From positions 5,401 through 69,400 of the forward strand of contig MFPT01000002.1 of NCBI GenBank assembly GCA_001782805.1: a stretch of 64,000 bases of DNA. The letters are read 5' to 3'. Below the pieces are notes generated by a model. It saw only the letters and a program-made list of their open reading frames with translations. It was not told the DNA's origin and ran no database searches. Numbering within the stretch: position 1 is the stretch's first letter; every line of letters starts with the position of its first letter. This DNA comes from Candidatus Magasanikbacteria bacterium RIFCSPHIGHO2_01_FULL_41_23. GTDB taxonomy: Bacteria > Patescibacteriota > Patescibacteriia > Magasanikbacterales > UBA922. The position numbers were made by a program, and so were the translations under genes. Shown in pieces: positions 1 through 64,000 of the stretch.

Positions 1-380
1 GGTAGTATACTCTGAATCAAACTACATCTTTCATGCATTAATTCCATGTATCTACTGTTATCATTTTTTTCTGTCGCTTCTTCAACCTCCTGCCTATTAA
101 GGTCTATAGCACTACTCATGTCAGGGAGATCACCAAAAACTAGATTAGACGCTATGGTATGCAAATCAGTACCAAGTAATAAATGTTCGGCTCTTGAGCG
201 ACTTGCATCTATTTTTTTTACCGGACCGCGTAATATATCCACAGCCTGAATATAATCTGCATTTTCCGATTCAACCTCTGCGGCTTGCTCCATTTTACTC
301 GCTTGCGCAGAACCTTCCCTACCAATAAGGAAAGAAGCTGTCCCACCCAGAACTCCCTTTAAAAAATCTCGTCTTTCCAT
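1..380 (-). CDS. Partial CDS: secreted or periplasmic protein with a twin-arginine (Tat) signal peptide. The N-terminus is in the window and the C-terminus lies beyond the window start.
   Basis: I translated the minus strand myself: ATG at 378-380, then MERRDFLKGVLGGTASFLIGREGSAQAS..., with no stop codon before position 1. The RRDFLKG motif followed by a hydrophobic stretch is a classic Tat signal. The ORF is absent from the track because it is incomplete. Confidence 0.45.
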   Translation of the reverse strand, partial: MERRDFLKGVLGGTASFLIGREGSAQASKMEQAAEVESENADYIQAVDILRGPVKKIDASRSRAEHLLLGTDLHTIASNLVFGDLPDMSSAIDLNRQEVEEATEKNDNSRYMELMHERCSLIQSIL

Positions 381-473
381 AGATATTTTTTATTCCTCTT
401 TGAACTAATTTTATATTAAATTCAGAAAAAGATCAAAACGACTTTTATCCAACATTTATAACAAGACTAAAAT

Positions 474-501
474 TTGACAATAATATTGCGTAGTTTATAC
501 T
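474..501 (+). promoter_or_regulatory. Sigma70-like promoter, TTGACA-16 nt-TATACT, facing a non-coding stretch
   Basis: TTGACA sits at 474-479 and TATACT at 496-501, a near-consensus -35/-10 pair with 16-nt spacing. There is no plus-strand ORF downstream. Confidence 0.35.
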
Positions 502-507
502 GAAATC

Positions 508-672
508 AGTAAGTTGCTTCTGAACGGCTCTACTCTGGTTCCATCCACCTTTTTCTTTTTCCTAACCACTCCTCACAGCTCCCGAGTAGACAGAAGCTTC
601 CTACTTTAGGAACGACCGGATCATGCTCTCCCCAAGAGTTGATAACCGGTCGTTCCTTCCCCTCCTAATTTT

Positions 673-674
<2 letters not shown>
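508..674 (+). ncRNA. Candidate small structured RNA: a promoter, a long interrupted helix and a terminal hairpin with a T-run
   Basis: Long-range complementarity: cttctg(aacggc)tctactc at about 529-547 pairs with gagtagacagaag at about 583-595. A perfect 11-bp inverted repeat ggaacgaccgg/ccggtcgttcc (609-619 and 646-656) is followed by ttcccctcctaatttttt. The region has no convincing ORF. Confidence 0.25.
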
Positions 675-2802
<2,128 letters not shown>

Positions 2803-2888
2803 TTAGGCGTATGTTATTGTTTTATTAGGTGTTTGGAGGGTTCGCCCTCTCACAGCTATTACATAAGCTGTAACCAAACACCCGCAAA

Positions 2889-2918
2889 ACATCCCTTTAA
2901 TAAGGGATTTTTTGTTTA
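2889..2918. terminator. Rho-independent terminator-like hairpin (atcccttt-aataa-gggat followed by a T-run)
   Basis: The stem is atccctt/aagggat with tttttgttt on the plus side. It sits immediately at the 3' end of the minus-strand ORF 2916-3374. Confidence 0.4.
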
Positions 2919-3374
2919 ATCTTCTGCAGGGTGTCCGTAGTGGAGCTTGCGTACGTGGTTATTATTTATTCCCCAATGAGGAATAATACTCCAAAAAAAC
3001 TTCTGCCCATTTTCAATTTCCTTAACAATAATTTTAAGTCGAACATCTTCGATAACAGCAATAAACTCGTAATAAGTTACATCTTTCAAGATCGTGTCAG
3101 TTCTACTGTGAACACGCACTCGCTCAAAGCTTTTGGCTTCACATCTTCCTTGTAAAGTTCCACTGTTTTTTAAAACCACTGGAGCAAAATGTAGCAATTT
3201 AAAACGCATATACTGATCATGTTGCAATCGAGCTTTGGCACGGCTTTTAAATTTAAGATGCTGGAGTTCTTCTGAATTAAAAAATACTTTGGATTTGAAA
3301 TAAGGGCAATCGACTGCCTCTAAAGTTTTATAAAGAGTTTCTGCTTTTTCTTTTACTTCTGAAAAATTTTGCAT
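2916..3374 (-). CDS. Hypothetical protein (152 aa)
   Basis: Complete ORF in operon context with the NUDIX and TatD genes. No motif was recognised. Confidence 0.4.
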   Translation of the reverse strand: MQNFSEVKEKAETLYKTLEAVDCPYFKSKVFFNSEELQHLKFKSRAKARLQHDQYMRFKLLHFAPVVLKNSGTLQGRCEAKSFERVRVHSRTDTILKDVTYYEFIAVIEDVRLKIIVKEIENGQKFFWSIIPHWGINNNHVRKLHYGHPAED

Positions 3375-3379
3375 ATTTT

Positions 3380-3817
3380 TTAAGAAAAATCGCTGTACCG
3401 TTTATTCTTTTTATAATTTTCAATCGCTTCACGGATATAATAAATTGTGTTTTCGGGCAAATTCGCCAAATTAAACCACGATAGATCATCGCATTTTTTG
3501 GGTTCCAGATTCTGGGGTTCTCCCTCCCATTTTCGTGCCACAAAAAAATAATTAACCCGTTCATCTACAACGCGGTGATCAATACTTGATAATTCCAAAT
3601 CATCGAGCGCCACGGAGACACTGCTCTCTTCTTTTGCCTCGCGTTGCATGGCTTCACGCAGTGTTTCACCTGGCTCAAGATGACCAGCGATCATACTGTA
3701 ATGCCCGTCCATGTGGCCAGTGTTCGTGCGGCGCAATAATAAAATTTTGTTATTACGCACTAAAATTAAAAACACTGCGGGAATAACTCGAAAATAATTT
3801 TTTTGCGCATCAACCAT
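3380..3817 (-). CDS. NUDIX hydrolase
   Basis: The Nudix box GHLEPGETLREAMQREAKEESSV matches the GX5EX7REUXEEXGU signature. Confidence 0.8.
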   Translation of the reverse strand: MVDAQKNYFRVIPAVFLILVRNNKILLLRRTNTGHMDGHYSMIAGHLEPGETLREAMQREAKEESSVSVALDDLELSSIDHRVVDERVNYFFVARKWEGEPQNLEPKKCDDLSWFNLANLPENTIYYIREAIENYKKNKRYSDFS

Positions 3818-3818
3818 A

Positions 3819-4670
3819 TCATTTTATTTTATGAAACAGTTGTTTGGAATTGGCAAAAATGATCTCCTCCATTTCTTTTGCATCCTTGTCCCGCAATTCC
3901 GCAATTTTCGCCACACACTCCTCGGTCATCCATGGTTCACAGCGTTCACCGCGATATTTTTGCGGCGCCAAATATGGCGCGTCTGTTTCTACCAAAATTT
4001 TATTTTCTGGCATATTCCGAATCACCTCCCACAATGATTCTTGTTGTGCCGGATTGGTTTTTTTGGCTGGAAAAGTAATCACGCCGGTAAAACCAAGATA
4101 AAACCCTAACTTTAGATATTCTTGAGCATATTGCCAATTACCGGTGTAGCAATGAATCGTACCGCGCTGCTTGGGTAATTCAATTGTTTTTAGGAGTTCA
4201 ATCATGTGCTCATGTGCGTCACGGACATGAATAATTAACGGCACTTCATGCCTAATCGCAAACGCTACCTGCTTTTTAAAAACTTTTTTTTGTTTATCTA
4301 AAACTGTTTCCCGCGGCACATCAGGTGGCAGATGAAATAAATCCAAACCGCATTCACCGATTCCAATTATTTTTTCCGGAGCAATATTATAAATTTCTTC
4401 GTAATAAACTTCATCAAAATCCTCTTCGCGCGACATGAATTGGCTTTCTTCTTCATCAATATAAGTCGGGAATAAATGATTGGGATGCGTGCCAATACTG
4501 GCATACATATCGGAATTTTCTCTGGCCAGCAATACCGCTTTTTTACTCGTATCTTTCTGTGTACCCACTAAATTTAAAATAATACCACGTACGCGACAGC
4601 GCTCAATAATTTTTTCTCGATCCGCGTCTTGTCCCTTAAATTGCAGATGACAATGAGTATCAATTATCAT
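3819..4670 (-). CDS. tatD: TatD-family metal-dependent deoxyribonuclease/hydrolase
   Basis: The N-terminus MIIDTHCHL is the TatD signature, and the length and His/Asp/Glu pattern are typical of TatD. Confidence 0.85.
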   Translation of the reverse strand: MIIDTHCHLQFKGQDADREKIIERCRVRGIILNLVGTQKDTSKKAVLLARENSDMYASIGTHPNHLFPTYIDEEESQFMSREEDFDEVYYEEIYNIAPEKIIGIGECGLDLFHLPPDVPRETVLDKQKKVFKKQVAFAIRHEVPLIIHVRDAHEHMIELLKTIELPKQRGTIHCYTGNWQYAQEYLKLGFYLGFTGVITFPAKKTNPAQQESLWEVIRNMPENKILVETDAPYLAPQKYRGERCEPWMTEECVAKIAELRDKDAKEMEEIIFANSKQLFHKIK

Positions 4671-4742
4671 AAACGCTTGTTTATTTTTGTATATGTGATA
4701 TTATTTCCCAAACTCCGCGAGGGCGGAAAGGGAAAAACAATC

Positions 4743-5105
4743 ATGAATGTCACGAAAGTGGCACATCTGGTTCGCCAAGGCCGATCCGAAGGGATCAGCT
4801 GGCGCGTGTTCATCATCGAGAAGTCAGGAGATGCCGACATCGGCGTCTACACCGTGGACATCGGTCGCACCCAGATCGACTCCGAACATCACGGACGACT
4901 GATCAACGCCATGTTCCTGGATCACACCAAGTGGATCGAGGAGCTCGGACACCCGCGGTCTGACTGCGGCGTGGTGGATGATCCCAGCAAGATCCGTCAT
5001 GATCATATGTGGATGGTTCAGGGGAGCACGCTCGTGATCCCCTGGCTGAAGTTCATCCACTACCACGCGGTCGTCGAGGAGGAGACGATCACGACCATGC
5101 CCTGA
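4743..5105 (+). CDS. Hypothetical small protein encoded within a high-GC island
   Basis: The ORF begins MNVTKVAHLVRQGRSEGISWRVFIIEKSGDADIG.... Its local GC is visibly about 58-60%, against an AT-rich background. A plausible RBS (aaggga) lies upstream, and a GC hairpin (cccgacgaaaaatcgggg) lies downstream. Confidence 0.5.
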   Translation: MNVTKVAHLVRQGRSEGISWRVFIIEKSGDADIGVYTVDIGRTQIDSEHHGRLINAMFLDHTKWIEELGHPRSDCGVVDDPSKIRHDHMWMVQGSTLVIPWLKFIHYHAVVEEETITTMP

Positions 5106-5182
5106 TTCGGAGTTCTCGTTCCCTGCCTCCCGACGAAAAATCGGGGGGCGGGGTTCACACAACTTTGTTTATCCGAATAATT

Positions 5183-5725
5183 TTAAATAAATTTATTTTG
5201 CACGTAATCAACTGTTGACTTTAAAAGTTTGAGCGCGTCCGGCAACAATGGAATAAAAACATCGGCCACTGACCGAAATTTTGGCGCCAGTTCTGACTCG
5301 GCAATCATAGTCATAATTTTTTCTGACAATGGGAACCGTTCCACAAAAAATAAAATTAAACCCAATGTCATGGCTCCTTCTATAAAACCTAACCCAACTC
5401 CCAGCAAACGGTTTAACGAACTGATAAAAGGCAAACGGGTAATAATCGACAAAATGCGATCAACAATCCAAAAAGCAAAACCAACTAAACGGCTGATGAT
5501 AAAAAATGCTACAATGAACATCGTCACTCGAGCGATATTTCCTTCCCATCCAGTAATTTTAGTCAGCCACATGGCCATGGGTTCATAGTAGCGGCTGGCC
5601 AAATACGCTCCAGCCAATGTACCCATCAGTGATCCGGCCGTATGAATAAATCCAAACCAAAAACCAAATAGGGCAAAGCCGGCCATTATAATGAGAAGAG
5701 AGAGATCAAACCATGAAAGAGGCAT
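5183..5725 (-). CDS. CvpA-family membrane protein (colicin V production protein-like)
   Basis: 180 aa with four predicted TM segments. The N-terminus MPLSWFDLSLLIIMAGFALFGFWFGFIHTAGSL is typical of CvpA. Confidence 0.65.
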   Translation of the reverse strand: MPLSWFDLSLLIIMAGFALFGFWFGFIHTAGSLMGTLAGAYLASRYYEPMAMWLTKITGWEGNIARVTMFIVAFFIISRLVGFAFWIVDRILSIITRLPFISSLNRLLGVGLGFIEGAMTLGLILFFVERFPLSEKIMTMIAESELAPKFRSVADVFIPLLPDALKLLKSTVDYVQNKFI

Positions 5726-5763
5726 AAACTAATCTAAAAAATTAATTACCAGTAGTATATACC

Positions 5764-7299
5764 TTATAGGCGCGGAAATAAAATTTCACCTTTTTTAATT
5801 AGAATTTCAGCCGGCAAACCACCCCATTTTTTTTGAATATTCAAATGATCTTTCACTGCCATGTTTAATTGAGTAAGAATTTTAGATCCTGTTTCCGGAA
5901 TAATCGGCAACAAGGAAATTGCTACATGGCGCAAGCCTTCAGCCAATTGATATATAAGTTCTTGTATATTTTCTCCTTGTTTGACTTTTTCCCATGGTTT
6001 TTGTTGTGATATTAGTGCATCAACGCGTGACACAAAATTATTTATACCTGCGACAACAGCATCAAACGCATAATTACTGATATTTTTTTCATATTCCTCC
6101 CAAAACAATTTGACATCAAAAATATCTTCTGCGGTTCCATGGATTTTATTTTCACAATATTTTTCAATCATAGTCAAAATCCGCGATGTTAAGTTTCCGA
6201 TTCCATTGACCAGATGCGCCGTATAATATTCTTTAAAGCGCTCTTCAGAAAAATCACCATCATCATAGGCTGGCATCGCGCCTAACAAATAATACCGCAA
6301 GGCATCGGTGCCGATTTGCACCGAACCTAATGAACTAAATTTAGTAACAAGATCAAGTGGATTGATCACATTTCCCAATGATTTACTCATCTTCTCTCCG
6401 TCTGCAGTAATAAAACCATGAATAAAAATTTGTTTTGAGGTCGGCAGTTCAGCAGACAATAACATGGCTTGCCACATGGCCGCTTGCTGACGCAAATTAT
6501 CTTTACCCGCAACCTGTACGCCTGGCCAAAATTTGGCAAAATTATTTTCAGTCTTGCCCTGAGCATAATCCAATGGCCATCCCAAAGTTGAGATATAGTT
6601 GACGAGCGCGTCAAACCAAACATACAACACTTGTTCGGGATCATTTGGCACCGGCACTCCCCACGGCATTTTTGTTTTTAAACGTGAAATACTGAAATCT
6701 TCCAATCCTCGTTCCACAAATTTTTTGATTTCTTGCAAACGATTGGCCGGCACAACAAAATCCGGCTGGTTCTCGTATAATTCCAACAAAGCCGTCTGAT
6801 ATTGAGAAAATCGAAAAAAATAATTTTCTTCATCAATGAATTCCAGATTTAAGTTGGGATGAGTTGGACAATGATCATCAACCAATTCCGAATCGGTTTT
6901 TTCCAACTCACAACCCACGCAGTATTTAATTTTGTATTTTTTCTTGTAAATATCACCTTTGGCCAAACACAATTTCCAAAATTCCTGAGCCGCGGCACAA
7001 TGCTCGGGATCTGTCGTACGAATAAAATTCGTATAACTTAAATTTAACGCGGATTTTAACTCACCAAAGCGCGCCGCATATTCATCGCAATATGTTTGCG
7101 GATCAATTCCTTGCTCAATTGCTTTACGATAAATTTTCAGGCCATGCTCGTCAGTTCCCGTATTAAAAACAACATCTTCTCCCAATAAACGATGATAACG
7201 CGCCAAAACATCGGCCTGAATAATTTCCCAAGCAAAACCAATATGTGGATCCGCGTTCACGTAAGGCAAGGTAGTGGTAATGTAATAACTTGGCTTCAT
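5764..7299 (-). CDS. metG: Methionyl-tRNA synthetase
   Basis: HIGH-class motif PHIGFA and the KMSKS motif (KMSKSLGN) are present. 511 aa, without a C-terminal tRNA-binding extension. Confidence 0.95.
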   Translation of the reverse strand: MKPSYYITTTLPYVNADPHIGFAWEIIQADVLARYHRLLGEDVVFNTGTDEHGLKIYRKAIEQGIDPQTYCDEYAARFGELKSALNLSYTNFIRTTDPEHCAAAQEFWKLCLAKGDIYKKKYKIKYCVGCELEKTDSELVDDHCPTHPNLNLEFIDEENYFFRFSQYQTALLELYENQPDFVVPANRLQEIKKFVERGLEDFSISRLKTKMPWGVPVPNDPEQVLYVWFDALVNYISTLGWPLDYAQGKTENNFAKFWPGVQVAGKDNLRQQAAMWQAMLLSAELPTSKQIFIHGFITADGEKMSKSLGNVINPLDLVTKFSSLGSVQIGTDALRYYLLGAMPAYDDGDFSEERFKEYYTAHLVNGIGNLTSRILTMIEKYCENKIHGTAEDIFDVKLFWEEYEKNISNYAFDAVVAGINNFVSRVDALISQQKPWEKVKQGENIQELIYQLAEGLRHVAISLLPIIPETGSKILTQLNMAVKDHLNIQKKWGGLPAEILIKKGEILFPRL

Positions 7300-7512
7300 A
7301 TATTTACAATTGATACGAATGTGATATGGTAATAGTGAAAGATTTGTTGTCTTATCTGACTTGATTCATAATGCCGTCGGATTCGTCCTCGGCCGGGGTT
7401 CTTATAATTAAGTTCTCCGGGATCAAAGGGGGTCAGTGTAGCAACTCATCTCATAACCTCGGGCAGATCCAACACCCAGAAACCCTTTTCCGGCCTGCCC
7501 GAGGCCTCACAT
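7300..7512 (-). promoter_or_regulatory. GC-rich structured leader or intergenic RNA element between rsmI and metG
   Basis: 213 bp with markedly higher GC than other intergenic regions. It contains a 10-bp perfect inverted repeat (cctcgggcag...ctgcccgagg), a GGA-CGAA-UCC hairpin, and other helices. Confidence 0.25.
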
Positions 7513-8184
7513 CTATTTTGAAATGATAATTACAAATTCGCCTTTTTCCGGAATTTTTATGGTCATGATTTCGGTCATTGTTCCGCGATACACAGTTTCA
7601 AATTTTTTCGTTAATTCTCGACAAATACAGATTTTTCTTTCCGGATTTAATGATGCAGCCAATTCAGTCAGGCATTTTTGGATGCGGTGACTTGATTCAT
7701 AGAATACCACGGTCGTTTTAGTTTTGGCTAGCTCTTTAAAAAATGTCTGCCGGCCTTTTTTGTGCGGTGGAAATCCTAAAAAAAGAAAATTGTCCGTGGG
7801 AAATCCGGAAATGGATAACGCCGCGATTAAGGCCGATGATCCTGGAATTGGTATGACAGTAGTCTCTTTATTATTTTTAGTTATTTGTTCAATTAAATAA
7901 TTCCCCGGATCACAAATTCCCGGAGTGCCCGCGTCAGTTACCAACGCCAAATTTTTTCCCTTAGCCAATAATTCTTGAACTTCCTTAATTTTAGCCGAAT
8001 CACTGTATTCATGATAACTTAACGTCGGCGTTTTTATGGCATAATGATTCAGAAGATTTTTCGTCACGCGCGTATCTTCACATAAAATCAAATCAACCGT
8101 GCGCAGTGTTTCCAGCGCGCGCAACGTTATATCTTCCATATTGCCGATGGGAGTAGCGACGATGTATAGTTTTCCATTTTCCAT
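7513..8184 (-). CDS. rsmI: 16S rRNA (cytidine1402-2'-O)-methyltransferase RsmI
   Basis: The N-terminus LYIVATPIGNMEDITLRALETLRTVDLILCEDTR is the canonical RsmI/tetrapyrrole-methylase-fold signature. Confidence 0.9.
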   Translation of the reverse strand: MENGKLYIVATPIGNMEDITLRALETLRTVDLILCEDTRVTKNLLNHYAIKTPTLSYHEYSDSAKIKEVQELLAKGKNLALVTDAGTPGICDPGNYLIEQITKNNKETTVIPIPGSSALIAALSISGFPTDNFLFLGFPPHKKGRQTFFKELAKTKTTVVFYESSHRIQKCLTELAASLNPERKICICRELTKKFETVYRGTMTEIMTIKIPEKGEFVIIISK

Positions 8185-8259
8185 AGATAGATATTAACAG
8201 GAATGACAAGGAAAAACAAGGCTCTGTATCTCAATAAATCTATGGTATACTGTTACCCT

Positions 8260-10626
8260 ATGTCAAATATTAAAAATCCTTTAATTTGGTTACTGGCTAT
8301 CGGACTAATTTTAAGTCCGCGCTTAGTCAAAACTGCGGAATTCAACCCCAACAACATAATTTCTGATGCTGAGCTTCAGGATTATGATTCATTGGGACGC
8401 GCGGAAATTCGCAGTTTTTTGCGCAATAAAAACAGTGCTCTCACTGATCTTATTATTGAAGATTTTGCTGGTAAAAATCGCTATGCGAGTGAAATTATTT
8501 ATCAGGCCGCACAGAATTATCAAATTAATCCTAAATATTTGTTGGTAAAATTACAAAAAGAGCAAAGCTTAATTAACAGCTCCCAACCAACTCAACGACA
8601 ATTGGATTGGGCCACTGGTTATGGCGTTTGCGATAGTTGTGATACAACTGACCCGGCTCTGGAAAAAAATAAAGGTTTTGGCAAACAAGTGGATTATGCC
8701 GCGGGCATTATGCGCTGGTATTATGAAAATATCAATTCTACCGGCTGGATAAAAAAACCCAATGTAACCTATACGATTGACAGCACACCGATAACTCCGG
8801 TCAATGAGGCTACGGCTTTTTTGTATACCTACACTCCGCATCTTCAAGGTAATGCAAATTTCGCGCGCCTTTGGAGTAATTGGTTCAGTCAAGTTTATCC
8901 GGATGGAACACTGATAAAAAGCGAAGCAAGCTCGACAATTTTTGCGATTATAAATGGAGAAAAACGGCCAATTAAAAATATGAGTGTGTTGTCGTCACGC
9001 TTTAATCCTCAAATGATGATTGTTGTGCCGGCCGAAGAACTGACTCGCTACAAAACCGGCATGATGATTACATATAATAACTATTCATTATTAAAAATAA
9101 ATGAGACGTATTATCTGCTGGATTATGAAATTGCTCGGCCATTTGCCAGCGCGGAAATTTTTAGACAATTTGGCTATAATCCGGATGAAGTTTTTGAAGC
9201 AAGTGAAGCTGATCTGGCCGGATATACTATTGACGAACCAATTACGCTGGAAGATCTATACCCAACTGGGAGAATGGTTACTATTGGCGAAACAGTGTAT
9301 TACTTAAAAAATAACCGTTATTATTTTTTCCCGAGTTTGGAAATTCTGAAAGTCAGATTTCCTCGATTAAAACCACAGGCAATTTCTTCCGAAGAATTGG
9401 CAAAATTCGAATCGGGCGGTCCATTATTATTTCCTGACGCCACTTTGGTTGGATCCCAATTGACCAATAGAATCTATGTAATTGAAAAAGGTAAAAAGCG
9501 ACTGATTCCTTCGGAAAAAATATTCTTGAATCTAGGCTATAAATGGATCAATGTAATGTGGCTTGACGATTTGACTTTGGATCAACATCAAAATGGCGAA
9601 CCCCTATACACCGATGAATTATTAAATAGGAATGCAACGTCAACCGCAAAAATTGAATTGACTGCGGCCAAAAAAGCTGTAGCGCAAAAAATTATTCCTA
9701 AAAAAGTAATTGTGCCGGCAAAAAAAACTGTTGTCGCGGTTAAAAAACCAACAGCGACTTTTTTTTCGCCACCAACATCAACTGAACCAATGCGTTTTGT
9801 GGAAACAGGGATGATGTACACTCTGCGACCTGAATCAGCCAAAAATTCCGAACCGCATTTGACCACGATAATTGACAGTTACATTGTGGCAAGAATTAAT
9901 AATGGAGTTACAGAAATCGTTGCGGAAAAAAATGCTGATGTTCCTCGACCGTTGGCATCATTAACCAAAGTAGTCGCCGCCTATCAAATGGGACGCGATT
10001 CAATTGACACGGAAAAATCAGTCAAATATAGTCCCACAAAACACAGTGCTCCGTCCGGTTATTTGTACAAAATTTCTGCCGGAGACACTGTCAAAAATAA
10101 GGATCTCCTGAGCGCACTACTCATTTCTTCATTTAACACGCCGGCACTGATGCTGGTGGATTCACTCGGGAAAAATCAAGCGGAATTTGTGACGGAAATG
10201 AATAATCAAATAAAAGAATGGGGACTGACAAAATCGTATTTTTTTGATGCGCATGGATACGATGTCCGCAATCAAAGCACGGCACGGGAATATGTAACGA
10301 TATTTACCACTGCGCTTACTGATCCAATCCTCGAGTCATATTTGGGAGAAAAATCATACACTTACGAGGAATTAAGAAACGCGGGCGGAGCGTCAATTCA
10401 CCGTGACATTAACACCAATCGTTTATTTTTTAGCACAGACGCGCCATACACCGTATTGGCAAGCAAAACCGGTTATTTGTACGAAGCCGGATACAATATG
10501 GCCATGATTGTGGAACGAGTCGGTGATAGCCAAAAATTTGCTATCATTAGTCTGGGCAATCCGGATTACAATAAAAAATATTCAGAAACTGATCGCCTAA
10601 CGCGTTGGGCTCTTAAAAATTTTTAA
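8260..10626 (+). CDS. Secreted protein with a C-terminal D-alanyl-D-alanine carboxypeptidase (peptidase S11, PBP5-like) domain and a large N-terminal domain of unknown function
   Basis: Signal peptide MSNIKNPLIWLLAIGLILSPRLVKTA. The C-terminal region carries SxxK (ASLTK), an SxN-like motif, and KTG (ASKTGYLYEAGYN). The start was chosen at the Met preceding the signal peptide. Confidence 0.7.
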   Translation: MSNIKNPLIWLLAIGLILSPRLVKTAEFNPNNIISDAELQDYDSLGRAEIRSFLRNKNSALTDLIIEDFAGKNRYASEIIYQAAQNYQINPKYLLVKLQKEQSLINSSQPTQRQLDWATGYGVCDSCDTTDPALEKNKGFGKQVDYAAGIMRWYYENINSTGWIKKPNVTYTIDSTPITPVNEATAFLYTYTPHLQGNANFARLWSNWFSQVYPDGTLIKSEASSTIFAIINGEKRPIKNMSVLSSRFNPQMMIVVPAEELTRYKTGMMITYNNYSLLKINETYYLLDYEIARPFASAEIFRQFGYNPDEVFEASEADLAGYTIDEPITLEDLYPTGRMVTIGETVYYLKNNRYYFFPSLEILKVRFPRLKPQAISSEELAKFESGGPLLFPDATLVGSQLTNRIYVIEKGKKRLIPSEKIFLNLGYKWINVMWLDDLTLDQHQNGEPLYTDELLNRNATSTAKIELTAAKKAVAQKIIPKKVIVPAKKTVVAVKKPTATFFSPPTSTEPMRFVETGMMYTLRPESAKNSEPHLTTIIDSYIVARINNGVTEIVAEKNADVPRPLASLTKVVAAYQMGRDSIDTEKSVKYSPTKHSAPSGYLYKISAGDTVKNKDLLSALLISSFNTPALMLVDSLGKNQAEFVTEMNNQIKEWGLTKSYFFDAHGYDVRNQSTAREYVTIFTTALTDPILESYLGEKSYTYEELRNAGGASIHRDINTNRLFFSTDAPYTVLASKTGYLYEAGYNMAMIVERVGDSQKFAIISLGNPDYNKKYSETDRLTRWALKNF

Positions 10627-10627
10627 T

Positions 10628-11419
10628 ATGGCAATTGTTTTTTCGGCGATTGTGCCGCATCCGCCCGTGCTGTTACCGAATGCTCCGGAAGTCGCGCGCG
10701 ACCGTCTGGCATCTACTCGCGCGGCTCTGGCGATTTTGGAACAGGAATTATACGTCAGTCGTCCCAATCTCCTGATTATAATTTCACCGCATGCCGGGAC
10801 TTTCCTCAATGCCTTTACTGTTCATGGTCATCCAACACTGACTTCTTGTTTTGCGGAATTTGGTGATGTGGTAACCAAACGAACATGGCTTGGCGCGCCG
10901 GAAATGGCTGCAAAAATCAGTCATCGTCCGAATCAAAAAGTTATTCCCGTGCAAATGAGCGGCGAAGAGCGTTTGGATCATGGTGTTTCAATTCCTCTGC
11001 TATTTTTGACTGAACATTTGGCTAATCTCAAAATTTTACCATTGGGATTTAGTAATTTGCCACCCAAAAAACATTTTGAATTTGGTGAACTAATTAAGGA
11101 GGTACTAATGGAAGAATCTTTGCGCTGCGCCGTGGTTGCTTCGGGTGATTTGTCTCATACGCTAACGCCAAAATCACCTGGGAAATTCAATCCGCGGGGC
11201 AAGGAATTTGAACGAACTATTATTGAACTACTGTGTGCCAAAAATACGGTTGGGATTGCGAACATGGATCCGGCTTTGGTTTTGGCCGCGGATGAATGCG
11301 GGTATCGATCAATTCTGATTCTTTTGGGTATTTTGAAAAATTCCGACAGTGCGTTTCAGGTTCTGGCTCACGAAGCTCCTTTTGGCGTGGGTTATTTAAC
11401 CGGAATATTCCATCACTAA
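10628..11419 (+). CDS. LigB-family (class III extradiol dioxygenase, YgiD/Memo-like) protein
   Basis: IVPHPP..., ISPHAG, DHGVSIPLLFL and VASGDLSHTL align by eye with the YgiD/DODA motifs HGSP, SAHW, DHG and VASGNVVHNL. Confidence 0.5.
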   Translation: MAIVFSAIVPHPPVLLPNAPEVARDRLASTRAALAILEQELYVSRPNLLIIISPHAGTFLNAFTVHGHPTLTSCFAEFGDVVTKRTWLGAPEMAAKISHRPNQKVIPVQMSGEERLDHGVSIPLLFLTEHLANLKILPLGFSNLPPKKHFEFGELIKEVLMEESLRCAVVASGDLSHTLTPKSPGKFNPRGKEFERTIIELLCAKNTVGIANMDPALVLAADECGYRSILILLGILKNSDSAFQVLAHEAPFGVGYLTGIFHH

Positions 11420-11420
11420 T

Positions 11421-13127
11421 ATGATTGCGGACATTATTCCTTTTATCCGCTTGCCGCGTCAACTGGTTTTTTTTACGTATCATGTCCCTAACCATTTGGC
11501 TGTCCAAATAGCAATTGGGCAATATGTGAGTATTCCCTTTCGCTCGCAAAAAATTTTCGGATTGGTTGTAAATATTAATTCTCGCGAACAGAGCAGTCTG
11601 AAATCAGTGGATACAATAATTAATTCAATACCATTGGTCGGAGCTGACTATCTAACGCATTTAAAAAATTTGGCCTCTTTTTATGGAGTATCATTGTCAG
11701 TCGCCACCACATTGGCCTTGCCGCCGCTCCAATCACGAAAAATAATGGAAATGGAAATTGAACCATGGCAGGAAAAACATAGAGTTGCATCAGGGGAAAA
11801 ACCAATATATCATTGGTATAAAACGACAGCTGAACACAGTGCCGCATACGCGGAATATTCGAATGAAAAAGTAGTAATTATTGTTCCCGAAGTCGGACGC
11901 ATTCCGGAAGTGATGGCCGTTCTTTCTTCTGAACGTCAATCGCATGCATTAATTTGGTCAAGTGAGCTTAGTCAAAAAGAACAGCGCGAAATTTGGTTTA
12001 AAATTCGCAATCATGCGGCGCAAACTCTCGTGGCTACTCGCAGTGCGCTATGGCTTCCTCTTCAGCAGAGTTTTGATCGAATTATCGTGGATTACGAACA
12101 TTCGGAAAATCACAAGCAATGGGATCAAACTCCGCGCTATCACACCAAAGATTTGGCAAAATTATTCAGCCGAAATTTTGGCGTAGCTTACAGTGAAATG
12201 AGTTATTCGCCGAGCGTGACCAGTTTTTATTTTATTGGGAACGGCAATTATTCGTCAGTCAATTCAGCCGTACGGTATTTCGATTCACCGATTATCATTC
12301 AAGAAGCCTCAAATATCAAAAAACCGGAAAAATTATATACGTCGACAATGGCTCGTATTATGGAATCTCTGGTTCCGGGTACTGACGCGGTAATTCTTTA
12401 TAATTGCAAAGGCACAATATTCCCTGATACGGGCATTCCCGCAGTAGTGCGAGAAATAAAACAAAAAATTTTCGATCCGGCCGTTCATGTTATAACGGTA
12501 TCGGCCAAAACACCGCTCGAAAAAATCACTGAAAAAAATTCCACTGATACACGTTTGATTGTCAGTACGCATTCAATTCTCGGCATGCTGGATTGGAAAC
12601 GAGTTAGTATAATTATACTTCTTGATTATGATTCCCAATTACAGTTTGCCGAATACGCGGCCGAAGAAATGTTGTGGCATACTATTGCCGATATTTTATT
12701 TCATAAAAATTCCACGACGCCTTTTATTATTCAAACCAAACAATTGGAACATCGAATTTTTGCTTCGTTGAATCAGCCTAACGATTGGTATGCCGGCGAA
12801 ATTAAGGCGCGTGAATTATTGGACTATCCCCCGTTTTCTTATTTGCTACGTTATTTAATTTCCGGCAAAAGTGAAGATGAGTCCAAACAGCGAGCCAAAC
12901 AAACTCTGGCTTGTCTGGAACAACAATTGACGAAGACCAAAAAAAAGATTATAATCCAAGGCCAGATCCAGGCTGAACCACAGTGCGCTCGCGGATCATA
13001 TTGGGAAGTTATAATGCTAAAAATTTTGGAATCAGATATACTCTCAACAGTCCTCACCTTAAATTCTCTTATGCCGAATACGATTAAAATCGATCCACAT
13101 CCGATTTCACTTTTGAATCCACGCTAA
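11421..13127 (+). CDS. priA: Primosomal protein N' (PriA) homolog, degenerate (predicted ATPase-inactive)
   Basis: The N-terminus (IPFIRLPRQLVFFTYHVPNHL...VSIPFRSQKIFGLVV) and the segment RSALWLPLQQSFDRIIVDYEHSENHKQWDQTPRYHTKDLA are collinear with E. coli PriA ([38 protein letters not shown]). The Walker A motif GxGKT is replaced by YKTTAEHS, DEEH is replaced by DYEH, and there is no Cys4-Cys4 zinc region. The gene sits in the conserved priA-def-fmt arrangement. Confidence 0.7.
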   Translation: MIADIIPFIRLPRQLVFFTYHVPNHLAVQIAIGQYVSIPFRSQKIFGLVVNINSREQSSLKSVDTIINSIPLVGADYLTHLKNLASFYGVSLSVATTLALPPLQSRKIMEMEIEPWQEKHRVASGEKPIYHWYKTTAEHSAAYAEYSNEKVVIIVPEVGRIPEVMAVLSSERQSHALIWSSELSQKEQREIWFKIRNHAAQTLVATRSALWLPLQQSFDRIIVDYEHSENHKQWDQTPRYHTKDLAKLFSRNFGVAYSEMSYSPSVTSFYFIGNGNYSSVNSAVRYFDSPIIIQEASNIKKPEKLYTSTMARIMESLVPGTDAVILYNCKGTIFPDTGIPAVVREIKQKIFDPAVHVITVSAKTPLEKITEKNSTDTRLIVSTHSILGMLDWKRVSIIILLDYDSQLQFAEYAAEEMLWHTIADILFHKNSTTPFIIQTKQLEHRIFASLNQPNDWYAGEIKARELLDYPPFSYLLRYLISGKSEDESKQRAKQTLACLEQQLTKTKKKIIIQGQIQAEPQCARGSYWEVIMLKILESDILSTVLTLNSLMPNTIKIDPHPISLLNPR

Positions 13128-13128
13128 T

Positions 13129-13713
13129 ATGTCGGAACTTTCTTTGGTTATTCTGCCCGCGAAAACTTTGCGCGAACCTTCACGTGAGCTTATAAGAAAA
13201 GAAATCCTAGCGTCTGAAATGCAGCAATTTTTGTTTGCTATGGTGCCGACAATGTACCAAAATGATGGCATTGGCTTGGCCGCTCCGCAAGTGAATCGTA
13301 ATATCCGCGCTTGTATCATTGGAAAATCGGCGATTGATAGCCTAAAGCGTCCGGAAAAATCATCCGAAACGACAACCAAAAAAAAACAAAAAAAAGATTT
13401 AATTCTTATAAATCCGGTTTTTCAAAAAATAAGCAAAAAAATGACCGTGGATACCGAAGGTTGTTTATCAGTCCCCGGGTTTTATGGCACGGTCAAACGT
13501 TATCAGGAAATTTACGTGACTGCTTTGAATGAAAAAGCCGAGCCAATTGAATTCGCGGCCACTGGTTTTTTCGCGCGCGTTATCCAGCATGAAATTGATC
13601 ATTTGGCAGGCGGTTTATTTATTGATCGCGCCTATGATTTGTATCAAAACGAGCATGCCATAAAACTTGATCCTAAAATGGTTTTGCAAAATATAAAAGA
13701 AGCAAAAAATTGA
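13129..13713 (+). CDS. def: Peptide deformylase
   Basis: All three deformylase motifs are present: GIGLAAPQ, EGCLS and HEIDH. It carries a Lys-rich low-complexity insertion (SSETTTKKKQKKD). Confidence 0.9.
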   Translation: MSELSLVILPAKTLREPSRELIRKEILASEMQQFLFAMVPTMYQNDGIGLAAPQVNRNIRACIIGKSAIDSLKRPEKSSETTTKKKQKKDLILINPVFQKISKKMTVDTEGCLSVPGFYGTVKRYQEIYVTALNEKAEPIEFAATGFFARVIQHEIDHLAGGLFIDRAYDLYQNEHAIKLDPKMVLQNIKEAKN

Positions 13714-14651
13714 TTGCCATGAGTATTTCCACCACCTCAATTGTTTTTTTTGGAACGCAAGAATTTGCCAGAACCATTTTGGCCGGACTTTTGAGTAATA
13801 AAAAATTTTTAGTGCAAGCAGTAATTACTCAACCGGATCGGCCGGTTGGACGCAAACAAATAATGACGGCCTCACCGGTCAAAATTTTGGCGCTTGAATA
13901 CAACATCCCGGTATTCCAACCGGAGTCACTCAAGAATTTTGATTTTAAAAAAACGATTGACACTGTGCCTGACTTAAATGTAGTGGCTCAATATGGGTTA
14001 ATGATTCCGGAAGCAATCATTAACACGCCAAAATTTAAAACAATCAATGTCCATACTTCGCTTCTCCCTCAATATCGGGGCGCTTCTCCGATTCAATCCG
14101 TGCTTATTAACGGTGATACTGAAACAGGTATAACGATTATGCTCGTGGACGCGGGCATGGACACCGGGCCAATTTTGTCACAACAGGAAATTACGATTGA
14201 TCCGACAGACACCTATGAAACATTAGATAAAAAAATGGCAGTGGTTGGCAATGATTTATTGTTAATAACCATACCGAAATATTTGGACGGAGAGATCAAC
14301 CCACAGGCTCAGAATGATTCACTGGCCACGGTCTGTAAAAAACTGGATCGTGACACGGGCCGCGTTAATTGGGCCAATAGCGCGGCTGAAATTTACAATC
14401 TCTTTCGCGGTTTGTATCCGTGGCCCGGTATTTGGACAACCTGGAATAATCTGCGAGTAAAACTGTTGTCGGTTAAACCGAGCAATGAAGATCTTTCCCC
14501 CGGCCATTTAAAAATTAATAAAAAATCATTATTGGTCGGCTGCCAGCATTCATCGCTCGAAATTTTGGAAATTCAGATTGAAGGCAAAAACGCCCAATCA
14601 GCCGAATCATTTATTGCCGGCTATGCCCCCAACAATCAAAACTTTGTCTAG
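13710..14651 (+). CDS. fmt: Methionyl-tRNA formyltransferase
   Basis: N-terminal formyltransferase domain (IVFFGTQEFA), the SLLPQYRGASPIQ motif, and the C-terminal Fmt domain. Confidence 0.9.
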   Translation: MIAMSISTTSIVFFGTQEFARTILAGLLSNKKFLVQAVITQPDRPVGRKQIMTASPVKILALEYNIPVFQPESLKNFDFKKTIDTVPDLNVVAQYGLMIPEAIINTPKFKTINVHTSLLPQYRGASPIQSVLINGDTETGITIMLVDAGMDTGPILSQQEITIDPTDTYETLDKKMAVVGNDLLLITIPKYLDGEINPQAQNDSLATVCKKLDRDTGRVNWANSAAEIYNLFRGLYPWPGIWTTWNNLRVKLLSVKPSNEDLSPGHLKINKKSLLVGCQHSSLEILEIQIEGKNAQSAESFIAGYAPNNQNFV

Positions 14652-16053
14652 ACCGGTTTGGCTTCTGACGCTCGCGTACACTTTCATCCGTGTTTTGTCT
14701 TTTGCCACTTATACATACCCGGTGGCCAATGAAATTATCGCCGGTGTTTTGGTGGGCGTGTTCGTATATATTTGTTTTAAACATCCTAAACTCGGCTGGC
14801 TCATTCTGGTTAGCGAATTAGTACTTGACGGTGTCGGACATTTCTTTGAATTACAAAATCTATTATTGCGTACATGGTTTTTGGGAACATTTGGTTTGAT
14901 TTGGCTCGTGACAAAAATTAGACAAAAAGATTTTAAAATTGAATTACCCCGCCCGATTATTTTCAGTCTGATTGGATTGATGGTGGTTATTGGTTGGTCA
15001 ATCATCAGTGGATTTCTATCCCAACATACCACCATACCTATTCTTCAGGACGCCATTCTTTTTTGTTTTCTTTTTTTGTTGTTTCCGGCTTGGGAATTTG
15101 CGCGTGATACGGAAAAACTACTTATCCCTTCTCTAAAAGCCTGGATTATTGGTTCAACCGCTTTTTCCGCCATTACTTTTTTTATTTATTCCAGTGGCCT
15201 TGGCCATCTGCCCGACACGTATTATCATTGGTTCAGAAACATCGCGGCCGGAAAAATTACTGATCTAGGCAACCATTTTTTCCGCATTGTACTTCCTGAA
15301 CATCTTTTTATCGTGCCAATAATTTTGGTGATCGCGGCGTATCTTATTCAGCAACCCATCCCGACAGGTCGGGATAAAAAACTGTGGGGACTTTTTATTT
15401 GTTGTCTGTTCATTCTCACGCTCAATTTTTCCCGAATTTATTGGCTGGCACTCGCGGTGGGATTACTCGTTCTCGCGATTAAACATTCTCTTAAACATTG
15501 GCTTACAATTTTGGCCATTACTTTCACTTCTGTTGTAATTATTTTTTCCTCCACCCATTTCCTTGCCAGCCACGGTGAATCATTCGGTTTTGAGCTTTTG
15601 GGGCTAAAAATTAGCACCGCTACTGCGCCGCAAACCGACACAAGTGGCGCGATTCGCTTGGCAATGTTGCCCGATATTTTTCATCAATTAAAAACAAGCC
15701 CTTGGTTTGGTTCTGGCCTCGGCGCGACCGTTACCTATACTGACCCTACCACGCACCAGCCAGTGACGCGTACGCAATTTGACTGGGGATATTTTGAGAT
15801 GCTGGCGGAGTTGGGTGTTGTCGGCACAATTATCTTTTTTTGTTTTTTCTTCACCGTTTTATATTACCTTACCCGTTTTGCCTATTTCTCCACAAATATA
15901 GATCCAGTCCTAACTCGCGGACTTTTGGCCGGTGCTACAGCACTGTTGGTGATTAATATCACCACGCCAGCCTTGTTTCATGGTTTTGGGATGCTCTATA
16001 TCGTGGCGTTACTAGTTGTGATAAACCGAAACAGAAGCGGTGAAAAAAAATAA
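14623..16053 (+). CDS. Polytopic membrane protein, O-antigen ligase / Wzy-like
   Basis: At least 10 TM helices, with a large loop following FSRIYWLALAVGLLVLAI typical of the Wzy_C/O-antigen-ligase family. The start is uncertain: the ORF overlaps the fmt 3' end. Confidence 0.45.
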   Translation: MPPTIKTLSRPVWLLTLAYTFIRVLSFATYTYPVANEIIAGVLVGVFVYICFKHPKLGWLILVSELVLDGVGHFFELQNLLLRTWFLGTFGLIWLVTKIRQKDFKIELPRPIIFSLIGLMVVIGWSIISGFLSQHTTIPILQDAILFCFLFLLFPAWEFARDTEKLLIPSLKAWIIGSTAFSAITFFIYSSGLGHLPDTYYHWFRNIAAGKITDLGNHFFRIVLPEHLFIVPIILVIAAYLIQQPIPTGRDKKLWGLFICCLFILTLNFSRIYWLALAVGLLVLAIKHSLKHWLTILAITFTSVVIIFSSTHFLASHGESFGFELLGLKISTATAPQTDTSGAIRLAMLPDIFHQLKTSPWFGSGLGATVTYTDPTTHQPVTRTQFDWGYFEMLAELGVVGTIIFFCFFFTVLYYLTRFAYFSTNIDPVLTRGLLAGATALLVINITTPALFHGFGMLYIVALLVVINRNRSGEKK

Positions 16054-16068
16054 GCTACCGCTCTCCTC

Positions 16069-16767
16069 TTACCATTTTACTAAATTATGTTTCCTGCCTA
16101 TGATCTTTTTTGAATCTTCGTATTTTTTTACTTTTGAACGAATCAAAGGCAACCACTTCCACGGCGCTTGGTAACAAAATGACGGTAACCACGAGCTGAT
16201 GGTACCTTTTAGGTCAATCACCTTAAATAAATACTCCGGCACGTACACGCCGGTTTTATTTTTTTCTAGCATAGTGAGCCACAAATCCCAATCTTGAAAT
16301 CTTTTGAGTGACTCATCAAATCCAGAGAAATCGGCCCGGCGAATGAGTGTGGTAATGGTAACAAAATTATTTTTTTTCAAGGCATCCGCATCAAACTCCC
16401 GCGCGGGCATTTTTTTATTACCAAAATAAAAATCACTGTACACATAACTGGCTGACGGACTATTGTGCAAAGTCAATACCATTTTTTCGAGAGCATCGGA
16501 CTCAGCAATCGTGTCCGCATCCCAAAAAATGACGAACTCTCCTTTTGATTTGAAAAAACCAAAATTGCGAGCACTCGGCGCGCCTTTATTGTCTTGCCTA
16601 AATAATTGTACCCCAGGTTTATTTGTACTAATAGCCGGATTACTACCATCGTCAACAACAATGATTTCGGTATTTTTATAGGTTTGACTGAGAGCCGAAG
16701 CCAAAGAACGCTCAAAAATTTCTGGACGATTAAAAACCGGGATAATAATACTGACTAAAGGTTGCAT
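16069..16767 (-). CDS. Family 2 glycosyltransferase
   Basis: VSIIIPVFNRPEIFERSLASALSQTYKNTEIIVVDDGS is the GT-A/GT2 signature with a DxD motif. Confidence 0.8.
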   Translation of the reverse strand: MQPLVSIIIPVFNRPEIFERSLASALSQTYKNTEIIVVDDGSNPAISTNKPGVQLFRQDNKGAPSARNFGFFKSKGEFVIFWDADTIAESDALEKMVLTLHNSPSASYVYSDFYFGNKKMPAREFDADALKKNNFVTITTLIRRADFSGFDESLKRFQDWDLWLTMLEKNKTGVYVPEYLFKVIDLKGTISSWLPSFCYQAPWKWLPLIRSKVKKYEDSKKIIGRKHNLVKW

Positions 16768-18110
16768 AATTCTTCTCGCACAATTTTCCGATCATCCCAC
16801 GGAATTTTTTTGCCATCGGCCACACACATTGCCTGTTCACTCCCCTTCCCTGTAACCAAAACCAAATCACCAACATCGGCAATGTGCAACGCGCGACGAA
16901 TGGCTTCGCGCCGCTCAGGAATAATAAATAAATTTGTTCCGTCTCGTCCCTGTTTGTCGTGAGCTTGTCCCGCAGTGAGCTTGTCGAACTGACGAACCGC
17001 GCTTGCTACATCTTCCATAATTTTCCTTGGGTCATCGTCATACGGATCTTCATCGGTCACTATACATACATCGGCTCTCTGACCAATAAATTCCCCGACG
17101 GTAAAACGACGCGATACATCACGTCCACCACCGGTTGAGCCAAACACATGAATAGTTCGTCTTGGTTTCAGCAAATCAACCACCGAATACAATCCCGCCA
17201 TAGCCTTTGGTTCAAACGCATAATCCACAATCACTTTAAAACCAAATTTTTCCGCTTCTGGAATAAATTCATTTCGTCCGGGCGCGTTTTTAAATTGAAG
17301 CACGGCTTTTTGAATTATCGGCCATTCAATTCCAAATTGTCGGGCAACCGCGATCGCAGTCAAAATATTCTTGGCATTATGCGCGCCGTAAATTTCCGGA
17401 TCAAAGCGATGCTCACCAACTTTAAAATGTAACCCGTATTCATTGCTTTCCACCGGACCTAAAATAAATTGTTCGTTAAATTTAACAATGGTTTTTTGTT
17501 GACCAAAAATAACTTTCTTTGGCCAATTACCCGCGCCTAAAAATTCTTCTGTCTCAACGATATCACTATTAACAAACGCGGTTTTTATTATTTCTTTATT
17601 TTTAAGAATTTTATTTTTTCTACTTCCCGCGCGTCGAAAGATATTTAGTTTTGCTTGTTTGTAATGCGCAAAACTGCCATGCGACTCAATATGTTCCGGA
17701 TATAAATTCGTGAGAATCATAAAATCATACGCAATATACCGGTCACGATACTGCAACTGACCTTCGGACGTTGTTTCCACGATCGCCACCTCACACCCCT
17801 TATCCACCATCTCGGCCAAATATTCCTGCGTTTTCATTTTCCCGAGCATCGTCATTTTTTGATCGTTCAATTTATTGGCACCATTAATGTAAAAATCAAT
17901 CGTGGAGAGTGAACCAACTTTATAACCGGCAAATTCCAACATTTGACGCAAAAAAAACACGCTGGTGGATTTGCCACTTGTTCCTGTAACTCCAATCACC
18001 AACAATTTTTTAGATGGCTGGCGATATTTAATTGCTCCGTACCAAGCATACCAAAGATGGCGCAGATTACGAATTTTTTTTGGAATTAATTTTTTAATTA
18101 ACATAATCAA
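16755..18110 (-). CDS. Mur ligase family protein with a short N-terminus (MurT/CapB-like)
   Basis: P-loop VIGVTGTSGKSTS near the N-terminus, plus Mur-ligase middle-domain motifs. No N-terminal Mur-ligase catalytic domain is apparent. Confidence 0.55.
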   Translation of the reverse strand: MIMLIKKLIPKKIRNLRHLWYAWYGAIKYRQPSKKLLVIGVTGTSGKSTSVFFLRQMLEFAGYKVGSLSTIDFYINGANKLNDQKMTMLGKMKTQEYLAEMVDKGCEVAIVETTSEGQLQYRDRYIAYDFMILTNLYPEHIESHGSFAHYKQAKLNIFRRAGSRKNKILKNKEIIKTAFVNSDIVETEEFLGAGNWPKKVIFGQQKTIVKFNEQFILGPVESNEYGLHFKVGEHRFDPEIYGAHNAKNILTAIAVARQFGIEWPIIQKAVLQFKNAPGRNEFIPEAEKFGFKVIVDYAFEPKAMAGLYSVVDLLKPRRTIHVFGSTGGGRDVSRRFTVGEFIGQRADVCIVTDEDPYDDDPRKIMEDVASAVRQFDKLTAGQAHDKQGRDGTNLFIIPERREAIRRALHIADVGDLVLVTGKGSEQAMCVADGKKIPWDDRKIVREELCNL

Positions 18111-18123
18111 TGAACCAATCTAC

Positions 18124-18702
18124 TTATTGACGCAAGGAAACTTCATATACAACTTGCTCCAACTTCTGTCCGGCTTGCTTTGCCTGATCAAATTTCGTTC
18201 GCAAATAACTGGTCAAATCAAATTCAATCAATGATCCGATAATTTCTTCAGCGGCCGCGGCGCATTCAGCCACGGTTTTAAAATTTCGTTTTGTGGCCGC
18301 TTTAAGAGCATACCGATATAATTCACCTGGTACATCACATAAACCCGCTATAAAAGAGTTATCGCTCATTTTAATTTTACTGACAAAAATGATTTTTCGT
18401 TTCGTTACAAATGAAAAAAATAAACAGGCCTCCACGTATTCTTCAAGAGCGGCTTCATACGCGCCTTCAGACAAAAGCGCGGGATTTTTTTTATGTTTAA
18501 AATTAATTTCTCCGAATATCTTTTCTACAACCGCTAATTTTTCATTAGCCTCTTCCATGTTGTCCCGCTGTAAGGCAAAAATGCAACGCTTGGCACTATG
18601 CAGAGCGTCACCGGCCAACTTGATAACATCCCGTCTATCCTCGCTATAGACATTTAAATTATTTTTAATGTTAGTCATCTTAGACTGGTCAAGATAAGTC
18701 AT
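18124..18702 (-). CDS. Hypothetical protein (192 aa, predicted alpha-helical)
   Basis: Complete ORF overlapping the start of the P-type ATPase gene by 14 nt. No motif was recognised. Confidence 0.45.
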   Translation of the reverse strand: MTYLDQSKMTNIKNNLNVYSEDRRDVIKLAGDALHSAKRCIFALQRDNMEEANEKLAVVEKIFGEINFKHKKNPALLSEGAYEAALEEYVEACLFFSFVTKRKIIFVSKIKMSDNSFIAGLCDVPGELYRYALKAATKRNFKTVAECAAAAEEIIGSLIEFDLTSYLRTKFDQAKQAGQKLEQVVYEVSLRQ

Positions 18703-21370
18703 AATACGGTTTAAAAATAAAGCCTTTAACTAATTCTATACAAATAAAGGTAATAACGCAAAATCCGGCCACAATCATCAATTCCAGTCCGGATAGCGCC
18801 ACCGTGCCCAATATTTTTTGTAATCCGGGCAAATATACGGAAGCAAGCATTAAACCAAATGAAAAGAGCACGGCGCAATTCAAGAAAAAATTATTCGTGA
18901 GTGAACGCCAAAAAAATGGCTTTCCCAAAAGACGAACCGAGTAAATGGCAGGCAACAACGCCAAACCAAAACCGGCAAAGACCAGACTGCGTGCACCCAT
19001 TTCATCGGCAATTAATGCACGAGCCAAAAAATATAAGCCCACCAACAAACCGGCGGTCACTCCCATCACACCAATCATAAACTGCAGTTCAATTTTCCCA
19101 ATTAAAGCCGATCCGTGGCCGCGCGGAGGCCGATTCATAATCTGAGGATCAGGTCGGTCAAAAGCCAGGGCAATTGATGGAAGAGAATCCTGTACCAGAT
19201 TTAACCATAAAATTTGGGCGGGCAAAAGAGCCAATGGCAAACCAACCAACATGCTGATAAGAATCAAGGAAACTTCACATAAACTAAAAGCCAGCAAAAA
19301 AATAACGACTTTTTGGATATTGGCGTACATAGCACGGCCTTCTTCAACGGCCATAATGATGGTTTCAAAACGATTATCGAGTAAAACAAGATCAGCAATT
19401 TCGCGCGCAATATCAGTGCCGCCTCCCATAGCCACACCAATATCCGCGCCTTTCAAGGCCGGACTATCATTGACTCCGTCTCCAGTCATAGCCACAACCT
19501 CACCTTGCGCTTTGAGCGCTGTGACAATTTTTATTTTATCCTCGGGATTAACACGCGAAAAAATAGATACAGTCTTTAGTATATTATCCAGTTCAGCTGA
19601 AGAAAATAAATTTAATTCTTCGCCATTAACAACTCTGTCTTCTGGTTTAGCAATTCCCAACTCAATCCCAATGGCACGCGCGGTCGCAGCTTGATCACCC
19701 GTAATCATAATAACGCGAATGCCTGCGGCCTGAGCTCGTATAATAGTATCTTTTACTGTTTTTCTAACCGGATCAACAATTCCGACCAAGCCCACTAAGA
19801 CTAAATCATGAATTCCATCAGCAGAAATTTTTTGCTCTTCTGATTTGGCCGGACGATAGCAGATCGCTAAAATTCGCAATCCATTTTGGGAAAAATCAGC
19901 ATTAACTTTTTCAAAATAATCCAGGCATTTTTTGGTTATTTTTTTTACTGATCCGTTCATCTCAACCGCACAGATATGCGGACGCAAAACATCAAGAGCA
20001 CCTTTGACATACACTAACCGTTCGACTTCACCCTGATTCAGTACAGCCATGTATTTTCGTCGACTGTCAAACGGTAATTCGGACAAACGAGGTAAGGCAA
20101 TGTCTAAAACTGTTTTCTTTATATTGGCCAGTGCTCCGGCCTCCACGAGAGCAATTTCTGTTCCATCACCTTCATAATAAGATCCATTCATTGGCTGGGA
20201 CAGACTACGAACATTATTGCATAATACCCCGGCCTTCAGCATGAGCAGTGCAGTCTGATGTGCCGAGTTAGCCACAGACAATGTGCTTAAATCATCGCGG
20301 AAAAAATTTTTTTCCACAGTCGCCAGTTTGGACACGGACATTTTTCCTTCAGTCAAAGTACCGGTTTTGTCAGTACAAATCACTGTTACCGAACCCAAAG
20401 TTTCCGCCGCTACCATTTTTCTAACCAAGGCTTGTCGTCGCAACAAAAATTGCATGCCGATCGCCAAAATAATAGTCAATGTAATTGCCAATCCTTCCGG
20501 AATAGCGGCGACAGCCAAAGAAACCGCAGTCTGAAACAATACTAAAAAAGAATAATTACCGCGCAAAAATCCAATTAAAAAAACAATCAGAACAACGACC
20601 AAAACAATTCGGCCAATAAAGGCACTGAGTTTCACCAACTCAATTTGGAGTGGAGTTTTGCTTTCTACTGTATGCTCAACCAAACCACTAATTCGTCCGA
20701 CTTCGGTATTTTTTCCCACTGCCACCACGACTGCCTTACCTCGTCCACCAACAACTTGAGTGCCCTGAAAAACCATATTACTTCGGTTTGCCAAAGGCGC
20801 ATTGGCCGACAATTTGCGTATGTTTTTCAAAACCGAATTTGATTCTCCGGTTAAAGCCGCTTCATTAAGCGCTAATTCCAACTCTTCAATTATACGAGCA
20901 TCAGCCGGAACATTATCCCCCGCTTCCAAAAAAATAATATCCCCCAATGTTATTTCGGTACTTGGTATTACCACTAATTTTCCCGATCGCATAACACGCG
21001 CGGAAAAAGTCACCATCCGTGCCAATTTTTTAACTGCCTGATTTGCCTTACTTTCCTGAAAAAATCCCACCGTAACATTTACCAACACTGTCAGCCCAAT
21101 AATAAGCGCATCCACTACATCAGCCAACCATGCACTCACTATTCCAGCCACCACAAGCACAATAATCAATGAACTTTTCCATTGATTTAAAAAAATCGAC
21201 AGTTGAGAATCCAGCCGCGCATCCACGGGCAAACGATTTTCTCCATAGTGTATAATTCTTTGCTTCGCCTCTTCAATAGTCAAACCTGATTCTGACGACT
21301 GCACTTCTTTTAGAACTTCACTTATACTTTGAGTACAAAAATCCATATTTATGCACGAAATTATTGACAA
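18689..21370 (-). CDS. P-type cation-transporting ATPase (P2-type, Ca2+/Mg2+-like)
   Basis: DKTGTLT phosphorylation motif (ICTDKTGTLTEG), TGES-like actuator region, MITGDQ, and the VAMTGDGVNDSPALKGADIGVAMG hinge. The N-terminus is a cation ATPase N-domain (LTIEEAKQRIIHYGENRL). The protein has 10 TM segments. Confidence 0.9.
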   Translation of the reverse strand: MSIISCINMDFCTQSISEVLKEVQSSESGLTIEEAKQRIIHYGENRLPVDARLDSQLSIFLNQWKSSLIIVLVVAGIVSAWLADVVDALIIGLTVLVNVTVGFFQESKANQAVKKLARMVTFSARVMRSGKLVVIPSTEITLGDIIFLEAGDNVPADARIIEELELALNEAALTGESNSVLKNIRKLSANAPLANRSNMVFQGTQVVGGRGKAVVVAVGKNTEVGRISGLVEHTVESKTPLQIELVKLSAFIGRIVLVVVLIVFLIGFLRGNYSFLVLFQTAVSLAVAAIPEGLAITLTIILAIGMQFLLRRQALVRKMVAAETLGSVTVICTDKTGTLTEGKMSVSKLATVEKNFFRDDLSTLSVANSAHQTALLMLKAGVLCNNVRSLSQPMNGSYYEGDGTEIALVEAGALANIKKTVLDIALPRLSELPFDSRRKYMAVLNQGEVERLVYVKGALDVLRPHICAVEMNGSVKKITKKCLDYFEKVNADFSQNGLRILAICYRPAKSEEQKISADGIHDLVLVGLVGIVDPVRKTVKDTIIRAQAAGIRVIMITGDQAATARAIGIELGIAKPEDRVVNGEELNLFSSAELDNILKTVSIFSRVNPEDKIKIVTALKAQGEVVAMTGDGVNDSPALKGADIGVAMGGGTDIAREIADLVLLDNRFETIIMAVEEGRAMYANIQKVVIFLLAFSLCEVSLILISMLVGLPLALLPAQILWLNLVQDSLPSIALAFDRPDPQIMNRPPRGHGSALIGKIELQFMIGVMGVTAGLLVGLYFLARALIADEMGARSLVFAGFGLALLPAIYSVRLLGKPFFWRSLTNNFFLNCAVLFSFGLMLASVYLPGLQKILGTVALSGLELMIVAGFCVITFICIELVKGFIFKPYYDLS

Positions 21371-21406
21371 CCTATTTTTAGTAGTATATCATAATGGCAC
21401 AAATAT

Positions 21407-21482
21407 GACCCGGTAGCTCAGTTGGTAGAGCAGTAGCCTTTTAAGCTAATGGTCGTGGGTTCAATCCCCACCCGGGTCACCA
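21407..21482 (+). tRNA. tRNA-Lys (anticodon TTT), CCA encoded
   Basis: Cloverleaf folded by hand: acceptor gacccgg/ccgggtc, D-arm gctc-agttggtag-agc, anticodon stem gtagc/gctaa with loop cTTTTaa, T-arm cgtgg-gttcaatc-cccac, ending with cacca. Confidence 0.85.
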
Positions 21483-21485
21483 ATA

Positions 21486-21520
21486 AAAAAATCCCTCTAA
21501 TTTTAAGAGGGATTTTTTTA
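21486..21520. terminator. Rho-independent terminator (bidirectional hairpin)
   Basis: aaatccctct-aatttt-aagagggattttttt, with A-run and T-run flanks. It lies between tRNA-Lys and the 3' end of the convergent dsbA-like gene. Confidence 0.65.
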
Positions 21521-21529
21521 TTAAATTAC

Positions 21530-22342
21530 TTAAAGCGTAATATCCATTCCATCATTCGATGGTGTAACTTCAAATACACTGTTGGTAAATTCCCAGAACT
21601 TGCCTTGTTCGCCGGCACATTCAGAGGCAAGAGCTTCCGTACGTGCTTTTTGATGCAAACTATCAAGTGGGAAATGACGATAGACCCAGCGCACGTTGTC
21701 GCCATTGGCCGCCATAACCTGTTGCATAGTCGCATGAAAACGTTTGCAAAACGGACACTCAAAATCCGAATATTCAATTAAAGAGATTTTTGCGTTGGCA
21801 TTGCCTACTATCGGCTCTTTTTTTGGATCAATAGAGCGGACTGAAACTTTTTCCTCAACCGGTAAATTAGCCACAGTCACTTTTTGACCCAGCATTTTTT
21901 GAATAACTCCGTTTATTATTTCGGCAGGATACGCGCCTTTGATGGGAACTGTCTGACCTTTTGGTCCCATTACAACCAAGAACGGTGTACCTTGTCCTCC
22001 CGCAGCTTGAACTTCATCTTCATCAGCCTGCACTTTGTCCGCGTATTTTTTTGATTCCACACAACTCTTGAATTTATCATAATCCAAACCAATTCCTTTG
22101 GCTATGTCGGAAATTTTTGGTCCGGAGCCGGTATTACTAACTTGGGCGGCATCGACTGTTTTAACTGAATCCGCTGATTGGCCCTTACCAAAATTAAAAC
22201 CACTACCACCTAAAACCATTGGTAAAAGAATTAAAAAACCAATAGTACAAAGAACCATTACACCACCACCAAGGCCTAAGGCAAAAACCTGGCCAGGTGT
22301 CATTGAACTTAAAAGACCTTTTTTGGGCTCCATTTCTTCCAT
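21530..22342 (-). CDS. DsbA-family thiol:disulfide oxidoreductase, membrane-anchored
   Basis: N-terminal TM helix. The thioredoxin-fold active site CPFC lies in IEYSDFECPFCKRFH. The start was chosen at MEEMEPKKG; the ORF extends further upstream. Confidence 0.7.
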   Translation of the reverse strand: MEEMEPKKGLLSSMTPGQVFALGLGGGVMVLCTIGFLILLPMVLGGSGFNFGKGQSADSVKTVDAAQVSNTGSGPKISDIAKGIGLDYDKFKSCVESKKYADKVQADEDEVQAAGGQGTPFLVVMGPKGQTVPIKGAYPAEIINGVIQKMLGQKVTVANLPVEEKVSVRSIDPKKEPIVGNANAKISLIEYSDFECPFCKRFHATMQQVMAANGDNVRWVYRHFPLDSLHQKARTEALASECAGEQGKFWEFTNSVFEVTPSNDGMDITL

Positions 22343-22511
22343 AAGAAAAGTAAAATTAATAAATAATACTGTAAGAGCTAGTCTAGCACAGTAAAAAAAG
22401 AGATTCAATGTGGATAAGTCCAAAACTGGTCTGGTCAAAATTGACGTGGCCAAATGTTTAGCGTATGCTTTGTGTAGAACATTTACAAAAGCTATTTTTT
22501 ACTTATTTTTT

Positions 22512-23087
22512 ATGTACGAAGCCAAAAATTTTGATCATCTTATCGGCACGCCTGGTTTTAGTGATCAATTGATGAAAAACCACTTTACCCTGTATCAAGG
22601 CTATGTGATGAATACCAACAAAATAAATGGTATTTTGGATGATTTATTAAAAACGGACAAAACAGCTACTCCGGAATACGCGGAATTAACGCGCCGTTTC
22701 GGCTGGGAATTCAATGGTATGCGTTTGCACGAGTATTATTTCGCGAATATGACGGCCACTCCTGGCACAATGGATAACAATTCTCCACTCGCGCAAAAAA
22801 TTATCAGCGAATTTAGTTCACTGGAAAATTGGGAAAAGGATTTTAAAGCTGTAGCCACTATGCGCGGAATTGGTTGGGCAATCCTGGCGTATGATGAAGT
22901 TGGAGATCGCTTATTCAATGTTTGGATCAATGAACACGATGTCGGCCATTTGGCCGGAGCAAAACCGATTCTCGTGATGGATGTGTTTGAACATGCCTAT
23001 ATGCTTGATTATGGCGTCAAACGCGCGGATTATGTCAATGCGTTTTGGAAAGTGATTGATTGGAAGATTGTTGCTGGACGATTTTAA
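22512..23087 (+). CDS. Fe/Mn superoxide dismutase family protein
   Basis: The C-terminal motif [13 protein letters not shown] matches DVWEHAYY with its Asp and His metal ligands, and the N-terminal region has the His/Tyr helical hairpin pattern ([17 protein letters not shown]). Start chosen at MYEAKNF. Confidence 0.6.
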
Positions 23088-24421
23088 TAATCCCTTAACT
23101 TCGCAATCACATCCAAATCTTTTATTTTGTCGAGTGCCTTGGCTTCAATCTGCCGAATACGTTCGCGCGTCACACCGAATTCTTTACCGACTTCTTCCAA
23201 CGTGTGCGTCACTCCGTCCACCAAACCAAAACGCATTTCCAAAATTTTTCGTTCGCGTGGCTGTAAATCTTCAATCGCATCTTGGATATAGCCTTTTAAT
23301 AATTCCACGCCCGCGGCCGCGCTTGGGCTGATATTTTTGACATCTTCAATAAAATCCGACAACGAAGAATCATCGTCATCATCGCCATCTCCCACTGACG
23401 TTTCCAGCGATACTGTGTCTTGAGAAATTTTAATTATATGTTTAACTTTGCTGATTTCTTCTCCCATTTCCGCGGCAATTTCTTCGGGCGTGGCATCGCG
23501 TCCCAAATCTTGTAATAATCGTCGTTCAACCTGCTGTAACCGATTAATTGTTTCCACCATGTGCACGGGAATGCGAATAGTACGGGAATGATCAGCGAGT
23601 GCACGCGTAATGGCCTGACGAATCCACCACGTGGCATACGTGGAAAATTTATAGCCTTTGCGATAATCAAATTTTTTAACGGCACGAAACAAACCAATAT
23701 TTCCTTCCTGAATCAAATCCAAAAGCGACAAACTTTTGCCTACGAATTTTTTGGCAATGGAAACAACTAAACGCAAATTCGCTTCAATCATTTTGCGTTC
23801 CGCGTCTTTATCGCCACGTTCTTTACGTTTGGCCAGAGCAACTTCTTGTTCCATATTCAAAAGTGGCACTTTACCAATTTCCCGCAAATACATTTGAATG
23901 GAATCTTGCGCAATACTGGCCAAATCAAAATAACCTTTGGCCACATCCGGCTGTTCACCTTGAAGTCCGGTAACAATTTCATCTTTTTTAGTATTCATTC
24001 CCAAAAGATTGTCCTGAACCGCAACCAAAGAAATACTATTTTTGTCCATTAAACTGATAAAATATTCAAACTTATCCAGATAATGCTCCAAACGCGGAAA
24101 AATAGTCAGAACTTCTTTTTCCGTTAAAAATCCGCGATTACGGCCTTTATTGACCAGATGCCGAATTTCTTCGTCACGTGGCTCAACAATGGGTTGCTCG
24201 GACTCTATTTTTGCGGAAGAATTGAATACTTGTCGATGTGAATTTGCTCTGCGTCGCGTAATCCGGTGACGCGCGGAGGCGCTTGATTTTGACTTAACGC
24301 CTGATTTAGTTTTTCCCTTACGAGAAATAGAATTAGATACAGCAGTTTTACTGCCGGATTTTTTGTGATGTGCGCCTGATGACGCAGATCGTCCTTTAAT
24401 TGTGCTGATTTTCTTGGCCAT
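23084..24421 (-). CDS. rpoD: RNA polymerase sigma factor RpoD (sigma-70)
   Basis: Region 2 signature [40 protein letters not shown], regions 3 and 4 present, and a basic Ser/Lys/Arg-rich N-terminal extension. Confidence 0.95.
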
Positions 24422-24425
24422 GGTC

Positions 24426-26249
24426 TTAATTAAGCCGACTAAAGTCAGCTAATAATTCATCAATTTTTGGCTGATCTTTTTGACCTTCAGCCACGCGAAT
24501 AGCTTGTGTTAATTCAGTTAGACTTTTCTTTTTCCATTCAGTTTTTATTGCTTCCTCTAAAACATGGGCTTCGGAAAAAGCCTCTTTTTCCGTTAAACCA
24601 AAAAAATCCAATTCTCCCTTGAGAAGAAGGACATCGACTAAATTCTCCGATTCAGTAATTTCACAAGCGGAACGGAGTTTATCAAGCGACCAATCGGCAC
24701 TTGGATTATTAACATCAGTATACACATCTTTTAAAAATTCGTAAAGAGGAGAAAACTTCGTTGATTTTACCGTTGCGGAGAGAGCACCATCAAGCCATTG
24801 TAAACCACGTCCAGCTTTGGAAAATTTAAGCAATAAAACAAATAGGCGTTGCAATAAAAAATAAAGTCTGTCTTTTGGCTCTGTTTTAATTATGGTAATT
24901 ATTTGCTCTTTTTCTTGGGAATGATAAGAAATTTTTTGTTTACTGGCATTTTTTACTTCCTGCATATTTTCCCGCAAAACCGCCACTTCTTCGCCTATTC
25001 GCGCGGCCATATTTTTTAACCAATGATCGCGTTCCGTGGCAAATGGAATACGCGCAATCTCCCGTAAAATTTCATTAACTGCGATTTGTTTGACACTCGC
25101 ATTCGTCAAATTTTTTCCTTCTAAACTTTTGGCAATTAGCCATTCCATTACATCGTGCGCTTGTTCAACTGCTTGCCACCACATTTCCGGATTCTTTTTT
25201 AAACATTCATCCGGATCTTTTCCCGCACCGTCAGGAATTTTGATTATTTTAAGCGAGATTCCCGCCTCACGCGCCAAATCAATTCCGCGCTTGGCCGCAT
25301 TTTGTCCGGCTAGGTCAGCATCAAAAGCCATCGCAATGTTGTTAGTGTAGCGTTTTAACAATTCAATTTGCCATTCAGTTAGCGCCGTTCCGCTCGTGGC
25401 AACGACATTCATCATTCCGGCCTGATGACACGCAATCACATCCATTTGGCCTTCCACTAAAACCGCCAAATTTTTTTCCTTAATAGTTTTTTTTGCTCTG
25501 TTCAATCCGAAAATCACTCGTGATTTATCGTATAGAATTGTTTGAGGAGTATTCACATATTTACCGCCTGAATTTTCCGTTTCCACCAAAACCCGGCCAG
25601 TAAATCCAACGACGCTATCATGTACATCCCAAATAGGAAACATAATGCGGCCGCGAAATCGATCATAAAATCCGCGTTGTGTGCTGGAATTGGCATCATC
25701 GCGTTTTATAACCATGCCCGAGGCCACAAGATCATTAATGGAAAAACCTTTGTTAAGTAAATATTTAGTCAATAAATCCCATTGTTCAGGAATAAAACCA
25801 ATCTGCCACGCGTCAATCGTTTCTGATTTTAATCCGCGCATTTCCAAATAATCCCGCGCTGGTTTGGCGACCGGCAAATTGATTAAAATATGATGAAAAA
25901 ACCGCGCGGCCAAAACATTAATTTCTTTGATTCGTGATTTTTGACTTGATTCAGCCTGATTTATTTTGCTGTCTTTTAATTCCACACCGGCCCGATTGGC
26001 CAAAAATTTCAGCGCGTCAATAAATTCCATGCCTTCAATTTTTTGGGCAAAAGAAAATATATCACCGCCAATACTACACCCAAAACAATGCCAATTTTGA
26101 CGTTCGCGACTAACCATAAACGATGGTGATTTTTCCTGATGAAACGGACACAATCCTTTGTGGTTTATTCCTGCTGGCTTGAGCGGAACATATTCATTGA
26201 TAAAATCAACAATATCCAGTTTGTCTTTTATAAGTTGGGTGTCGGACAT
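24426..26249 (-). CDS. dnaG: DNA primase DnaG
   Basis: Zinc-binding [11 protein letters not shown]...HCFGC, TOPRIM motifs (LVEGQMDVI), and the classic dnaG-rpoD arrangement. Start chosen at [10 protein letters not shown]. Confidence 0.9.
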
Positions 26250-26508
26250 ACAGGGAAAAATTATCGTCAGATATGCGTACAATACCTAAAATTCGTCTAA
26301 AACTCAAACAATGCCTAATTTCTAAGACTTAAGCAAACCTCACCTTACTAACCCATAAGCAAAATTCGACGATATCCTTTTGTTCAACTGATAGTCTGAC
26401 GGATTATGCATTCTCAGTAAGTCAATATACTCAGCTTTCAGCAAAAGTATATTCGTCTCCATTTTGCTTATTGGTATAGTGAATGTTTTGGTGTTGCATT
26501 GGTGGAAT

Positions 26509-27189
26509 TTACGGATGAATCCTCGTCCCTTTAAATTTTTTCCCATCAATCGCCTTCGCTACTTCTTTCAAATTATTGCCATTTAAAATTGACACTGTCA
26601 TTTTCCATTTGGCCGCGGCCGTACTGGCCGTGGGATCAAACGGCACATTTTTGCCAGGATCCCAGGTGTAGCCCACCACATCGCGCCGAAAAGTTTCCCA
26701 ATTCATATCTTCAATTCGTTTGGCATCGGAAAATTTATTCGGATCTTTGTCAAACACATAGTCAATATTGGATAAATTTAAAATATCCTTGGCATCGTAG
26801 GTATGCGCAAAATCAACCGCGTCCAAATCAGTGGAACAACCGGGTTTTTCTCCGCCCGCAAAAATAAGCGGTTTTGTGGTTTTAATTTTTTGGTGGGGAT
26901 TAAGAATTATTTCATCATGGCTATAACCGGAAAATAGTACTCGCATAAAATGCGCGTTCAAAATCGTAGTCTGAATCCCAATCCAATCCAAATCACTATT
27001 AGTCGGCTTGCCCAAAAGACGAGCGCCATTTTGATATTGACGCGCAATCGATCCCCCACCAGTCACAATAATAAATTTTTCTCCTTGGGCAACGCGCTTT
27101 AAAATCAACGTTCTAAATTTTTTTAAAAAATCCGGATTAAAACCGGTTTGGGGAATGATAATTGAACCGCCAACGGACAAAATTTTCAT
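26509..27189 (-). CDS. Amino-acid-kinase-fold protein, UMP kinase-like (archaeal-type PyrH) or related
   Basis: MKILSVGGSII....IVTGGGSIARQY matches the aspartate/glutamate/uridylate kinase fold. 226 aa. Confidence 0.5.
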   Translation of the reverse strand: MKILSVGGSIIIPQTGFNPDFLKKFRTLILKRVAQGEKFIIVTGGGSIARQYQNGARLLGKPTNSDLDWIGIQTTILNAHFMRVLFSGYSHDEIILNPHQKIKTTKPLIFAGGEKPGCSTDLDAVDFAHTYDAKDILNLSNIDYVFDKDPNKFSDAKRIEDMNWETFRRDVVGYTWDPGKNVPFDPTASTAAAKWKMTVSILNGNNLKEVAKAIDGKKFKGTRIHP

Positions 27190-27360
27190 ATATTTATTTC
27201 AAAAACCACGCGGATTTTTGCCCCGTCGCGCGCCGTGCGCTCGCGTCTTGTTATCCGGATTGCGCTTATTAGTTTCCGGCTGCCCTGCTACCCAACGGCT
27301 TGGCGTGCGATACGCAACGCCTTTATGTTTGCGCGATGAATAATCTTTCATACTATTTAT
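27190..27360 (-). promoter_or_regulatory. GC-rich structured leader with a terminator-like hairpin immediately upstream of the start codon (candidate attenuator or riboswitch)
   Basis: On the minus-strand RNA, GGCGUUGCG-UAU-CGCACGCC and CCGGA...UCCGG hairpins are followed by CGCGCG...CGCGUG + GUUUUUG, ending about 15 nt before the ATG. The plus-strand ORF 27155-27343 is Arg-rich and not protein-like. Confidence 0.3.
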
Positions 27361-27361
27361 A

Positions 27362-27390
27362 ATGTTTACCCCGAGCGTAGTCGAGGGGAG
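27362..27390. repeat. GC-rich repeat element copy B (internally deleted relative of the ligA insert)
   Basis: tgtttaccccgagc-gtagtcgaggggagc shares both ends with copy A at 1421-1500. Confidence 0.4.
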
Positions 27391-27732
27391 CTATTTTTTA
27401 TTCAATAATGAAACCGTTGCCATGCTAACAATACTCATAATCAAAGCTCCCAAAAATGCTGCGCCAAAATTCGCAACCGCAAAACCATCCACCACACGCG
27501 CCACCAGCCAAAATAACGCGCCGTTAATAACAAAAGTAAACAGCCCCAATGTTACAATATTTAAGGGTAAAGTCAAGAGAATAAGAATTGGTCGGATGAG
27601 GACATTGGCCAAGCCTAAAAAAAGTGCGGCCATAAAAGCCGCAAACCAGCCGGCCACTGTAATTCCGGGAATAATTTGCGTTATAACGAGAAGGGTTGCC
27701 GCGCTTATGATCCAACGTACAATAAACCGCAT
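27391..27732 (-). CDS. DUF360 / phage-holin-4-like small membrane protein
   Basis: 113 aa with 3-4 TM helices. The N-terminus MRFIVRWIISAATLLVITQIIPGI is typical of this family. Confidence 0.5.
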   Translation of the reverse strand: MRFIVRWIISAATLLVITQIIPGITVAGWFAAFMAALFLGLANVLIRPILILLTLPLNIVTLGLFTFVINGALFWLVARVVDGFAVANFGAAFLGALIMSIVSMATVSLLNKK

Positions 27733-27733
27733 A

Positions 27734-28132
27734 TTATGATTTAATTTTTGCTTTTAGCATTTGCGTATTTAATTCCGCTTTGGTGGATGATACCATTTCC
27801 TGAGCCTTGCTTAGTTCTTCTTTCGCGGTCATCAATTCCAGGCGAAAAACTCCAATGCTTTCGTTTTGATTTTTAATTTCTTCTTGCATGGCCTGATTGA
27901 TTGCAGTTAATTGCTTTACCGCACCACTTAGTTCATGTAAATATATTTGCTGTTGTTCATTTTGCAGCACCAAGGCTGGAACTGGTTTAGTTAGATTCCC
28001 AATTGTATAAAGTCCCAAAACCAAAGCCGTGGTAATAATAACCGTGACCACAACCACCCACCGAATATCAGGATGATGTCGTATATGTGTCGCTTTATGC
28101 ATACTTTTATAATTAATAATTGCAGTATACAA
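27734..28132 (-). CDS. Membrane-anchored coiled-coil protein (FtsB/DivIC-like topology)
   Basis: Single N-terminal TM helix followed by a heptad-repeat region (QAMQEEIKNQNESIGVFRLELMTAKEELSKAQEM). Confidence 0.35.
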   Translation of the reverse strand: MYTAIINYKSMHKATHIRHHPDIRWVVVVTVIITTALVLGLYTIGNLTKPVPALVLQNEQQQIYLHELSGAVKQLTAINQAMQEEIKNQNESIGVFRLELMTAKEELSKAQEMVSSTKAELNTQMLKAKIKS

Positions 28133-28172
28133 TTCTTTTCAAATCCAAGCAAATGTTGTACTATTTAGACAT

Positions 28173-29573
28173 ATGTTAAAATTTTACAATACTCTAACCA
28201 AATCATTGGAAAAATTCAAACCGCACGGTGAAATTGTTGGTTTATATACCTGCGGCCCAACGGTTTACAATTACGCGCATATTGGTAATTTGCGGACTTA
28301 TATTTTTGCGGATATTCTTCGTCGTGTTTTGGAATATAATAATTTTAAAGTTAATCACGTAATGAATATCACTGATGTCGGACATTTGACTGATGACGCT
28401 GACCAGGGCGAAGACAAAATGGAAAAAGGCGCTAAACGTGAAGGCAAAACCGCGTGGGAAGTGGCGGAGTTTTACACGAACGCGTTTTTGAACGACACGA
28501 AAAAATTAAATATTTTGCCCGCAACCATTATTTGCAAAGCAACTGATCATATTCCGGAACAAATATCTCAAGTACAAATTTTAATTGACAAAGGACTGAC
28601 CTATGAGACGAATGATGGAATTTATTTTGATACGACCAAAATTGCCGATTACGGCAAACTGGCACGTCTCAATAAACAAACATTAAAAACTGGAGCACGC
28701 GTTGCTATGGGAGAAAAAAAGAATCCGCATGACTTTGCTTTGTGGAAATTTTCTCCAAAAAATGAAAAACGTCAGATGGAGTGGTCAGCTTTTGGTCGTA
28801 ACGGTTTTCCCGGCTGGCATATCGAATGTTCGGCGATGAGCATTAAATTTTTAGGAGAACAATTTGATATTCATTGTGGCGGGATTGATCACATCCCGGT
28901 TCATCACACCAATGAAATCGCTCAGGCCGAGGCAGTTACAAACAAAAAACCTTGGGTTAATTATTGGTTGCATGGCGAGCATTTAGTAATGGACGACAAA
29001 AGCCATTCGGCAAAAGCTCAGGTTAAAATGGCCAAATCAGGTGATAATTTTATTACAGTGCAGACACTGATTGATCACGGAATAAACCCCCTCGCCTACC
29101 GTTATTTTTTATTGCAAACCCATTATCGCAAACAATTGCAATTTAGTTGGGAAGCGCTGGAAGCGGCACAAACTGGATTAAATAATTTAAAAAAAGAAAT
29201 TCAAAAATTACCGACCGCATCTGATATTGACACTGACATTGCTACCGCAACCGAGGAAGAATTTTTGCAGGCAATTAATAATGATCTTAATGTGCCGGAA
29301 GCTCTCGCGGTTTTATGGTCTCAAGTTAAAACAAAAAATATCAGCCAAAAAACTGTGGCCAAGTGGGACAGAATTCTGGCTTTGAATTTACTTTATAATT
29401 CCGAAAAAAAAATCCTAACTATTCCTCCGGAGATCCAAAAATTATTGGATGAACGCGCTCTGGCCAGAGCAGATAAAAATTGGGCTAAAAGTGACGCACT
29501 ACGTGACAAAATTCTCATTCTTGGTTTTGTGATAAAAGATACTGATCAAGGTCAAAAAATAAGTGCGAGCTGA
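28173..29573 (+). CDS. cysS: Cysteinyl-tRNA synthetase
   Basis: HIGH motif (YNYAHIGN), KMSKS (KMAKSGDN), and zinc/cysteine-binding residues (CGPT..., HIEC). Confidence 0.95.
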   Translation: MLKFYNTLTKSLEKFKPHGEIVGLYTCGPTVYNYAHIGNLRTYIFADILRRVLEYNNFKVNHVMNITDVGHLTDDADQGEDKMEKGAKREGKTAWEVAEFYTNAFLNDTKKLNILPATIICKATDHIPEQISQVQILIDKGLTYETNDGIYFDTTKIADYGKLARLNKQTLKTGARVAMGEKKNPHDFALWKFSPKNEKRQMEWSAFGRNGFPGWHIECSAMSIKFLGEQFDIHCGGIDHIPVHHTNEIAQAEAVTNKKPWVNYWLHGEHLVMDDKSHSAKAQVKMAKSGDNFITVQTLIDHGINPLAYRYFLLQTHYRKQLQFSWEALEAAQTGLNNLKKEIQKLPTASDIDTDIATATEEEFLQAINNDLNVPEALAVLWSQVKTKNISQKTVAKWDRILALNLLYNSEKKILTIPPEIQKLLDERALARADKNWAKSDALRDKILILGFVIKDTDQGQKISAS

Positions 29574-29660
29574 GATTCCGTCTTTTTTTGTTACTCTTCT
29601 GATTTTTTGATATACTGATTTTACCAAGATTATTGTTTTTTTTCTTCTGACTAAAAGACT

Positions 29661-30185
29661 ATGTCAAATCCTGTCCCAGGATCAGAACAGCGATTGCCTG
29701 ATAAAAATCGAGAGCAAAATTCCCATCAGCCGGAAAACGAAATAAAACCCGCGGATTTTTTGGTGGAAAAAGAAACGAACGAAGAACTGCAAAAAAAAAT
29801 AAAACACGAGGAGGGATTTTTGGATGATACGATTGCCAAAATGCGTGGTCTTTTGCGTTCCACCAAGCAAAAACCCGTTATAATGCCCAAAGTTCGCGAT
29901 GATATAACCTTAAAAATTGAACATATAATGGAGGCGGATTTGGGTGATGCTTTTAATGTATTAACTCCTCTCCAGCAGCAAGAATTCAAATTAAAGGGCG
30001 AACAAACTGCCAGCTTGATTCGAGAATTATTGCAGCAAACGAAAATTAAGGTAAAAAAAATTTTTGCGCTTTTAGTGGCTTGGCTTAGATTTCTTCCCGG
30101 AATTGATCGCTTTTTTTTGGAACAGGAAGCAAAAATTAAAACCGATCAAATTATTGCGTTGTCGCGCCAAAATAAAAAACTGTAG
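29661..30185 (+). CDS. Hypothetical charged coiled-coil protein
   Basis: 174 aa, Lys/Glu-rich. It lies immediately upstream of, and overlaps, the VirD4-like ATPase gene. Confidence 0.4.
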   Translation: MSNPVPGSEQRLPDKNREQNSHQPENEIKPADFLVEKETNEELQKKIKHEEGFLDDTIAKMRGLLRSTKQKPVIMPKVRDDITLKIEHIMEADLGDAFNVLTPLQQQEFKLKGEQTASLIRELLQQTKIKVKKIFALLVAWLRFLPGIDRFFLEQEAKIKTDQIIALSRQNKKL

Positions 30186-30192
30186 CCGACTT

Positions 30193-32700
30193 ATGGAATC
30201 ATCCCAGATATTTTTGATTATTTTGCTTTATATAGGAGGAATCGGTGTTTTCACCGCTATTTTTTTTATAATTCGCTCATTTGTCCGTCCCATGTATCGC
30301 GCGCAAAAAGCATTTGACCGCGTCATTTTGCAAATCATGGTGCCCAAGGAAAAACGATCAGATAGCAGCGGACAAAGCAACGATGAACGCTTGGAGCAAA
30401 TCAAAGAAGAAATCGGCATCACGGAAACTTTATTTGCCACTTTGGCCGGACTTCGACCCGAGAGTGGTGTTGGTGCCTGGTTTCAAGGACGAAACGATCA
30501 TTTTGCTTTTGAAATGGTCGTACATGATAATTTAATTTATTTTTATTTGGCTGTTCCGCCAAAATATCAATCGTTTATTGAACAACAAATTACGGCGCAA
30601 TATCCGTACGCGCAAGTTGAACAGATTCCTGATTATAATATTTTTTTGCCCAAAAGTCAGATTGTGGGCGCGTATTTAGTGGCTAAAAAATCCAATATTC
30701 TGCCGTTTCGCACGTATAAAACCATGGATTCAGATCCTTTGGCCGCGATTTTAAATATCTTAGCAAAAATTCACGATCACAAAAGCACAGCGGCAATTCA
30801 ATATGTGATTCGGCCGGCCAAAAAAACTTGGCGCCGAAAAGGAATTCGGGTAGTTCGCGCCGTAAATAAAGGCGATTCATTTCACCACGCGCTCAAAAGA
30901 AATCACGTTTTAAAATTTTTCACCATGGTGGCTTCAACTTTGTCCGAACAATTTTTGGGAACAAAAGCTACAGAAAAAACACAGCATCAAATTTCCGCGA
31001 TGGAGCAAGAAATGCTCAAAGGAATTGAAGAAAAATTATCCAAAGGCGGACTGGAAGTGACATTGCGTGTGATTAGTGTGTCTGATGACAAAGAAATGGC
31101 CAAGCTTAATTTGGAAAATATTTTGAACGCGTTCAGTCAATATAATTTTTACCAATACGGCAATGAGTTTAGCGCGCTTTTGCCACGTCAACAGCCAACA
31201 TTAATTCGTGATTTTATTTATCGTTCATTTTTGGAACATCGCTCCTTTATTGTTAACACGCAAGAAATGACCGGATTTTGGCATTTGCCACTGCATTCCA
31301 CGGAAACACCAAATATCAAATGGCTGAGTGGCAGACGTGCGCCGCCGCCCAGTAATCTGCCGGAAACCGGTTTATTGCTGGGTCATGTGATGTATCGTGG
31401 CAGTGACACGCCGATTTATATGAAAGAACCTGATCGTCGACGGCATCTATATATTATTGGTAAATCCGGCGCGGGAAAATCGGTGTTGCTGGGAAATTTA
31501 ATCAGACAGGATATTTTGAATGGCAAAGGTGTTTGTGTGGTTGATCCGCATGGTGATTTGATTGAGGATGTTTTGTCGATTATTCCCAAAAATCGCGCGG
31601 ATGATGTGATAATTTTTGATCCTTCTGATGCGGAGCGGCCGGTGGGACTGAACATGTTGGAAGCGAAAACCGAAGATCAAAAAGATTTTGCCGTGCAGGA
31701 AATGATTTCTATTTTCTATAAATTGTTTCCGCCCGAAATGATTGGTCCAATGTTTGAGCACAATATGCGTAATGTGATGTTGACTTTAATGGGAGATATT
31801 ACTGATACGGGCACGATTATTGATATTCCTCGCATGTTCACGGATGATGCCTATGTTAAAAAATATCTTAAAAAAGTTAAGGATCCCGTGGTTCGAGCTT
31901 TTTGGGAAAAAGAAATGGCCAAAACCAGTGACTTTCATAAATCAGAAATGCTCGGCTATTTAATTTCCAAAGTCGGCCGATTTGTGGAAAACGAAATGAT
32001 GCGCAATATTATGGGCCAACAAAAGTCCGGCTTTGATTTTCGCGAAGTTATGGATCAACAAAAAATTCTCTTGGTCAATTTGGCCAAAGGTAAAACCGGT
32101 GAAGTAAACGCCAAATTATTGGGGCTGATTATTGTGGCCAAACTGCAGATGGCGGCCATGGGACGAGCGGATTTACCCGAACCGGAACGTTTGGATTTTT
32201 ATTTATACATTGATGAGTTTCAAAATTTTGTGACTGATTCAATTGCCACGATTTTGTCTGAAGCGCGTAAATATCGTTTGGATTTAACCATTGCGCATCA
32301 ATATATGGGCCAATTGGTGGATGACAAAGGTCGATCCGCCATTCGCGACGCGGTATTAGGTAATGCCGGCACGATTATGACGGGTCGAATTGGACCCGAT
32401 GACGCGGAGATTTTGGTTAAAGAATTTTCACCGATTTTTGGTGTTTATGATCTGCTCAATCCGCCGCCATTTTCGTATTACACCAAAATGTTAATTGACA
32501 ACGAAGCATCGAAGCCGTTTAATATGCTTGGCTATCCTCCGGTTCAGGGCAATCGCCAACTGGGAGAAGCCATTAAACAATTGGCGCGTCTCAAATATGG
32601 CCGAGATCGACGGATCGTGGAAGCGGAAATTATGGAGCGGACACAGTTGGGCGGCGGGGAAAATAAAGCCAAAACCGATACGATCGAAGCAACATTATAA
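30193..32700 (+). CDS. Membrane-anchored VirD4/TraG/TraD-like (type IV coupling protein family) AAA-like ATPase
   Basis: N-terminal TM helix. Walker A YIIGKSGAGKSVLLGN, VVDPHGDL, Walker B FYLYIDEFQNF, and the C-terminal TraG/VirD4-like region (ARKYRLDLTIAHQYMGQL). The N-terminal 350 aa are paralogous to ORF 49094-50539. Confidence 0.6.
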   Translation: MESSQIFLIILLYIGGIGVFTAIFFIIRSFVRPMYRAQKAFDRVILQIMVPKEKRSDSSGQSNDERLEQIKEEIGITETLFATLAGLRPESGVGAWFQGRNDHFAFEMVVHDNLIYFYLAVPPKYQSFIEQQITAQYPYAQVEQIPDYNIFLPKSQIVGAYLVAKKSNILPFRTYKTMDSDPLAAILNILAKIHDHKSTAAIQYVIRPAKKTWRRKGIRVVRAVNKGDSFHHALKRNHVLKFFTMVASTLSEQFLGTKATEKTQHQISAMEQEMLKGIEEKLSKGGLEVTLRVISVSDDKEMAKLNLENILNAFSQYNFYQYGNEFSALLPRQQPTLIRDFIYRSFLEHRSFIVNTQEMTGFWHLPLHSTETPNIKWLSGRRAPPPSNLPETGLLLGHVMYRGSDTPIYMKEPDRRRHLYIIGKSGAGKSVLLGNLIRQDILNGKGVCVVDPHGDLIEDVLSIIPKNRADDVIIFDPSDAERPVGLNMLEAKTEDQKDFAVQEMISIFYKLFPPEMIGPMFEHNMRNVMLTLMGDITDTGTIIDIPRMFTDDAYVKKYLKKVKDPVVRAFWEKEMAKTSDFHKSEMLGYLISKVGRFVENEMMRNIMGQQKSGFDFREVMDQQKILLVNLAKGKTGEVNAKLLGLIIVAKLQMAAMGRADLPEPERLDFYLYIDEFQNFVTDSIATILSEARKYRLDLTIAHQYMGQLVDDKGRSAIRDAVLGNAGTIMTGRIGPDDAEILVKEFSPIFGVYDLLNPPPFSYYTKMLIDNEASKPFNMLGYPPVQGNRQLGEAIKQLARLKYGRDRRIVEAEIMERTQLGGGENKAKTDTIEATL

Positions 32701-32718
32701 AAAATTAAAAAAATAAAT

Positions 32719-33288
32719 ATGGAAAACCAAAATTCCGACACAGTGCCAAAAAAATATCCTGATCCAGCCACTGTTCGCGCGCGATTACAAGTAATTAAAC
32801 GTGAAATTGAGGAATTGATAAAAACTTTTTCCGAAGCAAATCACTCTTCAATCTCAACACCTACTTCAACTTACCTGCCTTTAGCCCATGACGAAGAACT
32901 ATCTTTTTCAGAAATGAGTCGAACTTTGGAAGGCATATTTAATGGTGAAAAAATGATTGGCACGGACAATCAAGAATACCATATCCCGCCCAATTATGCC
33001 AGTAAATCAAAGCTGGTTACCGGCGACCGAATGAAATTAACCATTACTCCAACCGGTTCTTTTATCTACAAGCAAATTGGCCCGATTGAACGTCAGCGTA
33101 TTATTGGAACACTCGACTTTAATCCTGAGCACAATCGCTGGCTGGTTAAAGCGGAAAATGCGGAATATCGCGTATTAACTGCCTCAATCAGTTTTTATAA
33201 AGGCAAAATCGGCGATGGTGTGATTATTCTAGCTCCTCAAATCGGAATGAGCGAATGGGCCGCAGTTGATCATTTGATTGCCAAATAA
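32719..33288 (+). CDS. Hypothetical protein (189 aa)
   Basis: Complete ORF directly downstream of the ATPase, and likely co-transcribed with it. Confidence 0.45.
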   Translation: MENQNSDTVPKKYPDPATVRARLQVIKREIEELIKTFSEANHSSISTPTSTYLPLAHDEELSFSEMSRTLEGIFNGEKMIGTDNQEYHIPPNYASKSKLVTGDRMKLTITPTGSFIYKQIGPIERQRIIGTLDFNPEHNRWLVKAENAEYRVLTASISFYKGKIGDGVIILAPQIGMSEWAAVDHLIAK

Positions 33289-33376
33289 TCACTTTGGGCA
33301 TTATAGACTTGCGTGCTTTTTGTGCCTGTGCTACACTGAAATCAATTATTAAGTTATTTATTTAATTGGAATCTCT

Positions 33377-33643
33377 ATGCCAACTCGAAAAGTCAATCCA
33401 GCGCTCATGCAGCCATACAAGCTCTCGGCCGAGCTTTCAGCCGTAACCGGTCCGGGTCCATTGCCTCGCGGACAAGTAACCAAAAAAATTTGGGAATACA
33501 TTAAAGCCAAAGGCTTACAGGATCAAAAAAATAAACGAATGATTAATACCGACGAAAAACTAAAAGCGCTTTTTGGCGGAAAATCACAAATTATCATGTT
33601 TGAAATGGGTAAATTTTTAAATGCCCATTTGACCAAAATGTAG
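33377..33643 (+). CDS. SWIB/MDM2-domain protein
   Basis: 88 aa. KLSAELSAVTGPGPLPRGQVTKKIWEYIKAKGLQDQKNKRMINTDEKLKALFG matches the SWIB domain consensus. Confidence 0.75.
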   Translation: MPTRKVNPALMQPYKLSAELSAVTGPGPLPRGQVTKKIWEYIKAKGLQDQKNKRMINTDEKLKALFGGKSQIIMFEMGKFLNAHLTKM

Positions 33644-33654
33644 TTCTTGCTTCA

Positions 33655-33689
33655 ACAAAAAATCTCTCGACAACCGAGAGATTTTTTTA
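33655..33689 (+). terminator. Rho-independent terminator
   Basis: aaaaaatctctcg-acaa-ccgagagattttttt. Confidence 0.65.
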
Positions 33690-33739
33690 TATACTACGGA
33701 CTCGGAAGATTCGCTAAATACATCCTTAAAAAAATAAAT

Positions 33740-35296
33740 ATGGCATTGTACCACAAACATCGTCCGCAACTGTGGCAGGATATTATTGGACAAGATGTTA
33801 TTGTCACCACTATCCAAAATCAAATTAAACGGAACAAGCCGGCTCATGCCTATTTATTAAGTGGGCCACGCGGAGTAGGCAAAACCACCACGGCCAGACT
33901 CATTGCCAAAGCACTCAATTGTACTGAACGAAAAACTGAAACATCTGAACCCTGTAATCGCTGCAATTCATGCTTGGATATTACCAGAAGCGCGGCACTT
34001 GACGTGATTGAGATTGATGCGGCCAGTCACACCGGAGTTGATATGGTGCGCGAAACAATTATTGAAAGCGCGGAATTTCAGCCGACTAAATCTCAATATA
34101 AAATTTTTATTATTGACGAAGTGCACATGCTTTCCACTTCGGCTTTTAACGCGCTCTTAAAAACTTTGGAAGAGCCGCCAATTTACGCGATTTTTGTTTT
34201 GGCCACGACTGAACTTCATAAATTACCGGCCACGATTGTTTCTCGCTGTCAGCGTTATATTTTCAAAAAAATTCCGCGGGAAATAATGGCGGCGCGCTTA
34301 AAGCAAATCGCAGTGGATGAAGGAATTATTATTGCCGACGCAGTTTTGGCACGACTCATTAAAAAAAGCGAAGGCTCGGCGCGCGATGCCGTCAGTTTGC
34401 TTGACCAAATAATGGCCGTTGCCGGTGATTCAATCACCGAGGCTGATGTTCAACTACTATTACCAGCCACGTCAACGGAAAATCTGCTGGAATTTTTAAA
34501 TGCTCTGGCCAAAAATAATGTTCCAGACGGGCTTTCATTGATCAGATCACTGATGGAAAATGGTATTCATCCCACACAATTTTTGACTGATTTCATCGAA
34601 TTTACTCGTGGCGTACTTTTATTTCATTTTGATGAATCATTGGCGCAAAAAGAAATGGATATTTCCGCAACCACTCAAGAAGAAATAAAAACTATTTTGT
34701 TCCAGCTTCCACCCGATCGTTTACTTTTTATGTTGGATCGAGCTTTTAAGCGATATCAGGATTCCAAAAATGCCACGATTCCTGAATTGCCAGTGGAATT
34801 ATTTTTAATTGAATGTTGTGCCACGGAAATAAAACCAGATGAATCTTCGACTCACGTTGAATCAAAAGTAAAACCTGATTTGCCAAAAATAATTCCAGAA
34901 AAACTTCTTCAGATGGTTCCTGAAATAATTCCGGAAATTATTGAGCCCGTTAAAACAGAAAAAACACCGAATACTATAATTGATAAAAAAACAGTAGAAA
35001 ATGCGTGGACAGCATTTATGGCCAAATTAGAAACTACCGGTCCTTCATTGGTGTTTCTTTTAAAGATGGCGGAAGTGAAAGAAATAATCAATAATAGTAT
35101 TATTATTTCCGTTCGTTATAGCTTTCATTATGATAAATTAAGTGAGCTGGCTACTAAAAAGAAACTTGAGGACCAGTTGAGTGAACTGTTAAAAACAAAA
35201 ATCTTACTTAAATTTGAGGTTAATGAAAATGCGAGTACAGAAAAAACCGCCGCACTCAATGATTTGGCCGCGGCATTTGGTGGTGAAGTAATGTAA
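33740..35296 (+). CDS. dnaX: DNA polymerase III subunit gamma/tau
   Basis: MALYHKHRPQ..., Walker A GPRGVGKTT, zinc module CNRCNSC, Walker B/DEAD-like IIDEVHML, sensor and SRC motifs. Confidence 0.9.
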   Translation: MALYHKHRPQLWQDIIGQDVIVTTIQNQIKRNKPAHAYLLSGPRGVGKTTTARLIAKALNCTERKTETSEPCNRCNSCLDITRSAALDVIEIDAASHTGVDMVRETIIESAEFQPTKSQYKIFIIDEVHMLSTSAFNALLKTLEEPPIYAIFVLATTELHKLPATIVSRCQRYIFKKIPREIMAARLKQIAVDEGIIIADAVLARLIKKSEGSARDAVSLLDQIMAVAGDSITEADVQLLLPATSTENLLEFLNALAKNNVPDGLSLIRSLMENGIHPTQFLTDFIEFTRGVLLFHFDESLAQKEMDISATTQEEIKTILFQLPPDRLLFMLDRAFKRYQDSKNATIPELPVELFLIECCATEIKPDESSTHVESKVKPDLPKIIPEKLLQMVPEIIPEIIEPVKTEKTPNTIIDKKTVENAWTAFMAKLETTGPSLVFLLKMAEVKEIINNSIIISVRYSFHYDKLSELATKKKLEDQLSELLKTKILLKFEVNENASTEKTAALNDLAAAFGGEVM

Positions 35297-35350
35297 TTCT
35301 GAAATTTAATTCTTGACCAATCGATATTTTAATGATAGCATTCCGCATAT

Positions 35351-35421
35351 TCCGAGATCGTCTAACGGTAGGACTTCAGGTTCTGGTCCTGACTATCGGG
35401 GTTCGAATCCCTGTCTCGGAA
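35351..35421 (+). tRNA. tRNA-Gln (anticodon CTG), CCA not encoded
   Basis: Hand-folded. Acceptor tccgaga/tctcgga, D-loop with GG, anticodon stem tcagg/cctga with loop ttCTGgt, T-arm cgggg-ttcgaat-ccctg, discriminator A. Confidence 0.7.
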
Positions 35422-36627
35422 CTAAATCGGCTTCTGAATTTCAACTGTATACTTGATTGAGGCGCCATTTTCCGCAATTACTTGAATCTGGATGGTATTA
35501 AGTCCTTTTACCAACGTTTTTTCATATCCGCTACTTGCTGCCGATGCAGAAAAATCTTTATTATCAATGACCAGTCTGGCTTTGGGATCTTTTGGCGTTG
35601 CCTTAATGGTAATTTTATTTTCGGTTTCTTTTGCTCGGACTGAATAGACAAAAAGATTTGGTTTAAATGTTGGCCACAAAGTATCGTTTAAATTTTCCGT
35701 TAGAGAAGACAAATTATAATCATTATTCGGTCCGATACGCGAAACACGAACCGTATAGGTATTTACTCTCCCATCCGGAGTGAACACATATAAAGGAATA
35801 TCCGAATCGCCCGATGGAATATCAATCGTAATGCTCTTTCCGGCTTCAACCGTATAATCTTTAACTTTTACAGTCATAAATGAGTCATAAACCACGGGAG
35901 TAAAGGTAATTCGATCCTCGGAAAATTTTGTTTTTAAGGTATAATAAAAAATCGTTGGCTTAAAAGCCGGACTAAACGCGCCGGAAACATCTTCGGTCAA
36001 TGATTTAAACAAAGGAATTATTGAGCCATCAATCGCGATTGTCTCTTTATTTAAAATTTTCCGACGATTTAATTCTTGAGAAATAGTTACGTTGGTACGC
36101 TCCGCCGCACGATTAAAATTTTTAGCATCAGTGATTTTATCGGAAATGGAATATTCCCGTAGACGCTCTGGCGGTAATTGTTCATAGTAATTTCTCCAGC
36201 TCGAACCAAATAAATCAGTTAAAACTTTTTCCGTAACTATCCAACGCAACTTTGCTCCTTGGCTAACCGCATATAATTTGGGATCATTGCCAAATTTAAT
36301 GACGCGCGCTCCCGGTTTCATGGTAACCAATAATTTACTGGTAGCATTGGCGATGGTATTTTTTTCATATACCTTTACTTTGTTAAAAGAAGGATACCAG
36401 CTAAAAAATGTTTCCTGATCAGGAAATGGATAGGCAGTGGCATCGCTGGCCACAAAATAGACAGCCGCGTCTCCTTTAAACTTAAAAAGTGTCCCGGGCG
36501 CAAGGGTTTGTTTGGCTATCACAGCCGCCAAAACCACGTTGGCAATGGTTAAACTAAAAACTAAAGAAATTAATGCGATAATTTTGATAATTTTGATTAT
36601 TTTTTTCATACTTCGATAGTTCGGCAA
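35422..36627 (-). CDS. Secreted protein with two cadherin-like beta-sandwich repeats
   Basis: Signal peptide/TM (IIKIIALISLVFSLTIANVVLAAV). Two repeats have the pattern FKP.F.Y....K.....I.....D.......D.....A......G.N.I...V.A..G....YTV. Confidence 0.45.
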   Translation of the reverse strand: MPNYRSMKKIIKIIKIIALISLVFSLTIANVVLAAVIAKQTLAPGTLFKFKGDAAVYFVASDATAYPFPDQETFFSWYPSFNKVKVYEKNTIANATSKLLVTMKPGARVIKFGNDPKLYAVSQGAKLRWIVTEKVLTDLFGSSWRNYYEQLPPERLREYSISDKITDAKNFNRAAERTNVTISQELNRRKILNKETIAIDGSIIPLFKSLTEDVSGAFSPAFKPTIFYYTLKTKFSEDRITFTPVVYDSFMTVKVKDYTVEAGKSITIDIPSGDSDIPLYVFTPDGRVNTYTVRVSRIGPNNDYNLSSLTENLNDTLWPTFKPNLFVYSVRAKETENKITIKATPKDPKARLVIDNKDFSASAASSGYEKTLVKGLNTIQIQVIAENGASIKYTVEIQKPI

Positions 36628-36747
36628 TTCGACAAGCTCATTGTAAACAAGCTCACTACGAGTAAACTCAGTATAAATACTTCAACATAAGAATACCATG
36701 GACCTAGTTATTTGTCATCTTTTGATTTTTTCGGTATGCTTATGGCT

Positions 36748-37608
36748 ATGAACTACTTGATAGATGGCAAAAAAATTGCGGAGGATGTATTGGCGCGAGT
36801 AACGGCGCAGGTTATCTATTTAAAAAAAAATAAGGTGACGGTCAAACTCGCGGTTCTTTTGGTTGGCGCTGATTTGCCGAGCCAAACGTATGTGAGGCGC
36901 AAAGAGCAAGCTGCCAAAAAATGTGGATTGGAATTTGAATTAATTCATTTGCCGGAAAGCATTGATAAGTCAAACATAATTTCTGAAGTACAAAAAATAC
37001 AGGCCACTGATTCTTTATCCGGTTTAATTGTGCAAATGCCTTTGCCTCAACCGTTCTATACGGCGGATGTTTTGAACGCGATACAATCTTGTTATGATGT
37101 TGATTGTTTGACCAATGAAAATTTAGGAAAATTGATGATGAATCAGGCTGATTGGTTGCCTCCAACTCCGGCCGCAGTCATGGAAATTTTGGCGGCCAAA
37201 GGCATTAGTGTTTTGGGAAAAAATGTCGTGGTCGTAGGCGTAGGCGCTCTTGTGGGCAAACCACTGGCAGTTATGCTTATGAACGCGCGTGCCAGCGTAA
37301 CCACACTAAACAGTATTTCCTCGGATTTTGCGGCTAAATGCTTGGCAGCTGATATTATTATCAGTGGCGTGGGAAAACCAAATATTATTCGCGGTAATAT
37401 GGTCAAATCCGGCGCGATTGTGATTGATACGGGCGTGTCATTTCCCAATGGTGTAATGTCAGGTGACGCAGTGGTGGAAGAAATTGCGGATCATGCGTAT
37501 GTAACGCCGACTCCGGGTGGAGTGGGACCGATTACGGTTGCCAAACTTTTGGCAAATACTGTAGCTGCCGCGGCCAAATTGCACAATATTACGTTGCCGG
37601 CAGTATGA
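36748..37608 (+). CDS. folD: Bifunctional methylenetetrahydrofolate dehydrogenase/cyclohydrolase
   Basis: MNYLIDGK..., NAD(P)-binding GKNVVVVGVGALVGKP, and overall FolD architecture. Alternative in-frame starts exist at 36736 and 36742. Confidence 0.9.
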   Translation: MNYLIDGKKIAEDVLARVTAQVIYLKKNKVTVKLAVLLVGADLPSQTYVRRKEQAAKKCGLEFELIHLPESIDKSNIISEVQKIQATDSLSGLIVQMPLPQPFYTADVLNAIQSCYDVDCLTNENLGKLMMNQADWLPPTPAAVMEILAAKGISVLGKNVVVVGVGALVGKPLAVMLMNARASVTTLNSISSDFAAKCLAADIIISGVGKPNIIRGNMVKSGAIVIDTGVSFPNGVMSGDAVVEEIADHAYVTPTPGGVGPITVAKLLANTVAAAAKLHNITLPAV

Positions 37609-38309
37609 AGCCGATTATTGTCATACCAACTTACAATGAACGGGCAAACATTATTAAACTGATTCCGACCTTGTTTGCTTTAAAAATTCCCGAACTTCAA
37701 GTTATAATTGTTGATGATAATTCTCCGGATGAAACCGCTCATGAGGTTGAAATTTTGCAAGACAAATTTCCCGTGCATCTTATTAAACGCTTACGCAAAT
37801 TGGGTTTGGGTACTGCCTATTTGACTGGATTTAAAAAAGCTTTGGCTCTGAACGCGGATATTATATTTGAAATGGACGCGGATTTTTCGCATGATCCGGC
37901 TGATGTGCCGCGACTGATTGACGCACTTGTTAAATTAGAGGGAGCGGAATTGGCCATTGGATCGCGGCGAGTAGATGGCGGAAAAATTATTGGTTGGAAT
38001 ATACGACGACATTGTACCAGTTTCATTGCCATGACTATAGCACGCATCATGCTTGGGCTTAAAACAAAAGATGTCACTTCCGGTTTTCGCGCGTATCGTC
38101 GGCCAGTATTGGAAGCAATTTTAAAGCAAAGTATTACCAGCAATGGTTACGCGTTTCAGGAAGAGATGTTATTTCACGCGGAAAAAATGAACTGGAAAAT
38201 TATTGAAATACCAGTAACATTTATTGATCGTAAAATCGGCCAGTCAAAATTAAGCACTGCGGATATTTTGGAATTTTTTAGGGTGATGTGGCGATTAAGG
38301 AAGCAGTAA
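37605..38309 (+). CDS. Polyprenol-phosphate mannosyltransferase-like GT2 glycosyltransferase (Dpm1-like)
   Basis: IIVIPTYNERANI...VIIVDDNSPDET is the GT2 Dpm1-family signature. Confidence 0.8.
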   Translation: MKPIIVIPTYNERANIIKLIPTLFALKIPELQVIIVDDNSPDETAHEVEILQDKFPVHLIKRLRKLGLGTAYLTGFKKALALNADIIFEMDADFSHDPADVPRLIDALVKLEGAELAIGSRRVDGGKIIGWNIRRHCTSFIAMTIARIMLGLKTKDVTSGFRAYRRPVLEAILKQSITSNGYAFQEEMLFHAEKMNWKIIEIPVTFIDRKIGQSKLSTADILEFFRVMWRLRKQ

Positions 38310-38346
38310 CAAGTAAAATTTTGGATACATAAAATTTACTTAAATT

Positions 38347-38490
38347 TTGAATAAGCAAAAATATTTGTCACCAAAACTCGTCCGTCTTTCAATCTAGTTT
38401 GCGGATATTCATTTTATTATTATTTATAAGACCGATTGAAAGCGGCCTCAAACAGTTGGTGCCTAAATATTTTTGCTTATTCAAAATTTA
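38347..38490. repeat. 144-bp palindromic element: perfect 25-bp terminal inverted repeats around an imperfectly palindromic core (MITE-like or cruciform)
   Basis: aaattttgaataagcaaaaatattt (38347-38371) and its exact reverse complement aaatatttttgcttattcaaaattt (38466-38490). The core halves gtcaccaaaactcgtccgtctttcaatc and gattgaaagcggcctcaaacagttggtgcc are also mutually complementary with mismatches. Confidence 0.6.
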
Positions 38491-39447
38491 ACTCAACTTT
38501 TCTAATATATTCTCTAATTCTGAGAACGTACTAATTCGCACCAATTGAACACGAATTTCTTTTATCCCAGGAATTTCAAATCCAATTTTATTCGTTTTAA
38601 AATACCATGCCAAATGTTTACGAAAAGTTACCAATCCCCTTTCTCCATATTGGGCAATGTGCAAACGCGCGTGATTAAGGACAACCAGACAGCGTTCTGC
38701 CAAGCTGATTATTTGAGGATTGTTTATTTGATTAAAAAACCAGGGATTGCCGAGTGCGCCGCGCGCAATTAAAACACCATCAGCCTTGGTTATGGCAAGC
38801 GCTTCCACAACTTGTGACGGCTCATGAATATCACCATTTGCGAGTAGTGGCACGCGCGCGATGGTTTTGGCCTCGGCGATTCGTGCCCAATCGCTCACGC
38901 CACTATAGCCCTGTGCCTTCGTGCGACCGTGAATGGTAATTAAATTTGCTCCGGCATCTTCAATTACCGGAATAAAAGTTTTGAAATCATCAGGATCATT
39001 CCAGCCCAAACGAATTTTGACAGAAAGTGGGGTTTCTCCAATCGCGTTTTTCACCTCACGAATTATATTCGCGGCTCGTTCCGGTTCTTTCATCAAGGCG
39101 CAACCATTGAAATTACTGGTAATTTTATACACCGGACAGCCCATATTGATGTCAATGCCTTCGGGATTGGCATGCTCCATAATAATTGCGGCCGCGCGCG
39201 CCATTGTAAGAGGATCCGAACCAAAAATTTGCTGAACAATCGGTCGTTCGCCAACAACAAAATCCGTCATCCCCAAGGTTTTGACATTGTCGCGCACTAC
39301 GGCTTCGCTGGAAACCATTTCGCGAAAGACCACATCAGCTCCGCCAATTTGGCGAACAATTTGACAAAACGCCGAATCAGTCATGTCGGCCATGGGCGAG
39401 AGTGCAAGGATGGGTTTATTTTTTTGGACGATGTCGTTGATCCACAT
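38488..39447 (-). CDS. dus: tRNA-dihydrouridine synthase
   Basis: LALSPMADMTDSAFCQIVRQIGGADVVFREMVSSEA, with a TIM-barrel FMN-binding pattern and a catalytic Cys in GCP. Confidence 0.85.
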   Translation of the reverse strand: MWINDIVQKNKPILALSPMADMTDSAFCQIVRQIGGADVVFREMVSSEAVVRDNVKTLGMTDFVVGERPIVQQIFGSDPLTMARAAAIIMEHANPEGIDINMGCPVYKITSNFNGCALMKEPERAANIIREVKNAIGETPLSVKIRLGWNDPDDFKTFIPVIEDAGANLITIHGRTKAQGYSGVSDWARIAEAKTIARVPLLANGDIHEPSQVVEALAITKADGVLIARGALGNPWFFNQINNPQIISLAERCLVVLNHARLHIAQYGERGLVTFRKHLAWYFKTNKIGFEIPGIKEIRVQLVRISTFSELENILEKLS

Positions 39448-39480
39448 ATATAAAACAGTTCATTCCACCTGTCTAAAAAA

Positions 39481-40617
39481 TCAAACAATAAAATCAATCA
39501 TATTTCCTCGAGTAATCGTCTCAAAACTCGCGCCCGGATAGGCCGTTGTCCAATCAGACGGCGGACGACCGGATTTATTTCCCCATTTGAATTCATAGCC
39601 AAACAATTTGCCATCTCGTTCTTCCACCCAATCAATTTCTTTTTGGTCATAAGTTCGCCAAAAATAATTATTGGCGTAGAGTCCGGAGTATGATTGTTTT
39701 TTTATCCTCTCCATGACTAGATAATTTTCCCAAAGCAGACCAACATCATCGCGCACAGACAGCGGATTAAAATTATTAATCAACGCGTTTCGTACACCCG
39801 TATCATAAAAATAATAACGCGACATTTTGGTTACTTCTTTGCGCAAATTCCGGCTAAAACCACGAACATTCACTATAACAAAAGCCTTCTCCAATAAATC
39901 GAGATACTTGGCAACAGTCTGTTTATTCATCCCCAAACTGGTTCCAATTTCAGACATAGATACCTCCTTGCCAATCTGATAGGCCAGCAATGTAAGAAGG
40001 TCGCGTATTTTTTTGGCGTTGCGAATATTTTCCAATTCTAAAATATCTTTAAATAAATAGGAATTGACCAATTCGTGCAGATATTCCTCCTGACGCGTAC
40101 GGTCATTAATACTAAATAATTCCGGATAACACCCAAAGACCAATAAATCCTCCAATGATTCCTGAAAGTATTCCAAACCTTTGGTTTCAATTATTTCCGC
40201 GGCCGAAATGGGGAATAAGTTAACGATTTTTTGGCGACCGGTCAATGGTTCCCCGACCTGACGCGCCAGGCTGAATGAAGCTGAACCGCTGGCGATAACT
40301 GACACATCTGGAAAATTATCAACAATAATTTTTAAACTCTGCCCAATTTGGGGAATTTTCTGCGCTTCATCAATGATAATGACTTTGCTATCACCAACAA
40401 ACCGCCTTAATGATTCTATATTCTGAACTGAAAGCGTGGCTTGAACTACGGTTGTTTCTCCGTTGACTATTTTAATGTGCTCTCTAGCCTCGTGATTCTG
40501 GATAAATTCATTAAGCAAAGTTGTCTTGCCCACGCGACGCGGTCCGTACAGCAAAATAACCTTTCCCGGCTGAAGTTTGTCGGCAAGCAATTTTTTGGCT
40601 AATCTATTGATTATCAT
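39481..40617 (-). CDS. AAA-family ATPase with a C-terminal DUF4143 domain
   Basis: Walker A LLYGPRRVGKTTLL, Walker B IIIDEAQ, and a C-terminal winged-helix/DUF4143-like region. Confidence 0.75.
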   Translation of the reverse strand: MIINRLAKKLLADKLQPGKVILLYGPRRVGKTTLLNEFIQNHEAREHIKIVNGETTVVQATLSVQNIESLRRFVGDSKVIIIDEAQKIPQIGQSLKIIVDNFPDVSVIASGSASFSLARQVGEPLTGRQKIVNLFPISAAEIIETKGLEYFQESLEDLLVFGCYPELFSINDRTRQEEYLHELVNSYLFKDILELENIRNAKKIRDLLTLLAYQIGKEVSMSEIGTSLGMNKQTVAKYLDLLEKAFVIVNVRGFSRNLRKEVTKMSRYYFYDTGVRNALINNFNPLSVRDDVGLLWENYLVMERIKKQSYSGLYANNYFWRTYDQKEIDWVEERDGKLFGYEFKWGNKSGRPPSDWTTAYPGASFETITRGNMIDFIV

Positions 40618-40838
40618 ACCGAATTTAGTTAAATAAAGACATTATAATGACCTTATTTTACTAAATTCAGATATTTATGTCAATAGCGCAACTTGGGTAG
40701 AGCTTTCGAGGTATACATACCCCCCACTTGCATTTGGCAAATAGTTTCTGTGTATAACTCCACGAATAACAAAATTTGATCCAATTCCTTAATATGGTAT
40801 AATCTCAATAATTAACTAAACCATGTTAAGCATTTCTT

Positions 40839-41792
40839 ATGAATTATTTACCATCAATCACAAAAATCCGTTTGGAAGAAAAATTGGCCAAACTGAATAA
40901 ACTTCGTCCTTTACCAAATTCTTCGGTACAAAAACTGCGAGAAAAATTTCAGATTGAAATGACTTACAATTCAAACGCGATTGAAGGCAACTCTTTAACT
41001 TTAAAGGAGACTTTTTTAGTTATTAACGAGGGTATTACGGTAAAAGGAAAACCTTTAAAAGATCATTTGGAGGCGAAAGATCATCATGCCGCGCTGGAAT
41101 ATCTTTATGACTTGATAGATAAAGACAAAAAGCACACTGTTTCTGAAATGCTCATAAAAAATTTGCACCAAATTATTTTACAGGAAACTGACAGAGAGTG
41201 GGCTGGTCGGTACCGAAACGCCAATGTAATTATTGGCGGAGCCAAGCATACTCCACCCGATGCTCTGCAAGTACCACAAAAAATGCGTGATTTAATTAGC
41301 TGGCTTATTTCACAAAAAAATAAAATAAATATTATTGAACTAGCTGCTTTACTACACCACAAACTAGTACACATTCATCCTTTTTTTGACGGCAATGGCA
41401 GAACTGCACGCTTGACCATGAACCTATTTCTTATGCAAGCCGGATATCCGTTGGTGGTAATTATGAAAACCGACCGAAAAAAATATTATGACGTGCTGGA
41501 TAAAGCGGATAGTGGCGTATATGAACCACTCCTAAAATTTATTGCTCGCTCAATAGAACGTTCGCTGGATATTTATCTAAAAACGTTAACTCCGGCAACC
41601 ACAAAACAGGAAAAATTTATTTCATTGACTGAAATATCCAAAATTACTCCGTTTTCCGCCAAATATCTAAACTTACTAGCAAGACAAGGAAAACTGGAAG
41701 CATACAAAGAAGGGAGGAATTGGTTAACTTCAAAAGAAGCGATTGAACGGTATTTAAAAAATAGGACAAGACAAAGAAAAATTATAAAATAA
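40839..41792 (+). CDS. Fic-family protein (AMPylase-type) with an N-terminal inhibitory motif
   Basis: Fic motif HPFFDGNGRTARL, and the inhibitory (S/T)xxxE(G/N) motif in TYNSNAIEGN. The C-terminal helical/HTH-like extension is a tentative inference, not supported by a recognised motif. Confidence 0.85.
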   Translation: MNYLPSITKIRLEEKLAKLNKLRPLPNSSVQKLREKFQIEMTYNSNAIEGNSLTLKETFLVINEGITVKGKPLKDHLEAKDHHAALEYLYDLIDKDKKHTVSEMLIKNLHQIILQETDREWAGRYRNANVIIGGAKHTPPDALQVPQKMRDLISWLISQKNKINIIELAALLHHKLVHIHPFFDGNGRTARLTMNLFLMQAGYPLVVIMKTDRKKYYDVLDKADSGVYEPLLKFIARSIERSLDIYLKTLTPATTKQEKFISLTEISKITPFSAKYLNLLARQGKLEAYKEGRNWLTSKEAIERYLKNRTRQRKIIK

Positions 41793-41980
41793 ATGATCCA
41801 CTTAACAGATAAAAAATGTCTTATTATTTATCTAACTTTGGTTTAATTTGCCATGTAATGCCTGTATTGATGCTCCTTGACTGTGAAGTTTTTCCGCTAA
41901 TTCCAATACCTGATTTACATCGAGATCATCACTCAACACTTTACCAATAGAATAAATTATTAAAGCCAACTATAAATATA

Positions 41981-42010
41981 ATTAACCACCGGAAACGACC
42001 GGTGGTTAAT
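41981..42010. terminator. Perfect palindromic hairpin (attaaccaccgg-aaacga-ccggtggttaat), candidate bidirectional terminator
   Basis: 12-bp stem between the convergent Fic gene and the minus-strand operon. The flanks are AT-rich, but there is no long T-run. Confidence 0.4.
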
Positions 42011-42045
42011 TATAGATTTATTTAGCTTAAGAAATTAGAAGAAAA

Positions 42046-42420
42046 TTAATCCTTATGAACCTCGTTCATCTTCAATTGTTTAGCAATTTCAATCCAGATA
42101 TCGGGTTTAATTATAGAGAGAATTTCACTTACTGAAAGAGGAGGTAATTTAGATTTTTCAAGCTTGACTTTTAACCTTCTCAGTTTATCGCTAAGTTTAG
42201 TTGGATCATCCAATGAATATAAAGAATACCGCTCATCTTCTATTGAACTGGATCTCAATAAATCATCTTCACTCTCTGAATAATCAATTGATCCTCCAAT
42301 CTGGAGGATAGCCCACATAACATCACCTGACGCAGCTTTTTCAATGATATTTTTTGCCTCGGCACACTGACCGTCCATGTGATGTCCGGTCGTACAAACT
42401 TTACAAAGTGATTCTGGCAT
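42046..42420 (-). CDS. Small Cys/His-rich (zinc-ribbon-like) protein, paralog of the next gene
   Basis: The N-terminus carries CKVCTTGHHMDGQC. The remainder is acidic and Ser-rich. Confidence 0.45.
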   Translation of the reverse strand: MPESLCKVCTTGHHMDGQCAEAKNIIEKAASGDVMWAILQIGGSIDYSESEDDLLRSSSIEDERYSLYSLDDPTKLSDKLRRLKVKLEKSKLPPLSVSEILSIIKPDIWIEIAKQLKMNEVHKD

Positions 42421-42453
42421 AAAATTAATTTTTACTTAGTTAATTATTAAAAT

Positions 42454-42924
42454 TTATTTTTTCTCTTCACTAAAATATCGTCTGTGAATTTCTGCGATTT
42501 TATTCGCCCATTTTCTCTCTAGCTTTGGCATTTCTTCTTTGTACATTGTAAAAGGATCTTTAAAGTAATTAGGCTCATCAAAATCCCAATCGTCTCGATG
42601 TACTTTTTCGTCTAAACGATCTAATTCTTCTTGATGAGTTTCGTCCATCGAACTAAGATCTTGCCTATCTTGCAGTTTACATTGTTCGCAATCCTTACGA
42701 AAAATCATATGAGAACAGTTTGCTTCAAAATCATCGCCTTTTTGCCATTCTAACAAATCTTCTTTTTGTCTTGCAAGACGATCAAGCATTGCAGTTCTAA
42801 CAGTTTGGATTTGTTCCTCTTTTTTATTTTTCCGTTCTTCGGCAGAAATTCTGGATCCCTGATGACAGGTTGTACAACTAACGCTGGACATTCCATGCGG
42901 ACATGGTTTAAATCGGTCAGACAT
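42454..42924 (-). CDS. Small Cys/His-rich (zinc-ribbon-like) protein
   Basis: Start chosen at MSDRFKPCPHGMSSVSCTTCHQG, which shares the CTT(G/C)H core with the downstream paralog. A second CEQCK pair is present, and the C-terminus is charged and helical. Confidence 0.45.
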   Translation of the reverse strand: MSDRFKPCPHGMSSVSCTTCHQGSRISAEERKNKKEEQIQTVRTAMLDRLARQKEDLLEWQKGDDFEANCSHMIFRKDCEQCKLQDRQDLSSMDETHQEELDRLDEKVHRDDWDFDEPNYFKDPFTMYKEEMPKLERKWANKIAEIHRRYFSEEKK

Positions 42925-42954
42925 AAAATGAAATATAATAAGTAAATAAACCAA

Positions 42955-43872
42955 CTATCTATTTTTCGCTTCCTCCAAAATTTTCTTCACTTCAATTGTT
43001 ATTGCTCCAAACCTGCCTCCCAGAGCATTAGGATTAGTCTCAACAATTTTTAATAAATTAGGAATATCCGCCTCAACGATAAGTTGAGCGTCAATGAGTT
43101 TTTGAATGCATACTTGCTCCACAATCTCCATATTATAACTTACTGCGACTCGTTTGTCTTTATTTTCCTGTGGTTTTGGAGCTGCCGGTTTTTCTTCCTC
43201 CGGATCCGGTTCATTGAAACCTCCAAATTCTATCGTTGGGACAGTAATAGATGTGAGTGATGGATCGGGTTGTTTTTCGATCGGCGTCTTCACCTCTAAT
43301 CTTTTGGGACTTAATGGTTTATCAGGTAGAGGTCTCTCTCCAATCTTCTTATAATGGATGTCATTATTAATAAAACCAAGGGTGATGTGAAAATCCTTCC
43401 TTTCTAAACCAAGGCACTCGCGAAAAGCCGTAGCTTCAGGAATCTCAATAGCAACAAAACAAACTTTTTTGTCTTTATCGGCTTTTACCATTCCCGGCTG
43501 GCTTCCATCGATATACCCGACTCCATTCACTTTTACCGGCGACTGACCACTTTGCAACTGACTGGACAAGCGATTAAGTTGCTCAATCTGCTCATCTGTC
43601 AGCCTACTCAAAATTCCCTTTTCTTGCTGTTCAATAATCGTTACATGAAATTTGCCTCTTGACTTAAACGGCAGAGACATTTTTGCTTGCATCGTCTCTA
43701 GTGTTGGAGTCAAATCCGTATTAACTGTTATTTCAATGGACTTCATGCGAGCCAAACTCTCGCGCGTGAGCTCAGCTAATTTTGGTGCAAAATCCGATAC
43801 CGAAGAAGTTAATGGCTGCTCTGGTTTAATAATTGCTAGAGACTCTGAAATTGGTCGTGTGACTTCAGGCAT
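42955..43872 (-). CDS. 2H-phosphoesterase-superfamily-like protein (LigT / cyclic phosphodiesterase fold) with a Pro/Lys-rich linker and a C-terminal domain
   Basis: Two H-x-T-x motifs, each preceded by a hydrophobic residue: KFHVTII and DFHITLG, about 85 aa apart. That spacing is typical of 2H enzymes. Confidence 0.5.
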   Translation of the reverse strand: MPEVTRPISESLAIIKPEQPLTSSVSDFAPKLAELTRESLARMKSIEITVNTDLTPTLETMQAKMSLPFKSRGKFHVTIIEQQEKGILSRLTDEQIEQLNRLSSQLQSGQSPVKVNGVGYIDGSQPGMVKADKDKKVCFVAIEIPEATAFRECLGLERKDFHITLGFINNDIHYKKIGERPLPDKPLSPKRLEVKTPIEKQPDPSLTSITVPTIEFGGFNEPDPEEEKPAAPKPQENKDKRVAVSYNMEIVEQVCIQKLIDAQLIVEADIPNLLKIVETNPNALGGRFGAITIEVKKILEEAKNR

Positions 43873-43882
43873 AGATAGTACA

Positions 43883-45244
43883 TTATTTTGAAAAAAAATT
43901 CGTTACGACTCGCCTAAAATCTTCTGCATTCAACAATGAGGTTTTTGACGCTGCTATCAAACTTCCGCCTGCTACACAAACAGTTGGATCTCCAATTCCG
44001 AGATATTCTTTTCCGGGCCGAAGAGTCGTCCATGTTTTTAATAACTTTGTTTCTTCTTCACTGAGAGTGCCCTCTTTTTCCTTTTGTCGCAACGAAAGCA
44101 ATATAGGCTCACGTTTTTCGCGTTCAGCGTCATTAAATATAGCTTCAAGGGATGTGAGATCAAACAAATCAAGTGACTCCACCTTCATACCGATATCATA
44201 ATTATCTCCACCTTTTTTACGATCCTGACCCGCATAAACCGCCACAATCGTTTCTGGTGGCATCCGCATGTAAGCCATGTTGGTCACCGCAAGAGGACTT
44301 AATTTTGTCTGCCCAAAAATCAGGAGTGTAACTTCCAAATTTGCCCCCTCCTTTGTTCTGATGGTCACACGACGTTGTTCAGCGGATTCAAACTCTTGAT
44401 TAAATGCCTCGACATCTGTCAAGGATTTTTCACGTCCAATTCTTAATAATTCTTTGAATTCATCTGAAAATGTCAACCCATTTGTTGTATCAAGATCTTC
44501 GAAATTAATCTGAAATCCTTCAGATTCTGCTTTTGCACACGCATTAAAAATCGCAAACATTTGTGTGATCAGCTCGCCATGAAATTGTTCGCTCACCGCT
44601 TTCGAGCGTCCTGCCTTTTCTTCTTTTGGAATTTCTGCAGAACGCCAAATCGCGCCAATCGCTGCGTGCATTTTATCAAAAAGAACATTTTTTAGGCTTC
44701 CGAAATAGCCGGGTAAACTTTTAATAAATCGTTGCGGATCCGTTTCGCCAAAGCGTCCATAGTCCACAAGATTCACAATTTCTCCCAATTTTTGTGTAAA
44801 TTTTGGAAGACCGCTCACGGATCGTGTGTCCACAAGAATTTTTGTGAGATATGTCGCCGTGATTGAATCAAGATCACTGTCAATATGACCGCTCACCCCT
44901 TTTATGTTTTTTTCTTGGATTAGAGCCAAAACCTCATCCGGGAAATCCGCGACCATTTTCGCCGCACAACGTCGAGTCCCGCCTTCTGGCATCTCTAATA
45001 CAGACGCATCAACACCATGATGGTCAATAATTCCATTTCGAATCGTCCAGCGATAAATTTCATCAACTTCTTCCGGAGTTTGAGGAGAACGCATTTCCAA
45101 AGGTGGAATAATCGGTTGGCCAGTATCAACCACGACCACATCGGGAGACAAGCCTTCGGCACGTCCCGCTTTTTGCACACTAGCAAAACAATTTTCCGGA
45201 CTCGTTGGCCTCACTTCCATTTCAGGTGTTTCTGTATCTCGCAT
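43883..45244 (-). CDS. Hypothetical protein (453 aa) with a DHH-like tripeptide (IIDHHGVD)
   Basis: Complete ORF and the first gene of the four-gene minus-strand operon. Assignment to the DHH family is weak: the DxD motif I and the GGGH motif were not found. Confidence 0.5.
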   Translation of the reverse strand: MRDTETPEMEVRPTSPENCFASVQKAGRAEGLSPDVVVVDTGQPIIPPLEMRSPQTPEEVDEIYRWTIRNGIIDHHGVDASVLEMPEGGTRRCAAKMVADFPDEVLALIQEKNIKGVSGHIDSDLDSITATYLTKILVDTRSVSGLPKFTQKLGEIVNLVDYGRFGETDPQRFIKSLPGYFGSLKNVLFDKMHAAIGAIWRSAEIPKEEKAGRSKAVSEQFHGELITQMFAIFNACAKAESEGFQINFEDLDTTNGLTFSDEFKELLRIGREKSLTDVEAFNQEFESAEQRRVTIRTKEGANLEVTLLIFGQTKLSPLAVTNMAYMRMPPETIVAVYAGQDRKKGGDNYDIGMKVESLDLFDLTSLEAIFNDAEREKREPILLSLRQKEKEGTLSEEETKLLKTWTTLRPGKEYLGIGDPTVCVAGGSLIAASKTSLLNAEDFRRVVTNFFSK

Positions 45245-45322
45245 AACTATATTATAAAAAATATTATAATCTAACAGAGAATATACAAAATTCTAAAACT
45301 CAAATTCTTCACTTATAGTTTA

Positions 45323-45332
45323 CCCCCCCCCC
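45323..45332. repeat. C10 homopolymeric tract in a divergent promoter region
   Basis: tttacccccccccc-a-cc lies between the start of the minus-strand operon (45244) and the start of the plus-strand surface-protein operon (45647). Nearby direct repeats tgtgcataa(c/g)t occur at about 45358 and 45394. Confidence 0.7.
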
Positions 45333-45646
45333 ACCTGCTTTCAGCAAATATTTACTGTGCATAACTTATGTAAATAATTCCATGTGCATAAGTCCATTTG
45401 ACAAGGATTTTTTTTATGTTTACACTTTCATTACAATTTATCCTCAATAATGCTGGAAGTAAGGTAACCCAATGGGAATTCCTTCACTGTGCCGCAACGG
45501 TAATTTCGATTTATGGAGCTTGCTCTGAGCGAGCGAAGCGAGTCGAAGAGTCCGGTCTTCATTATAGAGCGTAACCCGCGCAGGAAAATGCCTTTTTAGG
45601 CTTATTTATTTCTCTGCGCGGAGAAATTTTTTATTTAAATAAGACT

Positions 45647-46237
45647 ATGATGAGATGTTTAAAAATCCTGCGCCGTCACTGGTTAGCTACCATTATTTTA
45701 TTCGGTAGTTTGATTCTCATGATTATATATGGGAATAGTCAAAACATCGAATCGAATAGTAATAAACTCCTCAATCAAGAATCACAAAGTGTAGAAATAA
45801 AGTTAAAAGAAAAATCAATCTCTGTTCCTACAAATCAAAATTATGACACGGAAAATAAAAATGAAAATAACACTTCAACGCAAACCAACAGTCCAAAAAC
45901 CATAGAACAAAAACCAAACGCAGACGCTCTTGAAAAAAATCTAATCGCGGCCAAAATTATCATTGGTGAAAATGAGTATTTAATCAATGTTACGCCTTCA
46001 AGTTCAGTGTATGACGCGCTTATTCAGATGAACAAATCCGGCCAAGCCAGTTTTAATTTCAAAGAATTTAGTGGACTCGGATATTTTGTAGAAGGAATCA
46101 ATGGTAAAACAAGTGACAAATTACGTGGACGATATTGGATTTATTATATTAACGGCGTCAAAGCGCAAATGGGGATTTCCCAATACATTCTTAAATCAAA
46201 CGACATAATAACCTGGAAATATGAAAATCAAGAATAA
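45647..46237 (+). CDS. Membrane-anchored DUF4430-like (transcobalamin-like C-terminal domain) protein
   Basis: N-terminal TM and an Asn/Ser-rich linker. The C-terminus RYWIYYINGVKAQMGISQYILKSNDIITWKYE fits the DUF4430 pattern W.Y.VNG......Y.L..GD.I.W.Y. Confidence 0.45.
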   Translation: MMRCLKILRRHWLATIILFGSLILMIIYGNSQNIESNSNKLLNQESQSVEIKLKEKSISVPTNQNYDTENKNENNTSTQTNSPKTIEQKPNADALEKNLIAAKIIIGENEYLINVTPSSSVYDALIQMNKSGQASFNFKEFSGLGYFVEGINGKTSDKLRGRYWIYYINGVKAQMGISQYILKSNDIITWKYENQE

Positions 46238-48536
46238 CGCGTTCGGATATTTAATTTCCCTTTTGGTTTTAACTGTATTATTTTTTCCCGTACTAACACG
46301 CGCGGAAGAAGAAAATTCAACCACTACGACAACTACAGCAACACTCACAGAACAAACTACCACTACTACACCGACGATAACAGAAACACCGACTGCACTA
46401 GAAACTACGACCATAACAGAAATATCCAGCTCAACCCCAGTTACTGTTTTAGATTTTGCCCAATTAACGATTCGCATTGACAATACGATTATTTTTTCTG
46501 ATTCTATCGCGATTAGCCCTGCCACGACTACAGTAACTGATAATCAAAATAAAAACTATGATGTTGTGGATAACACTGTTTTAGGAATGATATTTAATGC
46601 TGATTCAGCCACAACGACGTTTGCCGTTACTGATCTGGCCTATTATTCTTCGTTTGATTCATTTTTAATTAATTGTATTGCAGTCGCGGACACGTCGTCA
46701 TGCTATAACTGGCAATACACGGTCAATGATGTCTATCCCTACATGGGAATTGATGATTACATATTGAAAAATAATGATGATGTCTATTTGTATTTTGGCA
46801 ATCAAACGCGATTTAACTTGGCAACATCTACTATTACCACTGCAGAACCACTAGCTATTACAACTGAAAAATATGATTATCGAAATAATCAATGGACTCC
46901 ACGACCCAATGTAACAGTGGGAGCAACCAAACCTGATCCTAATAATCCATGGAGTCCAATTGTAGTTACTTCAACACTCACCAATGAATTCGGTTTGGCC
47001 AATCTTTATATAAGCGTGACCGGTACATACAACGTCGGAATTAGTGAAGATTATTATTATCCGACCCAAGCAGTTACAGTTCTTGATATTATTTTAAATA
47101 ATGAAACAACGACAACTACCGTAACATCAACTCCGACAACGACGACGTCAACAATAGAAGTCATAAATTCAAATAATTCCGGTGGATCAGGTTCTACTAC
47201 TGCTGAAATTATTCCGACCATGGATGTTGTGAAAGCAATTGAATTCTTAAAAGCGCAACAAAATAAAACCACTGGCGCGATTGGTTTCCCGAACGGAGTC
47301 GAGGGACTCACCACAAGTGGTTCAGGCACTCTCTATAGTGATTGGGCCGCAATCGCCTTTGGCAGCGACGATAATTTGGGCGAAGCCAAAAATCTTTTGG
47401 CGACATATTTAAAAACCGATCCCAGTCCGGGTACAGCGGCGACCGATTTTGAGCGACGCGCCATGGCCATAATGTCTTTGGGAATCAATCCGTATTCGGG
47501 AACCAAAACCAATTATATTGCGGAAATTCTTAAAACATATCAAGCCAATCAATTTGGCGACAGCGGATTGGTCAATGATGATATTTTTGCGCTTTTTCCT
47601 CTGATTAAAGCCGGTTATACAATCAGTGACACAGAAATTAAAAATAGTGTGGCCTTTATTTTGTCGCGCCAAAATCAAAATGGTGGTTGGGAAAGTCCGG
47701 ACTTAACCGCCGCGGCTGTCCAAGCTTTATCTTTGGTCAAATCACAAATCGGAGTAAATGACGCATTAATTAAAGCTAAAGAATATTTAAAAACCAGTAC
47801 AAAGAATAATGGCAGTATTGGTGATAATGTTTTTTCCACCAGCTGGGGAATTCAGGCAATTGTTTCACTTAATGAATCAATTAATTCCTGGAATGGAACA
47901 AATGAAAATCCGTTAACGTATTTGGCCAAGCAACAGCAAACTGATGGCGGATTTGAATCAGCATCCGGCTCGCTTGATAATCGCATCTGGGCAACAAGTT
48001 ATGCTATTCCCGCGGCACAAAATAAAGTTTGGGCGGATATTCTTGTTTCATTTGCTAAACCGGTCATACAAAATACTGTTGAGACCAATCAAACCAGTTT
48101 TGGTAGTGGCGGCAGCGGAGAATTAGTCACAAGTACACCAACAATCACACCGGCAATCATAAACCAAGCAACATCAACTCCAAACAATAGCGAATCAGAA
48201 AAACTTTCCTCCAGACCAATTGAAACAGCAGTAAACGAATCACCGGAAAACAATAATGTTAAAGAAGTAGTCATAGAAAAAATGACAGAGATTGCCAAGA
48301 TTGAATCAAAATTTTCTAATTCACCATCTGTTGAGTTAGCCCAAAACCAATTAACGGTTCTAAATGAATCAGAATCTCCTATTGACAGAAATAATAATGT
48401 CGGCGAAATCATAACCACTGTGATCCCGTTAAAAAACACATCACCAATTGCTGGTCGCGAATTTGCTGGAGCCGCGACAATGGCTAGCAGCGCTGGCGCT
48501 TATTTAGCCTGGCGATTCTTCCAATCGTTAATCTAA
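46221..48536 (+). CDS. Large secreted Thr-rich surface protein with a DUF4430-like domain and prenyltransferase/squalene-oxidase-like (alpha/alpha-toroid) repeats
   Basis: Signal peptide, then poly-Thr tracts. DDYILKNNDDVYLYFGNQ is DUF4430-like. The repeats GGWESPDLTAAAVQALSL and QQTDGGFESASGSLDNRIWATSYAIPAA are prenyltransferase-like. The C-terminal tail is hydrophobic. Confidence 0.55.
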   Translation: MKIKNNAFGYLISLLVLTVLFFPVLTRAEEENSTTTTTTATLTEQTTTTTPTITETPTALETTTITEISSSTPVTVLDFAQLTIRIDNTIIFSDSIAISPATTTVTDNQNKNYDVVDNTVLGMIFNADSATTTFAVTDLAYYSSFDSFLINCIAVADTSSCYNWQYTVNDVYPYMGIDDYILKNNDDVYLYFGNQTRFNLATSTITTAEPLAITTEKYDYRNNQWTPRPNVTVGATKPDPNNPWSPIVVTSTLTNEFGLANLYISVTGTYNVGISEDYYYPTQAVTVLDIILNNETTTTTVTSTPTTTTSTIEVINSNNSGGSGSTTAEIIPTMDVVKAIEFLKAQQNKTTGAIGFPNGVEGLTTSGSGTLYSDWAAIAFGSDDNLGEAKNLLATYLKTDPSPGTAATDFERRAMAIMSLGINPYSGTKTNYIAEILKTYQANQFGDSGLVNDDIFALFPLIKAGYTISDTEIKNSVAFILSRQNQNGGWESPDLTAAAVQALSLVKSQIGVNDALIKAKEYLKTSTKNNGSIGDNVFSTSWGIQAIVSLNESINSWNGTNENPLTYLAKQQQTDGGFESASGSLDNRIWATSYAIPAAQNKVWADILVSFAKPVIQNTVETNQTSFGSGGSGELVTSTPTITPAIINQATSTPNNSESEKLSSRPIETAVNESPENNNVKEVVIEKMTEIAKIESKFSNSPSVELAQNQLTVLNESESPIDRNNNVGEIITTVIPLKNTSPIAGREFAGAATMASSAGAYLAWRFFQSLI

Positions 48537-48576
48537 TATCGTGGACTAGCTCAATCGTTTGTAGATTGATATAATA

Positions 48577-49149
48577 TTGAATGGCATTATGAACAAAATA
48601 AATAAAGAAAACACATCGTATTCTCAAACTAGTTTATTAGTTGCGATTGGACTCGTAATTTTTGGCGCAATTGCTCGTCTTGTTCCTCATCCAGCTAACT
48701 TTGCGCCACTCGGCGCTATTGCAATTTTTGGCGGATTATTTTTGCCTCGCAAACTGGCGATATTAGTTCCTTTATCAGCTATGCTTGTCAGTGACATTGT
48801 AATTGGCTTTTATTCCTGGTCAATAATGCTGGTAGTGTATTTAAGTTTTGCCTTAACCGCGTTTGCCAGCACCAAAATTAAACATTCTTTTAAGGCAATT
48901 CTCGGCACAACTTTAGCCGGATCAATTTTATTTTACCTCACCACCAATGCCGCAGTCTGGGCATTTGGCACTATGTACGCGCACGATTTTGCCGGCCTGA
49001 TGCAGAGTTACACCATGGCCATCCCCTTTTTCCGCAATAGTTTATTGAGTGATTTATTCTATACGAGTGTTATGGTAACCAGTTATATTCTTATTACAAA
49101 TTTTCATACCAATTATCATATTCAATCACTTCACCGGAATCAGTCGTAA
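48577..49149 (+). CDS. Polytopic membrane protein (ECF-transporter S-component-like topology)
   Basis: 190 aa, 5-6 TM helices. Its position downstream of the DUF4430 proteins suggests a substrate-capture role; this is an inference. Confidence 0.4.
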   Translation: MNGIMNKINKENTSYSQTSLLVAIGLVIFGAIARLVPHPANFAPLGAIAIFGGLFLPRKLAILVPLSAMLVSDIVIGFYSWSIMLVVYLSFALTAFASTKIKHSFKAILGTTLAGSILFYLTTNAAVWAFGTMYAHDFAGLMQSYTMAIPFFRNSLLSDLFYTSVMVTSYILITNFHTNYHIQSLHRNQS

Positions 49150-50539
49150 AATTTTTACTCTTTGTTGTTGATGTAACTTTTGTGATACCTGACGGATTAA
49201 GTGGTTTATTCAACAAGGTAACAGCATCGGGACCACCTAAATATTCGACCGGTAAACCAACCGGAGGTTCCGCTTGTTTGGTGGCGGCTTTGGAAACCAA
49301 CGGAGTTTTAACATGCGACATAGGAAAATGCCAAATCGTCGCCAATTCTTCAATATTCAAAATACAAGTGGGACTTTTGGTATTCATGGAACGCTTGCGA
49401 TAGGCTTCAAATAATTTTGCTGGCTTATCTTTCTTTTTGCCTTTTGGTGCTTCCACGGCGACAATAGAATTGGCACTGGGAATATTATATTGATTAATCG
49501 CTCCCAATAATAAACTAGCTCCACGCCGAGGATTAAATGATTCTTTGCGCGCCACATATACCGCTCGCATTTTTGCCTTAAACGCCAACTTGGTAATTTT
49601 CTGTTCCATCAGCTCAACTATTTTATTTGTTCCCGGAGTTAAACGCACGGTATCAGCATGTTCATCTTCTGCTTCCTCCTTTGGACTGGCTTCGCGATTA
49701 AAAACTTGATCACCAATTAAGACCAAACTTTTCATTAAAAATTCCACAAATTTATCGCCGATATTTTCCATCGTATCATGCTCGGCAATTCCCAGTACTT
49801 CCTTTACTTTATTTATTGCGCCTTCTTTCCAATCATTATTGATTGGCTCAACCAATATCTGCCACCACATTTGCTCGCCCGGACCCAAACGAGTAAAACT
49901 TTCCAAAAAAGTTCCCATCGGATCTTTTAAGACCGTATCTTTGGAAATTGAATGCTCAAATTCGCGATAGGATCGAAGCGGATACGCACTATGCTCGGCC
50001 AAACCAAAATCGTTAACCCATAAATCATGGGTTTCATTCGGAAATTTTTCCGGAACCAAATGTACATAATCTTCAATTTCGGTAATTTCCGCATCCGGAT
50101 ATTGCGCATAAATTGACGCCTCCACCAAATCGCGAAAAACCGATTCAGTCCAAACAACAAATTGAATGTAACCCTCGATACTGACAATTTCAAAACTAAA
50201 CCAGCGTTGAACATAGCCGTCTTTAATTTTTTCCTTAAGTCCGGATGGTGCCAACGCACCCGCCACATGCGAAAATAACTGTTCAACCGCCATTGGTGTC
50301 TGTACATTTAAAGCTGGAATATCAATGGCTAAAATCACTGGTTTCCAATCATGAACATATTTTTCTTCTTTCAATTCAATAAAAAAATGCAAAGCCTGAC
50401 TAAAGATCGGTCCGATCATCAAAAGCCAGCCCATGACCGCAAACCATTCAATGGCTATGACGACAACACCTTGAGCCAAAAAAAAATTCAAGGCATGGAC
50501 AATAGTTGCGCCGTCAATAGCAAAAAAACCAAAGTCCAT
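49094..50539 (-). CDS. Membrane-anchored hypothetical protein, paralog of the N-terminal domain of the VirD4-like ATPase (30193-32700)
   Basis: IYAQYPDAEITEIEDY...YPLRSYREFEHS...FLESFTRLGPGEQMWWQILVEP aligns with ITAQYPYAQVEQIPDY...LPFRTYKTMDSD...ILAKIHDHKSTAAIQYVIRP of the ATPase protein. No Walker motifs. The 3' end overlaps the convergent gene 48577-49149 by 56 nt. Confidence 0.55.
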   Translation of the reverse strand: MDFGFFAIDGATIVHALNFFLAQGVVVIAIEWFAVMGWLLMIGPIFSQALHFFIELKEEKYVHDWKPVILAIDIPALNVQTPMAVEQLFSHVAGALAPSGLKEKIKDGYVQRWFSFEIVSIEGYIQFVVWTESVFRDLVEASIYAQYPDAEITEIEDYVHLVPEKFPNETHDLWVNDFGLAEHSAYPLRSYREFEHSISKDTVLKDPMGTFLESFTRLGPGEQMWWQILVEPINNDWKEGAINKVKEVLGIAEHDTMENIGDKFVEFLMKSLVLIGDQVFNREASPKEEAEDEHADTVRLTPGTNKIVELMEQKITKLAFKAKMRAVYVARKESFNPRRGASLLLGAINQYNIPSANSIVAVEAPKGKKKDKPAKLFEAYRKRSMNTKSPTCILNIEELATIWHFPMSHVKTPLVSKAATKQAEPPVGLPVEYLGGPDAVTLLNKPLNPSGITKVTSTTKSKNFTTDSGEVIEYDNWYENL

Positions 50540-50540
50540 A

Positions 50541-50711
50541 TTAATGATGGTGGAGACGATTGATTATAATAAAATAAACTACGAGTACGAGCGGAGTGGC
50601 AAACCACCAACCATAAATTCCCGCGATATAACCGCCGGCGTAGGCCACGCCACACAGGATGGTACACAAAAAAGCAATTATTTTTTTTAATTTATCTTCT
50701 GACATGGACAT
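50541..50711 (-). CDS. Small membrane protein (56 aa), translationally coupled to the downstream gene
   Basis: Translated by hand: MSMSEDKLKKIIAFLCTILCGVAYAGGYIAGIYGWWFATPLVLVVYFIIINRLHHH. Its stop codon overlaps the ATG of ORF 49094-50539 (TAATATG). It falls below the ORF-track size cut-off. Confidence 0.3.
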   Translation of the reverse strand: MSMSEDKLKKIIAFLCTILCGVAYAGGYIAGIYGWWFATPLVLVVYFIIINRLHHH

Positions 50712-50783
50712 ATAATACAATTATATTTATAAATAGCGCTCAATATAATTGTATTATACCACACTTATGAAATGAATCGAAGA

Positions 50784-51692
50784 TTATTTACTCCGATCCC
50801 ACTTTTCCCAGGCCACCAACAGTGGAGCGGCCAAAAACACCGATGAATAGGCGCTGATAATAATTCCCAAAATCAATGCCAAAGAAAATGTAAAGATGGA
50901 TTCATCGCCATAAACCAGTAAAGCAATGAAAACCAACAAAATAGTAAACGAGGTATTCAGCGATCGCCACAGAGTTTCATTTAAGGCATTATTCGCGAGC
51001 AGAGCAAAATCATTAACTTTACGACGGATTAAATTTTCGCGAATGCGATCCAAAACAACAATATTGTCATTGACGGAATAACCTAGAATGGTCAACAAAG
51101 CGACGACGAAGGGAATGTCCACTTGAACATCATAAAAGCGGCCGAGAATCGCAAAAATTCCCACCGTAATTCCCACATTATGAATTAAAGAGATAATCGT
51201 GGATATCCCGAATTTCCAAGACTGAACCGGATGCGAAACATTTCTGAATGAATACGCCACATACAAAATTACGGTCAAAGCCACGGCAAAAATAGCCATT
51301 ATGGAACGTTTTTTAAGAGTGGAACTAACTGCCGGTCCAATGGTTTGAATCCGTTCTTCTATAACTTTGTTATCAGCAGTTTCATGCACACTCTTAATCT
51401 TACTCAAAATTTTCTGATGTTCATCTTCGGTAATAAAACGTAATTTAAGCGAATAGCCTTTTTCACCGCTTGGCTGAACTAAGATTGAACCAACTTCGGG
51501 AACAGTGCTCAGTGTGGATTGGATGGCTGATAATTCCGGTCGAACAGTGGTAAAGATGACAGCCATTTGCGAGCCGCCGGTAAAATCAATACTGGGCTTA
51601 AGACCAAAAATAATAAGAGCGGCTGCGCTAAGCGCCACCATGATACTGGAAATCGTGAAAAAAATATTTCGTTTAGCAATGATGTTAAGCAT
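50784..51692 (-). CDS. secF: Protein-export membrane protein SecF
   Basis: SecF architecture of six TM helices with a periplasmic loop after TM1, adjacent to secD. Confidence 0.9.
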   Translation of the reverse strand: MLNIIAKRNIFFTISSIMVALSAAALIIFGLKPSIDFTGGSQMAVIFTTVRPELSAIQSTLSTVPEVGSILVQPSGEKGYSLKLRFITEDEHQKILSKIKSVHETADNKVIEERIQTIGPAVSSTLKKRSIMAIFAVALTVILYVAYSFRNVSHPVQSWKFGISTIISLIHNVGITVGIFAILGRFYDVQVDIPFVVALLTILGYSVNDNIVVLDRIRENLIRRKVNDFALLANNALNETLWRSLNTSFTILLVFIALLVYGDESIFTFSLALILGIIISAYSSVFLAAPLLVAWEKWDRSK

Positions 51693-51706
51693 ACAATCAG
51701 TTTACA

Positions 51707-53752
51707 TTATTTTTTTGAACCCAAGAAAAGCCAACTGCCTTCATTTTTAAACCAAGGCACAATAAAGCGAACCATAACTCTCGTAACAGTAATAGCCGTA
51801 AACAAACTCACGAGCGTACCAATAATCAACGTTAAGGCAAAACCTTTCACAAAACTACTGCCAAACCAAATCAAAATTACCGAAGTGATAAGCGTAGCCG
51901 CGTTTCCATCCCGAATTGAAGTCCACGCGCGCAAAAATCCTTCTTCCACTGCCAGGCGCAAACTTTTGCCCTGCTGCAATTCTTCTTTGAGACGTTCAAA
52001 AATAAGGACATTGGCGTCAATTGCCACACCGAGTGACATGATGAAACCGGCAATCCCAGCCAAGGTAATAGTAACACCTAAAAGTTTAAATATAACCAAG
52101 GTCAAAGCAGTGTATAAACACAATGACACCACGGAAATAAGGCCGGGCAAACGATAAACCGCGATCATAAAAATCATAATTACCGCCAGACTCATAGCAC
52201 CAGCTTTAAGACTTTTTGCCAATGATTCCGCGCCCAAAGTAGCGCCGATTGCTTGTTGGGAAATTAATTCCACAGGAACGGGTAAAGCGCCAGCATTCAA
52301 ACGTTGTGCCAAAATCTTGGCTTCTTGAAATGAAAAACGACCGGAAATAACCGCGTTGCCATCAGGAATTACCGTATTTACATTGGGCGTGCTAATTGGA
52401 AAACCATCAAGAAAAATTGCGATTGGTTTTTGCAAATTACGCGTGGTTAATTCCTTAAACAATTGCGCGCCTTCGCTATTAAATTTCAATGAAACTTGAA
52501 CTCCTCCCGTTTGCTGATCCGTGACAACTTCGGCTCGCTGAAGCTGTTTACCGGAAAGTCCGGTTGATTTCCATTGCTGATTTGGACCCAAAATATCCAC
52601 AGCTGTTTTGGTGCGAATTAAAATCCGTGAAATTTCATATTCTTTTTCTTGACGAGCATCACGTTTATAAATCAAGTGATAGCCAAAAGCAGTTTCAATT
52701 GGACCAATAATTGTTCCTTTTGTTGCCTCAAAAGCAGCTGAAGCAAATTCTGGAACCATTTTTTCTTTGGTAAAATAGCCCAAATCACCACCTGTAGCTT
52801 TATTAGAGAGATCGCTGGAATTTTCTTTGGCCAATTGGGCAAAGTTTTTTGGAGTGGCTTTTTTAAATAATGTTTCAGCTTTATTTTTGGCTTCTTCTTT
52901 GGTCAATCGTCCTTCACAATTTTTGGAGCCAAGCCAACAAATCAAAATATGACTCGCTTGAACTTCTGGCTGACCATCACGTTCACTGCCACGCTTAACA
53001 ATATTAAATCCTTGCGGAGTTTGGATTAAATCTTTGCTAATTGTATTACTCGTACTTGTGTTTACTTGATTTTTTGCCCAGGCATACAATTCTTTGACCG
53101 GCTCAATATCAGGAATAAAACCAATCAAGCCTGCATTGTCTTTGGTTTCCGATTCTTCCGATGCTGAGACCAGACTTTCAAATGATTCACCTTTATTCAA
53201 ACGTTCCAAAAGCGCGTTAGCCTTATTTTTGGCATTGACATTATAATCAATAATTGATTGTTGTTCTTCATCAGTCAAAGGACGATCGATTCGGGATCCT
53301 TCTTCTTTAAATTCCAAAGTGGGAGTTTCCCCAATCATTTTTATGGCTTGGTTCACATCGGTCACACCCGGTAATTCAATATTTACTCGATAAGTATTGT
53401 CAATTTGTGAAGTCTGTACATTGGCCTCGGCCACTCCGAGACCATTCACGCGGCGCTCAATGACATCGCGCACGCCTTCTACAGCCAGAGCTTGTTTGTT
53501 TGCTTCAATTCCCGTTAGATCAGTTTTATAAATTAATTGAACACCGCCTTGCAAATCCAAACCCAGACGAAATGATTTTTCCGGAACGTTGGGTAGACCG
53601 ATTTTTACTTTATCATTAATAAAATTGATTCCCTTGTTGGCATATTGAGGCGCGGCAATAGCCACGGTAATTAGCAATAAACCAAAAATACCAACTATTC
53701 CCCAGCGCAGATTGGCGCGGGTCTTGCCAAAAGAGACACTATTTATATTCAT
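51707..53752 (-). CDS. secD: Protein-export membrane protein SecD with a tandem parvulin (PpiC-type PPIase) insertion in the periplasmic head domain
   Basis: The SecD P1 motifs (LGLDLQGG, VIERRVNGLGVAEANV, ELPGVTD, TPTLEF) and the C-terminal SecD TM bundle are present. Between them lies about 240 aa containing a canonical parvulin domain (ASHILI...GGDLGYFTKEKMVPEF...IETAFGYHLIYK). It is preceded by a degenerate parvulin-like repeat (LLERLNKGESFESLVSASEE...GLIGFI...TPQGFNIVK). Confidence 0.9.
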   Translation of the reverse strand: MNINSVSFGKTRANLRWGIVGIFGLLLITVAIAAPQYANKGINFINDKVKIGLPNVPEKSFRLGLDLQGGVQLIYKTDLTGIEANKQALAVEGVRDVIERRVNGLGVAEANVQTSQIDNTYRVNIELPGVTDVNQAIKMIGETPTLEFKEEGSRIDRPLTDEEQQSIIDYNVNAKNKANALLERLNKGESFESLVSASEESETKDNAGLIGFIPDIEPVKELYAWAKNQVNTSTSNTISKDLIQTPQGFNIVKRGSERDGQPEVQASHILICWLGSKNCEGRLTKEEAKNKAETLFKKATPKNFAQLAKENSSDLSNKATGGDLGYFTKEKMVPEFASAAFEATKGTIIGPIETAFGYHLIYKRDARQEKEYEISRILIRTKTAVDILGPNQQWKSTGLSGKQLQRAEVVTDQQTGGVQVSLKFNSEGAQLFKELTTRNLQKPIAIFLDGFPISTPNVNTVIPDGNAVISGRFSFQEAKILAQRLNAGALPVPVELISQQAIGATLGAESLAKSLKAGAMSLAVIMIFMIAVYRLPGLISVVSLCLYTALTLVIFKLLGVTITLAGIAGFIMSLGVAIDANVLIFERLKEELQQGKSLRLAVEEGFLRAWTSIRDGNAATLITSVILIWFGSSFVKGFALTLIIGTLVSLFTAITVTRVMVRFIVPWFKNEGSWLFLGSKK

Positions 53753-53812
53753 AAAAATTAACTAAAAGTGGGGCTACTGTACCGAATTTTAGGGAATACG
53801 TCAAGGATGCAA

Positions 53813-56572
53813 TTAGGCTCCATGACACTTCTTAAACTTTTTGCCTGAGCCACAATAACACGGTTCATTGCGTCCGATTTTTTGTTCAGGATCTGAAGAT
53901 TGTTTGTGCGCCAATTCCGCGACTTCACCCGCGGTTTTTTCCGCTCCGGACATTTGCAAGTTAGCATTTTCCATAATTGATGGCGCAATGTGCACACCAA
54001 TACCGATTTTGAAAAAACTGTAGACGACTTCTTTTTGGATGTCGGAAAGCAATTGATGAAACATGGTGAAACTTTGTTTTTTATATTCAATCAAGGGATC
54101 GCGTTGGCCATAGCCTTGGAGTCCGATTCCCGCACGCAAATAATCAATGGCCACCAAATGATCCACCCAAAAAGTATCAATAGCGCGGAGCAAAATCCCT
54201 TTTTGCAATTCCAAAAACATTTGTTTGGCATGTTCCGGAACAGGAAACTTATCATTGACTTCTGTTTGTAAAGCATCAAAAGCCAATTTGGCTTTTTCCA
54301 GTAAATGTTTAACAATTGAATCGCGCGTTGTGACATCGTCAAAATTACTTGTCCCCCGTGCGGCGGAAAAAGACAGTAATTTTTCTTTATCACTTTCTTC
54401 AAGAGGAAAAATCGTCCGCACGGTTTCATAAATTTCAACCACATTCCAATCCCCGGCCTCCACCGCATTGGTATGAAAAGAAACCACTGATTCAATTTCA
54501 TGTTCAATATCTTCATTGATCATCGCACCAAGTTCGGCAATGGCGTTTTCCCGTCGCGCGACATCCAGAATTTTTCGTCGCTTTTCATAAATCACCGTGC
54601 GTTGTTTATTTAAAACATCATCGTATTCCAGTAAATGTTTGCGGATGTCAAAATTATGCGCTTCCACTTTTTTCTGCGCGTTTTCCAAAAGTGACGTGAG
54701 CATTTTTTGTTCAATCGGCATGTCATCCGGAACATTCAGCCGTGTCATGACTGATTTTAAACGATCGCCACCAAAAATGCGCATCAGATCATCTTCGGTG
54801 GAAACAAAAAACTGGGTCATGCCCGGATCCCCTTGGCGAGCCGCACGACCGCGCAGCTGATTATCAATGCGACGTGATTCATGACGTTCGGTGCCAAGCA
54901 CAAACAAGCCACCAGCCTTATTCACTAATTCAATATCAGCGGGAATAGCGGGGACACCGCCCAATTTAATATCCACACCGCGTCCGGCCATATTCGTGGC
55001 CAGTGTTACCGCGTCCGGCCGTCCGGCTTGCGCGATAATTTCTCCTTCTCGTTCATGATTTTTGGCATTTAAAATTTCATGCGGGATTTCCAGCGCATGC
55101 AAATATTCAGACAGACGTTCATTTTTTTCCACAGAAATCGTGCCGATTAAAACCGGTTGATTTTTCGTCCGACATTCTTTAATAATTTCCGCAACAGCCT
55201 GGAATTTTCCGGCTTCAGTCTTATAAATCCGATCCGGACGATCAGTGCGTTGATCAATTTTATTCGTAGGAATGGTAACCACTTCCAAATGATAAATTTT
55301 AAATAATTCTTCGGCTTCGGTCGCCGCAGTGCCCGTCATGCCGGACAATTTGCCATACATGCGAAACAAATTTTGAAAAGTAATCGTGGCCAAAGTTTGG
55401 CTTTCTTTTTGGATCGCTAATTTTTCTTTGGCTTCCAAAGCTTGATGCAAGCCTTCGGAATACCGTCGCCCAGGCATTTTGCGGCCGGTAAATTCATCGA
55501 TAATAATAATTTCATTGCCTTCCACAATATAATCGCGGTCACGCTTAAATAAAACTTGAGCTTTCAGTGCTTGTTCAATATGATGAATCGTGCGAATTCC
55601 GCCCTCTTCGTAGATATTGGCGATTCCCAGCCATTGTTCAAATTTAGTAATGCCGTTTTCAGTTAATGTAGAACTGTGCATTTTTTCATCAAGGTTATAA
55701 TCACCTTGATCTAGACTTGCTTGTTCTGGCTTATTCCGAGTAGATCCAAGAAAACCTTCTTGAGGGGTAGCAGATTTATTTTCCTTAAGTTGCCGTACCA
55801 AATCCGCAAAGCGATAATACTCTTCTGTGGCTTCTTCGGCCGGAGCGGAAATAATCAACGGAGTCCGCGCTTCATCAATTAAAATGGAATCAACTTCATC
55901 CACAATGGCAAAGTTCATCTCTGTTCCCGGACGCATGACCATTTCGCCGAGATCCGGCACCATGTTATCACGCAAATAATCAAAACCGAATTCATTATTC
56001 GTGCCATACGTAATATCACAGCGATAGGCTTCTTGGCGCGTGCTGAGACGCAAAAATTCATCTTCAACCGTGACATCATAAATAAATGAAACCCGTTGAT
56101 TCTGAATAATTCCGACAGTCATTCCCAACCAATCATAAATTTTTCCCATCCAGACCGCGTCGCGTTTGGCCAAATAATCATTGACTGTTACCAAATGAAC
56201 CCCTTTGCCAGCTAGGGCATTTAGATATACAGGCAAAGTGGCCACCAAAGTTTTGCCTTCACCCGTCCGCATTTCCGCGATCATACCACGATGCAGAACA
56301 ATTCCGCCGATCATTTGCACATCATAATGACGCATGCCAGTAGCGCGTTTACTGGCTTCGCGCACAACGGCAAAAGCTTCGGGCAAAATCGCCTCCAGTG
56401 TCTCGCCTTTTGTCAAACGTTCTTTAAATTCCGGGGTTTTTGCCTTTAATTGTTCATCCGACAAAACCGAAACTAGGGATTCAAAACCATTAATTTCCGC
56501 AACAATCGGCTGCAGTTTTTCCACCAAGCGACGATTTCCCGGACCAAAATATTTTTTAAATAAACTAATCAT
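53813..56572 (-). CDS. secA: Preprotein translocase ATPase SecA
   Basis: DEAD-like motor motifs, preprotein cross-linking domain, and the C-terminal zinc-binding tail CYCGSGKKFKKCHG. Confidence 0.95.
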   Translation of the reverse strand: MISLFKKYFGPGNRRLVEKLQPIVAEINGFESLVSVLSDEQLKAKTPEFKERLTKGETLEAILPEAFAVVREASKRATGMRHYDVQMIGGIVLHRGMIAEMRTGEGKTLVATLPVYLNALAGKGVHLVTVNDYLAKRDAVWMGKIYDWLGMTVGIIQNQRVSFIYDVTVEDEFLRLSTRQEAYRCDITYGTNNEFGFDYLRDNMVPDLGEMVMRPGTEMNFAIVDEVDSILIDEARTPLIISAPAEEATEEYYRFADLVRQLKENKSATPQEGFLGSTRNKPEQASLDQGDYNLDEKMHSSTLTENGITKFEQWLGIANIYEEGGIRTIHHIEQALKAQVLFKRDRDYIVEGNEIIIIDEFTGRKMPGRRYSEGLHQALEAKEKLAIQKESQTLATITFQNLFRMYGKLSGMTGTAATEAEELFKIYHLEVVTIPTNKIDQRTDRPDRIYKTEAGKFQAVAEIIKECRTKNQPVLIGTISVEKNERLSEYLHALEIPHEILNAKNHEREGEIIAQAGRPDAVTLATNMAGRGVDIKLGGVPAIPADIELVNKAGGLFVLGTERHESRRIDNQLRGRAARQGDPGMTQFFVSTEDDLMRIFGGDRLKSVMTRLNVPDDMPIEQKMLTSLLENAQKKVEAHNFDIRKHLLEYDDVLNKQRTVIYEKRRKILDVARRENAIAELGAMINEDIEHEIESVVSFHTNAVEAGDWNVVEIYETVRTIFPLEESDKEKLLSFSAARGTSNFDDVTTRDSIVKHLLEKAKLAFDALQTEVNDKFPVPEHAKQMFLELQKGILLRAIDTFWVDHLVAIDYLRAGIGLQGYGQRDPLIEYKKQSFTMFHQLLSDIQKEVVYSFFKIGIGVHIAPSIMENANLQMSGAEKTAGEVAELAHKQSSDPEQKIGRNEPCYCGSGKKFKKCHGA

Positions 56573-56615
56573 AAATAATTCAAAAAATAAAAAATTCTGT
56601 CAAAAACAGACGGTC

Positions 56616-56648
56616 GGATTATACCACTGCTTTTGCGGTCTGTCTATA
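56616..56648 (-). promoter_or_regulatory. Candidate sigma70 promoter for secA (extended -10)
   Basis: On the minus strand: TAGACA -17 nt- TGgTATAAT, about 45 nt upstream of the secA ATG. Confidence 0.4.
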
Positions 56649-57049
56649 CCAAAAATTTGACAAAATAAGTCAAATATGGAAAAATCAGCGCGATGGGATG
56701 TGTGAGGACACGACCCATCACAAACTCCGGTAAAAAAAGGCGACAATGCAACACTATACGCGGCCAAAAGCACATCGCCAGAAAAAAAAGGAAATTCACG
56801 AGGAGGTTGAAACTCCGCAAAAATGCGGGAACGCTGTCTGTGCAGTAGCCACTGTGACCGAAGCGGACAACTGTCCCAAATGTTCCCACCTCTACGATTT
56901 TGGGGTTGGATACAGTGGCTGTCATTGTCGGGTATGTTGGAAATCCAGAAAACTATAAAAGGAGAAGATTACTGCCTCGCACACAATGTCGGGGCCAACA
57001 AAAAAAACAATTCCCACTGTACAAAATACAGCGGGTTTTTTAGAAAAAT

Positions 57050-57397
57050 TTATTCTTCTTTGTATTCCTTATTTTGCCGAATTTTCTTCTTATCGCGCGC
57101 CAAAGTTTTTTCTTTGACTGTTTCCAATTCAATTTTCAAATGATCTTTGACTTTGTCAATGGCTTTATACAAATCTTCCGCCTCTTTCACCACGCGAATC
57201 ATCGTGCCGGGAACAGACATATTAACTTCCGCATAATATAGCTTGCCTTTTTGGTGATGATGCGTCCGCAGGCCAATGTCAATTTCCACTTTGGTTACTT
57301 TGGCAAAAAATTTTTCCAAAGAACCGATTTTTTCCAATGTGTAAGTTTTGATAGCTTCTGTTAAATCAATACCCGTGCCGTGAATCGTTGTGATCAT
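57050..57397 (-). CDS. hpf: Ribosome hibernation promoting factor (RaiA/HPF, S30AE family)
   Basis: MITTIHGTGIDLTEAIKTYTLEKIGSLEKF...AEVNMSVPG is the canonical HPF short form. Confidence 0.85.
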   Translation of the reverse strand: MITTIHGTGIDLTEAIKTYTLEKIGSLEKFFAKVTKVEIDIGLRTHHHQKGKLYYAEVNMSVPGTMIRVVKEAEDLYKAIDKVKDHLKIELETVKEKTLARDKKKIRQNKEYKEE

Positions 57398-57429
57398 AAA
57401 ATTAAATTAAGAAAATAAATGGATAAAAA

Positions 57430-58413
57430 TCAAATAATTTGTATTTCCTCCTCGAGGATTACCCCAATTTCAGTATATACTTTTTCTTTTATCTGTTCAA
57501 CCAATCTAATCACATCAACCGCGGACGCTCCACCCAAATTGACCACAAAATTCCCATGAGTTTCACTCACTTTTGCTTGGCCAATCTGTATTCCTTTCAT
57601 GCCGGCCTTTTCCACCAGCCAGCCAGCGGATATTTTACCGATGGCAAAAAACTTGGCAATTTTTTCCGAATCTTCGGGAAATTTATCAAGCAAATTCTGT
57701 TTTAAATTAAACTGATTCTTGTTTTCCCATTCGTGATTTTTAATTTCATAATTTTTGAAAATACAACCGGTGGAAGAAAATCCTTGCGGTTGTGTTTTAT
57801 TGCGGTATTGCAGATATTCCAGAGCTTTTTTCCGGCCATTTTGATCAGCGGTTTTTTTGAGCGTTAATTCAACTGACAAAATAACATCGGAATTATTTTT
57901 GAAAATACTATCGCGATAACCAAATTTACATTCAGGATTACTTAATTCTATAACCTCGCCATCGCGATACACTGTAACTTTTTTGACAGAATCTCTGATT
58001 TCCCCGCCCATAGCACCCGCGTTGCCACGAACTGCTCCGCCAATCGTTCCTGGTACGCCGACTCCCCACTCAAAACCCGTCAATCCTGTTTGCAAGGAAA
58101 GTTGTGCGATCGCAACCGTAATGCAGCCGGCTTCGGCCATAATTTCCATATCTCGCACTTCTGATTTTTGGGTTTTAATATGAACAACCACACCATGAAA
58201 ACCAGTATCAGCCGCGAGCATGTTACTGCCGCCGCCAATAATAAAATAAGCAATTCCTTGTCCATCCAAAAAACGCAAAAGTCCGATTAATTGTTCTGTT
58301 TCCGAAACTGTCACAAAATATTCAGCCAATCCGCCGATTTTAAACGTCGTATGTTTGGCCAATGGTTCATTGCTTTTAACCGCGCCAAAATTTTGAAGAT
58401 CTTTATACAGCAT
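57430..58413 (-). CDS. murB: UDP-N-acetylenolpyruvoylglucosamine reductase
   Basis: FAD-binding motifs KHTTFKIGG and GGGSNML, and the C-terminal MurB domain. Confidence 0.9.
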   Translation of the reverse strand: MLYKDLQNFGAVKSNEPLAKHTTFKIGGLAEYFVTVSETEQLIGLLRFLDGQGIAYFIIGGGSNMLAADTGFHGVVVHIKTQKSEVRDMEIMAEAGCITVAIAQLSLQTGLTGFEWGVGVPGTIGGAVRGNAGAMGGEIRDSVKKVTVYRDGEVIELSNPECKFGYRDSIFKNNSDVILSVELTLKKTADQNGRKKALEYLQYRNKTQPQGFSSTGCIFKNYEIKNHEWENKNQFNLKQNLLDKFPEDSEKIAKFFAIGKISAGWLVEKAGMKGIQIGQAKVSETHGNFVVNLGGASAVDVIRLVEQIKEKVYTEIGVILEEEIQII

Positions 58414-58469
58414 AGTGCTTTAGCATTATCCTTGCAAAAAATGAATTTTTGAGTATACTTTAATCCAAT

Positions 58470-59732
58470 ATGACTCTTCTGACTGACAAACTTCGCGACC
58501 AACCAATAATTTACGTAACGCACGATATTGAACGCGCACTTGGTTTGTCACTCAACACGTCTGGCTATCATATTATTACAAATTCCACTCCTTTTGGGAA
58601 GACAGTGGCCAAAAATAATCCCAATGTTCTCCTGATTGAATCCAACGAATTATTGGACACGCATGAATTGCTGACTTCGCCGGAAACCATTGAATTTATA
58701 AAAAAATTAAAAAATCCCCGAATTTTAGTTTTCAAAAATACCAAAGTCATTGAAAAAATTTGTGCCGAGCATAAATGGAAATTATTAAATCCGTCCGCGG
58801 AACTCGCGCAGAAAGTGGAAGATAAAATTTCACAGATAGAATGGCTTGGTGACTTGGCTCGTTTTTTGCCTGAACATGAAATTCTAGTTTTGAAAGATGT
58901 GATTTTTGCCGAGACTCCGTTTATTTTGCAATTTAATAAATCTCACACCGGCCATGGCACAATCCTGATTGATCGTGAAAAAAAACTGACTGATCTGAAA
59001 ATACGATTTCCGGATCGTCCCGTGCGCGTCACAAAATATCTGGAAGGAATAATCTTGACTACAAATAATGTGGTGACTAAAGATGATATTTTAGTTGGTA
59101 ACATTAATTATCAAATAACCGGTCTCGCCCCATTTACTGACGAACCGTTTGCGACCGTGGGTAATGATTTCAGTTTGGCCAATCAATCATTATCGGAAAA
59201 ACAAAAAAAACAATATGCCGAAATTGTTTCAACAATCGGTAAAAAATTGCGCGCTAATGGTTGGAAAGGCTTATTTGGCATTGACGTTCTGTTGGAAAAA
59301 ACCTCGGGGAAATTATTTTTAATAGAAATTAATGCGCGTCAGCCGGCCGGAACTACGTTTGAAGCGAAATTACAAGAGGCAAAAATCAATATTCAAACAG
59401 AATCAGGACAAAAAATAGAAAAAGCCATAACAACATTTCAGGCGCATCTAATGAGTTTGCTGGATCTTGATTTATCTGATAAAAAATTAATTGAAATAAA
59501 CAATGGCGCGCAGATTATTCTTCGTAATCAAAATGGATTGCTCTGGAATAAAAATGAATTGGAAAGTATTTCAGAAAAGTTAATCACGGAAAAATTTAAT
59601 GTGATTCCGTATACTAATATCGCACAAGGATCGGATCTTTTGCGGATTCAAAGTGAGCGAGGGATTATGAAAAATGATGGTGAGTTTAATGATGTGGGAG
59701 AAAAACTCCTAAGTGCACTAGGGGTACGATAG
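58470..59732 (+). CDS. ATP-grasp-fold protein (hypothetical)
   Basis: The central region with HTGHGTILID and GLFGIDVLLEKTSGKLFLIEINARQ resembles an ATP-grasp core. Confidence 0.45.
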   Translation: MTLLTDKLRDQPIIYVTHDIERALGLSLNTSGYHIITNSTPFGKTVAKNNPNVLLIESNELLDTHELLTSPETIEFIKKLKNPRILVFKNTKVIEKICAEHKWKLLNPSAELAQKVEDKISQIEWLGDLARFLPEHEILVLKDVIFAETPFILQFNKSHTGHGTILIDREKKLTDLKIRFPDRPVRVTKYLEGIILTTNNVVTKDDILVGNINYQITGLAPFTDEPFATVGNDFSLANQSLSEKQKKQYAEIVSTIGKKLRANGWKGLFGIDVLLEKTSGKLFLIEINARQPAGTTFEAKLQEAKINIQTESGQKIEKAITTFQAHLMSLLDLDLSDKKLIEINNGAQIILRNQNGLLWNKNELESISEKLITEKFNVIPYTNIAQGSDLLRIQSERGIMKNDGEFNDVGEKLLSALGVR

Positions 59733-59789
59733 TGCTAACACATAAACAAACTCCATTTTTAAGCCTTAATCAAACTTCGCGAGATCTTT

Positions 59790-59843
59790 TTCTCGACCAC
59801 TCGACCCTTCGACAAGCTCAGGGTAAACAGGCCCGAGCATCGA
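59790..59843. repeat. GC-rich repeat element copy C (reverse orientation, internally deleted)
   Basis: ctcgaccactcgacccttcgacaagctcagggtaaacag parallels the reverse complement of copy A (cctcgacttccctcgactaag...ctcggggtaaacag). It lies within a 390-bp GC-rich non-coding region. Confidence 0.35.
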
Positions 59844-60129
59844 GAAAAAAGACCATCGCTCCAGTTTGCTTATTTGTACATTGGATGTTTCGCTGTTGCA
59901 TTAGTGAGGTTGGCAATTATCCCATAACGCGCACGTTTGGACGCGAGGCTGAATCTATACTATATATAATCAAAGCCGAGCGGACAATGTAGGGAGCGAG
60001 CCATTCACTGAGTATATACTGCGAGCGAACGGCGCGGTTGGGATGATTGACACCGAACGAATATTGGCGATAACCGTAGGTTAAGTGAATTTTTATTTTA
60101 ATTTCCTTTGTGTATTTATGAATTAAAGT

Positions 60130-60888
60130 ATGTCAAAACTTTCTCCTCAAGCTCAAAAAATAATCAAGGATTATTTAGTTCTCCCTTTTCCCGACCATGC
60201 AATCAGCGCGCCCTATTTTAATAATCAACGCGTCAAAATGCGCGCGGCCTTGCGCGTGCTTATCGGCAAAGGATCATCGCAAGACATTGTAGAAGAAGCA
60301 CAAATTATTTCTTTACGCGATAAAATTGATTTGGAAAAATTAAATAATACGGATTTAAAAAAATTTTTGGTTGAACATAATCTGGGCGTGGATTGCTCGG
60401 CTTTGGCTTATTATATTCTGGATGCGGAAAATCAAGCGCGCGGTTTGGGATTGCTAAAAAAACAAATTATATTTACGAACGCCAAAAATCCCTTCCGAAA
60501 AATTCTCGCAAAATTACGTCCGGTGGAAAATATCAGTGTCGCTGTTTTGGCTGATGATAAAAACAGTAAAATCGTTACGCTCGATACCATACAAGCCGGC
60601 GATTTGATTATTTTGTGGCGCACCGGAAAAGACCATAAACTCAATCATATTTTAATTGTTCACCAAGTGGACGGAAACAAAATTTCCTACGTACATTCAT
60701 TCCGCTGGAGCAAAGATGGCCTTTACGATCATGGCGTGCAACAAGGCACAGTTACTATTTCTGACAAATCCAAATCATTGGCTGAACAAATTTGGGAAGA
60801 AAAAAATAAAATCGGTGAGGAAAATGAAACTTGGCGACATGTTCAATTAGCCGAACCGGTGGAAATTCGTCGGTTGAACGCCTTTTGA
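60130..60888 (+). CDS. Hypothetical protein, possible NlpC/P60-like papain-fold hydrolase
   Basis: Cys in GVDCSALAYYIL, then GDLIILW...HILIVHQV with His, in the order expected for NlpC/P60. The match is weak. Confidence 0.4.
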   Translation: MSKLSPQAQKIIKDYLVLPFPDHAISAPYFNNQRVKMRAALRVLIGKGSSQDIVEEAQIISLRDKIDLEKLNNTDLKKFLVEHNLGVDCSALAYYILDAENQARGLGLLKKQIIFTNAKNPFRKILAKLRPVENISVAVLADDKNSKIVTLDTIQAGDLIILWRTGKDHKLNHILIVHQVDGNKISYVHSFRWSKDGLYDHGVQQGTVTISDKSKSLAEQIWEEKNKIGEENETWRHVQLAEPVEIRRLNAF

Positions 60889-60922
60889 AAAAATCCCTCA
60901 TCTGTGTTAGACTCAATCCATT

Positions 60923-62053
60923 ATGCCGATTTCTTCTGAATCGCTTCTACTTATTCGCGAAGCTATTGGTTACAGTTTGCTGGCAACTATTTTTAGTTTT
61001 TTGTGGGCGCCATTACTCACGAAAATTTTGTATTCCTGTAAAATCACCAGAACCAATCCCTATGATCCGACTCTGGCCATGGAAGGACGGCGGGAAAAAA
61101 TCGGCGTGCCCATTATGGGCGGATTATTGGTAATTGTGACCGTGGCACTCATGACCATATTATTTAATTGGGAACGAAAATTTACTTACGTCCCGATTGG
61201 TGTGATGCTTTTATCCGCGCTTCTGGGCGGCATTGACGATGTCTTAAATATCTATGGCGAACGCCGTCGTAACCGTGATTTAAAGCATACTTTACGTTTG
61301 ATTCATGTGCACAAAAATTGGGGCAGTAAAGTCTGGTTGATTTTAACCTTGCCTTGGGCGATTTTCAAACGAACATCACTTTGGCTCGGATCGCATCCGG
61401 GCAAAGGAATACACGTGCATGAAAAACTATTATTGCAATTCGCGGCCGGCGCGATTACGGCGTGGTGGATTTATTATAAACTGGGTGACAGCTGGCACAA
61501 TATTTCCATTCCTTTTGATGGTTTTATTAATGTTGGATGGTGGCTCATTCCGCTGATTATTTTCTTTGTGATGATAACGGCCAATGCGGTCAATTTCGCG
61601 GACGGTATGGATGGTTTGGCCGGCGGATCGCTCATCATTACATTTGCGGCGCTGACACTTTTGAGTTGGCTCGCCGGTATTGCTGAAATTACGATTCTAA
61701 ACGCGACAGTAGTGGGCGCGCTTATCGCCTACACGTATTTCAATATCAAACCCGCGCGTTTTCAGATGGGAGATGTGGGATCGCTTGGTTTGGGCGCGCT
61801 CCTGGCCATTAACACGATTGTCATTAATAAAATGGTACTCTTGCCATTATTCGGTTTTATTTTTTACATTGAAATTTTTAGCGTCTTAATTCAAATTTTT
61901 GGCCGGCATTTTCTTGGTCGTCGTATTTTTAAAATGGCGCCGATTCACCACCACTTTCAATTGCATGGCTGGAGCGAAGAAAAAACCGTGATGCGCTTTT
62001 GGATTTTGCACGCGGCGGCCGTGCTCTTGGGCGTGTGGATCGCATTGTATTAG
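60923..62053 (+). CDS. mraY: Phospho-N-acetylmuramoyl-pentapeptide transferase
   Basis: NAVNFADGMDGLAGG and APIHHHFQLHGWSE (the MraY PIHHHFE signature), with 10 TM helices. Confidence 0.9.
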   Translation: MPISSESLLLIREAIGYSLLATIFSFLWAPLLTKILYSCKITRTNPYDPTLAMEGRREKIGVPIMGGLLVIVTVALMTILFNWERKFTYVPIGVMLLSALLGGIDDVLNIYGERRRNRDLKHTLRLIHVHKNWGSKVWLILTLPWAIFKRTSLWLGSHPGKGIHVHEKLLLQFAAGAITAWWIYYKLGDSWHNISIPFDGFINVGWWLIPLIIFFVMITANAVNFADGMDGLAGGSLIITFAALTLLSWLAGIAEITILNATVVGALIAYTYFNIKPARFQMGDVGSLGLGALLAINTIVINKMVLLPLFGFIFYIEIFSVLIQIFGRHFLGRRIFKMAPIHHHFQLHGWSEEKTVMRFWILHAAAVLLGVWIALY

Positions 62054-62054
62054 T

Positions 62055-62708
62055 ATGCCGAATTATTTAAAATGGCAAGAAAAAAATATTATTGATTTTT
62101 CCGCAAGAAATATAACTTCACTCTACGACGACGGTTTTATTTTTACACGAATCAATAAAGGCGCGATGAATCAAACACGTAGTCTGCGAATTGACCTTAA
62201 AAAATTTCTACTTTCCAGTGAAAATCGCCGTGTGCTCAAAAAAATCAATAGTTTAGAATTAACCGTGGCTCCGCTTCCCTATTCCCATTATCATTGGTCA
62301 ATTGGAAAACTGGCCAAAGATTTTTATGATATTAAATTTGGTGAAGGTATTTTTACCGCGAATAAAGTCAAAGAAATTCTGACTGAAAAAGAAAAAAGTA
62401 ATTTTAATAAGTTGTTGACGTATTCTTTAGATGAAAAAATCGTCGGTTATTGTATCGCGTATGCCAATTCTAATTTTCTGCACTACAGTTATCCGTTTTA
62501 TAACCTATCGGAAACTCAATCAAATTTGGGAATGGGAATGATGTTACAAGCGATTATGCACGCGCAAAAAGAAAACAAAAAATATATTTATTTGGGATCG
62601 TTTCAACGGCCGACTGATGTTTATAAATTACAGTTTGCTGGTTTGGAGTGGTTTGATGAAAAAAAATGGAGCAAAAATTTAGAAGATTTAAAACGTAGTT
62701 TAATTTAA
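62055..62708 (+). CDS. Hypothetical protein, possibly an aminoacyl-tRNA-dependent transferase (ATE/Bpt or Fem-like GNAT fold)
   Basis: The gene is tightly coupled to mraY, with a 1-nt gap. The C-terminal YIYLGSFQRPTDVYKLQF weakly resembles ATE_C. The family assignment is uncertain. Confidence 0.3.
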   Translation: MPNYLKWQEKNIIDFSARNITSLYDDGFIFTRINKGAMNQTRSLRIDLKKFLLSSENRRVLKKINSLELTVAPLPYSHYHWSIGKLAKDFYDIKFGEGIFTANKVKEILTEKEKSNFNKLLTYSLDEKIVGYCIAYANSNFLHYSYPFYNLSETQSNLGMGMMLQAIMHAQKENKKYIYLGSFQRPTDVYKLQFAGLEWFDEKKWSKNLEDLKRSLI

Positions 62709-62726
62709 ATTATTTAAAAAATATCT

Positions 62727-64000
62727 ATGGAATCATACACATTCATGTGGGGACAAAGGCAATCAGCCATGATCACTCAAGCGATGTTATGTCAGGTAAC
62801 AAAAGACTTTGATAAAAACGGAAATATAATTGACTCCGGAATTCCAGAAACAATTTTTACTTCAGTCGATGGTGTATTTGAGCACTACATGCCGAATGAC
62901 TCCATACAACGGCTTGAACAGAACGGAGAAAAAAATTTGGATTCTGACTTTGTAGAAATGCTTAACAAAAAGATTGAGGATCAACATAAAAATTTTTACC
63001 AATTTTGTGAATCTATTTCTAAACAATCACTTGCTAATCTCAGCAATAGCGAATTACTTCTACGAATCGAGGACTACCAAAATTATCTTAATCGAACTCT
63101 AACTTTTTTTGAACTGTCAACACCAGCTGGAACAGCGTCTCTAGTTCACTCAATAAAAAATATCTTGAACGTCTATGTTGAATCCGATAAGGTCGATGAT
63201 TATTTTCTGGCTTTAAGTACACCAGGCGAGAAAGACTCAACTATGGAGGAACGGATAGACCAGTGGCTACACATCCAAAACAATTCTATTACTGAATCAG
63301 ACTTATTACATCATGCATGGAAGTACCCAGCGTTATTCTTTAATACTTATGATGTTACCACTGTGATACACTTCTTAAACGATCGAATAAAAATTGAACG
63401 CCAGAGAGACATCATGGCAGAAATTGCCAAAATAGAAAAACATCTTTCAAAAATAAAAACGGAACACGAAAAAATTTACGTAGAAATTCACGACAGGCGA
63501 CTCCGTCAGTACTCCATTACCCTCCAAAGATACGCGTTATTGCGCTATCGCTTAAAACATCTATGGAGCGGGGCGGAATATTTATGTTTAGGGCTAATGC
63601 AGGAAACGCAAAAAAGAATCGACGGTAATTTTGAAGATTTCATAAAAACGTATTCCTTTTCTGATATTGCAAAATTTCTTGAAACTGGAGAATCTTTGGA
63701 TACACAACAAATATCCAACAGACTCAAACGGACAGTTATTCATTATAGGGAGGGAACTTGTAATTACTATTACGGTGATGATGGTGAAAAATTTTTAATC
63801 AGCAGGGGGATACATAAAGAAGGTCACCAGGTTTCATTAGGTACTCAAAAAATTAAAGGAAATATCGCTAACAAAGGACTGATAACTGCTCGAGCTCGCA
63901 TCATCAACGTTGAAGACTTGGAGCAATTTATGAAAGATAGCCAATTATTTCAGAAGGGTGAAATTTTGGTTACAACAATGACTTCGCCGATCATGGTGTC
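62727..64000 (+). CDS. Partial CDS: protein with a PEP-utilizing-enzyme mobile (phosphohistidine) domain and a non-canonical N-terminal region. The C-terminus lies beyond the window end.
   Basis: Hand translation from ATG 62727 reaches the window end with no stop codon. The last 60 aa (GIHKEGHQVSLGTQKIKGNIANKGLITARARIINVEDLEQFMKDSQLFQKGEILVTTMTSPIMV) match the PEP-utilizers swivel domain, including the TxxxP core. The preceding roughly 370 aa lack the PPDK_N/ATP-grasp GGK motifs. Confidence 0.55.
   Translation, partial: MESYTFMWGQRQSAMITQAMLCQVTKDFDKNGNIIDSGIPETIFTSVDGVFEHYMPNDSIQRLEQNGEKNLDSDFVEMLNKKIEDQHKNFYQFCESISKQSLANLSNSELLLRIEDYQNYLNRTLTFFELSTPAGTASLVHSIKNILNVYVESDKVDDYFLALSTPGEKDSTMEERIDQWLHIQNNSITESDLLHHAWKYPALFFNTYDVTTVIHFLNDRIKIERQRDIMAEIAKIEKHLSKIKTEHEKIYVEIHDRRLRQYSITLQRYALLRYRLKHLWSGAEYLCLGLMQETQKRIDGNFEDFIKTYSFSDIAKFLETGESLDTQQISNRLKRTVIHYREGTCNYYYGDDGEKFLISRGIHKEGHQVSLGTQKIKGNIANKGLITARARIINVEDLEQFMKDSQLFQKGEILVTTMTSPIMV

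Follow-up and report, generated by a model that had tools for sequence, protein, structure and literature searches.

A GC-rich accessory gene unit at a recurrently occupied cvpA/tatD junction in Candidatus Magasanikbacteria

Within a 64,000-nucleotide stretch of a Candidatus Magasanikbacteria genome (hereafter the window), one short block of GC-rich DNA separates the chromosomal genes tatD and cvpA. By its reading frame and its composition, the block holds a genuine protein-coding accessory gene. The unit has diverged together with the chromosome around it and is therefore not a recent arrival. We favour, with moderate confidence, the reading that it is an old, moron-like import which came from a very GC-rich donor, entered a hotspot that lacks recognisable mobile elements, is ameliorating and has been co-inherited with the chromosome.

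The insert, its expression signals and its gene

Between positions 4743 and 5160 the GC content reaches 58.4%, against 40.2% for the whole 64-kb window, which bears out the compositional jump claimed in a preliminary description of this DNA. Windows of 418 bp have a mean GC of 40.2% with a standard deviation of 3.6%, placing the island about 5 SD out and making it the sole interval above 52% GC in the 64 kb. The sliding-window plot which that description had suggested as a check returned this single peak with two sharp edges: at 50-bp resolution GC rises from 0.24-0.44 to 0.58 at about 4750 and falls from 0.56 to 0.24 at about 5150-5175, the latter being the return to AT-rich sequence already reported to follow a GC hairpin. 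The open reading frame itself (4743-5105) is 57.9% GC, and its third-position value (GC3) of 0.78 lies 8.3 SD above that of the 53 other ORF-defined genes of the window (mean 0.37, maximum 0.53). Base composition thus deviates from that of the neighbouring genes on both measures (58% vs 40% GC; GC3 0.78 vs 0.37). A weaker GC bump at 54721-55120 (0.53 in 300-bp windows) falls within the 919-aa secA and looks like ordinary within-gene compositional variation.

Pfam confirms tatD and cvpA, the two flanks named at the outset, and the parts of the locus are as follows:

3819-4670, minus strand: tatD (283 aa), the left flank; Pfam TatD_DNase, 1.5e-70
4671-4742, plus strand: AT-rich 5' non-coding part of the insert (72 nt, 38% GC), holding the predicted promoter
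4676-4682, plus strand: -35-like CTTGTT/TTGTTT of the predicted cassette promoter
4696-4697 and 4699-4704, plus strand: TG and TATTAT, the extended -10 of the predicted cassette promoter
4706-4733, plus strand: hairpin in the 5' UTR (-13.7 kcal/mol, z -2.9)
10 nt before the ATG, plus strand: purine-rich GGGA in the 3' arm of the 4706-4733 hairpin
4743-5105, plus strand: coding sequence of the family A protein (120 aa; GC at codon positions 1/2/3 of 0.59/0.37/0.78)
5121-5153, plus strand: GC-rich 3' hairpin, a 13-bp stem with G·U pairs (5121-5133/5141-5153)
5154-5182, no strand: right edge of the insert, GGGGTTCACACAAC and then a 22-nt AT-rich spacer to the cvpA stop codon
5183-5725, minus strand: cvpA (180 aa), the right flank; Pfam Colicin_V, 7.7e-25

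We call the encoded protein and its homologs at loci L003 and L071 family A. At all three loci the arrangement CTTG(A/T)TT-16 nt-TGnTATTAT-...CCCAAAC is kept, and from this conservation we infer that CTTGwT-16-TGnTATTAT would act as the promoter of the family A unit. L003 also folds an equivalent leader hairpin, with one U-A to G-C exchange relative to the window. The 72-nt promoter region was probably either never GC-rich or rapidly selected for function in the new host. On the tatD strand, a TATAC(T/A) box lies shortly upstream of the tatD start codon in insert-bearing loci (the window, at 4671-4700, L071, L073, L077 and L091); in the window it is 17 nt from that start, and its form on the cassette strand reads AGTATAnC. 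This box may serve as a substitute promoter for tatD, a gene that the insert separates from cvpA.

At the other end of the unit, a loop of 7 nt (CGAAAAA) closes the 3' hairpin, with a weak T-rich tract beyond it; the core of the stem is the GC hairpin quoted in the preliminary description. Its predicted free energy is -32.7 kcal/mol on the plus strand (z -4.0) and -25.0 kcal/mol on the minus strand (z -1.3), the difference in favour of the cassette strand arising from the G·U pairs in the stem. It is probably the terminator of the cassette or an mRNA-stabilising stem. A consensus terminator scan made no call on it because a clean U-tract is absent, and the equivalent 3' hairpins in families B and D (see below) have canonical T-runs. 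The unit and cvpA converge, so any transcript running on past the end of cvpA would be antisense to the unit. The spacer at 5161-5182 is 23% GC, and the right-end motif is common to the window (GGGGTTCACACAAC) and L003 (GGGGGATCACTCAAC).

The ORF begins with an ATG at 4743 on the plus strand and encodes 120 amino acids starting with MNVTKVAHLVRQGRSEG; it is the single frame that had been described from the sequence. Among the three homologs the plus frame alone is free of stops in every case, and divergence by codon position follows the order 2<1<3. An antisense ORF (4824-5162, minus strand) had been set aside as spurious, and we likewise read it as a by-product, because its codon-position GC is inverted (0.78/0.39/0.61) and a stop interrupts it in two of the three homologs. 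The term orphan, also applied to the protein, fits in that it is a near-orphan but not in the strict sense, as two distant homologs exist, both of them syntenic. The three family A proteins share 24 invariant positions, including W20, W64, W90, W101, H61, H88, D60, C75, R11, R72 and R85, and the two invariant histidines lie in two DHxxW/DHxW motifs. No signal peptide is apparent, and Pfam, NCBIfam, PHROGs, PADLOC and a PDB profile search returned no match. An AF2 model from a two-sequence alignment of the family, which tentatively gave three or four strands and then a helix, had a pLDDT of 40 and is unusable. Because the cargo of this hotspot includes Tat/Sec-type lipoproteins and all of it evolves fast, our guess is a strain-variable cytoplasmic protein that interacts with other organisms or phages or defends against them.

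Two readings would deprive this gene of its meaning. An abrupt compositional step may betray an assembly chimera or high-GC contamination, MAGs can hold mis-joins, and the preliminary description had named this option; against this, another NCBI MAG (GCA_001784325.1) matches the island with its two junctions at 100% identity over 4.5 kb, and the independent ENA MEGAHIT contig k141_111462 spans the island and both junctions with 701 bp at 100% identity. Identical junctions in independent assemblies from different assemblers exclude a one-off chimera. Diverged homologs and analogous units occupy the cvpA/tatD junction in many unrelated projects, and the AT-rich predicted promoter is contiguous with the GC-rich ORF and conserved together with it, so that we regard an artefact as hardly credible and the suggestion as refuted. 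The block could also be a structured non-coding RNA in which the ORF is incidental, as might be expected of a GC-rich intergenic block within an AT-rich genome, and the sense strand of the window does fold unusually well against shuffled sequences (z -5.2 for the transcript 4711-5165, plus strand; -3.7 for the coding sequence). This excess is, however, missing from the homologs in L003 and L071 (coding-sequence z +0.3 and +0.25); there is therefore no conserved RNA structure, and Rfam gave no match at E<=1. The codon-position pattern, the plus frame open in 3/3 homologs, the order of codon-position divergence and the invariant Trp, His, Asp and Cys residues all speak for a protein, and we dropped the structured RNA, after folding the homologs and searching Rfam, as a very improbable explanation.

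Two observations belong to the sequence records. In NCBI the protein is OGH64861.1, from a Candidatus Magasanikbacteria MAG, and an identical sequence stands under two further MAG records. Bases 44-744 of the ENA MEGAHIT contig L001 equal window positions 4595-5295, while its bases 1-43 do not match, which reflects either an artefact at the contig end or strain variation within tatD. Strong transcript structure is seen in the window lineage only, and not in L003 or L071.

The cvpA/tatD junction in related genomes

Alignment scans with the TatD clade and contig look-ups yielded about 85 syntenic loci. In more than 25 of these, across Magasanikbacteria, cvpA abuts tatD with a gap of -28 to +30 bp; this is the ancestral state, in which 2-17 bp separate the start codon of tatD from the cvpA stop. 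In the clade defined by a TatD at least 79% identical to that of the window, the junction takes these states:

Empty: L004, L010, L072, L074, L089
Family A: the window, L003, L071
Family B: L077, L005
Family C: L005, in tandem with family B
Family F: L088, L091
Family D: L007-L009
Scar (short remnant): L090, the family-D -35 box fused to its terminator
Possible family B scar, 80 bp, with weak alignment support: L073

Comparison with the syntenic region of relatives, which the preliminary description had advised, thus found one core-gene interval that stands empty, keeps a 70-80-bp scar or holds units from four families with no relation to one another (A, B, C/F and D). Its remark that the mechanism of insertion is of interest was apt, because the site is a recurrent hotspot. 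In all-vs-all BLASTP, C and F are distantly related (E 6e-7) and the other families unrelated. A neighbour-joining tree of CvpA and TatD, which rests on two genes and carries no support values, places each family within one subclade, and we therefore count at least three independent insertions, then losses. On the same tree the empty, filled and scarred states are interleaved, as in rapid turnover.

The units themselves are of uniform make. Each is about 450-610 bp long, and inserts of one or two genes measure 450-1230 bp. Judged by sequence, the B and D units carry textbook promoters, Shine-Dalgarno elements and hairpin-plus-T-run terminators, the predicted promoters of families D and B being TTGACT/TTGACA-17-TATTAT/TATGTT. 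The family A unit lies on the strand opposite cvpA/tatD, and C and F lie on the tatD strand. C and F proteins begin with a twin-arginine-like signal followed by a lipobox and gave sub-threshold TAT-signal matches in library searches; beyond these, Pfam, NCBIfam, PHROGs and PADLOC returned nothing for families B-F, and IMG/VR scans with families B, D, E and F gave no match. In every unit the cargo has a GC3 of 0.65-0.83 (0.71-0.83 across the three family A loci), compared to about 0.26-0.51 for tatD and cvpA of the hosts.

No integrase, transposase or other mobility gene was found among the Pfam-marked called genes in the 3-10 kb flanks of six syntenic loci, and no significant terminal repeats were found at the insert. 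An 8-bp TTGTTTAT repeat was considered as a target-site duplication and rejected, since the left of its two copies coincides with the conserved -35 region and L003 lacks the one on the right. Adjoining tatD, about 40 nt are common to L088 (family F) and L003 (family A), which is a hint of recombination in the flank.

A second site nearby holds GC-rich cargo as well. Family E, a GC-rich lipoprotein (MRSNIIFALIIGFF..AGCGNWN...), lies between Ser_hydrolase, the gene after tatD, and ligA, where local GC is 0.60-0.70 against about 0.40 for the loci as a whole; nothing comparable lies at the corresponding position of the window. Its members are:

L010, 3905-4249, minus strand
L074, 4469-4999, minus strand
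L005, about 5495-6037, minus strand

In the window, a 152-aa ORF between the NUDIX gene and ligA (2916-3374, minus strand) has no Pfam match and a GC3 of 0.28 and is conserved in L002; it is another lineage-specific unknown beside the hotspot. MAG records titled 'uncultured Gammaproteobacteria bacterium' (TPA_asm; L072, L073, L074, L076, L078, L080, L081, L083 and L087) encode TatD proteins 54-82% identical to that of the window, most of them in the Magasanikbacteria-type cvpA-tatD arrangement, and the labels on this set look wrong. In L089, bases 1-25 at the end of a Logan contig read AGATCGGAAGAGCACACGTCTGAA and are fused to the cvpA coding sequence; we take this to be an Illumina TruSeq adapter left untrimmed in a public assembly.

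Age and source of the GC-rich cargo

Homologs of family A are exceedingly rare. Among 1.84 billion representatives, searched exhaustively with phmmer, P0004 was the one true homolog (E 2e-14); two eukaryotic repeat proteins in the output were spurious matches. P0004 sits on the 1.2-kb contig L003, again between tatD and cvpA and again in an ORF of 58% GC; it is 43% identical to the island protein, while CvpA is 88% identical over the 121 residues that the contig covers. The third member, at the cvpA/tatD junction of L071 (MAG nzgw355), has a GC3 of 0.83 and is 31% identical to the island protein (31-32% to the other two members). Neither the single sequence nor a three-sequence profile retrieved more than the island protein's own cluster and P0004 from 5.8 billion proteins in a word-indexed search. 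Scans of JGI metagenomes and IMG/VR with the family A alignment gave no match, as did scans of phage and plasmid collections with family A, and a genome-collection scan with the CvpA alignment found nothing. In all collections searched, family A homologs were found at the cvpA/tatD junction only. GC-rich Magasanikbacteria do exist (tatD of GW2011_GWA2_56_11 has a GC3 of 0.67), and the loci and databases searched hold no family A homolog from them.

The preliminary description had proposed recent transfer from a high-GC donor. One half of this proposal stands, since a foreign high-GC origin is supported in its direction, but recency fails. At 4-fold sites the flanks of family A hosts are 33-44% identical, where 25% is expected by chance; this corresponds to about 1.1-1.6 substitutions per site (dS), near synonymous saturation. 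Third positions of the window and L003 cassettes differ at p=0.51, or about 0.97 substitutions per site by hand calculation, close to the 4-fold divergence of the flanks, and the identities within family A (43% vs 31-32%) match the flank tree. Cassette proteins have diverged 3-6 times as far as TatD in 8/8 pairs from four families, and the family A protein evolves 3-4 times faster than TatD.

An acquisition shortly before sampling might still be argued from the extreme and sharp step in composition, with a GC3 of 0.78, and from the close relatives L004 and L089, which hold no insert at all. Against it stand the homologs in L003 and L071, at the same junction and just 43% and 31% identical in step with the flank tree, the near-equality of cassette and flank divergence, and the AT-rich promoter region that is homologous in 3/3 family A loci. 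The best-match check for a donor failed too: no collection searched (5.8-15 billion proteins, JGI metagenomes, IMG/VR, phages and plasmids) holds a high-identity donor, or any donor with nucleotide or protein similarity to family A. Neither an age younger than the split of the relatives nor a near-identical donor, the marks of a recently transferred islet, was found, and we consider so late an arrival quite improbable. An old arrival raises the question of why the cargo is still so rich in GC. In a two-state decay model, which is rough, the measured flank divergence would bring GC3 down to at most 0.46-0.67 today even from a starting value of 1.0, and the 0.71-0.83 of family A exceeds this ceiling; for a single old import to hold, the donor must have had a GC3 of at least 0.95, or dS is overestimated, or some force slows the decay. 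Another explanation takes the gene to be native or long resident, with selection on GC-ending codons or on mRNA properties, or GC-biased gene conversion at a recombination hotspot, actively upholding its high GC. The persistence of high GC3 in three lineages at a dS of about 1.1-1.6, above the simple decay model, fits such maintenance, as do the mere 38% GC of the non-coding 5' part of the family A unit and the unusual structure of the window mRNA (z -5.2), and midway through the analysis we favoured it on the strength of the decay model.

Polarised substitutions changed this assessment. Family E, the one family young enough for changes to be polarised with an outgroup, shows 13 GC→AT against 2 AT→GC synonymous third-position changes, compared to 23 GC→AT and 34 AT→GC for tatD in the same three genomes (Fisher p=0.0028); host mutation bias alone predicts 4-8:1 GC→AT at the GC3 of this family. 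The cargo is therefore ameliorating, and family E is losing GC at about the neutral rate. Family A yields just 2:0, because few of its sites could be polarised. Active maintenance of GC was downgraded after this test and now appears doubtful: the 13:2 bias of family E fits pure mutational decay, the excess RNA structure is not conserved (coding-sequence z -3.7 vs +0.3 and +0.25), and a common source better accounts for the composition shared by all six families (A-F, with C and F distantly related). The foreign high-GC origin is supported because the excess GC is mostly synonymous and family E is losing GC. In our reading, family A came from a very GC-rich source (GC3 at least 0.95) and has so far ameliorated only in part; its agreement with the decay model is borderline, and its decay may have been somewhat retarded. 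A broader version, unlikely in our view, is that these episymbionts repeatedly install, at one operon junction, single GC-rich genes with their expression signals from one high-GC source, for example the organism they live on, by a capture route without a classical mobile element, or else that the high GC is actively maintained.

How the units come and go is a separate matter. If the old-import reading holds, family A would have entered once, in the ancestor of the subclade of the window, L003 and L071, from a donor of very high GC, as a self-contained unit of predicted promoter, short structured leader, ORF and 3' hairpin. The unit occupies precisely the interval from the cvpA stop codon to the tatD start codon and runs on the opposite strand; among groundwater Candidatus Magasanikbacteria (CPR/Patescibacteria), one clade has this junction as its lineage-specific hotspot. 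After its entry the unit would have passed down with the chromosome while the AT-biased mutation of the host slowly eroded its GC, and differences in presence and absence would most likely stem from homologous recombination in the conserved flanks together with internal deletion, a mechanism we infer because neither an integrase nor a transposase was found at the six loci, nor terminal repeats at the insert. A dedicated but unrecognised system of cassette capture or site-specific insertion at cvpA/tatD, perhaps with independent arrivals of diverged family A alleles, would explain at least three independent insertions of unrelated units into one 2-17-bp spacer in a narrow clade, the two tandem units of L005 and the uniform unit size of about 450-610 bp. 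It is distinctly unlikely, however, as the gene tables of six syntenic loci list no recombinase, the families have no end motif in common and no target duplication, the TTGTTTAT repeat overlaps the conserved -35 box with no right-hand copy in L003, and the units come in mixed orientation, with C and F on the tatD strand.

Meaning and comparison with known systems

For annotation, the case shows that a striking compositional island in a CPR MAG can be a stable, fast-evolving accessory gene rather than contamination or newly transferred DNA. A small new protein family of three members, with conserved Trp, His, Asp and Cys positions, is defined as well, and for the biology of CPR bacteria the case documents a precise spot for gene swapping without recognisable mobile elements in a reduced genome. 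Over the two sites the cargo amounts to six families (A-F), all GC-rich and foreign-looking, some of them Tat/Sec-type lipoproteins, and the case offers a compact natural example for measuring rates of amelioration. The identity of the donor, if found, might point to the DNA-exchange partners of uncultured episymbionts; should the single-source reading be true, the partner organism would have left a molecular fingerprint in the composition of the cargo and in its Tat-type lipoproteins.

Hotspots of horizontal transfer without recognisable mobile elements have been described before, and their turnover was proposed to proceed by double homologous recombination in the flanking core genes (Oliveira, Touchon, Cury and Rocha, 2017; PMC5635113). 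The cvpA/tatD junction resembles these hotspots in being a fixed core-gene interval that holds different accessory genes in relatives, in its rapid turnover between filled, empty and scarred states, and in the lack of an integrase or transposase at the six loci inspected, which makes double homologous recombination the natural mechanism. Unlike them, it receives very small inserts of one or two genes (450-1230 bp), sits in a reduced CPR genome, and holds cargo that is GC-richer than the host throughout.

The organisation of the unit recalls that of phage morons, which Hendrix and colleagues reportedly described as autonomous promoter-ORF-terminator units of deviant composition between two prophage genes. 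Here, too, a single ORF with a sigma70-like predicted promoter, a 3' hairpin and a deviant composition is set precisely between two genes, but the neighbours are chromosomal housekeeping genes (the metG-cvpA-tatD operon) rather than phage genes. The flanks, consisting of metG, cvpA, tatD, the NUDIX gene and ligA, give no sign of residence in a phage or prophage; no phage genes lie nearby, and the unit has no PHROG or IMG/VR matches. Integron cassettes are likewise small and mostly hold one uncharacterised ORF; like the unit pair of L005 they can stand in tandem, and they, too, vary between close relatives. Unlike such cassettes, the present units carry their own predicted promoters and lie in mixed orientation, and the 3' hairpins of A, B and D share no sequence; inspection revealed no shared attC-like core, and the flanks no intI or other integrase.

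GC-rich intergenic regions in AT-rich bacteria are often structured non-coding RNAs, which is the basis of the GC-IGR discovery approach. The island resembles them as a GC-rich block between genes of an AT-rich genome, but differs in its coding signature, in having no Rfam family and in the lack of a conserved fold. Acquired and orphan bacterial genes are usually AT-richer than their host. Taken together, an accessory orphan gene, a hotspot free of mobile elements and a moron-like organisation are each of a known kind, and what is mildly unusual is the uniformly GC-rich cargo in an AT-rich CPR genome and the repeated reuse of one 2-17-bp junction.

Follow-up and report, generated by a model that had tools for sequence, protein, structure and literature searches.

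We identified in the Magasanikbacteria, a CPR (Patescibacteria) lineage of ultra-small bacteria, a PriA that appears to have become an ATP-independent pseudohelicase; with a probability of roughly 70%, the gene is the sole orthologous PriA of its genome, having kept the scaffold and DNA contacts of the family and acting as an adaptor at replication forks. The gene (an ORF of 568 amino acids plus stop, at 11421..13127) lies in a 64-kb stretch of DNA, the whole of which we call the window, and all coordinates below refer to the forward strand of the window. It was recognized from the ORF listing and by sequence homology to Pfam, NCBIfam, and PDB entries. A preliminary description of this DNA had proposed that this PriA lost its catalysis and stayed on as a structural or scaffolding component, and the computational results support that reading, because motifs I, II, III, and VI are lost and the two-lobe fold, purifying selection, synteny, and DNA-contact motifs are kept; both the loss of activity and the scaffolding are judged from sequence. 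The protein is predicted to be unable to bind or hydrolyse ATP, and hence would neither translocate along DNA nor unwind it; binding to forks and single-stranded DNA, and interaction with DnaB or SSB, are likewise predicted.

The product of this ORF is a true PriA ortholog, since its 3′ DNA-binding domain (3′BD) exceeds the Pfam cutoff, its best fold matches in the PDB are PriA, and its gene order is conserved. The 3′BD (residues 1-105; 11421..11735) matches PF17764 (PriA_3primeBD) over residues 17-101 with an E-value of 5.3e-13 (49.1 bits, against a gathering cutoff of 22.7); the close clade shows no variation at F18, Y20, G33, G47, and K61, and canonical PriA has Y20, G33, V36, G47, and K61 as well. 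PriA_C, DEAD, and Helicase_C match below their Pfam cutoffs (PriA_C with an E-value of 0.0013, 19.9 bits against 26.9). Similarly, the NCBIfam priA equivalogs match at 1e-45 to 1e-36, yet below their cutoffs (TIGR00595 with 126 bits versus 230, and PRK05580 with 155 bits versus 813), and PriA chains in the PDB are found by sequence search with E-values of about 1e-17. Identity to canonical PriA is very low (about 20%). The collinearity with PriA that had been read from two segments, RSALWLPL and IIVDYEHSENHKQWDQTPRYHTKDLA, holds, as both occur in the protein and are matched by HMMER to the trsalftpf and -gwryhardla segments of the E. coli and Klebsiella proteins; profile-profile alignment to intact PriAs by hhalign spans 582 columns (Prob 100, E-value 2.9e-79).

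The predicted structure points to the same family. The AlphaFold model of the 568-residue protein has a pLDDT of 80.5 and a pTM of 0.84, and the top nine Foldseek matches in the PDB are all PriA (E-values from 1.6e-31 to 1.6e-17, best TM 0.74; the best are chains of 8fak, 6dcr, 6dgd, and 4nl4), the next family being Mfd at 2e-10. According to the model, the fold search, and hhalign, the PriA topology is kept, with two RecA-like lobes followed by an S10-like C-terminal domain (CTD); the protein shares with canonical PriA of E. coli and K. pneumoniae (4nl4, 6dgd, 6dcr, 8fak) the 3′BD, the two lobes, and the CTD in the same order, as well as motifs Ia, Ib, and V, the aromatic-rich loop, and the YPPF segment of the CTD. 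The CTD (residues 453-568; 12777..13124) is aligned by hhalign end to end over the whole region; canonical PriA shares its residues R464, Y469, P470, P471, D558, and P561, whose conservation within the clade is 92-99%. Unlike canonical PriA, the protein lacks motifs I, II, III, and VI, the Cys-rich region (CRR) with its eight cysteines and two zincs, and the winged-helix (WH) domain, and has 568 residues versus about 730. Both MAFFT and hhalign leave a gap of about 100 columns where the WH domain would stand between the 3′BD and the helicase core; its place is taken by a 22-residue linker (11736..11801), the least conserved part of the protein. The preliminary description does not mention this loss. 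The WH domain is also missing from some intact PriAs (e.g., P0020 and L043) and is thus not strictly defining.

The gene is embedded in a compact cluster. Directly upstream is a LigB/Memo-like gene (10628..11419; PF02900, E-value 8e-30), and the priA ORF starts 1 nt past its stop; directly downstream, after a gap of 1 nt, is def, encoding peptide deformylase (13129..13713; PF01327, E-value 9.5e-43, and synteny), followed by fmt, encoding methionyl-tRNA formyltransferase (13710..14651; PF00551 and PF02911), whose true start is likely the ATG at 13719 (gene callers give 310 amino acids). The retention of the priA-def-fmt arrangement was thus described correctly, and the synteny is conserved: the order LigB-like/priA/def/fmt is kept in about 40 loci and is common to the intact-motif PriAs L043 and L044, and about 42 of 44 loci, the ones with intact PriA among them, have the LigB-like gene directly 5′ of priA. 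Linkage of priA, def, and fmt is found in many bacteria. The 1-nt gaps and gene overlaps suggest that the region may form an operon; in a promoter and terminator scan of 7400-16300, the counts equaled the shuffled expectation.

Four helicase motifs are lost from the protein. At the position of motif I (Walker A; 11805..11837) only the remnant IYHWYKTTAEH is present, with no glycine-rich loop, and the pattern [AG]xxxxGK[ST] is found nowhere in the 568 residues; in the hhalign alignment, fLLxGxtgSGK, the GxGKT P-loop of PriA, faces a gap of 11 columns. In the model, the predicted β-strand 129-132 is joined to helix 136-144 (secondary-structure boundaries) through only three residues, none of them glycine. 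The preliminary description had YKTTAEHS replacing Walker A: the loss of the P-loop stands, but the KT within it is coincidental, as relatives carry H, T, or S there. Motif II is degenerate (IIVDYEH; 12081..12101, from the alignments); it reads D224-Y225-E226-H227 in the register given by profile-profile alignment, so that the catalytic glutamate of DExH is replaced by tyrosine, in line with the change from DEEH to DYEH named in the preliminary description. Across the clade this motif drifts freely (DYEH, DFEH, DDEG, IEFEH, IAREE, and others). Motif III is MSYSPS (12198..12215; alignment and clade comparison) versus GSATPS, and the motif VI remnant HTIADILFHKNSTT (12678..12719) has lost its arginine fingers, with ADILFHKN versus the canonical QVAGRAGR (QxxGRxGR). 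The motifs had been placed by eye in the preliminary description, which itself named an intact P-loop and DExH in another register as the case against it; MAFFT and hhalign agree with each other and reveal no P-loop, DExH, or motif VI, ruling out misregistration. A genome-wide degeneration of P-loops is also ruled out, since the DnaX, AAA_14, and HerA-like ATPases of the window keep their Walker A motifs.

An ATPase or helicase still active through non-canonical nucleotide-binding residues would have as its candidates the K134-T135 pair near the old P-loop position and, by analogy, the weaker second nucleotide site that has been proposed in E. coli PriA (PMC5778457). We consider such activity extremely improbable: the lysine is not conserved (relatives have H, T, S, or N), the strand-to-helix link is about three residues long and glycine-free, the protein has lost the catalytic glutamate, motif III, and the arginines of motif VI, and motif II drifts freely across the clade, as expected of a site under no constraint.

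The absence of the CRR, also claimed previously, is borne out. The protein has no Pfam match to the region (PF18319, eight cysteines and two zincs) and only three scattered cysteines in all, none of them in a CxxC pair. Compared to its closest relative, the ortholog P0002, 54 residues are missing, in frame and with conserved flanks, leaving a scar (NCKGT-IFPD-TGIP; 12402..12440, from the comparison with P0002 and the clade CRR alignment), at which the model has pLDDT below 50 (residues 331-336). Judged from these alignments, the loss in the window is a recent, clean excision. An assembly artefact or frameshift is ruled out by the in-frame excision, the conserved flanks, and the identical ORF, which encodes the same protein on contigs of at least 24 assemblies. 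We do not count Cys329 as a relic of the CRR: it falls on the first CRR cysteine in one MAFFT alignment, but on the R of NRRG in the others. Within the clade the CRR decays in a series, from eight cysteines to the outer four only to none, and complete loss occurred independently at least three times (an approximate count, from a neighbor-joining distance tree on a MAFFT alignment made with faster settings). All eight cysteines are kept in 165 of 198 clade members; this makes it harder to argue that unwinding is all the CRR is needed for, and the CRR probably keeps some ATP-independent role in most of the clade.

The elements that contact DNA are kept. Motif Ia (IIVPEVGR; 11877..11900) has P156, which is invariant in the clade and in canonical PriA, and motif Ib (VATRSALW; 12030..12053) has T206 and R207, conserved to 91% or more within the clade and also found in the canonical GTRSALF. 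The aromatic-rich loop region SENHKQWDQTPRYHTKD (12102..12152) is strongly conserved (K232 and P238, 99%; R239, 95%), and its CPR-type form, HKQWDQxPR with a one-residue insertion, is common to the catalytically intact L043 and L044 PriAs; in E. coli, the aromatic-rich loop of PriA crosslinks to the fork junction (PMC5778457). In the motif V region (LIVSTHSI; 12555..12578), T383 is kept and the clade-conserved glycine is replaced by Ser382. Overall, the residues conserved in the clade fall on DNA-binding and structural positions of canonical PriA rather than on nucleotide-binding ones. Together with the 3′BD core and the CTD, these conserved elements lend indirect support to the predicted binding of ssDNA and forks and contact with the cognate DnaB. 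The window protein itself is substituted at the otherwise conserved Gly205, Gly336, and Gly382 and may therefore bind DNA less well.

The loss of the helicase motifs is, from the sequences compared, lineage-wide in Magasanikbacteria, a clade that comprises at least 150 clusters at 50% identity: a P-loop is found in none of about 40 species-level (GTDB) orthologs and in none of the best 150 cluster representatives. The neighboring CPR PriAs of the Moranbacteria/Parcubacteria type (L043, L044, and P0196-P0315) resemble the Magasanikbacteria protein in their gene context (LigB-like/priA/def), HKQWDQxPR loop, similar length, and lack of a WH domain, but differ in keeping SSGKTE, DEEQ, TATPS, GRVNR, and the eight-cysteine CRR. 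They presumably represent the ancestral, active state. A general trait of CPR or of reduced genomes is ruled out by these intact Moranbacteria-type proteins, which qualifies the suggested relevance to replication restart in reduced genomes.

The gene does not behave as one in decay. The dN/dS of priA is 0.08-0.18, compared to 0.08-0.13 for def and 0.10-0.27 for fmt in the same genome pairs; priA is thus under purifying selection about as strong as that on def and fmt. Full-length intact ORFs persist although the clade has diverged to about 30% identity, and a relative-rate test against P0002 gave no marked acceleration of the window copy; together, dN/dS and the relative-rate test rule out pseudogene decay. 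The gene could otherwise be a decaying relic (a functional pseudogene), or a redundant paralog beside an intact PriA encoded at another locus. In its favor, the window copy ranks fifth of 193 in deviations at clade-conserved columns (17 of 72, eight of them lost cysteines), and the 64 kb viewed here leave space elsewhere for a second PriA or a compensating helicase. The dN/dS values, level with those of essential neighbors, the intact ORFs across the clade, and the presence of the same protein in at least 24 assemblies without marked acceleration make it very improbable, and two weak tests agree: each assembly has one priA locus in 44 species genomes, and none of the 120 intact CPR PriAs listed is named as Magasanikbacteria.

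A pseudohelicase PriA has a precedent. The PriA of D. radiodurans has no ATPase or helicase activity, and binds ssDNA, forks, and DnaB (Lopper, Boone & Morrow 2015, PMC4504706); a 2017 review of replication restart gave Deinococcus as the sole exception to conserved PriA helicase activity. The Deinococcus-Thermus protein is, like ours, a PriA ortholog with Walker A and B motifs that are degenerate lineage-wide, and is kept under selection, and we adopt it as the functional model for the Magasanikbacteria protein, which is known here from sequence. The origins are independent, because the CPR PriAs nearest to the Magasanikbacteria clade have intact motifs. The extent of loss differs as well: in Deinococcus-Thermus the motif I lysine is replaced by arginine and the motifs match poorly, whereas in Magasanikbacteria the P-loop has been deleted outright and motifs III and VI have gone as well, and the window protein also lacks the CRR and the WH domain. 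A second precedent is E. coli priA300 (K230R), which is dead as ATPase, helicase, and translocase; it assembles primosomes, is nearly wild type in vivo, and supports PriA-PriB restart and near-normal growth, with defects in the PriA-PriC pathway and Mu transposition (PMC5778457), so scaffolding is separable from catalysis. The Magasanikbacteria protein would resemble priA300 in scaffolding without catalysis, but priA300 is a single engineered substitution that keeps the CRR and the PriB and DnaT partners. The case had been called unusual, which is correct, although it is less unprecedented than implied, given the Deinococcus-Thermus pseudohelicase (PMC4504706) and priA300 (PMC5778457): the Magasanikbacteria PriA is an independent and more extreme variant of a principle already known from Deinococcus-Thermus. 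In the literature on PriA together with Patescibacteria or CPR, and in later comparative surveys, we found no earlier description; the two are mentioned together in a case from a different phylum, UBP6.

By this model, the protein would recognize abandoned forks and D-loops through the 3′BD and the aromatic-rich loop, sit on the nascent leading strand at its 3′ end, and act as a landing pad for the replicative helicase DnaB, which it would recruit directly or via SSB or a loader to reload the replisome. PriA is known to block the leading-strand 3′ end without need for unwinding (PMC5778457). This block could also serve a PriA-derived DNA-binding protein that was neofunctionalized for another ATP-independent role (e.g., capping and protection of the fork 3′ end, action in the nucleoid, or regulation) and does not reload replisomes, with restart left to other factors or lacking. 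The identity of only about 20% to canonical PriA, the equivalog cutoffs all missed widely, and the loss of the WH domain, the CRR, and all catalytic motifs fit such a change of function, as does the window annotation, in which DnaB, SSB, DciA, PriB, DnaT, and DnaD are all absent; a single 64-kb window is, however, uninformative on partners encoded elsewhere. We consider a change of function unlikely, since the gene stands on the chromosome where sister CPR lineages have their intact PriA, its conserved residues are those of the canonical DNA-binding and CTD surfaces, and the Deinococcus precedent still binds forks and DnaB (PMC4504706). The replication proteins annotated in the window are DnaG, DnaX, and LigA only.

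Under the fork-adaptor reading, unwinding would have been lost at the base of the clade, which would have relaxed the constraint on the CRR and allowed its stepwise decay in several branches, with the entire CRR removed by a clean in-frame excision in the lineage of the window. In E. coli, the CRR is linked to the coupling of ATPase with helicase activity and to PriB binding (PMC5778457). We tentatively propose, at somewhat short of even odds, that a minimal PriA of 3′BD, two dead RecA lobes, and CTD suffices for replisome reloading by direct contact with DnaB, SSB, or a DciA-type loader, in which case the decay of the CRR shows that it serves mainly unwinding and not primosome assembly. If so, its main job would be as a strand-separation pin and in ATPase coupling, and an irreducible PriA core would be defined for bacteria without PriB and DnaT.

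The practical impact is modest, since the organisms are uncultured and helicase-free PriA function is already an established principle. Magasanikbacteria add a second and much larger lineage of predicted PriA pseudohelicases, an entire class-level group of CPR, in which the ATPase is erased and not just mutated, and the zinc-binding CRR is caught at several stages of loss. These natural deletion variants may be used to separate fork recognition and the adaptor function of PriA from its motor, and to probe the CRR without unwinding or PriB. Because sister CPR lineages keep the activity, loss of the PriA helicase is no generic result of genome reduction.

We identified the priA-like ORF at 11421-13127 (+ strand; 568 aa), exactly as first delimited, within a compact gene cluster: a LigB/Memo-like (AmmeMemoRadiSam-B-like) gene (10628-11419, + strand) stops 1 nt before its start, def (13129-13713) begins 1 nt past its end, and in the ORF listing of the window fmt starts before def ends. 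The mechanical ORF starts of fmt (TTG at 13710) and of the Wzy_C gene (TTG at 14578; 14578-14651) are probably too far upstream, since the proteins called on identical contigs are 310 aa long for the former (from ATG 13719) and 476 aa for the latter. With each GTDB species represented by a single genome, a genome scan yielded 44 loci (L001-L044), and the order LigB-like/priA/def/fmt is kept in about 40 of them, in agreement with the retained priA-def-fmt operon of the preliminary description. The LigB/Memo-like gene lies directly upstream of priA in about 42 of the 44, including outgroup genomes of Patescibacteria (CPR) with an intact PriA. The 807-aa protein at 8203-10626 (+ strand) matches a known family only in its C-terminal ~250 residues (S11 D-Ala-D-Ala carboxypeptidase); its N-terminal ~550 residues have no match.

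The homology of the window protein to PriA is clear but weak. PF17764, the 3′ DNA-binding domain (3′BD), is found above the Pfam cutoff (E 5e-13), and PriA_C, Helicase_C, and DEAD each fall below theirs; the NCBIfam priA equivalogs match at E 1e-45 to 1e-36, with 155 bits (cutoff 813) and 126 bits (cutoff 230). PriA chains in the PDB match at E ~1e-17, the top-scoring stretch starting only at residue 149, past the expected Walker A site. From an alignment of 11 clade sequences AlphaFold2 gave a confident model (mean pLDDT 80.5, pTM 0.84), whose nine top matches in the PDB are PriA structures throughout (8fak_H, E 1.6e-31, TM 0.74; then 6dcr, 6dgd, 4nl4, and 4nl8), the next family being Mfd (2e-10). 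The protein thus belongs to the PriA family by descent and fold, as first assigned, and fails as a PriA helicase, because the defining catalytic and Cys-rich region (CRR) features are missing.

The register of the motifs was taken from three independent alignments: with canonical PriAs (MAFFT), with 40 orthologs (MAFFT L-INS-i), and, profile to profile in hhalign, of the clade with 14 PriAs whose catalytic motifs are intact (Prob 100, E 2.9e-79, 582 columns). All three give the same register, and none reveals an intact P-loop or DExH that reading by eye had misplaced. Motif I has no glycine-rich loop, with an 11-column hhalign gap facing fLLxGxtgSGK, and [AG]xxxxGK[ST] is absent from the entire protein. 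Motif II is D-Y-E-H, with tyrosine in place of the catalytic glutamate; motif III is SYSPS (vs. SATPS), and motif VI is ADILFHKN (vs. QVAGRAGR). The CRR is absent (the three cysteines of the protein are scattered, none of them in a CxxC pair), and so is the winged-helix domain (MAFFT with canonical PriAs; hhalign). The losses of Walker A, DEEH, and the zinc-binding region reported from the sequence are therefore all borne out. In the model, strand 129-132 runs into helix 136-144 through three residues (Y-K-T), a connector that, judged from secondary-structure boundaries, is predicted to be too short and bulky for a phosphate-binding loop; the CRR scar (residues 331-336) has low model confidence. 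The KT of YKTTAEHS is a coincidence, since relatives carry H, T, S, or N there.

The 44 loci come nearly all from Candidatus Magasanikbacteria or Patescibacteria MAGs. Many Magasanikbacteria-type MAGs (L001, L002, L007, L008, L010, and others, including the complete 1.23-Mb chromosome OZ246405.1) are titled “uncultured Gammaproteobacteria bacterium”, a placeholder; these titles are unreliable, given a priA locus and synteny that are plainly of CPR type. In every Magasanikbacteria-type ortholog among the loci the P-loop is gone, motif II is D[YF]EH-like or worse, motif III is S[YF]SPS, and the motif VI arginines are missing. The survey was extended to 1.84 billion cluster representatives, searched exhaustively with a profile: none of the best 150 matches (each E <= 1e-100) has a P-loop, and their motif II is free to vary (DYEH, DFEH, DDEG, DREH, IDEE, and others), as an unconstrained site would be. 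The motif loss is thus lineage-wide and ancient. Outgroup loci L043 and L044, in the same gene context, keep SSGKTE, DEEQ, TATPS, GRVNR, and eight CRR cysteines; those of their relatives that have names are called Moranbacteria or Parcubacteria, never Magasanikbacteria, and each of them matches DEAD and Helicase_C. These intact proteins place the loss, on sequence comparison, inside CPR, at the base of Magasanikbacteria or close to it. It is therefore not shared by reduced genomes at large, which qualifies the suggested relevance to such genomes.

The priA gene is functional, as judged from three lines of evidence. Its dN/dS is 0.08-0.18 (ortholog pairs at 67-97% identity), with 0.08-0.13 for def and 0.10-0.27 for fmt in the same genome pairs and 0.06 for the intact pair L043/L044; the identical 568-aa protein occurs, with unchanged gene neighbours, on at least 24 contigs, each from a separate assembly; and a relative-rate comparison with P0002, its closest CRR-bearing ortholog, gives almost no acceleration. 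Other P-loop ATPases of the window (DnaX, AAA_14, and a HerA-like ATPase) keep Walker A. An 865-aa HerA/TrwB-like P-loop ATPase (30103-32700, + strand) resembles a type IV secretion coupling protein and is flanked by ORFs without a Pfam match (29661-30185 and 32719-33288). A patch of lower GC (39481-43872; 0.36 vs. ~0.40), possibly a mobile or defence islet, carries genes for an AAA_14/DUF4143 ATPase, a 2H-SAK phosphoesterase, and a protein with a Fic domain. In addition, the window encodes a translocon-chaperone fusion, SecD with a PPIC-type peptidyl-prolyl isomerase domain (residues ~253-364) inserted before the P1 head domain (51707-53752, - strand), and a 192-aa Translin-family protein (18124-18702, - strand; PF01997, E 1e-17), unusual in a bacterial genome, as most members of this family come from eukaryotes and archaea.

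Of the 198 sequences of the clade, 165 have eight CRR cysteines, 16 have a full-length segment with only four or five, nine have a half-length segment, and eight have no CRR; the alignment forms an ordered decay series. The outer C1xxC2...C7xxC8 pair is kept in one branch with the inner four cysteines substituted (L006, L009, L017, L022, L028, and L041) and in another with the inner 25 residues deleted (P0004, L001, and L002); L011 and L024 likewise keep only the outer pair. Substitution thus removed the inner four in one case and deletion in the other, and these intermediate states imply that a single-zinc CRR may be stable. The whole module is missing in the window protein and the P0010 group, and complete loss occurred at least three times on a neighbour-joining tree. 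The three nearest relatives of the window protein, P0002 (58-60% identity), P0003, and P0048, have eight cysteines each, and comparison with P0002, whose contig is collinear with the window across Wzy_C, GT2, and Mur ligase, reveals a clean 54-residue excision (ASQLFC...NIAVTG to IFPD); the window protein thus lost its CRR independently of the others and at a comparatively late date. The E. coli CRR is implicated in ATPase-helicase coupling and PriB binding (PMC5778457), and relaxation after helicase death is a reasonable explanation of the decay; most members, however, still have all eight cysteines, which speaks for some remaining role of the CRR in them.

Residues conserved in at least 80% of the clade coincide with those common to canonical PriA: Y20, G33, V36, G47, and K61 in the 3′BD, P156 in motif Ia, T206 and R207 in motif Ib, K232, P238, R239, and D244 in the aromatic-rich loop, T383 in motif V, Q438 and T439 in the IQT strand, and R464, Y469-P470-P471, D558, and P561 in the C-terminal domain (CTD). 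In PriA, crosslinks connect the fork junction to the aromatic-rich loop, SSB binds between lobe 1, the 3′BD, and the CTD, and the leading-strand 3′ end is blocked without need of unwinding (PMC5778457). DNA-contacting and structural elements are thus selectively kept and nucleotide-contacting ones erased, which is the main basis of the mechanism we propose. Orthology, fold, catalytic motif loss, lineage-wide spread, purifying selection, and conservation pattern are established; on the proposed mechanism, the protein would bind forks and D-loops through its 3′BD and aromatic-rich loop, ATP-free, and may recruit DnaB, directly or via SSB or a loader. This is modelled on D. radiodurans PriA, shown to be devoid of ATPase and helicase activity yet able to bind forks (Kd ~108 nM), ssDNA (Kd ~215 nM), and DnaB (PMC4504706), and is consistent with the nearly wild-type E. 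coli priA300 (K230R; PMC5778457). The window encodes DnaG, DnaX, and LigA, and no DnaB, SSB, DciA, or second PriA in its 64 kb, which is uninformative for the rest of the genome.

A 2017 review names Deinococcus as the sole exception to PriA helicase conservation (PMC5778457), and our literature search found no description of a CPR PriA pseudohelicase. Motif loss, purifying selection, and conservation pattern support the earlier reading of a catalytically dead PriA with a structural or scaffolding role, a function that we infer, but Deinococcus provides a precedent. In Deinococcus-Thermus the motif I lysine is arginine and the motifs match poorly, whereas the Magasanikbacteria clade has a deleted P-loop and has also lost motifs III and VI, to which the window lineage adds loss of the CRR; their predicted pseudohelicase arose independently and is more extreme. 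Walker A is also missing from the non-CPR homologs P0043, P0044, P0045, and P0013 (P0044 and P0045 are Omnitrophica proteins annotated “hypothetical”; alignment A1); the first three also lack DExH and motif VI, yet retain an eight-cysteine CRR, and P0013 retains DEEH, which suggests that PriA pseudohelicases arose several more times than the literature records. The functional class is already known, and the CPR case adds to it rather than establishing a new principle; its value lies in a large series of naturally occurring minimal PriAs, with which motor-independent restart and CRR function can be dissected.

Follow-up and report, generated by a model that had tools for sequence, protein, structure and literature searches.

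The block at 39481-45340 is not a single defence island. Its core is a conserved gene pair encoding a 2H phosphoesterase and a predicted DHH-type phosphoesterase, and on balance we think it probable that this pair, the conserved part of a chromosomal operon running from 45244 to 42046, is a two-enzyme module for healing RNA or tRNA 3' ends. The genes for the Fic and DUF4143 proteins are independent neighbours that lie outside the RNA-end module. All coordinates are positions in the window, the 64-kb stretch of DNA that was analysed (Table 1).

Table 1. Features of the block and its immediate surroundings
Feature	Position	Strand	Evidence
AAA_14+DUF4143 protein	39481-40617	-	Pfam 2.8e-42
Fic+HTH_17 protein	40839-41792	+	HPFFDGNGRTAR at residue 180
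Bidirectional intrinsic-terminator hairpin, 16-bp stem	41977-42014	.	computed
Small 124-aa protein	42046-42420	-	ORF, sequence
Small 166-/156-aa protein	42454-42954	-	ORF, sequence
2H phosphoesterase, 305 aa	42955-43872	-	2H-SAK clade
Predicted divergent DHH/DHHA1-type phosphoesterase, 453 aa	43883-45244	-	OGH64895.1
Operon upstream region with promoter-like site and G10/C10 tract	45245-45400	-	

Operon layout and the limits of the block

A sequence-only reading had proposed one accessory island of six ORFs. The coordinates of all six were borne out and the motifs that it quoted are real, including the catalytic motif of the Fic protein and its inhibitory motif (SNAIEG at residue 45). The island itself did not hold together: DUF4143 and Fic genes accompany the DHH-like family in none of about 35 distinct loci. 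We saw no mobility genes or flanking repeats at the block. In GC and GC3 the genes for the DHH-like and 2H proteins resemble the rest of the window, and only the Fic gene and both small genes have a somewhat higher AT content.

What had been taken as a palindromic element at 38.4 kb proved to be a weak inverted repeat in AT-rich sequence (20 nt, 75% complementary), and a housekeeping dus gene (Pfam Dus, 5.5e-72) lies between it and the block. The hairpins at 45.3 kb do not mark the edge of an island; they are mostly part of a candidate AdoCbl riboswitch (45428-45622, plus strand, with a sub-threshold score), the leader of the neighbouring DUF4430 genes.

The minus-strand operon was found as described, with short gaps of 10 nt between the genes for the 453-aa and 305-aa proteins and 33 nt between those for the 166-aa and 124-aa proteins. 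Between the 305-aa and 166-aa ORFs there is no gap if the latter starts at a TTG and a gap of 30 nt if it starts at the ATG at 42924, which is the likelier start. A promoter-like site (TTTACA-16-AATATT, 45374-45347) lies upstream, and the strong hairpin at the other end closes both the operon and the convergent Fic gene. The C10 tract that had been pointed out is present at 45323-45332, where it would be inside the operon 5' UTR, and no other G/C homopolymer in the window reaches a length of 8.

The 2H and DHH-like proteins

The 305-aa protein, for which a 2H fold had been foreseen, is a member of the 2H superfamily and of the 2H-SAK clade (Pfam 2H-SAK, 62 bits). It has catalytic motifs H76-x-T78 and H162-x-T164 and a helical C-terminal extension (about residues 240-305). 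Its database annotation begins at M43, yet conservation reaches upstream of that residue (L35 and L40 are invariant). Bacterial 2H-SAK proteins of this type are very rare: a set of 5.8 billion proteins contains 14 clusters of them. The substrates of 2H enzymes are ribose 2',3'-cyclic phosphates, and a 2'-OH is therefore needed.

The 453-aa protein, labelled "hypothetical" at NCBI, appears to be a very divergent DHH/DHHA1-type phosphoesterase, previously unannotated as such. The DHH-like tripeptide seen earlier is meaningful, since it is invariant throughout a real protein family. The invariant motifs are VDTG (39-42), IDHH (73-76) plus D79, HxDSDLDS (120-127), DYG (161-163), GGDxYD (345-350), and DPTVxVAGGSLIAAS (419-433). 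The protein differs from NrnA, pAp phosphatase, GdpP, and RecJ in several ways. It scores 17.9 bits against Pfam, below the cut-off of 28.1 bits; its motif order is non-canonical, with the DTG and DHH motifs ahead of the DxD motif, which is on the domain's last strand; a helical segment of about 110 residues is inserted; and the DHHA1 'GGGH' reads GGSL, with the histidine replaced. The best domain match is the AlaRS C-Ala domain, and there are no sequence relatives in the PDB. The family is very narrow (39 clusters).

Conserved partners and orphan small proteins

The 2H and DHH-like genes recur as a pair. The operon had been read as a unit of four genes, and that set was found nowhere else, the small genes being without homologues, but the window and three other lineages (L011, L024/L052, and L025/L043) have a 2H-SAK gene that is next to a DHH-like gene of the same strand or one gene removed from it. 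The DHH-like proteins of these three lineages are 61%, 35%, and 33% identical to that of the window. The hub of this conserved neighbourhood is the DHH-like gene, which has a 2H gene next to it in only 4 of about 31 lineages and no recognisable partner in about 6 of them.

The partners of the DHH-like gene are interchangeable, and all are phosphoesterases or RNA enzymes. The most frequent alternative is an HD-like protein, seen in about 11 lineages and, in L014, as a fusion. One HD-like type, A6, scores 20.5 bits against Pfam HD and is matched by A5 with an hhalign probability of 98.4%; for the commonest partner type (c2) the HD assignment is at the motif level only (hhalign 18.7%). EEP enzymes are immediately upstream of the DHH-like gene in 4 lineages, large Methyltransf_32 proteins are partners in 4-7, and a Pol-beta NTase is the partner in L020. 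A CCA-type PolyA_pol nucleotidyltransferase abuts the DHH-like gene in L027 and is downstream of the 2H gene in L024/L052. P0052 is a 2H-SAK protein fused to a domain that L007 encodes immediately upstream of its DHH-like gene, and a PI3/PI4-kinase-like protein adjoins 2H-SAK in L051 and, in L014, the DHH-like/HD fusion. The 2H-like N-terminus of another fusion, P0004, was not significant in profile comparison. No CCA enzyme, RNA ligase, polynucleotide kinase, or methyltransferase was found within the 64-kb window, and the tRNA link thus rests on other genomes (two solid lineages and one fragment).

Viral members of the 2H-SAK clade have RNA-repair partners in 15 of 21 distinct groups. These include an adjacent CCA-type NTase (7 groups), a polynucleotide kinase (7, of which 6 are Pnkp-like), and fusions to DSP-PTPase (4) or RNA ligase (2); in L061 and L065 the viral 2H-SAK is fused to DSP-PTPase, P-loop kinase, and RNA ligase.

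Both small proteins are genome-specific orphans, and the four-gene set is confined to the window's genome population. Their supposed paralogy was undetectable (BLASTP E=2.5), and they have in common only short N-terminal Cys/His clusters. The 166-/156-aa protein is Cys/His-rich and highly charged, with an N-terminal CxH-x6-CxxCH and a second CxH-x7-CxxC cluster. It had no matches in Pfam, PADLOC, NCBIfam, or PHROGs and no homologues in about 50 related loci, and its 90% cluster is confined to the same genome population. The 124-aa protein has an exact N-terminal CCHC zinc knuckle (C6-X2-C9-X4-H14-X4-C19), which is lost from the database annotation beginning at M15, and a phmmer search of 1.84 billion representatives returned only the protein itself. 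The strict CX2CX4HX4C pattern occurred twice in 2,285 six-frame ORFs, each time from residue 6, in this protein and in the L011 2H protein. N-terminal Cys/His knuckles were present in 9 of 44 system proteins versus none of 404 other ORFs, and in other genomes N-terminal zinc knuckles are found on the 2H and DHH-like proteins. The small proteins may be lineage-specific accessories, with knuckles like those fused to 2H and DHH-like N-termini elsewhere; their probable role is to bind single-stranded RNA or to tether the enzymes.

RNA 3'-end healing and its alternatives

All functional steps of the healing module are predicted. Ends with 2',3'-cyclic phosphates are products of metal-independent RNases or of spontaneous transesterification, and opening them is established 2H chemistry. 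The 2H-SAK enzyme would open such ends to a phosphomonoester. The DHH/DHHA1-like enzyme may then do the next, metal-dependent step and restore a 2',3'-OH end, either by taking off the leftover 2'/3'-phosphate (compare the DHH-family pAp phosphatases) or by trimming the damaged terminal nucleotide(s) (compare NrnA and RecJ). The healed end would be usable, most plausibly by a CCA-adding enzyme on tRNA, a step that we infer because of the gene neighbourhoods in related genomes. Clearing of cyclic ends by 2H enzymes in RNA repair is described in PMC7824862.

Nucleotide turnover or salvage is a possible but unlikely alternative. In that case the DHH-like protein would act on short oligoribonucleotides as a nanoRNase of the NrnA type or as a pAp phosphatase, the 2H protein would act on 2',3'-cyclic mononucleotides or short >p oligonucleotides, and RNA breakdown products would be returned to nucleotides in a salvage-dependent organism. 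However, so narrow a family is a poor fit to an essential housekeeping nanoRNase, the N-terminal CCHC-type knuckles and C-Ala-like domain suggest polynucleotide or tRNA substrates, and the CCA-type NTase and Methyltransf_32 partners and the viral RNA-repair contexts point to polymer ends, not mononucleotides.

Of the two functions first offered, the evidence favours RNA-end processing over cyclic-nucleotide degradation. The gene combination does fall outside described systems, as had been stated: the four operon proteins had no match in PADLOC, NCBIfam, or PHROGs, and no defence-system model in the PADLOC scan matched the operon. We consider it very unlikely that the 2H protein (Acb1-like or poxvirus cGAMP PDE-like) and the DHH-like protein (GdpP-like or ring-nuclease-like) destroy second messengers in immune regulation or anti-defence. 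No cyclase, CBASS, CRISPR, or effector genes were recognised beside any of the roughly 35 DHH-like loci, and 2.9 million viral contigs contain no member of the DHH-like family. The window 2H protein is no closer to Acb1, the phage anti-CBASS 2H nuclease, than to CNPase, Usb1, or LigT; its gene is on the chromosome of a CPR bacterium, and the viral relatives of its clade are beside CCA enzymes, Pnkp, DSP phosphatase, and RNA ligase, not in anti-defence loci.

We give even less credence to DNA-end processing, in which a RecJ-/Cdc45-like ssDNA exonuclease would work with 3'-end cleaners (EEP/ExoIII-like, 2H, HD) in DNA repair: 2H enzymes need a 2'-OH, the pairing with CCA-type NTases and the RNA-repair setting of 2H-SAK are specific to RNA, and the best domain match is to C-Ala, not to RecJ's OB-fold-containing architecture. 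Least credible is that there is no functional unit, only four neighbouring genes with one orientation, and that the small ORFs perhaps give no functional protein, a view that the orphan status of those ORFs and the restricted four-gene set would favour, but the 2H/DHH-like adjacency recurs across lineages 33-61% identical, the two genes are separated by 10 nt, and the knuckle of the 124-aa protein is at a position matching that of the L011 2H protein.

The healing module resembles the HD domain fused to CCA-type NTase (2004, cited in PMC6961547) in its predicted job, which is to take the 2',3'-cyclic phosphate or phosphate off the (t)RNA 3' end ahead of the CCA enzyme. CCA-type nucleotidyltransferase genes adjoin the DHH-like and 2H genes in related CPR loci, and HD-like proteins are the commonest substitute or fusion partner of the DHH-like gene. 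In contrast to that single HD domain, the predicted activities here are split over two unrelated enzymes, and the window has no CCA enzyme. The 'Swiss Army Knife' (SAK) RNA-repair proteins and phage 2H-SAK cassettes (PF22547, PTP-SAK PF22784) belong to the same Pfam 2H clade and have the logic of cyclic phosphodiesterase, then phosphomonoesterase, in common with the module, but the window 2H protein is stand-alone with a helical tail, and the DHH/DHHA1-like protein, not a PTP or HAD, would fill the phosphatase slot.

Bacterial Pnkp-Hen1 and T4 Pnkp-Rnl also encode end healing in an operon. These systems heal and seal, and Hen1 also methylates. The Methyltransf_32 protein of related CPR loci recalls the methyltransferase partner but is not of the Hen1 family, and the enzymes in the window are of other families, with no polynucleotide kinase, ligase, or methyltransferase among them. 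With kinase and ligase absent, the module would heal ends but not seal them. We conclude that the 2H and DHH-like pair most likely serves RNA or tRNA 3'-end cleaning in a small group of ultra-small (CPR) bacteria.

The two enzymes of the operon

We predict that the minus-strand operon consists of a two-gene RNA-end-healing core, encoding a 453-aa DHH-like protein and a 305-aa 2H protein, plus two orphan zinc-knuckle accessories, small166 and small124. In the database, every gene of the surrounding block is annotated as hypothetical except that for the Fic protein. All six ORFs that the sequence-only reading had placed there are present (see the table).

The 453-aa protein is, by sequence motifs and a structural model, a very divergent DHH/DHHA1-type phosphoesterase. 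In a set of 5.8 billion proteins its family comprises 39 clusters at 90% identity. All 39 lack a Pfam domain and are called no more than "hypothetical", and the named records come from Uhrbacteria, Kuenenbacteria, Magasanikbacteria or "Patescibacteria". The invariant stretches of the alignment are IDHH (73-76), D79, HxDSDLDS (120-127), DYG (161-163), GGDxYD (345-350) and DPTVxVAGGSLIAAS (419-433). The Asp/His motifs of the superfamily (DxD, D, DHH, D) are present, with D74-H75-H76, H120, D124, D126 and D161 invariant and D40 and D122 nearly so. Against Pfam DHH (PF01368)/DHHA1 the 453-aa protein scored below the gathering cut-off (17.9 versus 28.1 bits, in the motif I region only). A sub-threshold match to Pfam DHH was found in 29 of 31 family members (best 5.2e-5), and other Pfam families were matched by two members each at most.

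The AF2 model of the 453-aa protein was confident (pLDDT 92.4, pTM 0.88) and had remote fold similarity to both DHH/DHHA1 domains. Foldseek matches were weak (best E = 7e-3), with RecJ, DHH, Cdc45 and C-Ala in the top ranks, and the family profile had no match in the PDB by sequence. The motifs do not follow the canonical order I-II-III-IV, and run instead as DTG (40), DHH (74-76), HxDxDxD (120-126) and DYG (161). Because DTG and DHH precede DxD, and because the strand bearing DxD (E116-120) is the last of the N-terminal domain, the model suggests that this domain is circularly permuted relative to canonical DHH. A helical insertion of ~110 residues separates the two domains. The canonical DHHA1 substrate-binding motif is GGGH; VAGGSLIAAS (425-433) retains Gly-Gly and Ala-Ala at their positions and has Ser/Leu at that of the His.

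The 305-aa protein has a 2H fold, as had been proposed from its motifs. FHVTII (H76) and FHITLG (H162) are two H-x-T/S-x motifs, one per lobe, and among 13 homologues there is no variation at H76, T78, H162 or T164. The protein matched Pfam 2H-SAK (PF22547) with 62.1 bits versus a cut-off of 27 (E = 7.8e-17). SAK proteins were reportedly first described in eukaryotes. The multidomain architecture of the SAK type was absent from the 305-aa protein, which is a 2H domain and an uncharacterised helical tail only; 2H fused to phosphatase, kinase or ligase was seen only in four viral relatives (L056, L061, L063 and L065). Nor is it of the Acb1 type, that is, a phage-encoded 2H protein specifically related to Acb1. 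Bacterial 2H-SAK proteins of its type are very rare (14 clusters). A 664-aa protein (P0004) was considered as a 2H/DHH-like fusion. It has the motifs FHATAI and SHVTLY only, no Pfam match and no significant hhalign score, and was not counted as evidence because its support was at the level of motifs.

Two database start codons, those of the 2H protein and small124, appear to be wrong. For the 2H protein the annotation begins at M43 (263 aa), yet residues 34-42 are conserved in homologues, with L35 and L40 invariant; the annotated start would thus conceal a conserved N-terminus. The annotated start of small124, M15 (110 aa), cuts off a CCHC knuckle.

Partners in CPR and viral genomes

In 35 distinct lineages (<90% identity), partner genes that vary but recur are grouped around the DHH-like gene as their hub. 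A 2H-SAK gene on the same strand, adjacent or one gene away, was found in the window and in loci L011, L024/L052 and L025/L043, where the DHH-like protein is 61%, 35% and 33% identical to that of the window; this pairing occurs in only 4 of ~31 lineages. HD-like proteins were present in ~11 lineages and in a fusion in L014. One HD-like type scored 20.5 bits against Pfam HD and 98.4% by hhalign against the fused type, and the commonest type (c2) resembled HD at the level of motifs only. We did not accept c2 as an HD domain (hhalign 18.7%, no PDB match). An EEP nuclease/phosphatase gene lay directly upstream of the DHH-like gene in four lineages, large Methyltransf_32 proteins were found in four lineages by Pfam and three more by homology, and the protein families c1 and c14 were encoded beside the DHH-like gene in six and four lineages. 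A Pol-beta NTase was present in one locus (L020). The gene for a CCA-type PolyA_pol tRNA nucleotidyltransferase abuts the DHH-like gene in L027 and is 3' of the 2H gene in L024/L052. In a further protein (P0052), 2H-SAK is fused to a domain whose gene in L007 lies immediately 5' of the DHH-like gene. About six lineages had no recognisable partner.

Several partner families had features of their own. The HD-like proteins of four loci share an invariant H...HD...H...H...D pattern and had no above-threshold Pfam match; the domain is C-terminal to the DHH-like module in the L014 fusion (854 aa) and is encoded by a separate downstream gene elsewhere. An apparent tandem pair of DHH-like genes in L022 was a clustering artefact from that fusion, and the second gene is of the HD-like A5 type. 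In proteins of 520-792 aa, Methyltransf_32 is central and is flanked by uncharacterised N- and C-terminal regions. Two PI3/PI4-kinase-like proteins of the protein-kinase fold are homologous to each other (E = 5e-8). One is encoded upstream of the DHH-like/HD fusion (L014); between a 2H-SAK gene and the second, which is 3' of it, there is one gene (L051). The two may be a kinase component of the system.

The viral relatives of the 2H protein were associated with RNA repair. The DHH-like family had no relative in 2.9 million viral contigs. Viral 2H-SAK was found at 26 loci, which fall into 21 distinct groups; many of these loci are on contigs of 150-476 kb. A CCA-type PolyA_pol NTase was within 3 kb in 7 of the 21 groups, directly upstream in several, and a polynucleotide kinase was adjacent or fused in 7 (6 of them Pnkp-like). 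Fusions to a DSP-PTPase (Pfam PTP-SAK) and to an RNA ligase were found in four groups and two groups, respectively, and in each of L061 and L065 a single polypeptide combines 2H, phosphatase, kinase and ligase. Altogether 15 of the 21 groups had an RNA-repair partner, which places the 2H protein of the window in a clade of RNA-end healing and not of immune-signal degradation.

On the large phage and giant-virus contigs from IMG/VR (L053-L078), a 2H-SAK gene for ~247 aa repeatedly lies just 3' of a gene for a ~390-aa nucleotidyltransferase with a PolyA_pol head (CCA type). This conserved two-gene cassette is the viral counterpart of the CPR arrangement.

Small proteins, neighbours and borders

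The two small proteins are orphans. They had been read as paralogues sharing zinc-knuckle-like N-termini. The paralogy was rejected (BLASTP E = 2.5), and the knuckle held for one of the two: residues 6-19 of small124 (CKVCTTGHHMDGQC) are an exact C-X2-C-X4-H-X4-C, but the spacing in small166, CxH-x6-CxxCH, does not fit. CCHC knuckles generally bind single-stranded nucleic acid. Among 2,285 six-frame ORFs of all loci, the strict pattern occurred in two, small124 and the 2H protein of L011, in both from residue 6. In L025 both the 2H and the DHH-like protein have looser N-terminal Cys/His knuckles, as do DHH-like proteins of three other lineages. With a pattern defined after the data had been seen, and with some sequences related, N-terminal knuckles were present in 9 of 44 system proteins versus 0 of 404 other ORFs (Fisher p ~4e-10). 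This distribution marks the knuckle as a mobile N-terminal module of the system, which in the window is carried by separate small proteins.

Neither small protein had a homologue in ~50 related loci. The small166 cluster is limited to this genome population, and small124 matched only itself among 1.84 billion representative proteins, apart from weak matches to repeat proteins. These matches were in multiple stretches (up to 11), between residues 11-75 and giant proteins of 1,236-4,371 aa, and suggest that a segment of small124 (residues 24-53) resembles a common repeat unit.

Features of the window and of related loci
Locus	Feature	Coordinates	Strand	Details
Window	AAA_14+DUF4143 ATPase	39481-40617	-	Pfam 2.8e-42; PADLOC candidate PDC-S01
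Window	Inverted repeat	40621-40668		24+24 nt, 88% complementary, no spacer
Window	Promoter-like site	40683-40655		best site; overlaps the inverted repeat
Window	Fic with C-terminal HTH	40839-41792	+	Pfam Fic 1.9e-24
Window	Terminator hairpin	41977-42014		bidirectional, 16-bp; closes the minus-strand run
Window	Operon	45244->42046	-	453, 305, 166, 124 aa; gaps 10, 0-30, 33 nt
Window	DHH-like	43883-45244	-	453 aa
Window	2H	42955-43872	-	305 aa
Window	small166	42454-42954	-	156 aa more likely than 166, ATG at 42924
Window	small124	42046-42420	-	124 aa
Window	C10 tract	45323-45332		G10 on operon strand
Window	Promoter-like site	45398-45426		precedes riboswitch match
Window	AdoCbl (B12) riboswitch match	45428-45622	+	RF01482; 33.6 bits versus gathering score 50, E = 0.0043, full model length
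Window	DUF4430	45647-46237		Pfam 3.7e-15
Window	DUF4430	46221-48536		Pfam 1.1e-07; 771-aa Thr-rich surface-type protein
L014	PI3/PI4-kinase-like	6635-7774
L051	PI3/PI4-kinase-like	1681-2475
L014	HD-like (fusion)	7809-10373
L022	HD-like	9818-11050
L040	HD-like	7405-8589
L023	HD-like	9395-10384
L011	Methyltransf_32	9276-11654
L041	Methyltransf_32	1187-3466
L044	Methyltransf_32	3582-5897
L024	Methyltransf_32	22-1584
L029	Domain X+2H-SAK fusion, Fic, HExxH protein	6001-8874

The operon and its two neighbours do not form one island. Fic and DUF4143 occurred in none of ~35 distinct DHH-like loci, and the four-gene set is not conserved, occurring only in this genome population. The 453-aa and 305-aa genes have GC and GC3 like the rest of the window; AT content is somewhat higher in Fic and in both small genes. 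The proposed borders also failed. What had been called a palindrome, at 38.4 kb, is an inverted repeat that is weak and AT-rich and is separated from the block by a housekeeping gene, dus, and the structured DNA at 45.4-45.6 kb, taken for border hairpins, is a candidate AdoCbl riboswitch on the plus strand. The interpretation of the block as a six-gene accessory or defence island fell; its other half, RNA-end processing, is the reading that the evidence favours.

The C10 tract is real and is the sole G/C run of at least 8 in the 64-kb window. It lies 79-88 nt 5' of the start codon of the DHH-like gene, just 3' of a promoter-like -10 element, and may be a tract for slippage or phase variation, or else an element of the 5' UTR. 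The riboswitch match, which is sub-threshold, is followed by two DUF4430 genes; it is probably a divergent CPR version of the B12 riboswitch that controls proteins for B12 binding or uptake.

The Fic protein has the motifs ascribed to it. The HxFx(D/E)GNGRxxR core is present as HPFFDGNGRTAR at residue 180 and the inhibitory (S/T)xxxE(G/N) as SNAIEG at residue 45, both as in the class with an N-terminal inhibitory helix; the protein scored 35.8 bits against NCBIfam SoFic, where the cut-off is 550. In PADLOC-DB v2 the two neighbours alone matched candidate families: DUF4143 matched PDC-S01 (4.6e-150) and Fic matched SoFic (1.8e-37) and PDC-S04. We conclude that Fic and DUF4143 are two candidate-defence singletons unrelated to the RNA-end-healing core.

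Directly 5' of the DUF4143 start codon, inside the 221-nt divergent DUF4143/Fic intergenic region, an operator-like inverted repeat overlaps the best promoter-like site and suggests joint regulation of both singletons. A second instance of Fic beside a 2H-SAK gene, possibly by coincidence, was found in L029. There, a 497-aa protein that fuses domain X (of the gene 5' of the DHH-like gene in L007) to 2H-SAK is followed directly by a short Fic (181 aa, HPFEDGNGR) and a 253-aa HExxH protein, a type also encoded 3' of 2H-SAK in L028.

A predicted tRNA 3'-end repair pathway

In RNA repair, cyclic ends are cleared by 2H enzymes (PMC7824862). From the observed family assignments, conserved adjacency and RNA-repair contexts, we infer in what order the steps run, on which substrates, and what the small proteins do, as follows. 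The 2H enzyme would act on RNA 3' ends by opening their 2',3'-cyclic phosphate, the DHH-like enzyme would remove the leftover phosphate or trim the damaged terminal nucleotide, and the restored 2',3'-OH end would be ready for use, with the CCA-adding enzyme, acting on tRNA, as its most plausible user. Our fullest proposal is tentative, and we hold it with less than even confidence: that the family of the 453-aa protein represents a new DHH/DHHA1 branch with a circular permutation and works as an RNA 2'/3'-terminal phosphatase or end-trimming exonuclease, in a pathway of tRNA 3'-end repair that is confined to one group of CPR (Patescibacteria), together with 2H-SAK (or HD or EEP), zinc-knuckle adaptors, Methyltransf_32 and the CCA-adding enzyme.

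The strongest alternative is that the DHH-like protein acts in salvage of nucleotides or nanoRNA, like NrnA or pAp-phosphatase. Salvage fits the housekeeping neighbourhoods, but does not fit the narrow distribution, the knuckles, or the CCA and methyltransferase partners. The 2H and CCA partners make processing of DNA ends unlikely. Degradation of a cyclic-nucleotide signal, in defence or anti-defence, draws its support from the level of the fold and is contradicted by the lack of cyclase or effector context beside DHH-like loci, by the viral data, and by the defence-system scan that the sequence-only reading had called for, in which the 124-, 166-, 305- and 453-aa proteins had no match in PADLOC-DB v2 at E <= 1.

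The predicted RNA-end-healing pathway differs from known heal-and-seal repair. Pnkp/Hen1, Pnkp/Rnl and RtcB systems encode a kinase and an RNA ligase, whereas the 64-kb window had no tblastn match at E <= 0.1 to queries for viral kinase, Pnkp, RNA ligase and CCA enzyme. The Methyltransf_32 proteins of CPR recall the methyltransferase of Pnkp-Hen1 repair, although they belong to another family. Cassettes that heal RNA ends with a 2H enzyme are already a known kind of system. The DHH-like family is unannotated, and no description of its pairing with 2H, or of the gene combination, was found in the literature searched.

Pfam, NCBIfam and PHROG lack a model for the DHH-like family, which by sequence has no relative of solved structure. 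It is an unusually divergent and apparently permuted member of the DHH phosphoesterases. If the prediction holds, a function would be assigned to a wholly unannotated enzyme family. Because 2H-SAK travels with CCA-adding enzymes and with Pnkp/ligase modules in CPR and large phages, it should not be given an Acb1-like reading on fold alone, and its context provides a reusable annotation rule. Investment in a tRNA 3'-end repair pathway is unexpected in the minimal genomes of CPR. If our proposal is true, some CPR bacteria keep modular RNA/tRNA 3'-end healing despite reduced genomes, with a phosphatase slot that would be interchangeable among DHH-like, HD-like and EEP enzymes.

Follow-up and report, generated by a model that had tools for sequence, protein, structure and literature searches.

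The analysed stretch of DNA (64 kb, referred to below as the window) comes from Candidatus Magasanikbacteria, and its host is a tiny CPR bacterium with a reduced genome. Five open reading frames reported in a preliminary description of this DNA were all recovered at unchanged coordinates. On the forward strand, a promoter-like site is followed by a cobalamin riboswitch, a gene for an anchored DUF4430 protein (gene 1), a gene for a 771-aa protein with DUF4430, Ig-like and alpha/alpha-toroid domains (gene 2), and a gene for a DUF6580 membrane protein (gene 3). The end of gene 1 overlaps the start of gene 2 by 17 nt, and 40 nt separate genes 2 and 3. The two remaining reading frames lie on the opposite strand. 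The riboswitch, located directly upstream of gene 1, was missing from the preliminary description, and with it the functional unit begins further upstream, at about position 45398.

The aptamer core of the riboswitch (AdoCbl type, Rfam RF01482, clan CL00101) occupies positions 45432..45579 (+), the full match spans 45428-45622, and P1 is formed by about 45438-45574. The match is full-length and comprises the conserved core, the P1/P3/P4/P5 helices and the 3' hairpin, but its score of 33.6 bits lies under the gathering cut-off of 50 (E-value of 0.0021 when 6 kb were searched and 1.4e-4 for 381 nt). The low score is caused by two lineage-specific insertions in peripheral loops (14 nt and 32 nt), both of which fold as stable hairpins. 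Orthologous copies exceed the same cut-off in L002 (53.6 bits) and L005 (53.7 bits). A separate model (R1) was built from three copies, and the high score of the window riboswitch with this model is therefore a matter of construction. A search of both strands of 1.09 Mb with R1 gave 45 matches at E<=1, all of them upstream of DUF6580 and on its strand, so that this operon is preceded by the riboswitch in 38 further species. Paired cells accounted for 90.6% in the alignment versus 68% after shuffling and 36-48% in slid controls, and compensatory changes were found in 21 of the 23 pairs. Altogether, a cobalamin riboswitch was present in 46 of 80 species loci, with 3 weak candidates besides; no second cobalamin riboswitch was found in the whole 64-kb window. 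The sub-threshold score, the two insertions, two non-canonical P1 pairs and the many CPR loci without a detectable riboswitch (about 25 with the DUF4430-DUF6580 pair, 6 of which end at a contig edge) might suggest that the window copy is a decayed relic and that this organism expresses the operon constitutively. This is highly improbable, since every core motif and helix is preserved, the insertions are peripheral and stably folded, and the elements downstream of the aptamer are conserved. Moreover, L001, the closest syntenic relative, carries a riboswitch with similar insertions that was also missed by Rfam but reached 94 bits with R1.

The expression platform (45576..45632, +) consists of a P13-like hairpin (45576-45621; -22.9 kcal/mol, z = -3.6), which is part of the Rfam AdoCbl model, a GGAG Shine-Dalgarno-like element (45620-45623), into which the 3' arm of the hairpin extends, and a U-run (45627-45632). 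All three elements are kept in L001, L002 and L007. The promoter-like site (45398..45426, +; TTGACA, 17-nt spacer, TACACT) ends about 6 nt ahead of the start of the riboswitch match; it is a consensus match alone (10/12 positions), and the region contains no excess of such sites (20 found versus 17.7 expected). From this arrangement we infer that the leader RNA works as an OFF switch. At low intracellular AdoCbl it would permit the expression of the three genes, while binding of AdoCbl to the aptamer would favour formation of the conserved downstream hairpin, which would hide the GGAG ribosome-binding site and/or terminate transcription at the next U-run, turning the operon off.

Gene 1 (45647..46237, +) encodes a surface-tethered protein of 196 aa, in which an N-terminal transmembrane anchor (hydrophobic segment, aa 10-31) and an N/E/S/K-rich linker precede a DUF4430 domain (aa 119-193; Pfam E 3.7e-15, 56.6 bits versus a cut-off of 23.8). 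DUF4430 forms the C-terminal domain of transcobalamins (PMC4350170) and is the SLBB domain, the counterpart of the transcobalamin beta-domain. The domain had been claimed to occur twice, and it was also detected above the cut-off in the giant 771-aa product of gene 2 (46221..48536, +; aa 156-193, E 1.1e-7, 32.7 bits), which matches the NCBI hypothetical protein A2821_00265 at 100% identity. This protein is made up of a signal peptide (aa 1-28), a Thr-rich linker (aa 29-77, 47% Thr), DUF4430/SLBB (aa 78-195, nt 46452-46805), an Ig-like beta-sandwich (aa 196-290, nt 46806-47090), another linker (aa 294-326, 39% Thr), the alpha/alpha toroid (aa 330-625, nt 47208-48095), a disordered linker (aa 626-745) and a weakly hydrophobic C-terminal helix (aa 746-770), a putative anchor. 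The Thr-rich linkers noted earlier are thus real.

The prenyltransferase/squalene-cyclase repeats proposed in the preliminary description remained below the Pfam thresholds (SQHop_cyclase_C, 21.2 versus 26.1 bits), as did Cobalamin_bind (PF01122, 15.8 versus 25 bits, E 0.007). The toroid was nevertheless confirmed on three counts: its family profile matches squalene-hopene cyclase (E 2e-8), aa 330-625 are modelled by AlphaFold at pLDDT >90, and Foldseek aligned it with single-domain toroids of cyclase-like type (E 5e-8). Among solved structures, those closest to it are squalene-hopene-cyclase-like proteins, drimenyl-diphosphate synthase and the TED domains of complement and alpha-2-macroglobulin, and transcobalamin is absent from the Foldseek top 50. 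Taken with the sub-threshold PF01122 score and with the absence of toroid proteins homologous to the gene 2 product from about half of the loci (present in 40/80), these matches leave room for the 771-aa protein being a surface enzyme or adhesin with a terpene-cyclase- or thioester-domain-like toroid, uninvolved in B12 capture, so that for B12 the small DUF4430 protein and DUF6580 alone would count. Such a role is unlikely: both the catalytic DxDD motif and the CGEQ thioester motif are missing (the DxDD of squalene-hopene cyclase aligns with S-P-D-L), a precomputed PF01122 match occurs in 21/120 homologs among the matches listed, and within riboswitch-controlled operons the toroid never occurs apart from DUF4430, being fused to it or next to it in both domain orders. 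In transcobalamin, moreover, the toroid and SLBB jointly clamp B12 (PMC1796856). Judging from sequence and predicted structure, the 771-aa protein appears to carry the two ligand-clamping modules of transcobalamin in reversed order. The transcobalamin likeness suggested previously is architectural (toroid plus DUF4430) and does not extend to family membership.

Gene 3 (48577..49149, +) encodes a membrane protein of 190 aa from TTG 48577 or 186 aa from ATG 48589. The ATG appears to be the more likely start; Met5 is the conserved start among DUF6580 homologs. The protein had been described as S-component-like. Its assignment to the ECF_trnsprt family was rejected, as the Pfam family is DUF6580 (PF20221, E 3e-44), while an ECF S-component fold is predicted from the AF2 model (pLDDT 90, pTM 0.81, 6-7 helices). 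All top PDB matches of this model in Foldseek are ECF S-components, with modest E-values (at least 0.02); the best TM-scores (0.61-0.66) were obtained with cobalamin-bound BtuM, and the cobalt S-component CbiM is also among the matches (TM 0.5). The only PDB sequence match of the DUF6580 profile is CbrT (6FNP_A, about 130 residues, a marginal E of 0.005). DUF6580 is a family distinct both from ECF_trnsprt/CbrT and from BtuM, and it is proposed here as a putative corrinoid transporter.

The genomic context of DUF6580 was compared in 80 species loci. In 65 of them DUF6580 is preceded by a DUF4430 gene of the same orientation, in 63 immediately, and the order riboswitch, DUF4430, DUF6580 is kept across CPR lineages. 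One representative (P0390) is a fusion of DUF6580, a transmembrane segment and DUF4430, which could be a merged gene call. In Ignavibacteria, DUF6580 is found behind strong RF00174 riboswitches (77-112 bits; directly downstream of the riboswitch in L080) and between a TonB-B12-like (BtuB-like) receptor and MetH. In other CPR lineages it follows the class II AdoCbl-dependent ribonucleotide reductase NrdJ (NF006417, 1050 bits versus a cut-off of 961) and the adenosyltransferase BtuR (E 1e-61). The clusters contain BtuR and no nucleotide-loop assembly genes, which fits the uptake of complete corrinoids.

Cobalt transporters in other bacteria are also controlled by cobalamin riboswitches. The operon could thus be B12-regulated while DUF6580 imports cobalt, a cobinamide-type precursor or a lower ligand, or merely docks the DUF4430 binders for a transporter encoded elsewhere. 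The fold match with CbiM, the transport of cobinamide by CbrT as well (PMC5997447) and the lack of ECF-module (EcfAA'T) genes beside DUF6580 in the 80 loci are in line with these possibilities. They are nonetheless improbable, as DUF6580 is the sole membrane-transporter-like gene within the conserved clusters, its partner DUF4430 is a corrinoid-binding domain of transcobalamins (PMC4350170), and both the Ignavibacteria neighbourhood and the gene content of the clusters speak for import of the complete corrinoid by DUF6580.

The two genes on the opposite strand had been counted with the other three as one surface locus. The larger one (49094..50539, -) encodes a 481-aa DUF8128 protein (PF26449, carried by the identical P0241) with N-terminal transmembrane helices and more than 2,160 homologs in CPR, all unnamed. 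It is joined by the reported TAATATG stop-start coupling to a small transmembrane ORF (50541..50720, -; 56 aa from ATG 50711 or 59 aa from TTG 50720), a conserved DUF8128 partner in 24 loci with a weak TrbC/VirB2 match (E 0.24). The convergence of DUF8128 with DUF6580 in 21-25 Magasanikbacteria-type loci, often at a distance of 0-50 nt, would agree with a single apparatus built from all five genes. This is the least probable of the alternatives considered, and hardly credible, because DUF8128 and its small partner are on the opposite strand with a promoter-like box of their own, the gene follows secD-secF, 0.7-5 kb and other genes lie between it and DUF6580 in L002, L005, L011, L045 and L046, and Saccharibacteria-type and Ignavibacteria loci retain the B12 cluster without it. 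DUF8128 and the 56-aa ORF are thus a separate, secDF-linked unit, unrelated to the B12 operon. Just as improbable is that the convergent 3'-end overlap of the DUF6580 and DUF8128 genes (49094..49149, 56 nt), left earlier as either real or artefactual, is a frameshift or assembly error. Both C-termini agree with homologs up to the last residue: the DUF8128 motif FTTDSGEVIEYDNWYENL* is kept in L001, L002, L005 and L007, the DUF6580 tail agrees with the homolog P0002, and stop-to-stop gaps in relatives are 0, 2, 6, 7, 16, 27... nt. At the sequence level, the overlap can be regarded as genuine and both C-termini as authentic.

Summarizing, positions 45398-49149 (+) very probably constitute a cobalamin-riboswitch-controlled corrinoid uptake operon. 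The riboswitch, the conserved gene order and the location of DUF6580 beside NrdJ, BtuR, MetH and BtuB-like genes bear out the earlier suggestion of surface corrinoid capture in an auxotroph. Two binders on long flexible tethers, the small N-terminally anchored DUF4430 protein and the 771-aa protein, would, by homology and context, catch free corrinoids outside the cell and hand them to DUF6580, which would carry them across the membrane either alone, as BtuM does, or, as in the case of CbrT, docked on an ECF module whose genes lie elsewhere. B12 use by the host is deduced from its relatives, because a search of the 64-kb window found no B12-dependent enzyme, no BtuR and no ECF module. The locus points to a widespread, unstudied B12 import route with DUF6580 as its uncharacterised small membrane transporter. 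The binder half is already known as an in silico prediction from 2007, while the link between DUF6580 and B12 and the CPR riboswitch regulon appear to be unreported.

In that work, bacterial surface proteins with SLBB, with or without a toroid, were predicted to scavenge B12 in hosts lacking B12 synthesis (Burroughs, Balaji, Iyer & Aravind 2007, PMC1796856). The binder half of the window operon fits this description: the SLBB proteins predicted in 2007 are secreted or anchored, have the toroid fused on either side and Ig-fold fusions, and are often accompanied by a second paralogous SLBB gene. However, the proteins described there come from Gram-positive bacteria and some archaea rather than from CPR, their operons contain CbiO/CbiQ-like (ECF-module) genes where DUF6580 stands alone here, and neither riboswitches (0 occurrences) nor a DUF6580-type family are mentioned, whereas a variant AdoCbl riboswitch is present in the window. 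Animal transcobalamin, intrinsic factor and haptocorrin share the alpha/alpha toroid and the DUF4430/SLBB beta-domain, which in proteins of this type clamp one corrinoid between them (PMC4350170, PMC1796856), and the weak PF01122 match is a further likeness. Transcobalamin is soluble, whereas the 771-aa protein, with its inverted order (beta, Ig, then alpha), would be membrane-tethered via long Thr-rich linkers and a putative anchor. According to Wexler et al. (2018, PMC6143338), BtuG/BtuB of Bacteroides is likewise a system under cobalamin-riboswitch control in which a high-affinity surface binder hands B12 to a transporter, but its proteins have other, unrelated folds (a beta-propeller in BtuG) and the transporter is a TonB-dependent one of the outer membrane.

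Among transporters, the B12 ECF transporter ECF-CbrT of Lactobacillus delbrueckii (PDB 6FNP; Santos et al. 2018, PMC5997447) also has a small S-component-type membrane protein, with cobalamin and cobinamide as ligands. Unlike DUF6580, CbrT is a member of Pfam ECF_trnsprt (E 3e-11 with the aligned fragment). It depends on the EcfAA'T module, of which the 80 loci showed no genes beside DUF6580, and it lacks a dedicated extracellular binder. BtuM of Thiobacillus denitrificans, a solitary S-component-like B12 transporter (PDB 8C7P/8OVV; Rempel et al. 2018, PMC6072759), shows no sequence similarity to DUF6580 at E<=10, and its family is defined by an invariant cobalt-ligating cysteine, whereas the window DUF6580 contains no cysteine and its family no invariant one. 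BtuM nevertheless gives the best superposition with the DUF6580 model, is likewise not accompanied by an adjacent ECF module, and, like DUF6580 of Ignavibacteria, co-localises with a BtuB-like receptor in diderms.

The genes at 45398-49149 (+) of this Candidatus Magasanikbacteria (CPR) MAG very probably form a corrinoid uptake operon under the control of a cobalamin riboswitch. This supports the preliminary description, in which the locus had been read as a corrinoid-capture apparatus on the cell surface, and all five open reading frames named there were found at the same positions. The roles proposed here for the encoded proteins are predictions from sequence, modelled structure and genomic context. 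An AdoCbl riboswitch (RF01482), the only cobalamin riboswitch copy in the window, was matched over its full length at 45428-45622 (+) by an Rfam scan in E-value mode, and 25 nt separate its end from the first start codon of the operon, on the same strand. At Rfam gathering thresholds the whole window yields two tRNAs only, and the riboswitch emerges in E-value mode alone (score 33.6 bits, cut-off 50; E-value 0.0021 for a 6-kb search and 1.4e-4 for 381 nt), the gathering threshold of the Rfam clan CL00101 not being reached. In the full-length alignment to the RF01482 model the core motifs are intact, and the low score results from loop expansions of 14 and 32 nt together with two mismatches in P1. 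At the equivalent position in related loci, the RF01482 cut-off is exceeded in L002 (53.6 bits) and L005 (53.7 bits), and the RF00174 cut-off (31.5) in L072 (33.1 bits), L034 (43 bits), L052 (36.2 bits) and L051 (111.8 bits). A promoter-like TTGACA-17-TACACT is located upstream of the riboswitch. Downstream of it, a conserved hairpin (45576-45621), the 3' arm of which enters the GGAG, is followed by a U-run and the start codon. The leader would act as an OFF switch by occlusion of the ribosome-binding site and/or by termination, and both cobalamin binding and the control of expression are predicted. Ten consecutive C residues stand at 45323-45332, between the operon and the genes divergent from it, about 65 nt ahead of the promoter-like -35 box; they may mark a tract prone to slippage or a feature of the sequencing. 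The two genes divergent from the operon (42955-45244, -) encode a 453-aa protein, for which only a weak DHH-family match was obtained, and a 2H phosphoesterase of 305 aa (2H-SAK, 'Swiss Army Knife'; E 8e-17).

The distribution of this RNA was followed with a covariance model, R1, built from three Magasanikbacteria copies with an Rfam-derived structure; a MAFFT alignment of six diverse riboswitches was too poor to serve as a model. When both strands of the window and of 82 loci (1.09 Mb) were searched at E<=1, 45 matches were obtained, all of which lie upstream of the DUF6580 gene and on its strand, with none on the opposite strand. In the R1-derived alignment, 90.6% of cells are paired, compared with 68% after shuffling and 36-48% in the slid controls, a comparison biased towards structure by the fitting of the alignment to the model, the margin being nonetheless large. 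Compensatory changes occur in 21 of the 23 riboswitch pairs. The AdoCbl riboswitch of CPR bacteria is a variant partly invisible at the standard curated thresholds of Rfam, and this CPR-specific variant has now been defined.

The binder half of the operon comprises two proteins, both of which had been described as DUF4430-like. DUF4430, to which Burroughs et al. (2007) gave the name SLBB (PMC1796856), is the C-terminal domain of transcobalamins (PMC4350170). The Pfam model PF14478 scores above its gathering score of 23.8 in each of them: at aa 119-193 of the 196-aa protein (45647-46237; E 3.7e-15, 56.6 bits) and at aa 156-193 of the 771-aa giant protein (46221-48536; E 1.1e-7, 32.7 bits), which is identical to NCBI A2821_00265. 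A signal peptide and a Thr-rich linker are evident in the sequence at the N-terminus of the giant, and the expected poly-Thr character was found, with 47% Thr in this first linker. The AlphaFold model places DUF4430 at aa 78-195 and an all-beta Ig-like domain at aa 196-290, which is followed by a second Thr-rich linker, an alpha/alpha toroid (aa 330-625), a disordered linker of about 120 aa and a C-terminal helix. This helix is weakly hydrophobic and is therefore named a putative anchor. As to the prenyltransferase or squalene-cyclase repeats attributed to the giant, the fold stands, but the Pfam assignment does not: matches to squalene-cyclase, prenyltransferase, TED and Cobalamin_bind all fall under the Pfam thresholds. 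The toroid is nevertheless real, because three approaches agree. The profile of 117 homologs matches squalene-hopene cyclase (E 2e-8), the toroid and SLBB modules are modelled by AlphaFold with high confidence (pLDDT >90), and Foldseek retrieves single-domain cyclase-like toroids at E 5e-8.

A toroid fold joined to an SLBB domain within a single secreted protein, as modelled here, is a trait of the transcobalamin family. Membership of the giant in the transcobalamin/intrinsic factor family is contradicted by the PF01122 score (15.8 bits against a cut-off of 25), by the reversed domain order (beta, Ig, alpha, compared with alpha then beta) and by the absence of transcobalamin from the Foldseek top 50. 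Moreover, the CPR proteins with the alpha-then-beta order match Prenyltrans or SQHop_cyclase and not PF01122. The toroid is nearer to terpene-cyclase and TED toroids than to transcobalamin. Neither of these relatives appears to lend the giant its function. A class II terpene cyclase or prenyltransferase is argued against by the lack of the DxDD motif (no D.DD in the giant; the corresponding region of squalene-hopene cyclase aligns to S-P-D-L), and a thioester domain of the alpha-2-macroglobulin/complement type by the absence of CGEQ, with no C.EQ in the giant. Its only cysteines, C152 and C161, both lie within DUF4430. On balance, the toroid is somewhat more likely to form part of a corrinoid-binding site than to serve another purpose.

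The third protein of the operon (190 aa; 48577-49149, +) had been described as an S-component-like membrane protein. The six-helix S-component fold was confirmed in its model, but the family proved to be DUF6580 (PF20221; E 3e-44, 151.5 bits against a cut-off of 27) and not ECF_trnsprt. The modelled helices (pLDDT 90, pTM 0.81) span residues 8-35, 43-55, 58-76, 81-98, 105-130, 138-147 and 149-189. PDB searches with single sequences of the three operon proteins gave nothing meaningful, and the profile of 115 DUF6580 homologs gave a sole PDB match, 6FNP chain A. The 6FNP structure is ECF-CbrT, a vitamin B12 ECF transporter (PMC5997447). Its chain A (182 aa) bears the label 'Membrane protein' only; the match of the aligned fragment to Pfam ECF_trnsprt at 3e-11 is the ground for reading it as the CbrT S-component. 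The window protein itself has no ECF_trnsprt match at E<=1 and is not a CbrT/ECF_trnsprt member; CbrT and DUF6580 are linked by this remote profile match alone (E 0.005). The defining feature of BtuM, the other candidate, is an invariant cysteine serving as cobalt ligand, Cys80 in T. denitrificans (PMC6072759). The window protein contains no cysteine, and none is invariant among the 115 homologs. One BtuM-like trait of DUF6580, its position next to a BtuB-like receptor, is found in diderm Ignavibacteria and is inapplicable to the CPR host. The putative carrier belongs to an uncharacterised family separate from both CbrT and BtuM.

The invariant residues of DUF6580 are concentrated in a PHPxNF loop that follows helix 1 (R34, H38, N41) and in SDxxIGFY (D73, G77, Y79), with TN, Y134 and PFFxN in addition; that they contribute to ligand binding is speculative. 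This large family (at 50% identity, 6,103 representatives at E<=1e-3 and 4,242 at 1e-10) occurs in CPR/Patescibacteria, Ignavibacteria and Bacteroidota, and when species-representative genomes were scanned with a DUF6580 alignment, at least 551 relatives were obtained. Its link to DUF4430 is apparently seen within one chain in P0390, a 337-aa protein of the representative library that joins DUF6580 (aa 5-165), one additional TM helix and DUF4430 (aa 255-329) in this order. This topology fits an outward-facing binder that passes its substrate to the membrane domain; as a single case, it could also be a merged gene call instead of a natural fusion. P0386 (372 aa), with a toroid C-terminus and DUF6580, resembles a merged or truncated gene call and was set aside as evidence. 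EcfA and EcfT genes were found neither in the 64-kb window nor among the conserved neighbours of the 80 related loci retained for comparison. Unlinked ECF modules are common, and for S-components of group II this is the normal arrangement. DUF6580 is likely to be the translocator of the system.

The 80 loci came from the scan with the DUF6580 alignment and were analysed with domain HMMs iterated from the proteins of the window, and many were classed as CPR-like by gene content, as record titles such as 'uncultured Gammaproteobacteria' are unreliable. At least one DUF4430 gene lies upstream of DUF6580 on the same strand in 65 of the 80 loci and is directly adjacent in 63. A toroid protein is encoded in half of them (40/80), and a cobalamin riboswitch is present in 46/80 (R1 at E<=3e-4 or the Rfam cut-off), with three further weak candidates; six riboswitch-negative CPR loci end at a contig edge. 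Three layouts were distinguished. In Magasanikbacteria the order is riboswitch, DUF4430, giant, in some cases a third small DUF4430 gene, and DUF6580. In other CPR bacteria it is NrdJ, BtuR, an optional riboswitch, an optional toroid-DUF4430-Ig protein, DUF4430 and DUF6580, and in Ignavibacteria riboswitch, an optional DUF5074 beta-propeller, TonB-dependent receptor, DUF6580 and MetH. The third small DUF4430 gene (124-143 aa) was observed between giant and DUF6580 in close relatives, at 7667-8053 in L001/L004, at 7661-8038 in L002/L006 and in about nine loci; it is absent from the window, where the gap is 40 nt. The toroid-then-DUF4430 order of transcobalamin was observed in CPR proteins of about 600 aa in L048, L053, L060 (524 aa), L073 and L076, with an Ig-like domain after it in L048 and L073. 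Between such a protein and the small DUF4430 gene, L048, L053 and L073 have a conserved 182-aa ORF, 'c21'. The example in L073 occupies 3801-5609 and 5860-6420.

The enzymes encoded in these clusters connect DUF6580 to B12. The ribonucleotide reductase of the CPR layout with NrdJ is of the class II AdoCbl-dependent type (NF006417, 1050 bits against a cut-off of 961; NrdJ_Z also above cut-off), and BtuR matches PF02572 at E 1e-61. In Ignavibacteria, MetH carries all B12 domains, the riboswitches are strong canonical RF00174 copies (77-112 bits), and the best NCBIfam match of the receptor is TonB-B12, below the cut-off of that model. The TonB-dependent receptor adjoins DUF6580 in L051, L057, L068, L069, L080 and L081. 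In L080, an RF00174 riboswitch stands directly upstream of DUF6580 and no DUF4430 gene is present. DUF6580 is therefore tied to B12 independently of DUF4430 and in two unrelated phyla. RF00174 riboswitches flank DUF6580 on both sides in L080 (6759-6911 and 7562-7722; 81 and 77 bits) and would separately control DUF6580 and the operon of the TonB receptor. A DUF5074/YncE-like beta-propeller adjoins the TonB-B12-like receptor in L051 (3267-4412) and L080 (9805-10866), and may have a BtuG-like surface B12-binding role in Ignavibacteria. Among the approximately 47 ORFs scanned in the window, no ECF module, BtuR, NrdJ or MetH was found; the B12 dependence of this organism is therefore deduced from its relatives. 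A 223-aa ORF of the TP_methylase family ('corrin/porphyrin methylase') adjoins MetRS at 7513-8184 (-); judged by its length and location, it would be the rRNA methyltransferase RsmI rather than a B12 biosynthesis enzyme.

The convergent unit downstream consists of the 481-aa gene (49094-50539, -) and the small TM ORF (56/59 aa) that precedes it. The TAATATG stop-start coupling reported for this junction was confirmed. The 481-aa protein belongs to DUF8128 (PF26449), with more than 2,160 CPR homologs, none of them named; the assignment is the precomputed one of the identical protein P0241 and of 118 of the 119 other listed homologs. DUF8128 is always accompanied by a preceding TM ORF of 53-60 aa, the pair being conserved in 24-25 loci, and the unit lies downstream of secD-secF. 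In many loci of the Magasanikbacteria type, DUF8128 converges on DUF6580. Since other genes separate the two by 0.7-5 kb in L002, L005, L011, L045 and L046, and DUF8128 is missing from the other B12-cluster layouts, it is regarded as a neighbour outside the operon. The 56-nt overlap of the convergent genes (49094-49149) had been attributed either to a genuine antisense overlap or to a frameshift or annotation error. The first explanation holds. DUF8128 ends in the conserved motif FTTDSGEVIEYDNWYENL, common to relatives, directly before its stop, the DUF6580 tail matches the closest homolog, and stop-to-stop gaps in relatives are as small as 0, 2, 6, 7 and 16 nt, all of which argues against a frameshift. 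The non-conserved tail of DUF6580 (+) is therefore overprinted on the conserved C-terminus of DUF8128 (-), and the similar DUF6580 tail of the homolog P0002 suggests that it may have the same overlap. The small TM ORF has a weak TrbC/VirB2 pilin match (E 0.24), and an extended -10-like box, TGGTATAAT, is found upstream of the pair (49094-50720, -) at about 50752-50760. Elsewhere in the window, an 865-aa protein (30103-32700, +) combines a DUF8128 paralog in its N-terminal half (aa 20-450) with a VirD4/TraG/TrwB-type coupling ATPase (DUF87, TrwB_AAD_bind, TraG-D_C) in its C-terminal half, which suggests a relationship of DUF8128 proteins to machinery like that of type IV secretion or DNA transfer. 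No Pfam match was obtained for the ORFs on either side (29661-30185 and 32719-33288).

CPR bacteria are ultra-small, largely uncultured and metabolically reliant on other cells, and many depend on an AdoCbl-dependent ribonucleotide reductase. For them, the locus would represent a regulated cofactor-scavenging system linked to DNA-precursor synthesis through the class II enzyme. B12 scavenging was predicted for secreted bacterial SLBB proteins, in which an alpha/alpha toroid is fused on either side of the domain and Ig-fold fusions occur; their operons contain CbiO/CbiQ-like genes besides another, paralogous SLBB gene, in hosts without B12 synthesis (PMC1796856). The binder half of the operon fits this prediction and is therefore not new in kind. 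In open-access text, no relevant report was found on DUF6580, B12 uptake in CPR, cobalamin riboswitches of Patescibacteria or new S-component B12 transporters. The findings are also relevant to the proposal that animal transcobalamin originated in bacteria.

In many B12 auxotrophs without BtuCDF, the route by which B12 crosses the cytoplasmic membrane is unknown (PMC6072759, PMC5997447). The locus and its relatives make a coherent genomic case for DUF6580 as another B12 transporter. Here a surface binder resembling transcobalamin is paired with an S-component-like protein, an arrangement that existing assays can test directly. A broader proposal, which we regard as tentative and rather doubtful as a whole, makes DUF6580 a third family of S-component-like importers of cobalamin, one that needs no ECF module; in CPR bacteria it would receive its substrate from tethered transcobalamin-like extracellular binders and provide the main B12 route for the AdoCbl-dependent reductase. 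If true, it would be the first S-component transporter with its own extracytoplasmic binding protein as supplier, combining the binding-protein-dependent mechanism with that of S-components. In the operon studied here, the surface binder would hand corrinoid to an S-component-type carrier under riboswitch feedback, much as in known B12 capture-and-import systems.
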